From the sequence record SRR20825010_1851: 41,200 nucleotides of DNA; one strand, written 5' to 3'. Within the stretch, counting starts at the first letter, position 1. Each line of letters opens with the position of its first letter. The notes under the pieces are model-generated. The model worked only from the letters and a program-made list of their open reading frames with translations. It was not told the origin of the DNA and did no database searches. This document shows positions 1 through 41,200 of this stretch, piece by piece. Made by a program: the position numbers and the translations under genes.

Positions 1-155
1 GTCGGCGCAGGAGTAGGTTCCGGCGTCGGCGCAGGTGTCGGCGGTGGTGTAGGTTCCGGTGTTGGTGCTGGTGTCGGTGATGGTGTCGGATCGGGGTCCG
101 GTTCAGGACTTGGATCTGGCTCAGGTTCCGGTGAACTTGTTACAGGGGTAGGTGT
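1..155 (-). repeat. Pro/Thr/Glu/Asp-rich coding repeat (PEPDP, PTPAPTPEPTP units)
   Basis: Recurrent ggtgtcgg / gtaggttccgg units on the + strand encode PT/PE repeats on the - strand. Confidence 0.9.
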
Positions 156-1736
156 CGCTGCTTGCGATTCTGTTGTCGGCAGGCCGCCGGAATTGTCCGC
201 GAACACAGCCACAGGATCAATAATCGGGGTTTCGATGCCCAGAACCCGTTCTACAGAAATATTTTCGCCCGCAGCTGGCGCAATACGTTCGATAAATTCA
301 GCAATCTCTTCCGCAAGTTCCTCTTCAATATCGTTGGAGGCTTCTGGATAGATAATTACCGCTGTTACATAAGTATCTTGTCCACCAAGCTGACGGAAGC
401 TGATACGGAGCGTACCGTCAACGACCTCAGCACGTGTAACGAGCATATGCCCCGCAGCAGGTGAACCGCCGCCACCACCGTCCGCTTGCATGAACGGCGC
501 AAAATCATCCAGTGATTTTGAAGCGCTGATAGACACGATTGAGGACGAAAGTCCTGTCATTATGCCGCCGCCAAATCCAAGGTTAGGTAGGGCGGTAAGG
601 TCTTTGGCACCACTCGTGATAATGGAGCCATGAGCGTCTGCCGAGAGCTGAAAATCAGATGTCGAAGAGTTTTGTGCTGTGGGCTCACCTTCTGGTTGGC
701 TAGTTGAAGGGGCATCCGACAGGCGTCCTGGGCCGCCACTGGATAGTTTCATCACAGGTACGAGATCGTCAGTCGCCCGTGTGTCAACCATATTGACGTT
801 ACCGCCATTTCGCTTCACATCCACACCAAATGGGTAGAGCGGCGAGCGACCGTTCGGCCGGGGCGCTGTCAGAATAACGACGCGGTAGCGACCGTTTGGA
901 ATGTTTGACGCAACAAAATGCTCCACGTTCCGAACGCCATTCGCGAGAATAGAAGGGCCTGCAGTTGCGGCTTCATCTTCCATTCCGTCACCAACAAGCA
1001 TCTTGCTGTCTGCGCCGACACGAGTGAATTTATCGTATGGTTCCCGGCTACTAGGCCCAAGGTCCCAACCCATCGCGCCATCTGTCAGCTTGAAGTTTTC
1101 ATCAAGCACAAATGGCGCCATAAAGGCGGTCCAGTGTGTGCGGGCACCTGCCTCAATAATCAGATTGGCCGCGTCAGAAATTGTTGCCAGATCATAATCA
1201 CCGGCAGCTTCTTCAATTTTTTCAAGCAAGGCTTCCATACGGGCCTTCAGGGCCTCATCGTCACCCATTGCCTGGTTCAGATAGGATTGAACGACCTGAA
1301 AGCCCCATTCGTCGACAGACAGCGCACCCTCAACAGCTTCCTCGAGCGTTACAGTCGGGAAGGTTTCGATGCGAGCCTCAACGGGCGACCGAATGAGATC
1401 AGCACTTCTGGTGCCTGTTAGGTAAAAATCTGACGCTTGTTCTGCCGCGGCATTTGCCTGCGGGGCGCTCTCTGACCCAGGTACAGCTGGGTTTGCAAGC
1501 GCAGGCCGCACGATACGCAGCCGACGTATGCCTGGTATTTCAACCGGCGGCGGTGTCGTCATTACATAGGTGGCCGGAGGTGGTAACAGGCCATTCCCAA
1601 TCACAGGAGGAAGCGTATCGTCGAGGATACTGAGCTCTTCATCCTCTTGGTACATGCCATATATCAGGGTGCCCGTCGCGACGGCGGTCCCTGTTAGCAG
1701 CGTGGAAATTACCAACGATCTATTGCTTTTAAACAT
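1..1736 (-). CDS. Large exported/surface protein (>=578 aa, 3' end beyond window) with N-terminal signal/anchor, putative carbohydrate-binding beta-sandwich and Pro/Thr/Glu linker; candidate PEP-CTERM exosortase substrate
   Basis: Hand translation from ATG at 1736 (MFKSNRSLVISTLLTGTAVATGTLIYGMYQEDEE...) stays open to position 3 and ends ...PEPEPDPSPEPDPDPTPSPTPAPTPEPTPPPTPAPTPEPTPAP. Absent from the ORF track because no stop lies in the window. Confidence 0.85.
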   Translation of the reverse strand, partial: MFKSNRSLVISTLLTGTAVATGTLIYGMYQEDEELSILDDTLPPVIGNGLLPPPATYVMTTPPPVEIPGIRRLRIVRPALANPAVPGSESAPQANAAAEQASDFYLTGTRSADLIRSPVEARIETFPTVTLEEAVEGALSVDEWGFQVVQSYLNQAMGDDEALKARMEALLEKIEEAAGDYDLATISDAANLIIEAGARTHWTAFMAPFVLDENFKLTDGAMGWDLGPSSREPYDKFTRVGADSKMLVGDGMEDEAATAGPSILANGVRNVEHFVASNIPNGRYRVVILTAPRPNGRSPLYPFGVDVKRNGGNVNMVDTRATDDLVPVMKLSSGGPGRLSDAPSTSQPEGEPTAQNSSTSDFQLSADAHGSIITSGAKDLTALPNLGFGGGIMTGLSSSIVSISASKSLDDFAPFMQADGGGGGSPAAGHMLVTRAEVVDGTLRISFRQLGGQDTYVTAVIIYPEASNDIEEELAEEIAEFIERIAPAAGENISVERVLGIETPIIDPVAVFADNSGGLPTTESQAATPTPVTSSPEPEPDPSPEPDPDPTPSPTPAPTPEPTPPPTPAPTPEPTPAP

Positions 1737-1921
1737 ACCTGTTACCCTAGCCCGATACGGCACAAATTAAATATAATTCAGATAACTTTATATGTTTGTG
1801 TGCTTTGAACCAAATACATTTTCCATGGCGCCGAGCTGCGACGTACGGTATAGGCTTGTCCGCAGTCAGAAAAAACACCTAAAGTTACCAGAACCCATTG
1901 TAAAACAAGGTTATAAATAAC

Positions 1922-2809
1922 ATGTTAACGGGCCGTCCCTTCGATGATCTCACGGAAATTATAATGCAACTTCCCGCAGGGGATGCCTGTGCAGAGCGTA
2001 AATTTCTTGTGAGTTGCAGTCATATCGGGTCCGAAAACGATGGTTTGGTACCTCTTGGTGCTTGGATTGCAGCCTGGCAAGGAAGTGCTGAACCCAAGAC
2101 GAAGGACACGCATATTTGTTTCATCGCGTCGTCATACGCTGGGGGCGGCGATCCTTCTGTGGTCAAAGAATATATAGCGGCGACCGCTAAAGGAAGGGCG
2201 CCGGTAAACCTCATGTGTGTGGAAAAGGGCATTGGGCTACGAGCTCTGGAAATGGCACCAGAGATGCCGCATGATCCAGCTCAAGACTGGCCTGAGGCAG
2301 ACTGCATGGCCGCTGTGGCTTTTGGAATGGAAGCGGCTGCTGCTGGCGGTGATGTGCTTGGTTTGGCGACTTATGCCCCAGGCAGTGATGAGCGCGCGAA
2401 GGCGGTTTTGAAATCCTTTTCGCCCGAAACCCTCAGAGCAAGAGATGGTACAACAGGCCAAGCGAAAACCGACCACGTACCGCTTGAAGCGCTCCGGAGT
2501 TTTGGTGGTCGTGAGATCGCGGGCGCGGTTGGGGCTTTGATTGCCGCCCGTAGCCGCAGGTTGCCAGTGTTGGCTGAAGGTTGGGCTTGTTTGGCTGCGA
2601 TAGCGGTTCTTGAGCAGATGATGCCAGGTGCCACAGACCATGTGGCTATAGCGGCGATGACAGACGGTGAGCAGGCGGATATTTGTGATCTATTGGGCAA
2701 GACGCCCATAATTGGACCAAGCATTGGTATTGGGCCAGGCTGCGCAAGTGCTGCTGCTGTATCTGTTTTGGCGGCTGCATGCCTCATCCCAAGTATGCCA
2801 GTTCGCTAA
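1922..2809 (+). CDS. CobT/CobU-like (nicotinate-nucleotide:dimethylbenzimidazole phosphoribosyltransferase fold) protein with degenerate active-site motifs
   Basis: N-terminal GRPFDD...LP, W-x-A-A-W-Q-G, LRALE, AxAFGMEA and LRSFGGREIAG..GALIAAR segments match alphaproteobacterial CobT. The LTKP, GEMGIGNT and RLGEG motifs are not conserved. Confidence 0.75.
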   Translation: MLTGRPFDDLTEIIMQLPAGDACAERKFLVSCSHIGSENDGLVPLGAWIAAWQGSAEPKTKDTHICFIASSYAGGGDPSVVKEYIAATAKGRAPVNLMCVEKGIGLRALEMAPEMPHDPAQDWPEADCMAAVAFGMEAAAAGGDVLGLATYAPGSDERAKAVLKSFSPETLRARDGTTGQAKTDHVPLEALRSFGGREIAGAVGALIAARSRRLPVLAEGWACLAAIAVLEQMMPGATDHVAIAAMTDGEQADICDLLGKTPIIGPSIGIGPGCASAAAVSVLAAACLIPSMPVR

Positions 2810-2868
2810 CCTGTTCATTTTTGAGATCATGCCCCGTCTCGGATATGTGATAGGCCTCGTGTATTCGC

Positions 2869-2881
2869 TATCAAGCACTTG
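2869..2881 (+). promoter_or_regulatory. Putative IHF-binding site upstream of first EPS block
   Basis: TATCAAGCACTTG is an exact match to WATCAANNNNTTR. Confidence 0.35.
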
Positions 2882-2955
2882 AACATTAAAATTCAAGAGC
2901 TTAGGGTTGAATTGTTTGGGGAGGTCGCCTTGGTTGAAGGGGTGGTAAGCCGGGT

Positions 2956-4353
2956 ATGGTTCGAATTTTTCGTCACTATGTGTCGCCAGTTAAGCTGACG
3001 CTTGCCTTAGTCGACCTTTTTTTGATCCTGACTTGCGTCGTACTGGCAGAGTATCTGCGGTACGCCGCGATTGGGTTAGAATGGTCGGTAGCGTTGGGTT
3101 ATGAGGCCTGGTTCGCCAAGTTGCTGGTGCCGGTTGCGGGAAGTTGTGCCTTGTTGGGGGTTGGTGCGTATCACGCTGACGCCATTCAGGATTTCAGAGT
3201 ATTCTCGTTACGCTTGGCCGTTTCCCTTGTTGTAACGGGGCTGTTCCTCTCTGCGGTGCTTTATATTCTGCCAATGTTGCCGCTTTGGCGGTCAATCCTT
3301 TTACTGTCACTCCTGTTGTCTGCGTTTAGCATTTTTGCCCTCCACGGCTTGTTTCAACTGTTTGGGCGTATGGACCTGATTGGACAACGCGTTCTTATTT
3401 TGGGGGCGGGGGAGGTTGCCAATGAGCTGCAACAATATGCAGCACGGGCACGTGAATCTGGCCTGAATATTGTTGATGTTATCGCACTTCCTGAAGAGGA
3501 AAGCGCTGTTACAAGTGCTACCAGCCTGGACGATATCAACACGCTGGATAGTTACGTGCGGGCTCGTGAAATCGAAATGATCATAATAGCTGCAGATGAA
3601 AGTGACCAAAGGCTACCTTTGGAGGCGCTCATTGCATGCAAGCTCTCGGGCGTCGAGATCAAGGATAAACTGTCATTTTATGAACAGGTCCGTGGGTACG
3701 TAGATATCCGGTCCGTCAGGTCGGAATGGATTATATTTTCGGATGGCTTTAAAGGTGGCACGGGTATCGAGCGGCTAGGAAAGCGCTTACTCGATGTAAT
3801 TGTAAGCTTGACACTTCTTGTCATCACGTTACCTATTATCCTCCTTGCTGCCGTTTTGGTGAAGGTCACCAGCAAGGGGCCGATTTTCTACCGCCAGCAA
3901 CGTGTTGGCTTGAATGGCGAGCCATTTGATCTTCTCAAGTTTCGAAGCATGAAGGTGAACGCAGAAGCTGAAGGTACGCCGCAATGGGCACAAAAAAATG
4001 ATCCCAGGGTAACGCTGATTGGCGGTTTTCTGAGAAAAACCCGTATTGATGAGTTGCCTCAGATTATCAATGTATTGAGCGGTGTGATGAGTTTTGTGGG
4101 GCCACGACCGGAGCGGCCATTCTTTGTAGATCAATTGGTGGATGAGATATCGCTTTATCGGGAGCGGCACTGCGTAAAGCCTGGAATTACGGGCTGGGCG
4201 CAAATACAGTACCCCTACGGGGCATCTGTTGCAGACGCGAAACGAAAACTTGAGTATGATCTTTACTATATTAAGAACTACTCCCTGTTTTTGGATTTGT
4301 TAATTATTCTACAGACAGTGCGGGTTGTTATATTTCCAAGTGGGGCTCGATAG
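2956..4353 (+). CDS. Priming polyprenyl glycosylphosphotransferase, XrtA/PEP-CTERM-associated (TIGR03013-like)
   Basis: N-terminal TM segments, VLILGAG Rossmann-like domain, C-terminal KRLLD, KFRSM, RKTRIDELPQ, SFVGPRPERP, VKPGITGWAQ and KLEYDLYY motifs. MVRIFRHY start is typical of the family. Confidence 0.93.
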   Translation: MVRIFRHYVSPVKLTLALVDLFLILTCVVLAEYLRYAAIGLEWSVALGYEAWFAKLLVPVAGSCALLGVGAYHADAIQDFRVFSLRLAVSLVVTGLFLSAVLYILPMLPLWRSILLLSLLLSAFSIFALHGLFQLFGRMDLIGQRVLILGAGEVANELQQYAARARESGLNIVDVIALPEEESAVTSATSLDDINTLDSYVRAREIEMIIIAADESDQRLPLEALIACKLSGVEIKDKLSFYEQVRGYVDIRSVRSEWIIFSDGFKGGTGIERLGKRLLDVIVSLTLLVITLPIILLAAVLVKVTSKGPIFYRQQRVGLNGEPFDLLKFRSMKVNAEAEGTPQWAQKNDPRVTLIGGFLRKTRIDELPQIINVLSGVMSFVGPRPERPFFVDQLVDEISLYRERHCVKPGITGWAQIQYPYGASVADAKRKLEYDLYYIKNYSLFLDLLIILQTVRVVIFPSGAR

Positions 4354-4357
4354 CATA

Positions 4358-7186
4358 ATGACATCAAATCTCTGCCGAAGATCCAGGTCGCCTAAGTTGG
4401 AGCAGGGTTGGCTTTCGCGAATTTCAGCAGCAGCATTGTTGGTAAGCCTGTCTGCGGCTACCGCACAGGCGCAATCGAACTACCCTGAAGCACGGGCTCT
4501 GCTCGAGCAGCAAAAGTACCAGGAGGCGGTTGAGCTCCTGCAGGCACGTCGCGACAAAGAGTCTGCCGATAGCGAGTTCTACCTGCTTCTAGCGCGGGCT
4601 TACCTGGAGACAGGCGCAGGCATTGCTGCTGAGGCTTCGATTGAGCGCGCTCGGCGCCTGGGCGCTGATTATGCGGGAACGGCTGTTCTTTTCGCCAAGT
4701 CTTTGTTGGTTCAGGGGAAATATGCGGACGCGTTGGCGGCTATTCGCGGGATAACGATCCCGAAAGAAGAACAGACGATCGCCTATATCATCGCAGGCGA
4801 CGCGAACTTTGCACTCAGGAATACCAAAGAGGCACGTCGGAACTATGAACTTGCTCAGAAGCAGGAAGATCATAGTTTTCAGGCATATCTTGGTCTCGCA
4901 CGGCTTGACATGCGTGAAGGTAAACTTCTGCAGGCTGAGGAAATGATCTTGAAGGCGGCCGAATACGGCAGCCAGAACACCATGGTGCAATATACCTGGG
5001 GGCTGATTGATCGTTACCTTGGCAAGATGGATGAAGCCGAGCGGCGCTTTCTAGAGGCGCGACGGCTATTCCCTGCCAATATTATGGCGAATATCGAGCT
5101 TGCTTCCATCCGGATCGACCAGGGCGCTCTTGATCAGGCAGAGCAATATCTGGATGCAGTTTATAGCGTATCCGCCAGCTACCCTATGGCCCTCTATTTA
5201 TCTAGCGTTATTCATGCGAGCCGGGGCGAGTTTGAGGAAGCCAATACGCTTCTGAATAGAGCTAGAAACATTACCGACAGCTATCTGCCAGCCATGTATG
5301 TTCGCGGTTTGGTGGCGTTCCAGCTCGGCAACTACGGTGTTGCAGAAAATCAGCTTGTGAAGGTATTGAATGCGCGACCTGCTAACCAGCCAGCGCGTAT
5401 GGCCTTGGCTGGAACATATTTGCGGCAATCAAGGCCGCAGGATGCTTACCGCACCCTTAGGCCCTTGTTGGATATTGGTAATCCGGAACCGAGTGTCATT
5501 GCCATGGCTGCCGCGGCGTCGATGGCGGCAGGGCAGCCGGAGCGCGGGCATGAACTTTATGAACTCCTTGCTGCTGACGAGACACAAACACCAGATGAGT
5601 TGGTTGATGGTTTGGCATCGAAGCTCGCACTTGCCCGCTACGTATCGGGCAATACCGAGGCCGCGTTTAATGCGATACTGACCCACCCCAGAACTGCAGA
5701 TGTCGATGCACGGGAACTTGGTGTGCTTGGTGGTATGCAGCTCAAGTCAGGCGACTATGAGGGGGCTGAGCTTACGATTAACAAAATGCTCACGTCACTT
5801 CCTGACCGTGCCCTTGGTTATAATATGCGCGGTACGCTTGAGTATCAGCGCGGCCAATATACAGCAGCGCTTGAGAGTTTCCGGGAAGCCATCAATCGTA
5901 ACGATGATTATTATACAGCTATTCGGAACAAAGCCCTGGCTGAGCTGCAGTTGGAGCAGTATGCGGAAGCTGAGCAGGATCTGAAAAATTTGCTCAAGTC
6001 TCAGCCCACGGATGCACGCGCTAAAGCGATGCTTGGTAGGGCGCTGCTGAGGCAGGAAAAGGGCGAGGAAGCGGTCACATATTTCGAAGAAGCTATTCGT
6101 GTGATGCCAAATGCCACGGAGATGTTGGCCGATTATGCAGATGCTCTTGCAATCGCGGGGCAGACAAGTAAGGCGATTGAGCAGGCGCGAGAAACCGCGG
6201 TACTTGCGGCGGACAATCCAGAACTGCTGAAGCGCATGGGGCTTTTACTGCTGCAGCTCAATCAGGCTCGCATCGCGGTACGCCCGCTTTCCCGCTACGT
6301 GGCGTTTAACCCGGATAATGGTGAGGCGCACATGATGCATGGGCGTGCGCTACTTTCCATGGGGCTGAGCACTGGCGCCAAAATATCGTTTGAGCGCGCA
6401 CGGAATGCGGAAAAGGCCAAACCTGATAATGCGACGGTAGCTTGGTATCTTTTTGCTGTTGATGCCTTCTCCGGGCGATATACAGAGGCGCTTCGTGGCA
6501 TGTCCCGGCTGGATATCGCGGCGCGGCCTGCGGATCTGAAATCGAGCCTGATCGGCGATACGCTCACCCGCGCAGGTCGCCTGGAAGAAGCCATCCTCGC
6601 CTATGAAAATGCGATTGCGGTCGAGACAACATCTGATCTCTCGGTTGGGTTGGCGTCGGCGCTTGAGGAGAGTGGGCAGAGGCAACAGGCCATTGAAAAA
6701 CTTGAAGATTTTGTGAAAAAAGAGTCAGGGGACCGAAACGCCCGCATGGCACTTGGTGGCATGTTTGAGCGGGCGGGCCTTCCTGCGGCGGCGACTAATC
6801 AGTATGAGGCAGTGCTGAGGGGTGGCATTGCAGATGCACATGTGATTGCACGCCTGGCACGCGCCTACCTTCGGCTTGGCAATGTAAAAAGCGTGCCGCT
6901 TGCGAAACGAGCTTATCTTATTCTGCCGGAAGATCCCTTTATTCTGGATATTTACGGTTGGGTGATGCTGCAGGCAAACCGGGACTCTGCGCTGGCGGAA
7001 AAGGCGTTGGAAAAAGCCACGCGCAGGGCGCCAGCAGAAGCGCAGTACCGCTACCATCTGGGTATGACATATCTGACCCAGGGGCGTCGTAGCGAGGCGC
7101 TGGAGACATTGAAGCAGGCTTTGCGGCTTAATCCGAATTTTGAAGAAGCGGATGAAGCAAGGCGACAGATCGATCTTCTGGAATAG
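4358..7186 (+). CDS. prsT: PEP-CTERM system TPR-repeat protein, PrsT-like
   Basis: ~940 aa of TPR-like helical repeats, signal peptide ending AQA, ILDIYGWV and YRYHLG C-terminal motifs, position next to the priming transferase. ATG at 4358 preferred over the upstream TTG. Confidence 0.8.
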   Translation: MTSNLCRRSRSPKLEQGWLSRISAAALLVSLSAATAQAQSNYPEARALLEQQKYQEAVELLQARRDKESADSEFYLLLARAYLETGAGIAAEASIERARRLGADYAGTAVLFAKSLLVQGKYADALAAIRGITIPKEEQTIAYIIAGDANFALRNTKEARRNYELAQKQEDHSFQAYLGLARLDMREGKLLQAEEMILKAAEYGSQNTMVQYTWGLIDRYLGKMDEAERRFLEARRLFPANIMANIELASIRIDQGALDQAEQYLDAVYSVSASYPMALYLSSVIHASRGEFEEANTLLNRARNITDSYLPAMYVRGLVAFQLGNYGVAENQLVKVLNARPANQPARMALAGTYLRQSRPQDAYRTLRPLLDIGNPEPSVIAMAAAASMAAGQPERGHELYELLAADETQTPDELVDGLASKLALARYVSGNTEAAFNAILTHPRTADVDARELGVLGGMQLKSGDYEGAELTINKMLTSLPDRALGYNMRGTLEYQRGQYTAALESFREAINRNDDYYTAIRNKALAELQLEQYAEAEQDLKNLLKSQPTDARAKAMLGRALLRQEKGEEAVTYFEEAIRVMPNATEMLADYADALAIAGQTSKAIEQARETAVLAADNPELLKRMGLLLLQLNQARIAVRPLSRYVAFNPDNGEAHMMHGRALLSMGLSTGAKISFERARNAEKAKPDNATVAWYLFAVDAFSGRYTEALRGMSRLDIAARPADLKSSLIGDTLTRAGRLEEAILAYENAIAVETTSDLSVGLASALEESGQRQQAIEKLEDFVKKESGDRNARMALGGMFERAGLPAAATNQYEAVLRGGIADAHVIARLARAYLRLGNVKSVPLAKRAYLILPEDPFILDIYGWVMLQANRDSALAEKALEKATRRAPAEAQYRYHLGMTYLTQGRRSEALETLKQALRLNPNFEEADEARRQIDLLE

Positions 7187-7194
7187 CTTTAAGA

Positions 7195-8385
7195 ATGGAA
7201 AGCAATAAATTGAATATATTGCTTTTTTCAAGCTTATTTCCCAACGCCGTTGATCCTGTTCTTGGCGTGTTTGTTGAGACACGAATGCGCCACTTACTTC
7301 AAGACACAGGGGTCAATGTAACTGTGATGGCCCCCGTGCCATGGTTCCCGTTCAGGGGTAAAGTTTGGGGTGGTTATTCCAAGTTTGCCCAGGTGCCGAA
7401 GGCAGAAGTGCGAAACGGGGTTTCAGTCGAGCATCCCCGGTTTCTCGTTATCCCCAAAGTGGGCATGGGCTTGACACCGAGCTTTCTCTACCAAACAGCA
7501 AAACGTGCGCTAAAGGCGCGGCTGGATGCTGGCGAAAAAATCGACCTCATAGATGCGCACTATTTGTACCCGGACGGGGTTGCTGCGGCAAAACTCGGGG
7601 AGACCTTTGGCATCCCTGTTGTAATGACCGCGCGGGGGAGTGATGTAACTGAAATTGGCCGTATGCCTGGGCCGCAGAGCTTAATCCTGAAAGCAATGGC
7701 ATCGGCGGCGCACACCATTTGTGTGAGCAACTCCCTGCGTGACGAGTTGATTTCCTTTGGGGCTGACGCGGGGAAAATCACCACTCTTAGAAATGGGGTG
7801 GACGCCGAACGCTTCAGGGAAGTGGAGCGCGAGAAAACACGCAAAAAATGGCAGGTTTCCGGGAAAGTTTCCTTGTTCGCAGGATGGCTTATTGAGCGTA
7901 AGCGCGTCGATATCATGCTGGATGCAGTCGCCAAGCTTGACGATGTGACCGCAGTAATTGCCGGGGAAGGACCGCTGCTGGCGGACCTTAAGGCCCAGGT
8001 GAACAGGCTGGGTATAGAAAATCGCACGCTCTTTTTGGGTAAGCAACAGCCGGAAGACATGCCATCCGCCTTTTCTGCTGCTGATGTGCTTGTACTGCCC
8101 TCTGAACGTGAAGGTTGGGCAAATGTTTTACTAGAATCAATGGCTTGTGGTACACCGGTGGTGTCGCGCGCGGTTGCTGGCGCGCTTGATCTGGTAACAT
8201 GCGATGAAGCGGGTGTGTTGGTGGATGGTGATGACCCTCAACTCTACGCGAATGCGATTGATAAGGTGGTGTCTGCGCCGGAAAATCGTGATAAAACAAG
8301 ACGGTATGCGGGGGCATTTGGATGGCGGGAGATATCCCTCGCGCAGGAAAAAATCTTCAAACGGGCCGTCAGCGAATATAACTGA
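7195..8385 (+). CDS. GT4 family glycosyltransferase
   Basis: SSLFPN, IDAHYLYPDG, TARGSD and LPSEREGWANVLLESMACGTPVV (EX7E) motifs. Confidence 0.92.
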   Translation: MESNKLNILLFSSLFPNAVDPVLGVFVETRMRHLLQDTGVNVTVMAPVPWFPFRGKVWGGYSKFAQVPKAEVRNGVSVEHPRFLVIPKVGMGLTPSFLYQTAKRALKARLDAGEKIDLIDAHYLYPDGVAAAKLGETFGIPVVMTARGSDVTEIGRMPGPQSLILKAMASAAHTICVSNSLRDELISFGADAGKITTLRNGVDAERFREVEREKTRKKWQVSGKVSLFAGWLIERKRVDIMLDAVAKLDDVTAVIAGEGPLLADLKAQVNRLGIENRTLFLGKQQPEDMPSAFSAADVLVLPSEREGWANVLLESMACGTPVVSRAVAGALDLVTCDEAGVLVDGDDPQLYANAIDKVVSAPENRDKTRRYAGAFGWREISLAQEKIFKRAVSEYN

Positions 8386-8469
8386 TACCGAGTAGTGACG
8401 GTTTTGGAGCTTGGCGTAGCGCTGTTTAATCGCTCGGATTATGCGCGCAGCGTATGTTTTTATTAGTGA

Positions 8470-8547
8470 ATGTGTGGCATAAGTGCGGCGAGTCTGAGGC
8501 GCGAGTGTGCGTGAAAGTGCGGCGGGAGTGCGGCGTAAAGTGTGGCG
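8470..8547 (+). repeat. Degenerate direct-repeat array, ~7 copies of AGTG(C/T)GGCG at ~11-12 bp period
   Basis: Exact AGTGCGGCG at 8482, 8516 and 8527; AGTGTGGCG at 8539; degenerate copies at 8470, 8491 and 8504. Confidence 0.7.
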
Positions 8548-8886
8548 GTGAGGCCGGGTAACGGAAGTCGGGATATCTGCCTGTTCAAGGCTGCTCATTG
8601 AAGCTGATGACAAGGAACTGATGTGTTTGAATCTTTATACTTTCTGTTTTTCTGTTGCTTGATAGCGTTCATTATTTATTGGGCATTGAAGAATGATGAT
8701 CAGGAAACGTTTTTGAATGGACCTGTAAAGGGTCCCAATGGAAGCGACGAGAGCGAGACATAATAGTAGTACTGTACTAATTTCTCTTGGGAATCTAACG
8801 CTTAGCAACGCAATAATCGCTTGATTTTAACCGTCTTGCCTTGGCATAGTGTACTCAAGAATACTTGGGAAGCCTTTAGGCTTATT

Positions 8887-8899
8887 AATCAAGGGTTTA
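8887..8899 (+). promoter_or_regulatory. Putative IHF-binding site upstream of second EPS block
   Basis: AATCAAGGGTTTA is an exact match to WATCAANNNNTTR. Confidence 0.35.
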
Positions 8900-8912
8900 A
8901 AGGAAGCATCAG

Positions 8913-9545
8913 GTGGTACTAAAATTCAAAACCGGAATGAAGGCGCTTGGCCTCGTTTTGTTTTCGCTTGTTCTTACGAGTTGTGGGCCACGCGAGTTGC
9001 TGCCTTCGGCGCCTTTTGTGCCGCCGGATGAAGGCCCTGGACCGCATTATGTTATCGGGCCGGGGGATGGTTTGTATATCCACGTCTGGAGAAACCCCGA
9101 GCTTTCAACCAACGTGACGGTACGGCCTGACGGAAGGGTGTCCATCCCTCTGGCGGAAGACCTGCCTGCGACAGGCAAGACGCCCAGCCAGTTGTCCCGC
9201 GATATTGAAGAGCAGTTGAATGTCTATATTCAGCAGCCCATCGTAACAGTAATGCTGCAAGCGTTCTTTGGCCCGTTTTCGCAACAAGTGCGGGTGGTTG
9301 GTGAAGCCGCCAGCCCACAGGCGCTGCCTTACCGGGCAAACATGACCCTTCTGGATGTGATGATCCAGGTTGGTGGATTGACAGAGTTTGCCGCCGGGGA
9401 CCGTGCGTCCCTTATCCGGTTTGAAGACGGTGAACAGAAAGAATACAGAATTAAAATTGAATCGCTCATCAAGGATGGAGACATCACGGCAAACGTGAAG
9501 ATCTTCCCGGGCGATGTGCTGATTATTCCTGAAAGCATCCTTTAA
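8913..9545 (+). CDS. Wza-like polysaccharide export lipoprotein, XrtA system (TIGR03027-like)
   Basis: Lipobox LTSC; YVIGPGD, VWRNPELS, VRPDGRVSIPL (polysaccharide export sequence); SLBB domain ending PGDVLIIPES. Confidence 0.93.
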   Translation: MVLKFKTGMKALGLVLFSLVLTSCGPRELLPSAPFVPPDEGPGPHYVIGPGDGLYIHVWRNPELSTNVTVRPDGRVSIPLAEDLPATGKTPSQLSRDIEEQLNVYIQQPIVTVMLQAFFGPFSQQVRVVGEAASPQALPYRANMTLLDVMIQVGGLTEFAAGDRASLIRFEDGEQKEYRIKIESLIKDGDITANVKIFPGDVLIIPESIL

Positions 9546-9597
9546 CATTGTTATAGTATGCTGATGGCGATGGTCTGACAGACAGCGGAGGGACAAG

Positions 9598-11223
9598 ATG
9601 GCAGTGCAAAGCGGATTGCACGACATATTCCAGCAGATAAAAACCATTGCTTACGGCATTTGGCGTAAGCGATGGTATATGCTCTTTACCACCTGGCTGG
9701 TGAGCCTGTTGGGCTGGGCACTTGTCTCGACGATGCCTTATAAATACGAAGCATCCGCCCAGGTTTTTGTGGACACGGAGACAGTACTGCGCGCGAGTGC
9801 TGAACGCATGGGCATTAATGTCGACCTTAGCCGCAAGGTTGACATTGTACGCCGTACGCTGGTTACGCGTCCTAATCTTGAGAAGATTATCCGCAGGTCA
9901 GATTATCTCGATCGGATAGCGAAAGATGACAAAGAGCTGGATGCTCTTGTTGCAAGCTTGCAGCGGGATATCCGGATCATATCGCTCGAAGAAGGCATGT
10001 TCCGCATTCAGTTCGAGATTGATGATGACCGCCTGAGCGACCGTCAACGCGCCGAAGTGGCGCGCCGGGTTGTGGCCAACCTGCTTTCCTTCTTCCTTGA
10101 AGGTAATTCGGCAGAGGGTGCGCAAAAATCGGAAAGCGCTATTGAGTTTATCAGCCAGCGTATTCAGGAATACGGCAAGATGCTGAGCGACGCCGAAACA
10201 CGGCACGCGCAATTCCAACAGGAAAATATGGAATATCTTGGCGGGCAGGGTAGCTTTATCACCCGCCTCGACAGTGCAAAGAATGAACTGCGTAAAACAC
10301 GTAACTCTATCGCGGAGGCACAAGTTACGCTCCAGACGTTAGAGACAAACATCAAGAATGTGCCGCCTACAATTCGTGAGGCACGGTCAAGCCGCCCGGG
10401 TGGCGGCGGGGATAAAGACCCGTTAGAAGAGCGTATCGCCGACCTGCAGAAAAAGTATGACTCTCTCAAGACTTTGGGTTTGAAAGATCGCCATCCTGAT
10501 GTGATCAACGTCAGCCGGCAGATCGATGCCTTGCAGGTCGAACTTAAAGACAAACAAGAAGCGGTTGCGCAAGAATTGGCTGAATCCGCTGAAGCTGGGC
10601 GCAGTTCCAACCTGACGACGGAAACGCCGAACCGGCTGTATGAGCAGTTGATGCTGCAGATTATTGAAACCAAGACTTCCGTTGAAACGTTGAAGCAGCG
10701 CGAAAGCGAGCAGCGTAACCTCGTTGCTGAAATGGAAGAAAAAGCTAAGCGCGTACCAGAGATCGAAGCTGAAGAAAGCCGTCTCAATCGCGATTACAAG
10801 ACCATTCAGCGTCAGTATAAAGAATTTGTTGAGCAGAAACAGCAGCTTGACCTGCAGGCGGATGTAGAAGCAACGGATGAAGCCATGTCACTTCGCGTGG
10901 TGGAAGAGCCGATTGTGCCACAGGCACCAAGCGGACCGAACCGCCTTCTTTTCTTCACTGCTGTTTTGGTTGGCGGCATTTTCGCAGGGCTTGGTGTTGC
11001 GCTGGTGCTGTCGCAACTTCGGCCAGTTGTTATCACGGTTGACCAGTTGCGCAGCCACTTTGATATGCCAGTGCTTGGTAACGTGAGCCGCACGATATCG
11101 GAGCAGGAGCATCGTCAACGTAGTGTCGAGCTATTGGGTTTCGCGGGCGGAACCTTGTTGCTTATGCTGATATTCGTGGCCTTTTTGGCTTTCGATATCT
11201 TTGGCGGCTTGTCGGCAACCTAA
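9598..11223 (+). CDS. Polysaccharide chain-length determinant/co-polymerase, XrtA system (TIGR03007-like)
   Basis: Two TM segments flanking a long periplasmic coiled coil, HPDV motif, VVEEPIVPQAPSGPNR Pro-rich motif. Confidence 0.9.
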   Translation: MAVQSGLHDIFQQIKTIAYGIWRKRWYMLFTTWLVSLLGWALVSTMPYKYEASAQVFVDTETVLRASAERMGINVDLSRKVDIVRRTLVTRPNLEKIIRRSDYLDRIAKDDKELDALVASLQRDIRIISLEEGMFRIQFEIDDDRLSDRQRAEVARRVVANLLSFFLEGNSAEGAQKSESAIEFISQRIQEYGKMLSDAETRHAQFQQENMEYLGGQGSFITRLDSAKNELRKTRNSIAEAQVTLQTLETNIKNVPPTIREARSSRPGGGGDKDPLEERIADLQKKYDSLKTLGLKDRHPDVINVSRQIDALQVELKDKQEAVAQELAESAEAGRSSNLTTETPNRLYEQLMLQIIETKTSVETLKQRESEQRNLVAEMEEKAKRVPEIEAEESRLNRDYKTIQRQYKEFVEQKQQLDLQADVEATDEAMSLRVVEEPIVPQAPSGPNRLLFFTAVLVGGIFAGLGVALVLSQLRPVVITVDQLRSHFDMPVLGNVSRTISEQEHRQRSVELLGFAGGTLLLMLIFVAFLAFDIFGGLSAT

Positions 11224-11243
11224 GTGTAGTGAGTAGGTAATTC

Positions 11244-12434
11244 ATGGATCTTATTGAGCGCGCAGAGCAAAAGAAGAAAAAAGAAGAAAAGGCTAGCTCC
11301 CTTGTTGAGCGGGCTGCTGCAAAGTCAGGCCCGGCAAAAGGTGTGGGCATTGGCAGCCCCGTTGCACGCGGGGAAGGCCGTTCAGACCCGTCTTCACTCA
11401 ATCCATCGCAGGGCGAAGAACAAAAGTCCGCTCCGGCATTCCGTGGTATTGGGCAACCGGGCGGTGCTTCCAGACCCCGTCCCGCCGAGGATGCAGGTGC
11501 TGAGCCGAAGAAGGCACCTGAAGAAAGCGCGTTTGAAAAGGCCGCGGCAAAAGCAGGCATGGGTGTTGGACATGCCAAAGCTGATGGCGGCTTGCGTCCG
11601 CAAGCGGAAACAAACCAAGACCCTAAAGTCCATATCCGTCCCGGGTCCAAACCCAGCAAGCCTGTCAGTGTCGGTATGGAGCCTAAGGACCAGACCAAGC
11701 GCAAGGTTGAGGAAGTTGACCTCGTGGCGTTACGGGAAGCGGGTTACATCACACCTGATATGCCGCCAAATCTGATGTCCGAGGAATTTCGGATCATTAA
11801 ACGTTCGATCCTCCTGAATGCTTTTTCAAAAGGCGACAAGAAGGTTGAGAACGGTAATGTGATCCTGGTGACAAGTTCAAACCCGGGTGAAGGCAAGACA
11901 TTCTGTGCGATCAATCTGGCGCTTTCGATCGCCACCGAGCAGGACGTGACCGTGCTGCTGGTGGATGCAGACTTCTCCAAGCCTGAGGTACTTAACCGTC
12001 TTGGTGTAAGTGGCGGACGCGGTTTGATGGATGTGGTGGCGGATGAGGACATTGACCTCGCCAGTTGCCTGATCAGAACCAGTATACCAAACCTTGTGCT
12101 GCTGCCCGCTGGCCGCCAGCATAACCTGACCACAGAGCTTCTTGCGAGTGAGCGCATGGAAGCCATGGCCAAGGAAATAGGCACGCGTTACCCAGACCGG
12201 TTGGTGATTTTTGACTCGCCCCCCGTGTTGGCAAGCTCTGCCGCGTCAGTGCTTGCGCTCTATATGGGGCAAACCGTGTTTGTGATCGAGGCGGAGAAAA
12301 CCACCGAGCCTCAGATCAAAGAAAGCTTGGGCATGATTAATGCCTGCGAACATATTAATCTGATTTTGAACAAGACCCGTTATAGCGACAGTAATAAGAA
12401 ATTTGCGTCCTATTATGGTTACGGGGGTCGATAA
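11244..12434 (+). CDS. Stand-alone BY-kinase (tyrosine autokinase), XrtA system (TIGR03018-like)
   Basis: EEFRIIKR, Walker A SSNPGEGKT, VLLVDAD, IFDSPP and C-terminal Tyr cluster ASYYGYGG. Confidence 0.93.
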   Translation: MDLIERAEQKKKKEEKASSLVERAAAKSGPAKGVGIGSPVARGEGRSDPSSLNPSQGEEQKSAPAFRGIGQPGGASRPRPAEDAGAEPKKAPEESAFEKAAAKAGMGVGHAKADGGLRPQAETNQDPKVHIRPGSKPSKPVSVGMEPKDQTKRKVEEVDLVALREAGYITPDMPPNLMSEEFRIIKRSILLNAFSKGDKKVENGNVILVTSSNPGEGKTFCAINLALSIATEQDVTVLLVDADFSKPEVLNRLGVSGGRGLMDVVADEDIDLASCLIRTSIPNLVLLPAGRQHNLTTELLASERMEAMAKEIGTRYPDRLVIFDSPPVLASSAASVLALYMGQTVFVIEAEKTTEPQIKESLGMINACEHINLILNKTRYSDSNKKFASYYGYGGR

Positions 12435-12446
12435 GGATCGCACTTT

Positions 12447-13919
12447 GTGGCGCAGGTAGGCCGTATATTTCCGCAAAAGCTTATGATGCTGATGGTGGCG
12501 CACCTTGGTTGCGCCACTGCCGTATCTGCACAACATGTTTGGATTGACCCGCGCGGCGAAGGCAAGGTGACGGTCTCGGACAATGTTAACTTGACCGAAG
12601 CAAACCGTACAGTTGGCACAGTGTTGAATGCGTCATTGGGGCTGAATACCCGGATCGAGGGTCGTAAGCTTAAAGGTGCGCTCGATTACGCGTACGACTA
12701 TTATTATTTTCTCGATGATGGCGGCTCGGACGTAAGGCACAGCATGTTTGGTGTGTTGGACGCAGAGATCTGGCGTAACCATTTGTCTGTGAACGCGCGG
12801 GCGAGCTTGAGGCAGGTATTCCTCAGCCAAAGCGATGCGATTTCCCATTCCGAAGCGAACCGAAGCGACAACCGGCGGCTGGTGCAAAACTATACGGGCA
12901 GTGCTCTTTTAAAAGGAGGGCTGCGTGATTTTGCGGATTGGCGGGTCAATTACCGGTATGGACTGACACTTTCCCCGGCCGATAACCTAGACGATGAGAC
13001 GCTGCCGACAAATTTCTCGGATACACAGTCTCATGAAATTAGAGCGTCTGTCGGGTCTGGTGACAGGTTCAACAATCTGGAATGGGAGCTGTTTGGCAAC
13101 AGCAGCCGGGTTCTTCGTAACCTTGACGTCAATGACTATCATGTTGAGGCGGTCGGGGCCGAGCTTACCTATAAGTTCAACCGCTATTTCTCGATCGTTG
13201 GGCAGGTGAACCAGTCACGGAACGGTTTTCAGTCCGAACTTCTGAGCCAGGATGGTTTGGGCTGGGAGGCCGGGTTTCGCTGGACCCCGGGCCCGAAACT
13301 TGACCTTTCCGGCAGATACGGACGGGTAGGCGCGAGAGAAACCTGGTATGGGCGCCTGCAATATTTGTTTTCTGTGCGCTTTGATTTCATGGGAACCTAT
13401 ACCGATACACTTTCCTCAGACAGCGTCGTGCTAAATGATAGATTACAGACGTATCAGTTTGATGATGAACAGGGCATCACTGATGGCGCGGGCTTGCCAG
13501 TTGATGAACGCGATCCAAGGTTTACCCTGACAGACTTTGACTTCCGCCGTCAGAACGCAACAGGCGTGTTCACGTGGCGGAAGCGCAGAACTGAAGTCTA
13601 TGTAAGCAGTAATATGGAATGGCGTACCTACGATAACACCGGCGGTGAAGACGCCAGTTCCTGGGGTGTATCGAGTGGTTTTAAGCACAAAATCAATAAA
13701 TTGACGACATTGACAGGGCTTTTTTCCTACCGTCGGAGTAGATTTGAAGAACAGCTTCGGGTAGACAACTACTATGTAGGAAATCTACAGTGGAATAAGC
13801 GGTTGTCTCGTCATGTGAAAGTTGCGGTTTCGCTTGACCATACACAGCGACAGAGTACAGAAGTCGGGGGGGATATGATGGAGAACGCCGTGACTGTACA
13901 TCTACGAGGGATATTTTAG
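12447..13919 (+). CDS. Outer-membrane beta-barrel protein, PEP-CTERM system associated (TIGR03016-like)
   Basis: Signal peptide, TVSDNV N-terminal motif, alternating amphipathic beta-strands, C-terminal Phe, canonical position in locus. Confidence 0.85.
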   Translation: MAQVGRIFPQKLMMLMVAHLGCATAVSAQHVWIDPRGEGKVTVSDNVNLTEANRTVGTVLNASLGLNTRIEGRKLKGALDYAYDYYYFLDDGGSDVRHSMFGVLDAEIWRNHLSVNARASLRQVFLSQSDAISHSEANRSDNRRLVQNYTGSALLKGGLRDFADWRVNYRYGLTLSPADNLDDETLPTNFSDTQSHEIRASVGSGDRFNNLEWELFGNSSRVLRNLDVNDYHVEAVGAELTYKFNRYFSIVGQVNQSRNGFQSELLSQDGLGWEAGFRWTPGPKLDLSGRYGRVGARETWYGRLQYLFSVRFDFMGTYTDTLSSDSVVLNDRLQTYQFDDEQGITDGAGLPVDERDPRFTLTDFDFRRQNATGVFTWRKRRTEVYVSSNMEWRTYDNTGGEDASSWGVSSGFKHKINKLTTLTGLFSYRRSRFEEQLRVDNYYVGNLQWNKRLSRHVKVAVSLDHTQRQSTEVGGDMMENAVTVHLRGIF

Positions 13920-13926
13920 GGGCAGC

Positions 13927-14973
13927 ATGTACGAAAGTTTTTACAATCTTCAGGGTAGGCCTTTTCAACTTACGCCGGACCCGCGATTTTACTTTAGCTC
14001 TCGCACGCACAAAAAGGCGATGGCCTATCTTACCTATGGCATGAACCAGGGTGAGGGGTTCATCATTGTGACGGGTGACGTGGGCACAGGTAAAACCACT
14101 CTGGTGCGCCACCTGTTTGAAACGCTCGACCGCAACGAATATATCGCGGCCATGATGGTGAGCACACAGCTGAGCGCGGAAGACCTGCTCAGAAGCGTGG
14201 TTGCGGCTTTCGGCCTTGACGCGCAAGCGGAAGACAAGGGCCAGCTTCTGGCACGGCTTGAGAAATTCCTGCGGGAGCAGTTCCGCATGGGTCGCCGGGC
14301 ACTTCTGGTGGTGGATGAAGCACAGAACCTTTCAAACGCTGCGCTCGAAGAAATGCGTATGCTTTCCAATTTTCAGGAAGGCGACAAGGCGCTTATCCAA
14401 AGCTTCCTTGTTGGTCAGCCTGAATTCCGGGAGCGTATCTTCTCGGCGCCTGAGCTTGAGCAGCTCCGCCAGCGTGTGATTGCCACCCATCACCTTGAGC
14501 CGATGGAAGAAGAAGAGCTCGCGGGCTATATCGAGCACCGCCTGAGCCTTGTTGGCTGGGACAATGACCCTTGTTTCACCGCTGATGCGGTTGAAGAAAT
14601 TTATCGGAACAGTGCCGGTGTGCCACGTCGGCTGAACACCCTGTGTTCGCGCGTGTTGCTGTATGGCTCACTGGAAGAGCTGCATACCATCGACGGGGAA
14701 ACCATTCAGGCTGTTGTAAGCGACATGGCGAGCGACACAAGACAGGTGACGGCGACATCGTCAGCGATGCCGCCAAGACCGTCGGCGCCGGTGAACCGCC
14801 AGAACGATTCCACCGTTCCGCTGGAAGCGAAGCGTGAGACCAAGGAGGTCAAGCAGATGGAAAACCGGCTTGATCAGCTTGAAAACATGATGAAAAATCA
14901 GGATGAAACCCTGAAACGCTTGACCGAGCTGATGGCAACGATGGCGGGCGGCGGCTCCAAGGATGACAAATAG
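13927..14973 (+). CDS. ExeA-like AAA ATPase, XrtA system (TIGR03015-like)
   Basis: MYESFYNLQGRPFQLTPDP, Walker A TGDVGTGKTT, Walker B VVDEAQNL, LVGQPE, GVPRRLN. Confidence 0.95.
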   Translation: MYESFYNLQGRPFQLTPDPRFYFSSRTHKKAMAYLTYGMNQGEGFIIVTGDVGTGKTTLVRHLFETLDRNEYIAAMMVSTQLSAEDLLRSVVAAFGLDAQAEDKGQLLARLEKFLREQFRMGRRALLVVDEAQNLSNAALEEMRMLSNFQEGDKALIQSFLVGQPEFRERIFSAPELEQLRQRVIATHHLEPMEEEELAGYIEHRLSLVGWDNDPCFTADAVEEIYRNSAGVPRRLNTLCSRVLLYGSLEELHTIDGETIQAVVSDMASDTRQVTATSSAMPPRPSAPVNRQNDSTVPLEAKRETKEVKQMENRLDQLENMMKNQDETLKRLTELMATMAGGGSKDDK

Positions 14974-15886
14974 CTCTCAAGCCCCACTCGCAAATGCAGA
15001 GCCGGTGTCTGCGAGCACGCAGTTCCCAGACGTCTATGCCTTTACTGTGGATGTGGAAGAATGGTTCCAGGTAGGCGCGTTTGAAAACACCATCGACCGT
15101 GCGGATTGGCGTGGGCTCGAAAGCCGTGTTGAAGAGCAGACCTATAAGGTACTCGGCCTTCTTGATCAAAACGGTGTAAAAGGCACCTTTTTCTGCCTTG
15201 GCTGGGTCGCAGAGCGATATCCGCTACTTATCAACGCCATCCACAACGCGGGGCATGAAGTGGGCTGCCATGGCATGGACCACGAGCGCCTGTTCCGTTT
15301 TTCGCGCGAAGAATTTACCGCTGATGTGTTTAAAGCCAAGGCGCTACTTGAAGACGCGATTGGTGCGGAAGTTATGGGGTATCGTGCGCCAAGCTTCTCC
15401 CTGACCACAGATGTATGGTGGGCTTATGAGGTGCTGGAGCAGGCAGGTTTCACCTATTCTTCGAGCCTTTATCCTCTCAAGACGGATCATTACGGCATGC
15501 CGAATGCGCCGAGGCGCCCATTCTGGCCGATTGGGGAGGGGCGTATCCTCGAGGCGCCCATGACAGTATGCAAGATGCTCGGGCGTTCGCTCCCTGCTTC
15601 TGGCGGCGGATACTTCCGCCTTTTGCCTTATGCGCTGGGGCATCATTTGCTGCGAGCAGGCGCGAAGCAAAACGGTACGCCAGGTATTTTTTACATGCAC
15701 CCGTGGGAGGTAGACCCAGGCCAGCCTTACCGTAAGGATGCTCCGCTTCTCTCGCGCTTCAGGCACTATACCGGCCAGGAAGCACTGCCGAGGAAACTTG
15801 AACGTTTGTGCGGCGCGCATCAATGGATGCGACTGCGGGAAGCCATCGTATCGCCTGCCTATGAAAGCATAGAGACGCAGGGATGA
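14963..15886 (+). CDS. Polysaccharide deacetylase, XrtA system (TIGR03006-like)
   Basis: TVDVEEWF, TFFCLGW, HEVGCHGMDH, GYRAPSFS, GGGYFRLLPY and YMHPWEVDP motifs. Confidence 0.95.
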   Translation: MTNSSQAPLANAEPVSASTQFPDVYAFTVDVEEWFQVGAFENTIDRADWRGLESRVEEQTYKVLGLLDQNGVKGTFFCLGWVAERYPLLINAIHNAGHEVGCHGMDHERLFRFSREEFTADVFKAKALLEDAIGAEVMGYRAPSFSLTTDVWWAYEVLEQAGFTYSSSLYPLKTDHYGMPNAPRRPFWPIGEGRILEAPMTVCKMLGRSLPASGGGYFRLLPYALGHHLLRAGAKQNGTPGIFYMHPWEVDPGQPYRKDAPLLSRFRHYTGQEALPRKLERLCGAHQWMRLREAIVSPAYESIETQG

Positions 15887-16929
15887 CGCTTGTTATCAAA
15901 CATCTGACCGATGAGAACGTGGCAGCCTGGGATGCTTATGTTGCCGGGCATGCGGATGGCACTTTTTGCCACCGTGCGGGCTGGAAGTTTGTTGTTGAAG
16001 CCGGGGCAGGGCATCAATGCCCTTATCTTTATGCGGAAGAGGATGGCGAGGTTAAGGGTGTGCTGCCGCTTACGCTCAGGCGCAGCGCTCTCTTTGGAAA
16101 CGCGCTTGTCTCCAGCATGTTTGCGGTTTATGGCGGCGGGCTATACTCAAACGATGCAGCGCGCGACGCTCTTGATGCTGCGGCCTGGCAAATCGCTGAA
16201 GGCGCGGGCATTGGTGTTTTTGAAAGCCGCACGATGAAACCAGAGCACTGTGGTGTTGATGGCTGGAGTTCAGCCGGGGTTAAGGCTGCCACCTTTATTC
16301 GCGACCTTGAAAGCAGTGATGAGGACGAGCTTTTGCTCACCATCCCACGCAAACAGCGCGCTGTGGTGCGCAAATCGCTGAAAGCCGAGCTGACATGCGA
16401 TTGGGCACCAAAGGTCAGTGAGGTATATGCGCTCTATGCGGAGAGCGTGCGCAACTTGGGTACACCTGTGTTCCCTCGTGCGCTGTTTGAGGCGTTCGCA
16501 CGCGAGTTTCCAGACAATCATCTGTTGCAGCTGATCAAAACGCCGGACGGCAAGCCTGTTGCCAGCCTGTTCAGCTTTTATGACGCAGATACGGTGCTAC
16601 CGTATTACGCGGGCGGAACACCGGATGCACGGCGCTACAACGCCCATGATTTCATGTATTTTGAGCTGATGAAACATGCAGCGGCCAAGGGTATCAAGCG
16701 TTTCGATTTTGGCCGCAGCAAAGTGGATACCGGCCCTTATTCTTTCAAGAAAAACTGGGGGTTTGAACCCACGCCGCTTGAATATGAATACAAGCTGGCT
16801 GAGGGCGCGGAGCTACCAGACCTGTCACCACAAAGTGGCAAATACGCAGCTCTTGTGAAGGTATGGAAGCGACTGCCGCTGCCTGTTGCTAATTGGCTTG
16901 GCCCTATGCTTGCCCGGCACTTGGGGTAA
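15883..16929 (+). CDS. FemAB-related GNAT protein, XrtA system (TIGR03019-like)
   Basis: RKQRAVVRK, YAESVRNLGTPVFP, PYYAGG, FDFGRSK, FKKNWGF motifs. Confidence 0.93.
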   Translation: MTLVIKHLTDENVAAWDAYVAGHADGTFCHRAGWKFVVEAGAGHQCPYLYAEEDGEVKGVLPLTLRRSALFGNALVSSMFAVYGGGLYSNDAARDALDAAAWQIAEGAGIGVFESRTMKPEHCGVDGWSSAGVKAATFIRDLESSDEDELLLTIPRKQRAVVRKSLKAELTCDWAPKVSEVYALYAESVRNLGTPVFPRALFEAFAREFPDNHLLQLIKTPDGKPVASLFSFYDADTVLPYYAGGTPDARRYNAHDFMYFELMKHAAAKGIKRFDFGRSKVDTGPYSFKKNWGFEPTPLEYEYKLAEGAELPDLSPQSGKYAALVKVWKRLPLPVANWLGPMLARHLG

Positions 16930-16933
16930 CAGC

Positions 16934-18160
16934 ATGGCTCGTATTCTCTTTCTCGCGCACCGCATTCCTTATCCCCCTAATAAAGGGGACAAGATACGCT
17001 CCTGGCATTTTCTGGAGCATCTCGCAGCCTCCCATGATGTGCATCTGGGCTTTTATATCGATGACCCTCAGGACGAAAAGCATGTGGCCTTCCTTGAGGG
17101 GCAGGTGAAAAGCCTGTGCTTTGAGAGTGTTAGCAAAAACTGGCAGAGGGTTATGGCGCTACGAGGGCTCGTGACGGGGAAACCACTCACACTCTCTGCC
17201 TATCCAAAAGCAAAGTTGAAACGTTATGCCGAGAACCTGATCACAGCGGGCGAGATCGATATGATCTTCCTGTTCTCTGGCGCGACGATGCAGTTGGTGG
17301 AGGGCGTGAGCAACATCCCTGTTGTGGCAGACCTTGTCGATGTAGATAGCGCCAAATGGGCGGCATATGCGGGCGCGAAGCCTTGGCCTCTATCGTGGCT
17401 TTACCGTCGTGAGGCGAAGGTGCTGGCCGCCTATGAGCGCGAGATTACTTCAGAATCCGCTGCAACCCTTTTTGTGAGCAACGATGAAGCGACACTTTTC
17501 AAAAAAAAGCTGGATATAGCGCTGCACCCCAAAGTCTATGGCGTGTCAAACGGCGTCAATCTTGTGCATTTCGACCCTAAGCGCTTTAGGCAAACCAGAG
17601 CAGATGGCGAAGAACCGCCTCTCAAAGTAATCTTTACTGGCGCGATGGACTATGCGCCCAACCTTGAGGCCGCAGAGTGGTTCGTCCATAAGGTTTGGCC
17701 GAAGGTGAGGGCGGAGTGTCCTGAAGCTGAGTTTATTATTGCAGGCGGCCCGAAGACGCCTGAGGTCGCGGCCCTTGAACGCATCAGCGGCGTGAAAGCT
17801 CTCGGTTATGTGGACGATATGGCGGAAACGATAGCGGAAGCGGAGGTGGTTGTAGCGCCGCTCCTTACTGCGCGCGGTATTCAGAACAAGGTTCTTGAAG
17901 GTATGGCCATGGCGAAACCGGTACTTGCCACGCCTGCCGCCCACGAAGGCATTGCGGCGACCGCTGGCGAACATTTGGTTGTGGCGGCGGACGCGAACAA
18001 GTTTTTGGAGGCGCTTACGGTGCTTCTAAGGGACAGGGTACAGCGGGAAGCCGTTGGTGCCGCAGCCCGTCAGTTTGTTGAGGACCACCACAGTTGGCAG
18101 AGCTGCCTGTTCAAGCTTGACGATATTATTAGCCGGGTATTGGGAGCACGGAGTTTATGA
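16934..18160 (+). CDS. GT4 glycosyltransferase, XrtA system (TIGR03087-like)
   Basis: ILFLAHRIPYPPNKGDKIRS, DLVDVDSAKW, FTGAMDYAPN, ARGIQNKVLEGMAM. ATG at 16934 follows the femAB stop. Confidence 0.93.
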   Translation: MARILFLAHRIPYPPNKGDKIRSWHFLEHLAASHDVHLGFYIDDPQDEKHVAFLEGQVKSLCFESVSKNWQRVMALRGLVTGKPLTLSAYPKAKLKRYAENLITAGEIDMIFLFSGATMQLVEGVSNIPVVADLVDVDSAKWAAYAGAKPWPLSWLYRREAKVLAAYEREITSESAATLFVSNDEATLFKKKLDIALHPKVYGVSNGVNLVHFDPKRFRQTRADGEEPPLKVIFTGAMDYAPNLEAAEWFVHKVWPKVRAECPEAEFIIAGGPKTPEVAALERISGVKALGYVDDMAETIAEAEVVVAPLLTARGIQNKVLEGMAMAKPVLATPAAHEGIAATAGEHLVVAADANKFLEALTVLLRDRVQREAVGAAARQFVEDHHSWQSCLFKLDDIISRVLGARSL

Positions 18161-19704
18161 CTACAGTAGCCTCGCTATACAGTCGGTATCAACGGCTTGG
18201 CTTTTTTGCTTTGGCTTTGGCGGGGCTTTTTGCTGGTTGGTGGGACACTGTCATCCATATCGCGACCATTGTTTGGCGTGATGATACCTATAGCCATGGG
18301 CTTCTGGTGCCGCCGATCACGCTCTGGCTTATCTGGCGCCGCGTCAGCGAGGGTGGAATGCCACCAGCGCGTCTTTTCCTGCCTGCATTTGTCCTGATTC
18401 TGGGCGCCTCGTTGCTCTGGATGCTGGGGCGTGCAATGGAAGCTGGCGTGCTTGAGCATGTTGCGCTTGTTGGCGCGGTGCAGTCGCTGGTGCTGCTGGC
18501 GTTTGGTCCTGCGGTCTACCGGCAAATACTATTCCCCATGCTGTTCCTGTTTCTTGTTATCCCATTCGGCGGGGCGCTTGTTGGGCCGTTACAGAACATC
18601 ACCGCTAAATCCGTAATCTGGGCACTTGGTATTCTGGGCGTGCCTTACCAGGCAGATGGCGTGCTGATTGAGCTTTCAAGCGGGCTTTATGAGGTCGCAC
18701 GTGCTTGCGCTGGCATCAAGTTTCTGTTTACCAGCATGGTTTGCGGTGTGTTGTTGTGCCACTTGGCGCTTGCTTCATGGTGGCGCAGGGCGGTCATGCT
18801 GGTGGTGGCTTTTCTTGTGCCTATTCTTGCCAATGCAATCCGTGTGCTTTCAACTTTGTTGATCGCGGAAGCGACGGATCAGAGTTTCGCGAAAGATGTT
18901 GATCATGTTGTCTATGGCTGGGGGTTCCTGAGCGTTGTTTTACTGATCCTGATCGGTATTGCGTATCGTTTCTCAGACCGGGGAGACCAGGGTAATGAGT
19001 CGGCAGGGGAAAGCCAGCCCAAGCAGGCAATGCCCATGCTCGGTGCAAATGGTTTAGTGGCGGTGACATTTGCCATGCTGTTGCCCATTCTTTCTGGTTT
19101 CTGGATGCATCAGCCCTCAGAAGTCGTGCAACAATGCAAAGTTGCGGACGTCCAGGTGCCTACGTGTGAAGCATGTGGCTTCAGGCCGCTTCCGCGGTTT
19201 GATAACGTGGGGTATGTCGCCTATGAAGCTGCGGACGCTGAATTTCTGCATCTATACCGGGCGGGTGGGAACCGTGTCACTGTTTATGGCGCGCTTTTCC
19301 AGCCTGATCGACCAGAGCACCGGGTTATTCGGGGGTTGGAAAAAGGCCTGCAGAACGACTGGGCGGTACTTACCGGTGCACCGACGAAAAATACTGCTGT
19401 TAACAGGGTACCATTCGAGGAGACTGTGCTCTGGCGGTCTGAGAGAAAAGTACTGTTGTGGCGTGCTTATTTTGCCTCAGGCTCCTTTCATGCTGGCTCG
19501 CTGCCAACCAAGCTCGCATTAGGCAAAGCGCGCCTGTTTGGCGGCGATGCCACTGCAGCGGCATTGATCTTCTCTGTGAACATGGATGACGGCATTGAGA
19601 TTGCCCGTGAAAGGCTGACAAAATTTCTATCGACATTTTCGGCAGATCGGTTTTTATGGAGCCAGCTTAACGAGCCAGAGGGACACGCTATATGTGCGGA
19701 ATAA
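18157..19704 (+). CDS. xrtA: Exosortase A with C-terminal EpsI-like periplasmic domain
   Basis: Multi-TM protein with YSHG motif and intact catalytic triad contexts VARACAG (Cys), ANAIRV (Arg) and DHVVYGW (His), followed by a soluble C-terminal domain. Confidence 0.93.
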   Translation: MTTVASLYSRYQRLGFFALALAGLFAGWWDTVIHIATIVWRDDTYSHGLLVPPITLWLIWRRVSEGGMPPARLFLPAFVLILGASLLWMLGRAMEAGVLEHVALVGAVQSLVLLAFGPAVYRQILFPMLFLFLVIPFGGALVGPLQNITAKSVIWALGILGVPYQADGVLIELSSGLYEVARACAGIKFLFTSMVCGVLLCHLALASWWRRAVMLVVAFLVPILANAIRVLSTLLIAEATDQSFAKDVDHVVYGWGFLSVVLLILIGIAYRFSDRGDQGNESAGESQPKQAMPMLGANGLVAVTFAMLLPILSGFWMHQPSEVVQQCKVADVQVPTCEACGFRPLPRFDNVGYVAYEAADAEFLHLYRAGGNRVTVYGALFQPDRPEHRVIRGLEKGLQNDWAVLTGAPTKNTAVNRVPFEETVLWRSERKVLLWRAYFASGSFHAGSLPTKLALGKARLFGGDATAAALIFSVNMDDGIEIARERLTKFLSTFSADRFLWSQLNEPEGHAICAE

Positions 19705-21584
19705 CGGGGGTGATGATTGCGGGAGACGGCCAGGTTGATCAGGCCAGCCTGCGCCACATGACCAACCTTATCGCGCACCGTGGCCCTGATGATGACGGGT
19801 TCTTCTTTGGTGCGGGTGTCGCCTTTGGCCATCGCAGGCTGTCAATTATTGATGCGGAAGGTGGCCATCAGCCCATGTTCAGCCCAGACGAGCGTGTGGT
19901 GCTGACCTATAACGGCGAGATATATAACTTCCAGCAGCTCCGGCGTGAGTTAGAGAACCTCGGTCATCGGTTCAAAACGAGCAGCGATACGGAAGTGTTG
20001 CTTACCAGCTATCTGGAGTGGGGCGCAGACTGTGTGAACCGTTTCCGTGGCATGTTTGCCTTTGCCGTTTGGGATACTCGTACACAGGAACTGTTCCTGG
20101 CGCGGGACCGGTTGGGCATTAAACCACTTTATTACAGCACGTTACCGGATGGCACGTTCATTTTCGCGTCTGAGCTCAAGTCACTTGTGGCTTACCCTGG
20201 CATTCGGAAAAAGCTCAGGATCGATGCGCTCGAAGATTATATGGCTCTTGGTTATGTGCCTGATCCCAAATCCATACTCGACGGGTTTGACAAGCTGCCT
20301 CCCGCGCATACATTGACGGTGAACAAAGTAACTGGCCAGCAGCGCATGCGCGCTTACTGGAACTTGGATGTTGTTACCCCCGCTGTTGGTGACGAGCAGC
20401 CCGGCGAACTGATTGAGCGACTGGAGGAGGCTGTAAAGCTGCGGATGATTGCAGATGTGCCTCTCGGTTCCTTTCTCTCCGGTGGTATCGATTCAAGCAC
20501 TGTTGTTGGCTTGATGAGTCGCAACAACCCTGACCCAATTGAAACCTGCGCTATTGGCTCTGATGATCCGCTGTTTGATGAAAGTGGCCATGCACAGCTG
20601 GTATCAGACCATTTTGGCACGCACCACCGGCTTCGCCTTGCTTCCGCACGGGACGGGGAACTGATTGATACGATGGCAGAGGTGTATGACGAGCCTTTTG
20701 CCGATATGTCGGCGCTTCCGACCTACAGGGTCTGCGCACTGGCGCGAGAAAAGGTAAAAGTTGCACTTTCAGGTGATGGCGGCGATGAGCTTTTCGCCGG
20801 ATATCGCCGTTACCGTTTCCATATGATGGAAGAGGAATTGCGCTCACGCGTGCCGCTCGCGATCCGGCGGCCGATATTCGGCGCTTTAGGTGCCATTTAT
20901 CCCAAATTGGACCGTGCGCCGCAGTTCCTGCGCGCGAAATCTACCTTTGAGGCACTGGCACGTACCTCGGCTGAAGCTTATTGCCAATCTGTCAGCAAAA
21001 CGCCGGATAGTGTGCGCCTGAGGCTTTATACTCAGAAGATGCACAACCGCCTGTTTGGATACCACCCGCATGACCGCTTTAAGAAGTTGGCGGCAGAAGT
21101 GCATGGGGCCCACCCGCTTTCCGTTGTGCAGTATATAGATTTCAAGACTTATCTGCCGGGGGACATTCTGACCAAAGTAGACCGGGCGAGCATGGCGCAC
21201 TCACTTGAAGTGCGCGTACCGCTTCTCGACCATAAGTTTGTTGAGTGGGGGCTTCGGCTGGACCCTGAAAGCAGGATTAGGGACGGCGTTGGCAAGGCAG
21301 TGTTCAAGGATGCTGTGCGCGGTATATTGCCGGATGCTATTATCGACCGACCGAAAAAGGGCTTTGATATCCCGATGGCGAGCTGGCTGAGGGCAGAGCT
21401 TGCACCTGAGCTTGCCAAGCTGCAGCAGAGTGAACGGCTTCTTGACCTGGGTGTGTTTGACCGTAAGGCGCTCGGGAAACTTGTTGATGAGCATCTGACA
21501 GAGAAAAGGGACCACCATACCAGTCTGTGGTCCCTCATTATGCTTGATAAAAGCCTTGAGCGGCTGGATGTAAGCTACAGCTAG
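19692..21584 (+). CDS. Asparagine synthetase-like glutamine amidotransferase, XrtA system (TIGR03108-like)
   Basis: MCGI N-terminal nucleophile, HRGPD, GHRRLSIID, NGEIYN, LSGGIDSS, SGDGGDELF, KVDRASMAHSLEVRVP. Confidence 0.95.
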   Translation: MCGITGVMIAGDGQVDQASLRHMTNLIAHRGPDDDGFFFGAGVAFGHRRLSIIDAEGGHQPMFSPDERVVLTYNGEIYNFQQLRRELENLGHRFKTSSDTEVLLTSYLEWGADCVNRFRGMFAFAVWDTRTQELFLARDRLGIKPLYYSTLPDGTFIFASELKSLVAYPGIRKKLRIDALEDYMALGYVPDPKSILDGFDKLPPAHTLTVNKVTGQQRMRAYWNLDVVTPAVGDEQPGELIERLEEAVKLRMIADVPLGSFLSGGIDSSTVVGLMSRNNPDPIETCAIGSDDPLFDESGHAQLVSDHFGTHHRLRLASARDGELIDTMAEVYDEPFADMSALPTYRVCALAREKVKVALSGDGGDELFAGYRRYRFHMMEEELRSRVPLAIRRPIFGALGAIYPKLDRAPQFLRAKSTFEALARTSAEAYCQSVSKTPDSVRLRLYTQKMHNRLFGYHPHDRFKKLAAEVHGAHPLSVVQYIDFKTYLPGDILTKVDRASMAHSLEVRVPLLDHKFVEWGLRLDPESRIRDGVGKAVFKDAVRGILPDAIIDRPKKGFDIPMASWLRAELAPELAKLQQSERLLDLGVFDRKALGKLVDEHLTEKRDHHTSLWSLIMLDKSLERLDVSYS

Positions 21585-21604
21585 CCGTCTGGTCTTCCGG
21601 GTTC

Positions 21605-22294
21605 TTACATCCGGCTGTCGAGTGCGTAACCCGCAGAGCGAACCGTGCGGATATAGTCACTGGTGCTGTCAAAGTTCATGGCTTTACGCAAGCGACGAAT
21701 GTGTACGTCCACAGTGCGTGGTTCCACATAGACATCATGGCCCCAGACACTGTCGAGCAGTTGCTCACGCGAGAAAACACGGCCGGGGTTTTCCATGAAG
21801 TGCCGGAGCAGCCGATATTCTGTTGGGCCAAGGTGCACGAGCGCATCACCTCGGGTAACCCGATGGGATACATTATCAAGCACGATATCTTCAAAGCGAA
21901 GCTGTTGGCCAGCAAGGGCAGGGCGTACCCTGCGGAGCACAGCCTGAATGCGCGCAATAAGTTCCTTTGGTGAGAACGGCTTGACGATATAGTCGTCGGC
22001 ACCGGTCTCAAGCCCGCGAATACGGTCAGGTTCATCTGCGCGCGCGGTCAGCATTATAATAGGAACGTTTGCCGTTTCTGTATTACGGCGAAGCTGGCGA
22101 CAGATCTCAAGGCCGGAAAGGTTTGGCAGCATCCAGTCAAGCAGGATGATGTCTGGCGCTTCCTGTGTTGCGCGGTAAAGGCCATCTTCGCCATCGGCTA
22201 CGGCTTCAACGGTATAGTCAGCACGTTCGAGGTTGTAACGCACAAGCTCGGTGATGCTCTCATCATCTTCGATCAATAAAACACGGGTCTTCAC
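21605..22294 (-). CDS. phoB: Phosphate regulon response regulator PhoB
   Basis: Receiver domain LLDWMLP, GADDY, LGPTEYRLL, RTVDVHIRRLRK; lies in the pst operon. Confidence 0.97.
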   Translation of the reverse strand: MKTRVLLIEDDESITELVRYNLERADYTVEAVADGEDGLYRATQEAPDIILLDWMLPNLSGLEICRQLRRNTETANVPIIMLTARADEPDRIRGLETGADDYIVKPFSPKELIARIQAVLRRVRPALAGQQLRFEDIVLDNVSHRVTRGDALVHLGPTEYRLLRHFMENPGRVFSREQLLDSVWGHDVYVEPRTVDVHIRRLRKAMNFDSTSDYIRTVRSAGYALDSRM

Positions 22295-22320
22295 TGGGCT
22301 TTGCCTCCGATAACCAAACG

Positions 22321-23031
22321 TTATTTCTCTTCAACCAGCTCGGTGCTGGTGAAATCCTGTTTGGGGCGCCGGGCATCTTCGAGCATGATCCCGGTTATGG
22401 TGTAATAAACTTGTTCTGCGATATTGGTTGCCTGATCGCCGATACGTTCGAGGTTCTTTGCGATCATCAGGAAGTGGGTCAGCGCACCAATCTGGCTTGG
22501 GTTTTCCATCATACGTGCAAGGATTTGCCGGTAAGCAGCGTTGTGGAGGTTATCGAGCGCTTCGTCACGTTCCCAAACCTCCATCGCGGCTTCCGCATCG
22601 CGGTGCACAAAGCTGTCCATCACATCCTGGATCATACGGCGGGCTTCGCCGCTCATCTGTTCCAGAAGAGGGGGCATGACAACAGGCGCCCCTTCCGTGA
22701 CGGCAAGTGTGCGCTTGGCGATGTTTTTGGCATAGTCACCAATACGTTCGATAATGCCGGTCATCTTGAGAGCCGCAATCACCTCACGCAGGTCGTCTGC
22801 CACCGGTGCGCGGCGGGCGAAAACGCCAATAGCCGTACGCTCAGCTTGCAGCTCAAGCTGGTCGAGCGCTTTATCGCTGCTGCGCACATGCCATGCGCCG
22901 TCAACGTCACATTCCTTGAGTGCCTTCATCGCGGCAACGAGCTGTTCTTCTGCGAGGCCGCCCATGCGGCTCACAATACTGCGCAGCTCTTTCAGTTCGT
23001 CGTCGTAGGCTTTTACAATGTGGTCATTCAT
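22321..23031 (-). CDS. phoU: Phosphate signalling protein PhoU
   Basis: HIVKAYDDEL, PVADDLR, ERIGDYAKNIAKR, KNLERIGDQATNIAE. Confidence 0.97.
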   Translation of the reverse strand: MNDHIVKAYDDELKELRSIVSRMGGLAEEQLVAAMKALKECDVDGAWHVRSSDKALDQLELQAERTAIGVFARRAPVADDLREVIAALKMTGIIERIGDYAKNIAKRTLAVTEGAPVVMPPLLEQMSGEARRMIQDVMDSFVHRDAEAAMEVWERDEALDNLHNAAYRQILARMMENPSQIGALTHFLMIAKNLERIGDQATNIAEQVYYTITGIMLEDARRPKQDFTSTELVEEK

Positions 23032-23042
23032 GTCAATTTGTC

Positions 23043-23843
23043 CTAACCGAAGCGGCCAGTAATATAGTCGCGGGTGCGCTCTTCTTTGGGCGCTGTGAAT
23101 ATTTGCGTTGTATCGCCGTGTTCCACAAGGTCACCCATGTGGAAGAAGGCGGTTTTCTGCGAGATGCGCGCCGCCTGCTGCATGCTGTGCGTCACGATGA
23201 TAATGGCGTAGCGGCCCTTAAGTTCATCGATCAGGGCTTCTACTTTTGCAGTGGCGATCGGGTCGAGGGCAGAGCAAGGCTCATCCATCAGGATCACCTC
23301 AGGGTTCACAGCAATGGCGCGCGCAATACAAAGGCGCTGTTGCTGGCCACCAGATAGTGCGGTACCCGGGCTATCAAGTCTGTCTTTTACCTCTGCCCAC
23401 AACCCGGCTTTTTCGAGTGCCACGGCAACAATCTCATCAAGGTCGGCGCGTTCACGGGCGAGGCCATGGATACGAGGACCGTAGGCGATATTATCATAGA
23501 TCGACTTCGGGAAAGGGTTCGGTTTCTGGAAAACCATGCCAACCCGGGCGCGTAGTTGCACCACATCGATCTGCGGATCGTAGATATCGTCTCCATCCAA
23601 TGTGATTTTACCTTCAACCCGGCAGCTTGCTACCGTATCGTTCATCCGGTTCAAACAGCGCAGGAAGGTTGATTTTCCACAGCCAGAAGGGCCGATCAGC
23701 GCGGTGACCTCATCACGGTAGAGATCAAGAGAAATGCCTTTTACCGCGTGATTGTCAGCATAAAAAACATTCACGTCTTTAGCGGCCATTTTGGGCGTAC
23801 GAGGTTCTGTCATTGCGTCCACTTTTGTTGCCATATCAAGCAT
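23043..23843 (-). CDS. pstB: Phosphate ABC transporter ATPase PstB
   Basis: [47 protein letters not shown]. Start set at the ATG just after the pstA stop. Confidence 0.97.
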
Positions 23844-23844
23844 C

Positions 23845-25161
23845 TTACCACTGCCGTTCAAATTTTTGACGGAGCCAGATAGCCACCCCGTTCATCGAAA
23901 TAAGGAATGCCAGCAGCACCATAATAGCGGCTGACGTTTTTTCTACAAATGCCCGTTCAGGACTATCTGCCCAAAGGAAGATCTGAACCGGCAGCGCAGT
24001 CGCTGCGTCAGAGAATCCTCCTGGGATATCAACAATAAAGGCCACCATGCCAATCATCAGCAGTGGTGCTGTCTCACCAAGGGCCTGTGCCATACCAATA
24101 ATCGTGCCTGTAAGGATGCCAGGCATCGCAAGCGGCACCACATGGTGGAAAACCACCTGCATGGGCGATGCGCCCAACCCGCGGGCTGCATCACGAATGG
24201 ACGGAGGTACAGCCTTGATGGAGGCGCGGGAGGCGATAATGATGGTTGGTAGTGTCATAAGCGCCAGTGTCAGGCCACCAACGAGCGGGGCCGAGCGTGG
24301 CAGGTGCATGACACCCAGGAAAACCGCAAGCCCAAGCAGGCCAAACACAATTGAGGGCACAGCCGCCAGGTTGTTGATGTTGATCTCAATAATATCGGTG
24401 AGGCGGTTTTGCGGCGCAAACTCCTCAAGGTAAATTGCCGTCAGCACCCCAATAGGGAAGGCGATGAGTAGTGTTACGACCAAGGTTAAAGCTGAGCCCA
24501 CGGTTGCGCCCCATATGCCTGCAAGCTCAGGATCGCGAGAATCGCCGTTCGTAAAGAAGGCAAAGTGGAAATTCAGCGATACGCGGTCTTCTTCAAAAAG
24601 TTTCTGATACCAGCCAAGCTCTTTGTCTTTCACCTTACGGTTACTTTCCGGCAGGCTGGCGTCGATTTTACCCTTGCGAAGCTGATCGATGTCATCGGCG
24701 GCAAGAATGCGCACACGCTTGGTCGAGCCTACAATCGCAGGCGTTTCAAGGACCATGTTGCGCAGTTGCTCGCGTGCGCCGCCGCTAATCATGCGGAGAA
24801 GGGCGCGGCGATCCCTGCGGCTCTCAACTTCGGGGAAATAATCTGTGAGCGAGGCGTCAATGACCCGGATCATATTGGCTTTTCGAACACTTTCTTCGAA
24901 CGCTTTGGCATCCATGGCGCGCGGGTCACCTAGAATTTCAGCGCTAAAGGTAATGTCGAGGTCGAGGCTTGTCTGCATGAAACCCATGGAGCCATCGCGC
25001 ACAATTTTGCCGATAAGGAGAAACAGGAACATGGAAGCCATCGCGATGGCAAAAATGCCGAGATAACGGAAATTGCGGTCGCGACGATAGCGGCGGCGAA
25101 TACGCGCCTTCATCTCGGGCGATTTCCAGTTGGTTGGTTCAAACTCTGTGGCGTTAGACAT
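23845..25161 (-). CDS. pstA: Phosphate ABC transporter permease PstA
   Basis: [32 protein letters not shown]. Confidence 0.96.
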
Positions 25162-25172
25162 AGATACCAGCC

Positions 25173-26558
25173 TTAATCATATGCTTCGCGGTACTTGCGT
25201 ACGATGCGAAGTGCAAAAACATTGAGCGCCATGGTGGAAATAAAGAGCGCAAGACCAAGGGCGAAGGCCGACAGCGTTTTGGCGCTATCAAACTCCTGGT
25301 CGCCGGTCAGAAGTGCAACAATCTGTACGGTAACGGTGGTTACGGCCTCAAACGGGTTGGCGGTTAGGTTTGGCTGCATACCTGCGGCCATCACCACGAT
25401 CATGGTTTCACCAACCGCGCGGCTTACAGCCAGGAGGAAAGCCCCCACGATACCCGGGAGCGCTGCAGGCAGCAGCACGTTCACGATTGTTTCAGAACGG
25501 GTTGCACCAAGAGCGAGCGAGCCGTCCTTGAGTGAGTTGGGAACCGCCGTAATTGCATCATCAGAAAGCGATGATACAAACGGGATAATCATGATGCCCA
25601 TCACAAAGCCTGCTGCGAGCGCGCTTTCACTGGCAATTTCAACACCGATGAAATCGCCTGCGTCCCGGAAGAACGGAGCGACGGTGAGGGCGGCAAAGAA
25701 GCCGTATACAACAGTTGGCACACCAGCGAGTACTTCAAGGACTGGTTTCGCGATTTTGCGGACCCGAGAGCTTGCGTATTGTGTCAGATAGATTGCCGAA
25801 AAGAGACCGATGGGCCCGGCAACCATCATGGCGAGGAAGCTGATGAGAAGGGTGCCAGCAAACAGTGGTACCGCGCCAAACGCGCCCGCTGCGGCAACCT
25901 GGTCGGCGCGCAGGGCTGTTTGGGGGCTCCAGTGCAAGCCAAAGACAAAATCAACGACTGAGATTTCCTGAAAGAAGCGCAGGCTTTCAAACAGTAGCGA
26001 GGCAACGATTCCGATTGTGGTTACAATCGCGATCACAGAACTCAGCACCAGCATCACAGTCATCACACGCTCAAAAGAATTGCGCGCGCGGAAGTCTGGT
26101 GAAGTTTTGTTGGTCGCGAAGAAAATACCGATCAGGCCGAAGGCAACTGAAAGCGCAAACGCTGCCCATATACCCTTTAGGTACAAGGCGTGAAAGTGTT
26201 GGGCCGCGGCTAAAATGTCCGGGTTTTTCTCGTTGCCGCCTGAATTCTCAACAGCGAGCCGGATACGGTTCAAAATCAGGTTGGCTTGTTCTTGATACTG
26301 CGCCGCCAGATTGTCGGGCAGGCCTGAAATCATCAGGCCCTCAATGATATTTTTGCCAAAAATGACCCAGGCTAGAAAGACAGCCAAGCCAGGGATTAGC
26401 GCGCAAACAGCAGCATAGTAGCCATAATGCCGGGGAAGGCTGTGGAGTTTGGATGTATCGCCCGACACCGATGCAAGCGACCGCTGACGCACGGTAGCAA
26501 AGGCAATAATTGCCAGTAGAACGATGGTCAGGAAAATGGCGGCACTCGTCATCGTCAT
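25173..26558 (-). CDS. pstC: Phosphate ABC transporter permease PstC
   Basis: LAGVPTVVYGFFA, SLALGAT, SRAVGETMIV. Confidence 0.96.
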   Translation of the reverse strand: MTMTSAAIFLTIVLLAIIAFATVRQRSLASVSGDTSKLHSLPRHYGYYAAVCALIPGLAVFLAWVIFGKNIIEGLMISGLPDNLAAQYQEQANLILNRIRLAVENSGGNEKNPDILAAAQHFHALYLKGIWAAFALSVAFGLIGIFFATNKTSPDFRARNSFERVMTVMLVLSSVIAIVTTIGIVASLLFESLRFFQEISVVDFVFGLHWSPQTALRADQVAAAGAFGAVPLFAGTLLISFLAMMVAGPIGLFSAIYLTQYASSRVRKIAKPVLEVLAGVPTVVYGFFAALTVAPFFRDAGDFIGVEIASESALAAGFVMGIMIIPFVSSLSDDAITAVPNSLKDGSLALGATRSETIVNVLLPAALPGIVGAFLLAVSRAVGETMIVVMAAGMQPNLTANPFEAVTTVTVQIVALLTGDQEFDSAKTLSAFALGLALFISTMALNVFALRIVRKYREAYD

Positions 26559-26604
26559 CAGCCTCTACTCGTGCCGCTAACTATATTCGGCACTGATTTG
26601 GTGG

Positions 26605-26645
26605 TTTGGGACGACAACAAGCTTAAGGGCTGTAACCGTCCCAAA
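26605..26645 (-). other. Intercistronic stem-loop between pstS and pstC (likely mRNA stabiliser/attenuator)
   Basis: Inverted repeat TTTGGGACG (26605-26613) / CGTCCCAAA (26637-26645), with further G-U pairing inside on the minus-strand RNA. Confidence 0.65.
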
Positions 26646-26658
26646 GTGGATTTTTACC

Positions 26659-27729
26659 TTAGTCCAGAGAGAGGTTTGTCAATGCTGCTGCATCATCAGC
26701 AAACTTTTGACGCTCTTCCTCTGAAAGCGGGATCAGGCCACGATCAGTGAGGTAGCCAAAGTCACCCCAAGCTTTGTCGCTTGTAAACTCGCCAAGATAC
26801 TCACGGATACCCGGTACCACGTCAACATGCGCTTTCTTCACATAAAAGTAGAGTGAACGCGAGATTGAGTAGCTGCCTTCCGAGATGGCTTCGAATGTGG
26901 GTTCAACCGCATCGGCGCCTTCCCCCACAGGGTAGGCTTTGATGGCATCTGCGTTTTGGTCAAGGAAGCTGAAGCCAAATACACCGATTGCTTCGTTGTT
27001 AGCTTGCAGCTTTTGAACGATGAGGTTGTCGTTCTCGCCGGCTTCCACATAAGCACCGTCTTCGCGGATACCACGGCAATAAGCTTTGTATGCATTGCCG
27101 TCTGAAGATTTGAGGGCTTTCATGCCTTCGAAAGTCTTACACCCTGCTTCGATCGCCAACTCGTTGAACGCGTCACGCGTACCGGAGGTTGGGGGAGGAC
27201 CGAGAACCACGATTGGCCGGTTTGGCAAGCTTGCGTTTACATCAGCCCATGTTTTGTATGGGTTGTCGATCATGTTGCCAGCGCCGCCTTCAGTGCCGGG
27301 CGCAGGTACCTTTGCAGCCAAGGCGAGGTAAAGTTCGCGTAGGGAGATCGTCATGTCAGGCGCGCTTTTGTCTGCTGCCAGAACGATACCGTCAAAACCG
27401 ATCTTTACTTCTACGACGTTTGTAACGCCGTTTTTTGCGCAAAGGTCCACCTCAGACTGCTTGATACGACGTGAGGCGTTGGTGATGTCCGGGTGGTTAG
27501 TGCCGATGCCGGAGCAGAACAGTTTCAAACCGCCACCGGAACCTGTTGATTCGACGATGGGGGTTTTAAAGGTTGAAGTCCGCCCGAATTCTTCCGCCAC
27601 AGCTGTGGAGAAGGGAAATACGGTCGAGGATCCAACGATACGGATCTGGTCCCGCGACTGGGCTTGAGCGCCCGAAGATGCAAAAAGGGCTGCCCCAGCA
27701 ACGGCAGCCACAAAAGCGAATTTTTTCAT
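26659..27729 (-). CDS. pstS: Phosphate ABC transporter substrate-binding protein PstS
   Basis: Signal peptide MKKFAF...AQA, VGSSTVFP, ESTGSGGGLKLFC, GPPPTSGTRD; GGAGA RBS precedes ATG at 27729. Confidence 0.96.
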   Translation of the reverse strand: MKKFAFVAAVAGAALFASSGAQAQSRDQIRIVGSSTVFPFSTAVAEEFGRTSTFKTPIVESTGSGGGLKLFCSGIGTNHPDITNASRRIKQSEVDLCAKNGVTNVVEVKIGFDGIVLAADKSAPDMTISLRELYLALAAKVPAPGTEGGAGNMIDNPYKTWADVNASLPNRPIVVLGPPPTSGTRDAFNELAIEAGCKTFEGMKALKSSDGNAYKAYCRGIREDGAYVEAGENDNLIVQKLQANNEAIGVFGFSFLDQNADAIKAYPVGEGADAVEPTFEAISEGSYSISRSLYFYVKKAHVDVVPGIREYLGEFTSDKAWGDFGYLTDRGLIPLSEEERQKFADDAAALTNLSLD

Positions 27730-27846
27730 GTCAGTTTCTCCAGGCCACATTCTCGCGGCAATAACTCTGGTTCCTGTGTTGCTGGACCACTCTAGCTCAT
27801 GATTGTTTAGCTTTTATGCCAGCAGGCGTAGGCTTACGCGTGGAAT

Positions 27847-27864
27847 GTTACAGGAAAATGACAC
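27847..27864 (-). promoter_or_regulatory. Pho box upstream of pstS
   Basis: Minus strand GTGTCAT-TTTC-CTGTAAC fits the CTGTCAT-N4-CTGTCAT 11-bp direct repeat. Confidence 0.75.
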
Positions 27865-29153
27865 TATGAATTTTCGTCTTTCTTTTGCGGTATAGGCAAC
27901 TTGAAGCTGAAAACTGTACCCTTGCCAAGTTGACTTTTGATATCGAGCCCACTGTTGTGCCGGAGAAGGATATGTTTCACGATTGCTAATCCGAGACCGG
28001 TTCCCCCCATCTTGCGTGAACGCGCGGTGTCAACACGGTAGAAACGCTCTGTAAGACGTGCCAGATGTTCCTGTGCAATACCGGGGCCTTCGTCGGTGAT
28101 CGATAGCAGGGCGTGCTTGCCCGTACGGCCCACTTCCGCTTTTACATGTACCTTGGTGTTAGGGTCAGAATATTTGGCGGCGTTCGTCAAAAGGTTAAGG
28201 AAAACCTGGGTTATTTGATCACTGTCGGCAACAACGTCCTGCACATTTTCTTCGTGCTCATAGGTAAACTCTACGCCTCGTTCAGCTGCGATTCCCTTGA
28301 CGGAATTTATGACGCTTCCGACAAGTTTATTGATGTCAGTGACAGCATTTGGCGCCATATAGCGTGTCATCTCAATACGAGAGAGCGAGAGCAGGTCATC
28401 GATCAAACGGACCATACGCTCGGCTTCGGTTTGCATGATGCCAAGGAAGCGCTTGTGGGCATCCAAATCACCAACCGCAGGACCTCGAAGTGTTTCAATG
28501 AAGCCTAAAACGGAGGTGAGCGGGGTGCGAAGCTCATGGCTTGCGTTTGCAACAAAGTCTGCCCGCATGCGTTCGGTTCGTAACAAACTTGTCACTTCAT
28601 AGAAATATACGATCGCACGCACGCCATCGTTCATTTTTTTGCCAGCCAGCACGGGGGCAACGGTTACATCGAAGCTGCGTTCCTTGCTAGTGGTGTAGCG
28701 GATAACGCCAAAGTCCCCAAAGCGGCCCTCAAGGATGTTATCCAGCGCTGTCACAAAGTTTGACTGGCGCAGGTAAAGAAACACCTCATTGCCATCAATA
28801 TCAGTGCCCAACAGCTCCCGCGCAGATTCGTTTGCGAAGGCTATTTTCTTGTCCGCGTCTACTAGCAAGAGAGGGGAAGGCAGTCTGTCAAGCGCGCTGG
28901 CACCTAAAAGTACAGACGTTCCGGTCTTGGATTTTCGTTTCTCGCGGATCGCAGAACGGCGGTTTTCCAAGCGTTCCATGCGGCGCTTTATCTCAAGCTG
29001 TAACAAAAATGCGACAGCCACGGCGCCAACAAAAAAGGCACCAACAAACGTGACTTGTCCGACAGACCACATCAGCGCCAGTGTGAAGATTACAGCGGCG
29101 ACAGTGGATCTCTCCGTCAGGAGGCCTTGATACTCTTTAAAGGGTTCGTTCAT
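27864..29153 (-). CDS. phoR: Phosphate regulon sensor histidine kinase PhoR
   Basis: TM segments, PAS domain, H-box DFVANASHELRTPL, NLLTNAAKY, ERFYRVD...GGTGLGLAIVKH. Confidence 0.95.
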   Translation of the reverse strand: MNEPFKEYQGLLTERSTVAAVIFTLALMWSVGQVTFVGAFFVGAVAVAFLLQLEIKRRMERLENRRSAIREKRKSKTGTSVLLGASALDRLPSPLLLVDADKKIAFANESARELLGTDIDGNEVFLYLRQSNFVTALDNILEGRFGDFGVIRYTTSKERSFDVTVAPVLAGKKMNDGVRAIVYFYEVTSLLRTERMRADFVANASHELRTPLTSVLGFIETLRGPAVGDLDAHKRFLGIMQTEAERMVRLIDDLLSLSRIEMTRYMAPNAVTDINKLVGSVINSVKGIAAERGVEFTYEHEENVQDVVADSDQITQVFLNLLTNAAKYSDPNTKVHVKAEVGRTGKHALLSITDEGPGIAQEHLARLTERFYRVDTARSRKMGGTGLGLAIVKHILLRHNSGLDIKSQLGKGTVFSFKLPIPQKKDENS

Positions 29154-29208
29154 GGCTCTATCAGATTCCGTGCGGCTCGATGAAGTTCATCGAACTTCCG
29201 CGCCTGAT

Positions 29209-29225
29209 GTTAAAAAGGACTTAAC
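29209..29225. promoter_or_regulatory. CtrA-type box 1 (GTTAA-N7-TTAAC)
   Basis: GTTAA-AAAGGAC-TTAAC matches TTAA-N7-TTAAC on both strands. Confidence 0.55.
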
Positions 29226-29242
29226 TCCTTTAAATTACAAGC

Positions 29243-29260
29243 GTTGCACTTTTGTGACAT
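29243..29260 (-). promoter_or_regulatory. Probable Pho box upstream of phoR
   Basis: Minus strand ATGTCAC-AAAA-GTGCAAC resembles the Pho box direct repeat. Confidence 0.55.
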
Positions 29261-29344
29261 TTTTATTTCGTCGTGAAATGATGTTTTTTTACAAAATACA
29301 CGAACGAAGGTGAATTATGGCCTAGACCGTATGCATTTTACCCT

Positions 29345-29361
29345 GTTAAACTATATTTAAC
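29345..29361. promoter_or_regulatory. CtrA-type box 2 (GTTAA-N7-TTAAC)
   Basis: GTTAA-ACTATAT-TTAAC lies ~60 bp upstream of the GTG at 29423. Confidence 0.6.
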
Positions 29362-29422
29362 TCTAGCGAATTAATGATTTAGACGCTACACGGTTGGGAT
29401 TAGTCTTTGGAGGCCGCATCAA

Positions 29423-30214
29423 GTGGACGATCAAAAACAGGATACCAGTGATTTTATGGAGCGCCGCCGCCAGCTGTTGAAGCTTGGTGCTGCGGGCATG
29501 CCCATGATCCTGACGCTGAAAGCATCAGCCAACCAGACCATACATTCGGCCCTTGACTGTGTGTTCCAGCTTAGCTCTGCCGTTAATATCCTTGTGGACC
29601 ATGAGGGCAAGGTTTGGGTTGGCAGTAGCACGATCGATCAAGGTTCGGGCGGCACACTGAAAACCAGTGACATTGCCAGCTTTAAAAGCAACGCGGATTT
29701 TGCCTTCCCTGCAGGCACAGCACCGGGCGATTATGTTCCCGATGAATGCCCTGACGACCCATGCGACGGTGACAGCAGTGGCGATTGGGATGATGACGAC
29801 TGGTATTTCGGCGGTAGCGGGCGCGACCTGCTGCAGGAGCTGATGGATAGTGGCAGTATTTCGTCGTTCAGTGGCAAAGGCAAAGGCAAGAGCGACGACG
29901 ACGACGATGACGACGGCTGTGGCAGCAGCGACGACGACGACGATGACGACGATGATTGGGATGATGATGACGGGGGCTCGAGCGGTTCCAGCAGCACTTG
30001 GACCGAGTGCGGCTACAATTATTACGAAATTACTGCCAACACCACAATTACCCCGCTCGACTATCTGAACGGTAACGGTGATTGGCAGATCAGTGGTACC
30101 AATGGTCTCTATATCGTGCTCGGCGCTAAATATCTGGATTACTACGGTAACGATGGTGGTTTCCCTGGTATATCGTGCTTGCACTCGATCCTGACCTATC
30201 TAGAGACATCATAA
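29423..30214 (+). CDS. Twin-arginine-leader, six-Cys, Asp/Ser/Gly-rich protein; putative substrate of the downstream RRE/kinase/nucleotidyltransferase
   Basis: GGAGG RBS at 29409-29413; leader RRRQLLKLGAAGMPMILTLKASA; SALDC; poly-Asp tracts; C-terminal GISCLHSI; first gene of a tightly coupled four-gene run. Confidence 0.85.
   Translation: MDDQKQDTSDFMERRRQLLKLGAAGMPMILTLKASANQTIHSALDCVFQLSSAVNILVDHEGKVWVGSSTIDQGSGGTLKTSDIASFKSNADFAFPAGTAPGDYVPDECPDDPCDGDSSGDWDDDDWYFGGSGRDLLQELMDSGSISSFSGKGKGKSDDDDDDDGCGSSDDDDDDDDDWDDDDGGSSGSSSTWTECGYNYYEITANTTITPLDYLNGNGDWQISGTNGLYIVLGAKYLDYYGNDGGFPGISCLHSILTYLETS
29891..29951 (+). repeat. Perfect 25-bp direct repeat / GAC microsatellite encoding Ser-(Asp)7
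   Basis: AGCGACGACGACGACGATGACGACG at 29891-29915 and 29927-29951. Confidence 0.9.
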
Positions 30215-30230
30215 AGGCGCCCAATAGTCG

Positions 30231-30554
30231 ATGCCGCAGGGCGACAAGATATATAATGATGACAGATGGCTTTGGTATGCTGACCAGAGCCATTTTTCTG
30301 TCGAGGCGCTGGGCGACATCAGTTATGTCTATTGCCGCCGGTCTGGCAGCACACATGTGTTCAACCTCGTTTCCATTGAAATGCTGCAATATCTCACTAT
30401 CGCTCCGCGCCGTGTGTCTGAACTTGTTGAGGCCTTCCCTTCTATACTGGGTGTTTCACGCGAGGAATGCCCGCGCGGGTTTGTGAAACGCATCTTTGCG
30501 GAGCTGGATGACGCAGGCCTTTTGACAGCGCGCGCTGCTGGGGGCAAGCCATGA
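30231..30554 (+). CDS. PqqD-family RiPP recognition element (HPr-rel-A system type, TIGR04353-like)
   Basis: 107 aa; three-strand/three-helix pattern with VYCRRSGSTHVFN and C-terminal ELDDAGLL; sits directly before the HprK-like kinase. Confidence 0.85.
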   Translation: MPQGDKIYNDDRWLWYADQSHFSVEALGDISYVYCRRSGSTHVFNLVSIEMLQYLTIAPRRVSELVEAFPSILGVSREECPRGFVKRIFAELDDAGLLTARAAGGKP

Positions 30555-31480
30555 GCCTGACACCTCTCGAGGCGCTTGGGCGCGACAAGATCACTGCGGC
30601 ATTGAAGGCGGGGCATTTGAACTTGCACCTCGGGCCTTTTGTCACATCCCTGAAGAGTCGAAGCGACCTTGTGGCGGATTTCCTTATGGATACCTACCGC
30701 GATTGCCCAGTGAGCGTGGACGCCGATGAACTGGTTGATTATGTGCTGTCTGTCGGGCCACCGAACAGGCTTCGGCGTTTTATTCGACCACAGGTATTGC
30801 CTGACCCCGGATTTTATTTCCCTGCCATCCCGCTGCCTGCACGCATGGCCGCTCTTGCGCTTGAAATGGGTATGAACCTGAGCGCGGCGTTGCAATGTTT
30901 TCGTTTCACCATGTTTCACGCCGGTGTGGTGGCAAAGGACGACAAAGCAATCATGATTGCAGCGAACTCCGGCGGCGGGAAAAGCACATTGACGGCTGCG
31001 ATGATGGAACAGGGTTTTCGCTTGCTGTCAGATGAATTTGCAGTATTACGCCGCGATGGGCTGGGCTTGATGCCTTACCCGCGGCCGGTATCGCTCAAAA
31101 AAGCATCGGTAGATATTGTGCGGGCTTTTGCAGGCGATGACGCCGTTAGCCCCGCGCTTGAGGGCACACCGAAGGGCACTGTGGCATATAGGCGCGCGCG
31201 GGCAAGCGATATTGCCGCGATGGCGCAGCCAGCCGAGCCCAAGCTTATTGTCTTCCCGAAATTTGAGGCTGAAGCTGAAGCCTCGGTTGAGCCTGTTGAG
31301 CCTGCTGACGCACTGATGCGGCTGATAGCGGGTTCCCCCAACTATCAGGTGATTGGTGAAGACGCATTCCGCTCAACCTTGCAGATGATGCAGGGCGTGA
31401 AGTCGTTTGAAATCACCTATGGCAATACGGAAGACAGTATTCGTCTTGTTGAGAGCCTTTGGGCTGAGGCCGCGCCATGA
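30551..31480 (+). CDS. HprK-related kinase A (TIGR04352-like)
   Basis: FHAGVV, P-loop AANSGGGKSTL, RLLSDEF, PRPVSLK, GTPKGTVAY; ATGA overlap with the PqqD gene. Confidence 0.9.
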   Translation: MSLTPLEALGRDKITAALKAGHLNLHLGPFVTSLKSRSDLVADFLMDTYRDCPVSVDADELVDYVLSVGPPNRLRRFIRPQVLPDPGFYFPAIPLPARMAALALEMGMNLSAALQCFRFTMFHAGVVAKDDKAIMIAANSGGGKSTLTAAMMEQGFRLLSDEFAVLRRDGLGLMPYPRPVSLKKASVDIVRAFAGDDAVSPALEGTPKGTVAYRRARASDIAAMAQPAEPKLIVFPKFEAEAEASVEPVEPADALMRLIAGSPNYQVIGEDAFRSTLQMMQGVKSFEITYGNTEDSIRLVESLWAEAAP

Positions 31481-32487
31481 AGCCTGCCTTCTTCAAAAGT
31501 GCTGTTGGGTTAAGGCCTTTTCCTGAGGAGCGGGGAGAGCTGAACGCTTTTGTGCGTTGGGCCGGACGCGGGCATATCATGGGGCAGGTTGCCGCTGCAC
31601 ACGAGGGTGAAGCCACAGGTAAGCTCAAAGACATTGTTGAAAACGCGCGCATCCGCAGCGCACATGACCGTCGCATGCTGGAGTTTGAAGCCGGGCGTAT
31701 CCGTCGTGCGTTACTGGGCAGCGGTATTGAGCCGGTTATCCTCAAGGGCAGCGCTTATGTGGCCAAGGGCCTGAGAGCCGGACGAGGCAGGCGCGTGAGT
31801 GATATCGATATTCTGGTACCTGAAGTATATATCACGAAGGTGGAAGAATTGCTCACGGTTGCGGGCTGGCAGCCCGAGCTGACAACAGCCAGCAATTATG
31901 ACCAGCAGTATTACCGCAAATGGATGCATGAACTGCCACCCATGCGCCACAGCAAGCGCCGCACGCTGGTTGATGTGCACCACAGGCTTTTGCCGCGCAC
32001 GGCGCGTTTGCAGCCTGACCATCTGGCGATAGTTGATACCGCCGTGCCAATAGGCGAGATGGGCGTGAAAACCTTCGCGCCGCGTGACCTCTTCATCCAC
32101 TCTGCCATCCATATCTTTGCAGACGGTGCGCTAGAGACCCCGGCGCGCAGCCTGATTGAGCTTTATTACCTGTTTGACGACCTAAACGCGGACGAGCGCC
32201 GCACGTTGGTACACCGCGCAGCGGAAGTAGGTGCCATAAAACCGGTGCGTGCGGCCCTTTGGGCGGTGGGTCGCTATTTTGATGATGCGCAGGCCCATGT
32301 TGTGCTGAAATCCATCGGGCCGTGGCGTATGGGGTTTGTGCTAAGGGCTTGTGTGAAAACACTGGTGGCTGAAAACGGCTTTGTACCGTTTGCCAAACTG
32401 GCGCTTTATATCCGTAGCCATTATATGCGCATGCCGCTTGGCCTGCTGATCAGCCACCTTTTCAAGAAAGCTACGCGGCGTAGCTGA
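31477..32487 (+). CDS. Nucleotidyltransferase (NTP_transf_5/PF14907-like)
   Basis: VILKGSAY, GRRVSDIDILV (DxD), YDQQYYRKWMHELPP, VDVHH, YIRSHYMRMP; ATGA overlap with the kinase gene. Confidence 0.88.
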   Translation: MKPAFFKSAVGLRPFPEERGELNAFVRWAGRGHIMGQVAAAHEGEATGKLKDIVENARIRSAHDRRMLEFEAGRIRRALLGSGIEPVILKGSAYVAKGLRAGRGRRVSDIDILVPEVYITKVEELLTVAGWQPELTTASNYDQQYYRKWMHELPPMRHSKRRTLVDVHHRLLPRTARLQPDHLAIVDTAVPIGEMGVKTFAPRDLFIHSAIHIFADGALETPARSLIELYYLFDDLNADERRTLVHRAAEVGAIKPVRAALWAVGRYFDDAQAHVVLKSIGPWRMGFVLRACVKTLVAENGFVPFAKLALYIRSHYMRMPLGLLISHLFKKATRRS

Positions 32488-33139
32488 CAAGCTCCGGCAG
32501 CTCAGAGAGGCCGCTGATCACTCTGTCTGCCCCCAACTCATGCGGGGCGACGTCGGTATAGCCAAAATCAACCGCCACAGAGGGTGCTTTTGTAGCGCGC
32601 GCAGCAGCAATATCATTGATGCTGTCACCCACCATGAGGAAAGTACCATCGCCGTGCATTTGTGCCGCTGTTGCCAGCAGGTGCCTGGGGTCAGGTTTTT
32701 TAAACGCGAAGCTGTCTCCGCCTGTAACCGCATCAAAATAATGGTTGACCCTCAATGCCTTGAGGAGCGGTTCTGTTAGCGTCATCGGCTTGTTGGTGCA
32801 TATGGCAAGCGAAAATCCTTTGGCTTTGAGCGTTTCGAGCATCTCAACGCCGCCTTCAAACACGTGGGTGTCATCGGCGATATGCGCGCGGTAATAGTCG
32901 AGAAACACAGGCAATAGTTCAGCTGGGTCATGATTTTCCATGCCCCCTGTGGCTTCAAGACCCAGTTCGATCAGGCGCTTGGCGCCGAAGCCCACCATGT
33001 GACGCACTTGTTCAAGCGTCACGTGCGGCCGGTTCACATGCGCGAGCACATGGTTTGTGGCGGCATATAGGTCTGGCGCGCTCTCGATAAGGGTACCGTC
33101 AAGGTCAAAAATGATCTTCTGGACATTAAAGATGCTCAA
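32471..33139 (-). CDS. gph: Phosphoglycolate phosphatase (HAD family)
   Basis: FDLDGTL, CTNKP, KKPDP, MVGDS..D motifs; 3' end overlaps the nucleotidyltransferase gene by 17 bp. Confidence 0.88.
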   Translation of the reverse strand: MSIFNVQKIIFDLDGTLIESAPDLYAATNHVLAHVNRPHVTLEQVRHMVGFGAKRLIELGLEATGGMENHDPAELLPVFLDYYRAHIADDTHVFEGGVEMLETLKAKGFSLAICTNKPMTLTEPLLKALRVNHYFDAVTGGDSFAFKKPDPRHLLATAAQMHGDGTFLMVGDSINDIAAARATKAPSVAVDFGYTDVAPHELGADRVISGLSELPELVSYAA

Positions 33140-33391
33140 AATCTGATCCTAAATCTTTGGTGGAAATGCCTTAATCTTAAAATAGTGTGCCTGAAGCTAC
33201 AGATTAGAAATGGGTGCGCGCAAGCTCTTTTAAAGGCTGCTATAAGGGCTGCACTGGTCCGAGACAGCGTTTTCGGGCATGATATGGGTTGCGCCCTTTT
33301 TGCACTCGTGGTTTATAGGGTCATTAAGTTGCGCAATAAGAGTTTCTTTTGAAACTTTTGGAAACATTAACAGGAATGATGCCGAGGTAAA

Positions 33392-34768
33392 GTGATGAGT
33401 GACTGGCGGCCAGACAGCTGGAAATCACGCCCTATTGTACAGGTGCCTGAATACCCAGACGTAGATGCAGTAAACCGTGTGCAGGACGAGCTTACAAGCT
33501 ATCCGCCTTTGGTGTTTGCTGGTGAAGCCCGTAACCTGAAAGCCCAACTCGCTGATGTCGCGGAAGGCCGCGCCTTTCTGCTGCAGGGCGGTGACTGTGC
33601 AGAGAGCTTTGCTGAGTTTCACCCCAACAACATTCGCGACACGTTCCGCGTGTTGCTTCAAATGGCTGTGGTGATGACATTTGCGGCTTCTTGCCCTGTG
33701 GTGAAAGTGGGGCGCCTTGCGGGCCAGTTTGCCAAGCCGCGCTCTTCGAACACTGAGGTGCTGGACGGCGTTGAACTGCCGAGCTACCGCGGCGATATCA
33801 TCAACGGCCCGAATTTTGACGCTGAAAGCCGGGTGCCGGATCCCGGGCGCATGCTGAAGGCATATAGCCAGTCAGCCGCGACACTGAACCTTCTGCGTGC
33901 TTTTGCGCAAGGCGGGTATGCGAACCTGATGTCGGTGCACCGCTGGAACCTGGATTTTGTGTCCAAAAGTGGTGCGGGTGAAAAATACCGCGAACTGGCA
34001 GACCGGATCGGTGAAGCGCTTGCGTTCATGCAGGCCTGCGGTATCGACCCTGACAGCGTGCATCAGTTGCAAGGCACAGATTTTTATACAAGCCATGAAG
34101 CGCTTCTTCTTGGCTACGAACAAGCGCTCACCCGTGTGGATAGCACCACGGGCGACTGGTACGACACATCTGCACACCTTCTGTGGGTGGGTGACCGCAC
34201 CCGCCAACTTGATGGCGCGCATCTTGAGTTTCTCTCCGGCATCGGTAACCCGGTTGCGGCCAAGGTGGGCCCAACGACCGAGATTGACGGCCTGTTGAAG
34301 CTTATTGATAAGCTGAACCCGAAAAACGAAGCTGGTCGTCTGACCCTCATCACCCGCTTTGGCGCTGATAAGGTTGAAGAACACCTGCCGCGCCTGTTGC
34401 GAGCCGTTAAGGCTGAAGGGCGCAAGGTTGTGTGGTCATGCGATCCAATGCACGGCAATACACAAACCTCGCAAAGCGGCCTCAAGACCCGGCCATTTGA
34501 CCGGGTGCTCAAGGAAGTGAAGCAGGTATTTGCTTGCCACAGGTCTGAAGGCACTTACGCGGGCGGTATTCACCTTGAGCTGACCGGCCAGAATGTGACC
34601 GAATGTATCGGCGGCGCGGTAGCGATCACGGAAGAGGGGCTTTCAAGCCGCTACCACACACACTGTGACCCACGCCTCAATGCTAGCCAGTCGATCGAGA
34701 TGGCCTTCCAGCTCGCTGAAGCGCTGAAGGAAGAACGTCTCGCGATGGCGGAAACTGCCGCAGCATAA
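33392..34768 (+). CDS. Class II DAHP (3-deoxy-7-phosphoheptulonate) synthase
   Basis: [48 protein letters not shown]. Confidence 0.97.
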
Positions 34769-34790
34769 ACGACACATTTATATGTGGTTT

Positions 34791-34820
34791 AAAGGGCGGC
34801 CAACTGGTCGCCTTTTTCTT
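34791..34820 (+). terminator. Rho-independent terminator after DAHP synthase
   Basis: AAAGGGCGGCCA-AC-TGGTCGCC-TTTTTCTT stem-loop followed by a T tract. Confidence 0.85.
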
Positions 34821-34858
34821 GTCTTGTTCATATTCGCCAATAAGGGTAAAAGCGCCCC

Positions 34859-36529
34859 ATGAATAGAGCTTTGTCCATATATCTTGCGCAGTTGAACGCA
34901 ACGGTTGGTGCGATTGAGTTGAATGCCGATCGCATCGCTGAAGCCTATCGTGGCGGCGCGGCGGCGGGGGCTGACCTCGTGCTGACGCCTGAGCTTTCGC
35001 TGACCGGCTATCCGCTTGAAGATTTGGTGCTCAAGCCTTTCTTCGTGCGACGTGCGATGGAAATGGTTGAGACGCTTGCGGCGCTCACAAAAGGCACAGG
35101 TAAGCCTGGGTTGATTGTTGGTGCACCTTGGTATGAGGGTAAAGCGCTGCATAACGCCGTTTTCCTTTTGGAAGACGGGGAGATCAAAGCCATCCGCTTC
35201 AAGCGCGAGCTACCAAACTATGGTGTGTTCGATGAAAAGCGCGTGTTTGCACCGGGGGATACAACGGCCCCAATCGAGTTTCGTGGCGTCAGCCTTGGTG
35301 TCCTCATCTGTGAAGATATGTGGTTCCCGAACTGCGCCGAAACTTTAAAGGCGCAGGGCGCAGAAATACTGCTTGTGCCCACCTGCAGCCCGTTCGAGCT
35401 TGATAAACACCCTGAGCGCAAAGTCCACGCCCGGAACCGGGTGGATGAAACCGGTTTGCCGCTTGTATTCTGCAACGAGGTTTGCGGGCAGGACGAACTG
35501 GTGTTCGAAGGTGCAAGCTTTGTCATGAATGCGAATGGCGATGTACCGGTGCAAATGGATGCCTGGGCTGAGCAGGAACTGATGACCGTTTGGAACCGCA
35601 CCGGTGACATTTTCGAGTGCGTGACGGCGTTTGAGGGTTATGTCCCTGACCGCATGGAAACCATGTATCAGGCGATGATCCTTGGCCTGAAGGACTATGT
35701 GAACAAGAACCGCTTTCCGGGCGTTATCCTTGGCCTGTCTGGTGGCATTGATAGTGCACTGTCTGCCGCTGTGGCGGTTGACGCGCTTGGAGCTGACCGG
35801 GTGCACTGTGTGATGATGCCGTCACGTTATACGTCTGGCGAGAGTGTAGGCGACGCCGAGAAATGCGCGCAGGCGCTTGGCGTTAAGTATGACACAATTG
35901 CCATCAAGCCTGGCGTTGATGCGTTCGATGACATGCTTTCAGACGCGTTTAAAAACACATCGCCAGACACAACGGAAGAGAACATCCAGTCCCGCCTGCG
36001 GGGGCTTCTCCTTATGTCGCTTTCCAACAAGTTTGGCCATATGGTGCTGACGACAGGCAACAAGTCAGAAGTGTCTGTGGGTTATGCCACACTGTACGGT
36101 GATATGTGTGGCGGGTATAACGCGCTCAAGGACGTTTATAAAACAGATGTATTTGCGCTTTCACACTGGCGAAATGTGAACGTTCCTAAAGGCGCACTGG
36201 GTCCATCTGGTGAGGTGATACCGGAAAATATCATCACCAAACCGCCAACAGCAGAGCTCAGGGACGACCAGAAAGACGAAGACAGTCTACCGCCATACGA
36301 CGCCCTTGACGATATGCTCAGGTGTCTGGTGGACGAAGAGATGTCTGTCGCGGAAGTGGTGGAACGAGGGCATGATGCGGCGGATGTCGCGCGTATCGAG
36401 CACCTTTTGTACATCGCCGAGTATAAAAGGCGGCAAGCCCCACCGGGTGTGAAGATCACGCGCAAGAATTTTGGCCGTGATAGGCGGTATCCTATCACTA
36501 ACGGCTTCAGGAGTGCGAAGAGGGGCTAA
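34859..36529 (+). CDS. nadE: Glutamine-dependent NAD+ synthase
   Basis: Nitrilase-like domain (PELSLTGYP, LPNYGVFDEKR, ICEDMW) plus GLSGGIDS, TTGNKSE, GYATLYGD, AEYKRRQAPPG. Confidence 0.97.
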   Translation: MNRALSIYLAQLNATVGAIELNADRIAEAYRGGAAAGADLVLTPELSLTGYPLEDLVLKPFFVRRAMEMVETLAALTKGTGKPGLIVGAPWYEGKALHNAVFLLEDGEIKAIRFKRELPNYGVFDEKRVFAPGDTTAPIEFRGVSLGVLICEDMWFPNCAETLKAQGAEILLVPTCSPFELDKHPERKVHARNRVDETGLPLVFCNEVCGQDELVFEGASFVMNANGDVPVQMDAWAEQELMTVWNRTGDIFECVTAFEGYVPDRMETMYQAMILGLKDYVNKNRFPGVILGLSGGIDSALSAAVAVDALGADRVHCVMMPSRYTSGESVGDAEKCAQALGVKYDTIAIKPGVDAFDDMLSDAFKNTSPDTTEENIQSRLRGLLLMSLSNKFGHMVLTTGNKSEVSVGYATLYGDMCGGYNALKDVYKTDVFALSHWRNVNVPKGALGPSGEVIPENIITKPPTAELRDDQKDEDSLPPYDALDDMLRCLVDEEMSVAEVVERGHDAADVARIEHLLYIAEYKRRQAPPGVKITRKNFGRDRRYPITNGFRSAKRG

Positions 36530-36591
36530 ATATTGCCATTCTTCTTTGAATAAATCTATATATAGTAATTACTTAGCTAAGCTAACTGGAA

Positions 36592-37929
36592 ATGAAAATG
36601 ACTGTTAAGGTACGTTTCGCCCCATCACCCACAGGCAAATTGCATGTGGGTAACATTCGCGCTGCTCTTGTGAACTGGATGTTTGCACGGCAGCAGGGCG
36701 GCACCTTTGTGCTTCGTATTGATGACACGGATCAGGAACGTTCCACCCTTGAGAATGAAGAAGCTATTCGGGCAGACCTCACATGGCTTGGCCTCACATG
36801 GGATGAAACATTTCGCCAGAGCGACCGGTTCGCGCGGTACGATGCTGTTGTGGAAAAGCTGAAGGTGGAAGGCCGCCTTTACCCATGTTTCGAGACAGCT
36901 GAAGAGCTGGAGATGAAGCGCAAGATCCAGATGGGCCGAGGCAAGCCTCCTGTATATGACAGATCGGCGCTGAACCTGACAGATGCTGAAAAAGCAGCGT
37001 TTGAGGCCGAGGGACGCAAACCTCACTGGCGCTTCAAGCTGGAGACACCTGCGCGTGTAGACTGGACCGACATGATCCGCGGTGATGTTTCCATCGACCT
37101 TGAGGCGCTCAGTGACCCGATCCTGATCCGGGAAGACGGCTCATACCTCTACACGCTACCAAGCGTGGTGGATGACGTGGATTACGGCATCACCCACATT
37201 GTGCGTGGTGAAGACCATGTAACCAACTCTGCCGTACAGGTTCAGATATTTGAAGCAATCGGTGGCAAGGCGCCTGAGATGGCCCACTTTGCGCTGCTGA
37301 CAGGCAAGGGCGGTGAAGGCCTTTCGAAACGCCACGGCGCGATGTCGATTGAGGAATACCGCGATGAGGCAGGCATTGAACCAATGGCGATTGTGAGCTT
37401 ACTTGCCCGTGTTGGCACGTCTGAGCCGATTGAGCCGTTTGTGGACGCGCAGCCGCTCATCGATGGGTTTGATTTTAGCAAGTTCGGCCGCTCGACAGCG
37501 AAGCTGGACCCGGCAGACCTTGATATGCTCAACGCTAAAATCCTGCACATGACACCTTATGATGCGGTGAAAGACCGGCTCGCCGGTGTAGATGAGGTTT
37601 TCTGGGCGACGGTTCAGCCCAACCTCAACAAGCTCGCTGACGTGCAGGAATGGCTGAGCATCGTAAACGGCCCGGTAACGCCGGTGATCGAGGATGCGGA
37701 GCATATGGCCAAAGTGCGGGAGCTGTTACCGGACGGTGAACTGGGCGCAGATAGCTGGCAGGTTTGGACTGGCGCGATCAAGGACGCGACAGGGGCCAAA
37801 GGCCGTGCGCTCTTCATGCCGCTCAGGCAGGCGCTGACAGGCCAGAATCACGGGCCGGATATGGGCGCGCTGTTGCCGCTTATTGGGCGTGAGAAGGTAT
37901 TGAAACGCCTTGAGGGCCAAGCCGCATGA
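36592..37929 (+). CDS. gltX: Glutamate--tRNA ligase
   Basis: VRFAPSPTGKLHVGN, LRIDDTD, RGEDH, LSKR, LFMPLR. Confidence 0.96.
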   Translation: MKMTVKVRFAPSPTGKLHVGNIRAALVNWMFARQQGGTFVLRIDDTDQERSTLENEEAIRADLTWLGLTWDETFRQSDRFARYDAVVEKLKVEGRLYPCFETAEELEMKRKIQMGRGKPPVYDRSALNLTDAEKAAFEAEGRKPHWRFKLETPARVDWTDMIRGDVSIDLEALSDPILIREDGSYLYTLPSVVDDVDYGITHIVRGEDHVTNSAVQVQIFEAIGGKAPEMAHFALLTGKGGEGLSKRHGAMSIEEYRDEAGIEPMAIVSLLARVGTSEPIEPFVDAQPLIDGFDFSKFGRSTAKLDPADLDMLNAKILHMTPYDAVKDRLAGVDEVFWATVQPNLNKLADVQEWLSIVNGPVTPVIEDAEHMAKVRELLPDGELGADSWQVWTGAIKDATGAKGRALFMPLRQALTGQNHGPDMGALLPLIGREKVLKRLEGQAA

Positions 37930-39263
37930 GCGATATCTATCTCTACAATACCCTCGCACGTGAAAAGCAGAAGTTTGTACCGATAGACCCCGAAAACGTG
38001 CGCATGTATGTGTGTGGTCCCACCGTATGGGATTATGCGCATATCGGTAACGCGCGTCCGGTTGTGGTGTTTGATATGCTATTTCGCCTGCTCCGGCTTG
38101 AATATGGCGAAGACCATGTAACCTATGCCCGCAACTTCACCGATATTGATGACAAGATCATGAAGCGCGCGAATGATGAAGGTGTGTCTATTCGCACCAT
38201 CACCAACCGCTACGCCAAGGTTTATGTGGAAGACATGGGAACGTTAGGCGCGATGACCCCGACGATCCAGCCAAAAGCAACAGAACATATCCCCGAGATG
38301 ATCCGCATGATGCAGACGCTCATTGAGCGTGGCCACGCCTATGAGGCAGAGGGCCATGTGATGTTCAACGTACCGTCGATGGAAAACTACGGTCGTCTGT
38401 CGTGCCACAGCCGGGACGAGCTTGTGGCGGGCGCACGGGTTGACGTGGCACCCTATAAAAAGGATTCAGCGGATTTTGTGCTCTGGAAGCCATCCTCTGA
38501 TGAGCAGGTAGGCTGGAATAGCCCTTGGGGTAGAGGCCGGCCAGGGTGGCACCTTGAATGTTCGTGCATGATCGAAAAACACCTTGGCGAGACCATTGAT
38601 ATTCATGCGGGTGGGCAAGACCTTATCTTCCCGCACCATGAGAATGAGATTGCACAAAGCGAATGCACCCACGGCAAGCAGTTTGTGAATTATTGGATGC
38701 ATAACGGCTATCTGACGGTGGACGGTGAAAAAATGTCCAAATCGCTTGGTAATTTTCATACCGTGCATGACCTGATTGCGGAGCATCCGGGTGAAGCCAT
38801 CCGTATGAGCTTGCTTACGGCACATTATCGGCAACCGGTGGATTTCTCGATTGAAAGCATGCGCGAGCAGAAGCGCAGGCTTGACCGCTGGTATCGCCTG
38901 ACAGACGGCGTTGTTGCAGCAGCTGAGGTTCCTTCAAGCGTGACAGGCGCCCTGAAAGACGACCTGAATACACCAAAAGCAATCGCCGCACTTGATGCGC
39001 TGGCGGCCTCTGAAACGGCTGCAGATTTGAAGGCTGGTGCGCAGTTCATGGGCCTTCTGTGTGAAGGTGCTGCCAAATGGTTTCAGGGCGATGCGCCTGA
39101 AGGCATCAGTGTCGCTGACATTGAGGTAAAGATCGCGGACCGGCTTGAAGCCCGCAAAAACAAGGACTTTGCCGCAAGCGACCGTATTCGCGACGAGTTA
39201 TTGGCCAAAGGCATCCTGCTTGAAGACGGCGCAGGCGGCACAACCTGGCGCAAGGCTGACTAA
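37926..39263 (+). CDS. cysS: Cysteine--tRNA ligase
   Basis: MYVCGPTV, HIGN, DFVLWK, GRPGWHLECS, FPHHENE, KMSKS. Confidence 0.97.
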   Translation: MSDIYLYNTLAREKQKFVPIDPENVRMYVCGPTVWDYAHIGNARPVVVFDMLFRLLRLEYGEDHVTYARNFTDIDDKIMKRANDEGVSIRTITNRYAKVYVEDMGTLGAMTPTIQPKATEHIPEMIRMMQTLIERGHAYEAEGHVMFNVPSMENYGRLSCHSRDELVAGARVDVAPYKKDSADFVLWKPSSDEQVGWNSPWGRGRPGWHLECSCMIEKHLGETIDIHAGGQDLIFPHHENEIAQSECTHGKQFVNYWMHNGYLTVDGEKMSKSLGNFHTVHDLIAEHPGEAIRMSLLTAHYRQPVDFSIESMREQKRRLDRWYRLTDGVVAAAEVPSSVTGALKDDLNTPKAIAALDALAASETAADLKAGAQFMGLLCEGAAKWFQGDAPEGISVADIEVKIADRLEARKNKDFAASDRIRDELLAKGILLEDGAGGTTWRKAD

Positions 39264-40015
39264 TGGCAACTGTAAAACAGCCAGCAATTATTCTGGTGCG
39301 CCCACAGCTTGGTGAAAACATCGGTAAAGCGGCGCGGGCGATGCTCAATTTCGGCTTTACTGATATGAGGCTCGTGGCCCCGCGGGATGGCTGGCCCAAC
39401 CCTGCGGCGGGACCGTCAGCCGCTGGCGCGGATATAGTACTTGAAAACGCACAAGTGTTTGAGAGTGTTGAGGCTGCTGTGGCGGACCTGAGTTATGTTT
39501 ACGCCTCGACCGTGCGTGACAGGGATATGCCAAAACCGGTAGCGACCCCGCGTGAAGCGGCGGCACAGATGCACAAGCTGATCGCGGGCGGCGAGGCTCC
39601 GGGCATATTGTTTGGGCCAGAACGCTCGGGCCTCACCAATGACGATGTAGTGCTGGCGGATGCGGTGTTGACCGTGCCTGTGAACCCCGAATTTGGTAGC
39701 CTCAACCTCGCGCAAGCCGTGATACTGACGGCTTATGAATTCCATTCCCAGGCTGATACCACACCAGCCTATCAGCCCGCACATCCTGAAGGCATTGCCC
39801 CAAAAGAAGACCTAATTGGCTTGATGGAGCATATGGAACGGGAGCTTGATAAGCGCGGCTTCTTCCGCTCAGAAGGGCGACGCGCGCCCATGCGCCGCAC
39901 ACTTCGGAATGTGTTGCAGAACGCGGGCTTTTCCAAGCAGGAAATCTTCACTCTCAGAGGAGTCGTAAAGTCGCTGGCTCGCCGCCCCAGAGACGAACCC
40001 GGAGATGAAGAATAG
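39263..40015 (+). CDS. trmJ: TrmJ/LasT family SPOUT RNA methyltransferase
   Basis: PQLGENIGKAARAMLNFG, FGPERSGL, SLNLAQAV. Confidence 0.9.
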   Translation: MATVKQPAIILVRPQLGENIGKAARAMLNFGFTDMRLVAPRDGWPNPAAGPSAAGADIVLENAQVFESVEAAVADLSYVYASTVRDRDMPKPVATPREAAAQMHKLIAGGEAPGILFGPERSGLTNDDVVLADAVLTVPVNPEFGSLNLAQAVILTAYEFHSQADTTPAYQPAHPEGIAPKEDLIGLMEHMERELDKRGFFRSEGRRAPMRRTLRNVLQNAGFSKQEIFTLRGVVKSLARRPRDEPGDEE

Positions 40016-40114
40016 CCCGTCCGGGCCTCATCGTTTTGTTCATCGCGTATACAGGCACTTTCTTTCAAACTATATGTTGGGTAGGGTGAATACCTGACGA
40101 GTGACGGAGGCAAT

Positions 40115-40714
40115 ATGTCGATCTTGGCGAGTATGGTAGTTGCGCTGAACATGATGATGCAGGGCATTGACGACACGGGTACGGCTGTTGCACGCCCGAT
40201 CGGAGAAGTGCATTTCAATGAGGAAACAGGCAGCTACTATCAGGTTTTCGACTTTATCGGGAAACCGCCCCACACGTGGGTGCATGCGCGCCGCATGGTG
40301 AAGGGCTACCGGTATAATGACCGAGAAGGGCGCTTGGCAGTCATCAAGGACATTTCCCTTCATTATTTCCTGCTTTTGAACTTTCCCATGCTGCGCCAAC
40401 AGAAGATGTGGATTGGTTTGAGCGTTGAATGTAATGAGACAGCCGACATGACCTGGGTTGATGGTAGCTCACTCGCCGACCAGAGCTTCCGCGGTTTTGG
40501 TGAAGGTGTGCTGCGCGATATCAGCCGCACTTGCCGCGCCCGGAAAGATAGCGGCGCTCTATACCCGATCTATTATGAGCCGGACCAATTTGGCGTACGG
40601 TGGCAGATGGGCGAGGCGCGTACGAACCTCACTTATATGATGGTTGAGTTTCCGGCGCCCGAAGAAGAAGCTGCCGCGGACGAAGTTGAGAGCACAGAGA
40701 CGCCACAGCAGTGA
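40115..40714 (+). CDS. Secreted C-type-lectin-like domain protein
   Basis: GGAGG RBS, hydrophobic N-terminus, TW..A, GRLAVI, MWIGL and WVDGS motifs of the CTLD fold. Confidence 0.65.
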   Translation: MSILASMVVALNMMMQGIDDTGTAVARPIGEVHFNEETGSYYQVFDFIGKPPHTWVHARRMVKGYRYNDREGRLAVIKDISLHYFLLLNFPMLRQQKMWIGLSVECNETADMTWVDGSSLADQSFRGFGEGVLRDISRTCRARKDSGALYPIYYEPDQFGVRWQMGEARTNLTYMMVEFPAPEEEAAADEVESTETPQQ

Positions 40715-40720
40715 GCGGCT

Positions 40721-41200
<480 letters not shown>

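Follow-up and report, generated by a model that had tools for sequence, protein, structure and literature searches.

The HPr-rel-A system is catalogued in NCBIfam as a widespread trio that includes an HprK-related kinase and a PqqD-type 'peptide chaperone', but no substrate model accompanies these names. The question raised by the present locus is therefore what such enzymes act on. Here the trio follows a gene for a 263-aa protein with a twin-arginine leader, and the original prediction proposed that this upstream protein is the substrate. Our analysis supports the proposal in part, through a partner, leader and motifs that are conserved at homologous loci and through a predicted RRE fold. 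We hold with moderate confidence that the four genes form a RiPP-type maturation module in which the product of the first gene is modified and then exported. The trio would thus gain a likely target, the Tat-leader precursor, and its function becomes testable because the precursor family is conserved and recognizable. If the reading is correct, RRE-guided RiPP logic reaches whole Tat-exported proteins and covalent modification is coupled to Tat export in a new way. Searches by the names TIGR04352, TIGR04353, HPr-rel-A and HprK-related kinase found no literature, nor did our literature search find a published substrate for the trio or a description of a Tat-leader cassette.

Organization of the cassette

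Within the window (the whole 41,200-nt stretch of DNA that was analysed), the cassette occupies positions 29423–32487 as four tightly coupled genes on the + strand. The precursor gene (29423–30214; 263 aa) has a GTG start with GGAGG 8 nt 5' of it; the ORF, its place beside the cassette in relatives and an AF2 model point to a twin-arginine leader, folded halves and an acidic low-complexity insert. A 16-bp gap (30215–30230) separates it from the gene for the PqqD-family protein, the HPr-rel-A system peptide chaperone (30231–30554; 107 aa). This gene shares a 4-bp ATGA overlap (30551–30554) with that of HprK-related kinase A (30551–31480; 309 aa), which in turn overlaps by 4 bp, again ATGA (31477–31480), with the gene for a PF14907 (NTP_transf_5) nucleotidyltransferase (31477–32487; 336 aa). 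The co-oriented frames, the gap and both overlaps described in the original prediction agree exactly with the ORF list. The arrangement is not due to chance, because all 19 loci examined in the same taxonomic order share the gene order, which is also widespread beyond it. The host of the cassette is a marine bacterium.

The cassette had also been described as lacking a lasso cyclase, a B2 protease, a peptidase and an ABC exporter, and none of these was annotated in the cassette or its flanks. Among the 30 other window ORFs of at least 100 aa, NCBIfam annotation placed neither a protease or signal peptidase nor an ABC exporter in or next to the cassette; pstSCAB, a phosphate importer, is the one ABC transporter annotated in the window. 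In 12 further loci, non-alphaproteobacterial or distant, no protease or exporter is conserved in the flanks, as would be expected if the cassette relies on general Tat and signal-peptidase functions. The only Asn-synthase-type gene in the window (19692–21581) lies 9 kb from the cassette and encodes the XrtA amidotransferase. Its reading as a lasso cyclase was rejected: NF033535 gave 249.5 bits (cut-off 525) against 868.9 bits for TIGR03108 (cut-off 816.9).

A leader-bearing protein is the conserved partner of the kinase

The original prediction named a conserved upstream partner as its check, and it passes. All 19 loci of the same order, which represent 10 families, have an ORF with an RR leader next to the PqqD gene on the cassette strand; locus L022, whose contig begins 359 bp ahead of the kinase, was left out of this set. 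We then have a wider set of 80 loci, a non-random sample made up of the loci whose kinases best fit a profile centred on Kordiimonas. An HMM of the leader matched 67 of these (E < 1e-3), each time in the ORF immediately upstream and on the kinase strand. Seven of the 13 misses have less than 1100 bp of upstream DNA and in four an RR leader of this kind precedes a different core; two (L063 and L086) have room upstream, yet no recognizable precursor. Leader-bearing ORFs are thus present in 71 of the 73 wider loci with enough upstream DNA, and span Alpha-, Beta- and Gammaproteobacteria. At one locus (L113) a mini-precursor is placed after the nucleotidyltransferase gene. The kinase scan gave at least 592 relatives, and 18 of 301 evenly drawn Alphaproteobacteria have a kinase over the cut-off. 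Among 1.84 billion representatives, the precursor family accounts for 169 clusters (E ≤ 1e-10).

The leader resembles a twin-arginine signal

The leader of the window's precursor (residues 1–36; 29423–29530, + strand) reads ERRRQLLKLGAAGMPMILTLKASA/NQ. It is composed of an n-region, R14-R15-R16-Q-L-L-K, an h-region, LGAAGMPMILTL, and the c-region K-A-S-A, with a predicted signal-peptidase site after A36. The RRQLLK leader noted by the original prediction is therefore present in the 263-aa protein, and it is kept across homologous loci with the consensus RRxLLxxGAxxxPxxxT (RRxLLxxGAxxxPxVxT with the V included), then AxA. R16 is invariant in 53 sequences, and R15, L19, G22, P27 and T31 are kept in 72–92% of them. 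The leader is the best conserved segment (0.59 compared with 0.21 for the mature halves), a value that is somewhat inflated because the aligned ORFs were picked by their match to the leader HMM.

Tat signals are marked by a motif like [ST]-R-R-x-F-L-K, a mildly hydrophobic h-region, a basic c-region and AxA. The window leader shows these features in E-R-R-R-Q-L-L-K, LGAAGMPMILTL and K-A-S-A. Across the 53 sequences, mean h-region hydropathy is 1.66, the c-region has K/R in at least 36, and the stretch from RR to the cleavage region is free of acidic residues in 52. The two Tat-signal HMMs, both short models, matched few of 18 precursors (TIGR01409, 3 at E ≤ 1, best 0.08; PF10518, 1 at 0.095), the window's own precursor matching neither. 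TatC is encoded in the nearest genome (208.6 bits; cut-off 132.7). Bufferins are RiPP precursors whose leader is likewise an export signal, but they use Sec signal peptides and MNIO enzymes, so that enzymes, chemistry and export route are all unlike those of the cassette. Literature joining RiPP/RRE precursors with twin-arginine signals was limited to unrelated papers.

These marginal HMM matches, and a leader far more conserved than ordinary signal peptides require, would suit a leader that serves RRE recognition and merely resembles a Tat signal, the product being processed and exported by unlinked proteins or retained in the cell. There is a precedent in the linear polyphosphorylated peptide (LPP) clusters of Bacillota, where the leader is cut off by a dedicated SpI-like peptidase (LppS) and the peptide is exported by an MsbA-like ABC pump (Popov et al., Nat Commun 2026, PMC13381572). 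However, the cassette has no conserved peptidase or pump beside it, the leader carries RR, mild h-region, basic c-region and AxA together, TatC is present, and the near-invariant Cys pair of the precursor suits an extracytoplasmic disulfide. We regard this alternative as unlikely and favour a Tat signal.

The PqqD protein is predicted to adopt an RRE fold

The call of a PqqD/RRE protein in the original prediction holds: the protein scores 36.9 bits against TIGR04353 (PqqD_rel_X; cut-off 35), and its AF2 model (pLDDT 90) is closest to RRE folds. As modelled, it has the winged-helix fold of an RRE, with a three-stranded sheet (residues 22–27, 30–35 and 40–44) and three helices (46–57, 62–73 and 82–94). 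The top Foldseek match is TbiB1 with its leader (5v1v_A; E 3.5e-3, prob 1.00, TMt 0.68), and TruD, MibB, LynD, the lasso B1 protein 6jx3 and PqqD 5sxy are further top matches, all with E-values above 1e-3. Comparison of the PqqD profile with PDB sequences gave nothing related (best TcaR, E 0.02).

A complex predicted from single sequences, without alignments, for the PqqD protein and precursor residues 1–62 scored 0.58, compared with 0.00 for the best of three controls; at least 73% of contacts are common to the runs, and the partner pLDDT is at least 57. Of 78 solved complexes, 51 attain the mark applied to such scores, and of 108 mismatched pairs, 2 do, but those reaching it at or below 0.60 comprise 5 of the 78 solved complexes and all 4 passing mismatches of 180 (harder ones counted). 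The pass may moreover stem from likeness, because RRE–leader complexes are already solved. The prediction weakly supports binding of the precursor leader by the RRE.

Such binding would recall the Tat proofreading chaperones TorD, DmsD and NapD, small cytoplasmic proteins that bind the twin-arginine signal and hold the substrate until maturation is complete. These chaperones have folds other than RRE and await cofactor insertion, whereas in the cassette an RRE would do the binding, and maturation would consist in the covalent modification of a side chain.

Kinase, nucleotidyltransferase and candidate modification sites

Both enzymes had been recognized in the original prediction as an HprK-type kinase and an NTP_transf_5 protein, and both are over curated cut-offs in the HMM search. 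The kinase scores 246.5 bits against TIGR04352 (HprK_rel_A; cut-off 200) over profile positions 1–280. Its P-loop S140-GGGKST-T146 (30968–30988, + strand), H123 and D161-E162 are identical in all 14 sequences compared, and the only match of its profile among PDB sequences is the HprK/P catalytic core (1ko7, E 0.0016). The nucleotidyltransferase scores 124.3 bits against PF14907 (cut-off 31.2); G91, D109, D111 and 39 more columns are invariant in 15 sequences, the Asp pair of the G91...D109-x-D111 motif being encoded at 31801–31809 (+ strand). Its gene follows that of the kinase on the same strand in 78 of 80 loci. As judged from sequence, the catalytic motifs of both enzymes are intact.

In the precursor, conservation beyond the leader centres on two motifs, SxxxC and a C-terminal SCxxS, both of which had been noted for this protein. 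The first, S42-A-L-D-C46 (29546–29560, + strand), lies just after the predicted cleavage site. In 47 of the 53 sequences a Ser stands four or three residues before the first Cys, the C46 column is 98% conserved, and the spacing from RR to Cys is 29–33 residues in most. The second, S251-C252-L-H-S255 (30173–30187, + strand), corresponds to [ST]CxxS, present in 47 of 53, with C252 conserved in 92% and S255 in 98%. S42, six residues past the predicted cleavage site, is a candidate phosphorylation site. A lipoprotein reading of the first Cys was rejected: the residues before C46 are A-L-D (V-L-N or V-M-T in most homologues), unlike the lipobox pattern [LVI][ASTVI][GAS]C.

Each motif pairs a conserved Ser with a near-invariant Cys 3–4 residues away (S42/C46 and C252/S255), a spacing that would also suit transient phosphorylation, with phospho-Ser converted to dehydroalanine and caught by Cys as a thioether, as in class III/IV lanthipeptides. 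The core, however, contains no lyase or cyclase domain, and the phosphates that HprK-type kinases place in lasso and LPP systems are stable (PMC13381572; PMC8498205), so we consider this outcome very improbable. A lasting phosphate is the reading that we carry forward.

The AF2 model of the precursor is confident at residues ~45–115 and 190–263 (pLDDT 87–97), and falls below 50 in the acidic poly-Asp/Gly/Ser low-complexity insert between them (residues ~116–190; 29768–29992, + strand). In the alignment, the insert varies in length among Kordiimonas and is missing from the short forms of other orders. The original prediction of a folded protein rather than a peptide applies to Kordiimonas, with a core of ~227 aa and predicted folded segments, but not to other groups, where the same leader precedes cores of only ~35–100 aa. 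The precursor matches no Pfam or NCBIfam family. For the mature protein, Foldseek against the PDB gave nothing better than E 1.1, and the best Z from VIA-align, run over 48,161 chains, was 3.1 (rmsd 3.3, 61 aligned). No fold is assignable from these results, and neither novelty nor a difference in fold follows from them. The nearest ESM Atlas clusters are all 'hypothetical protein' (scores 0.93, 0.90 and 0.89); in a further entry at 0.80, 11% of members carry the methylamine dehydrogenase light chain family.

Proposed maturation and relation to known systems

In the maturation that we propose, the twin-arginine signal doubles as the recognition leader. The RRE would bind it in the cytoplasm and hand the protein to the kinase, which would phosphorylate a conserved Ser, possibly several times. 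S42 appears the likeliest site because it is analogous to Ser3 of LppA; S251 and S255 of the C-terminal [ST]CxxS are the alternatives. By analogy with pseudomycoidin, the nucleotidyltransferase may then extend the phosphate with a hexose or with a group derived from a nucleotide. The modified, folded protein would leave through Tat, a housekeeping signal peptidase cutting after A-S-A36, and C46 and C252 would probably be disulfide-bonded outside the cytoplasm.

The closest published system is LPP, a lasso-free combination of RRE, HprK-like kinase and NTP-transferase (PMC13381572). There, LppK polyphosphorylates the core Ser3 of 35–200-aa precursors, guided by a discrete RRE, and the precursors have a conserved N-terminal leader and variable cores. 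The gene set is that of the window cassette, and the two systems share a conserved leader, a Ser a few residues past the (here predicted) cleavage site, leader removal by, or a predicted site for, a signal-peptidase-I-type enzyme, and a polysaccharide-locus setting. They differ in several respects: neither LppS nor an MsbA-like pump is among the 34 window ORFs of at least 100 aa; the LPP leader is YxxPxVLxHQ, with [Y/W]xxP as the RRE-binding motif, whereas the twin-arginine leader has no aromatic residue three before the Pro; and LPP hosts are Bacillota, the cassette occurring in Proteobacteria with cores of up to ~260 aa. The likeness of LppN to the PF14907 protein is one of description, since the main text of PMC13381572 gives no such family. 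The second modification is unproven even in this closest characterized relative, because deletion of LppN changed nothing detectable (PMC13381572).

Lasso peptide clusters offer a second comparison, with a Ser kinase, a nucleotidyltransferase and a B1-type RRE. As described in PMC8498205, an HPr-kinase homologue phosphorylates a C-terminal precursor Ser (paeninodin), and in pseudomycoidin the nucleotidyltransferase puts a hexose onto the phosphate. The original prediction had tied the kit to lasso clusters. The paeninodin and pseudomycoidin chemistry is a precedent for such enzymes, but the published LPP system is free of lasso genes, and the window cassette has no lasso cyclase, B2 protease or C-terminal Ser target; the precursor family shows no conserved Ser at the C-terminus. 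For the HPr-rel-A catalogue, the window kinase and adjacent PqqD protein exceed the TIGR04352 and TIGR04353 cut-offs, and the precursor lies outside its families.

Genomic context

An XrtA/PEP-CTERM exopolysaccharide locus occupies 2956–21581 (+ strand), with NCBIfam matches over cut-off for EpsB_2, PrsT, export, chain-length, Tyr kinase, deacetylase, FemAB, stp1, exosortase A and amidotransferase genes. XrtA is over the cut-off in 13 of 18 kinase-positive compared with 23 of 283 kinase-negative genomes, and is present in all five additional cassette genomes checked. In L113 the cassette sits inside such a locus, and in four others (L084, L096, L114 and L115) glycosyltransferase and Asn-synthase-type genes flank it. 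From these gene associations, which the original prediction did not include, the XrtA/PEP-CTERM locus is the likely functional context of the cassette, and the product most likely acts with this system in the cell envelope or matrix. We found no literature linking PEP-CTERM/exosortase with an HPr kinase and PqqD.

So strong a link could also mean that the Tat protein is a co-regulated partner, the enzymes acting on a glycan of the exopolysaccharide pathway, a lipid-linked intermediate or PEP-CTERM proteins, with PqqD only tethering or timing them; the LPP peptide unaffected by loss of LppN would agree with this. Against it, PqqD/RRE domains bind peptide leaders and the top fold matches are RRE–leader complexes; conservation lies in the leader, which is common to two unrelated core families, and not in the core; and characterized homologous kinases phosphorylate the RRE-bound precursor (PMC13381572; PMC8498205). 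We judge this improbable and retain the precursor as substrate. A phosphoprotein would then be tied to the XrtA/PEP-CTERM system of biofilms and flocs, which is poorly understood.

More tentatively, and at less than even probability, the RRE may act as a Tat proofreading chaperone, the Tat signal itself being the RiPP-type leader, so that export would wait until (poly)phosphorylation and the phospho-linked addition of a sugar or nucleotide are complete in the cytoplasm. The XrtA/PEP-CTERM system would thereby receive an acidic, decorated protein dedicated to its matrix or to priming, whose expression in Kordiimonadales and Sphingomonadales would be wired to the Pho regulon via a promoter region shared with phoR. 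The window holds 5 Pho-box matches (TGTCAYN5TGYMAY, at most one mismatch) where 2.4 are expected; 9 of 100 shuffled versions give at least as many, so the count is not significant and serves as a positional lead only. A gph-like HAD phosphatase was rejected as a member of the system, as it is missing from 42 of 80 loci and linked by synteny only; its gene is convergent at 32471–33139 and scores 192.3 against the phosphoglycolate phosphatase cut-off of 180.

Organization and conservation of the module

The cassette comprises four co-oriented genes on the plus strand. The first (29423–30214) begins with a GTG codon, carries GGAGG 8 nt upstream of it and encodes a 263-aa protein with a twin-arginine leader, hereafter called the precursor after its probable role, which matched no family in Pfam or NCBIfam. 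It is followed by genes for a 107-aa PqqD-type protein (30231–30554; TIGR04353, 36.9 bits against an NCBIfam cut-off of 35), a 309-aa HprK-related kinase (30551–31480; TIGR04352, 246.5 bits, NCBIfam cut-off 200) and a 336-aa nucleotidyltransferase (31477–32487; PF14907, 124.3 bits, Pfam cut-off 31.2). A 16-bp gap separates the first two genes and each of the two later junctions is an ATGA overlap. Coordinates, strand and junctions are as claimed in the original prediction, and the three families that it named each score above cut-off.

Of 41 related genomes, 34 encode a protein that scores above the TIGR04352 cut-off, among them all 25 within the genus Kordiimonas. An order-level sample was drawn of 20 loci from 10 families; L022 was left out because its contig starts 359 bp before the kinase. 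In 19/19 loci, an ORF of 121–295 aa with an RR leader adjoins the PqqD gene on the cassette strand. L015 has two paralogous precursor genes (3465–3926 and 4295–4873), one on either side of PqqD. Scanning one genome per species with the kinase profile gave at least 592 relatives among the 599 candidates listed, and the best 80 of these loci served as a wider sample. They come from Kordiimonadales, Emcibacter, Sphingomonadales, Pelagibius/Denitrobaculum, Magnetococcales, Methylococcaceae, Lentisalinibacter, Thiospirillum, Oleiphilaceae, Rhodocyclaceae and others. A leader HMM trained on 18 order-level sequences matched 67 of the 80 loci at E < 1e-3, about a dozen of the 80 being Kordiimonas and thus near the training set. 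There was one match per locus, in every case directly 5′ of the cassette on the strand of the kinase.

Seven of the 13 unmatched loci have less than 1100 bp of upstream DNA, and in four (L053, L073, L082 and L109) a similar RR leader precedes another type of core. The upstream DNA of L063 and L086 contains no recognizable precursor, though PqqD, kinase and nucleotidyltransferase are all there. L063 has a divergent 456-aa gene without a Pfam match, with a PsiE gene close by; L086 has ORFs of 174 and 213 aa that by eye resemble a sigma-factor/anti-sigma pair. In L113, a mini-precursor is placed 3′ of the nucleotidyltransferase rather than 5′ of the cassette. Searching 1.84 billion representatives with a profile of 53 precursor sequences gave 1495 clusters at a threshold of E ≤ 1e-3; tightening it to E ≤ 1e-10 left 169, and to E ≤ 1e-30 left 3. 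The conserved upstream partner that had been predicted is found at both sampling depths. The cassette is a genuine conserved four-gene module, and its first gene very probably encodes the missing substrate of HPr-rel-A, the NCBIfam system that covers TIGR04352 and TIGR04353.

The precursor

In the alignment of 53 precursors the leader is the best conserved region, with a mean identity to the commonest residue of 0.59 across leader columns versus 0.21 for the mature halves, the members having been picked by the leader HMM. R16 is invariant (100%), and R15 (91%), L19 (92%), G22 (89%), A23 (87%), P27 (72%) and T31 (83%) are frequent. The first Cys is kept in 98% of sequences, mostly 29–33 residues from the RR pair, and the C-terminal Cys and Ser in 92% and 98%. 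A Ser stands at position −4 or −3 of the first Cys in 47/53, and [ST]CxxS lies close to the C-terminus in 47/53. The motifs proposed from the single sequence, a conserved leader with SxxxC and C-terminal SCxxS, recur across the family, the last as [ST]CxxS.

The leader carries features of a Tat signal. Mean hydropathy of the h-region is 1.66, the c-region contains K/R in at least 36/53 sequences, the stretch from RR to the cleavage region is free of acidic residues in 52/53, and an AxA or AWA site follows. Curated Tat HMMs gave only marginal matches to the precursors; TatC is encoded in the nearest genome. The cores range from ∼ 35 aa (L113, L115, L117) to ∼ 260 aa. In Kordiimonas the core contains a poly-Asp/Gly/Ser insert and is predicted to be folded on either side of it (residues 45–115 and 190–263, pLDDT 87–97; whole model mean 72.5, pTM 0.61).

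In some Gammaproteobacteria and other bacteria the place of the precursor is taken by an unrelated core of ∼ 200–260 aa, again preceded by this type of RR leader (L053 1185–1793; L073 2399–3082; L082 306–899; L109 2434–3207; L116 2319–2876). In this second family a Cys directly follows the AxA site, and an SG-x-LSGN stretch and either [ST]PGYW or PEYW are also present.

Putative modifying proteins and proposed mechanism

The PqqD model (pLDDT 90, pTM 0.81) is most like RRE domains. Its top fold match is TbiB1 with leader peptide (5v1v_A; E 3.5e-3, prob 1.00, TMt 0.68), and further matches include TruD, MibB, LynD, TigE, ThcOx, the lasso B1 protein 6jx3, MccB and PqqD 5sxy, all with E-values above 1e-3. 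A predicted complex of PqqD with precursor residues 1–62 scored 0.58 (runs 0.60, 0.57 and 0.58), the best of three controls 0.00, which gives weak support for leader binding. The runs shared at least 73% of contacts, with a partner pLDDT of at least 57, and were made from single sequences. The mark used was passed by 51/78 solved complexes and 2/108 mismatches; at scores of 0.60 or below it was reached by only 5/78 solved complexes and by 4/180 mismatches, the latter being all the mismatches that passed. Likeness to solved RRE–leader complexes may explain the pass.

The kinase aligns with the HprK/P core, and H123, the P-loop S140–T146 and D161–E162 are invariant in 14/14 sequences. In the nucleotidyltransferase G91 and D109-x-D111 are invariant in 15/15. 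The Magnetococcales locus L096 has a TPR-sulfotransferase gene (4418–6112; PF13469, 155.8 bits) between kinase and nucleotidyltransferase, glycosyltransferases upstream and an Asn-synthase-type gene downstream.

Literature searches found no publication describing this four-gene combination of Tat leader, RRE, kinase and nucleotidyltransferase. The nearest published system is that of the linear polyphosphorylated peptides (LPP) of Bacillota (PMC13381572). Alongside a discrete RRE and the HprK-like LppK, it has an NTP transferase (LppN), a peptidase of SpI type and an MsbA-like pump. LPP precursors are 35–200 aa long, Ser3 of the core receives up to four phosphates from LppK, deletion of LppN had no visible effect and the clusters are located in capsule loci (PMC13381572). 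The enzyme logic is common to both systems, whereas the Y/WxxP leader, dedicated peptidase and pump of LPP are replaced in the cassette by an apparently genuine Tat signal. The flanks of the cassette in 12 distant loci contain no conserved protease or pump. What the original prediction states on the chemistry of paeninodin and pseudomycoidin agrees with a review (PMC8498205). We infer a mechanism in which the RRE would read the Tat leader, a Ser of the precursor would be phosphorylated, a second decoration would be added and the modified protein would exit via Tat.

Genomic context and sequence variation

A complete XrtA/PEP-CTERM exopolysaccharide locus lies at 2956–21581 in the window, with all members over NCBIfam cut-offs. 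Its amidotransferase (19692–21581) also scores 249.5 bits with the lasso-cyclase model NF033535 (cut-off 525) and should not be taken for a lasso cyclase. Among 301 evenly drawn Alphaproteobacteria the kinase was over cut-off in 18 and XrtA in 36: 13 genomes had both (one being the unpublished G247), 5 the kinase only, 23 XrtA only and 260 neither (including the unpublished G073). The odds ratio is 29 (Fisher p 6.5e-10, overstated because related genomes are not independent). Two of the five kinase-only genomes have a sub-cut-off exosortase match (G230, 206.5 bits, truncated by a contig end; G062, 180.3 bits). Four Sphingomonadales genomes and one from Lentisalinibacter, all additional carriers of the cassette, have XrtA over cut-off as well (5/5). 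The L113 cassette sits within an XrtA locus, between an export protein and a chain-length determinant; L115 neighbours XrtA-type amidotransferases and a GT4, and glycosyltransferases flank the cassette in L114, L084, L096 and L098.

Between the XrtA locus and the cassette lies phoB-phoU-pstBACS-phoR (21608–29153, minus strand); downstream are a gph-type phosphatase, DAHP synthase II and nadE. A divergent PhoR precedes the cassette in 45/80 loci and a convergent HAD gene follows it in 38/80. Pho-box-like repeats occur on the minus strand upstream of phoR (TGTCAC-AAAAG-TGCAAC, 29243–29259) and pstS (TGTCAT-TTTCC-TGTAAC, 27847–27863), the window total of 5 such motifs versus 2.4 expected being not above chance. 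The repeat upstream of phoR overlaps the −35 hexamer GTGACA (29254–29259) of the sole cassette-facing sigma-70-like promoter match, and other loci carry comparable repeats in this intergenic region.

Over 10,843 bases aligned with the locus of the nearest genome (L023 in G001), the window differs by 29 mismatches and one 6-bp indel. The indel and 25 of the mismatches fall within the precursor gene (region 29545–30076 of the window) and only 4 mismatches in the remaining ∼ 10 kb; there is no difference in PqqD, the kinase, the nucleotidyltransferase, HAD or DAHP synthase. The precursor differences are mostly synonymous, with 4 amino-acid changes and a Gly-Lys indel, and look like a short imported recombination tract limited to the precursor gene.
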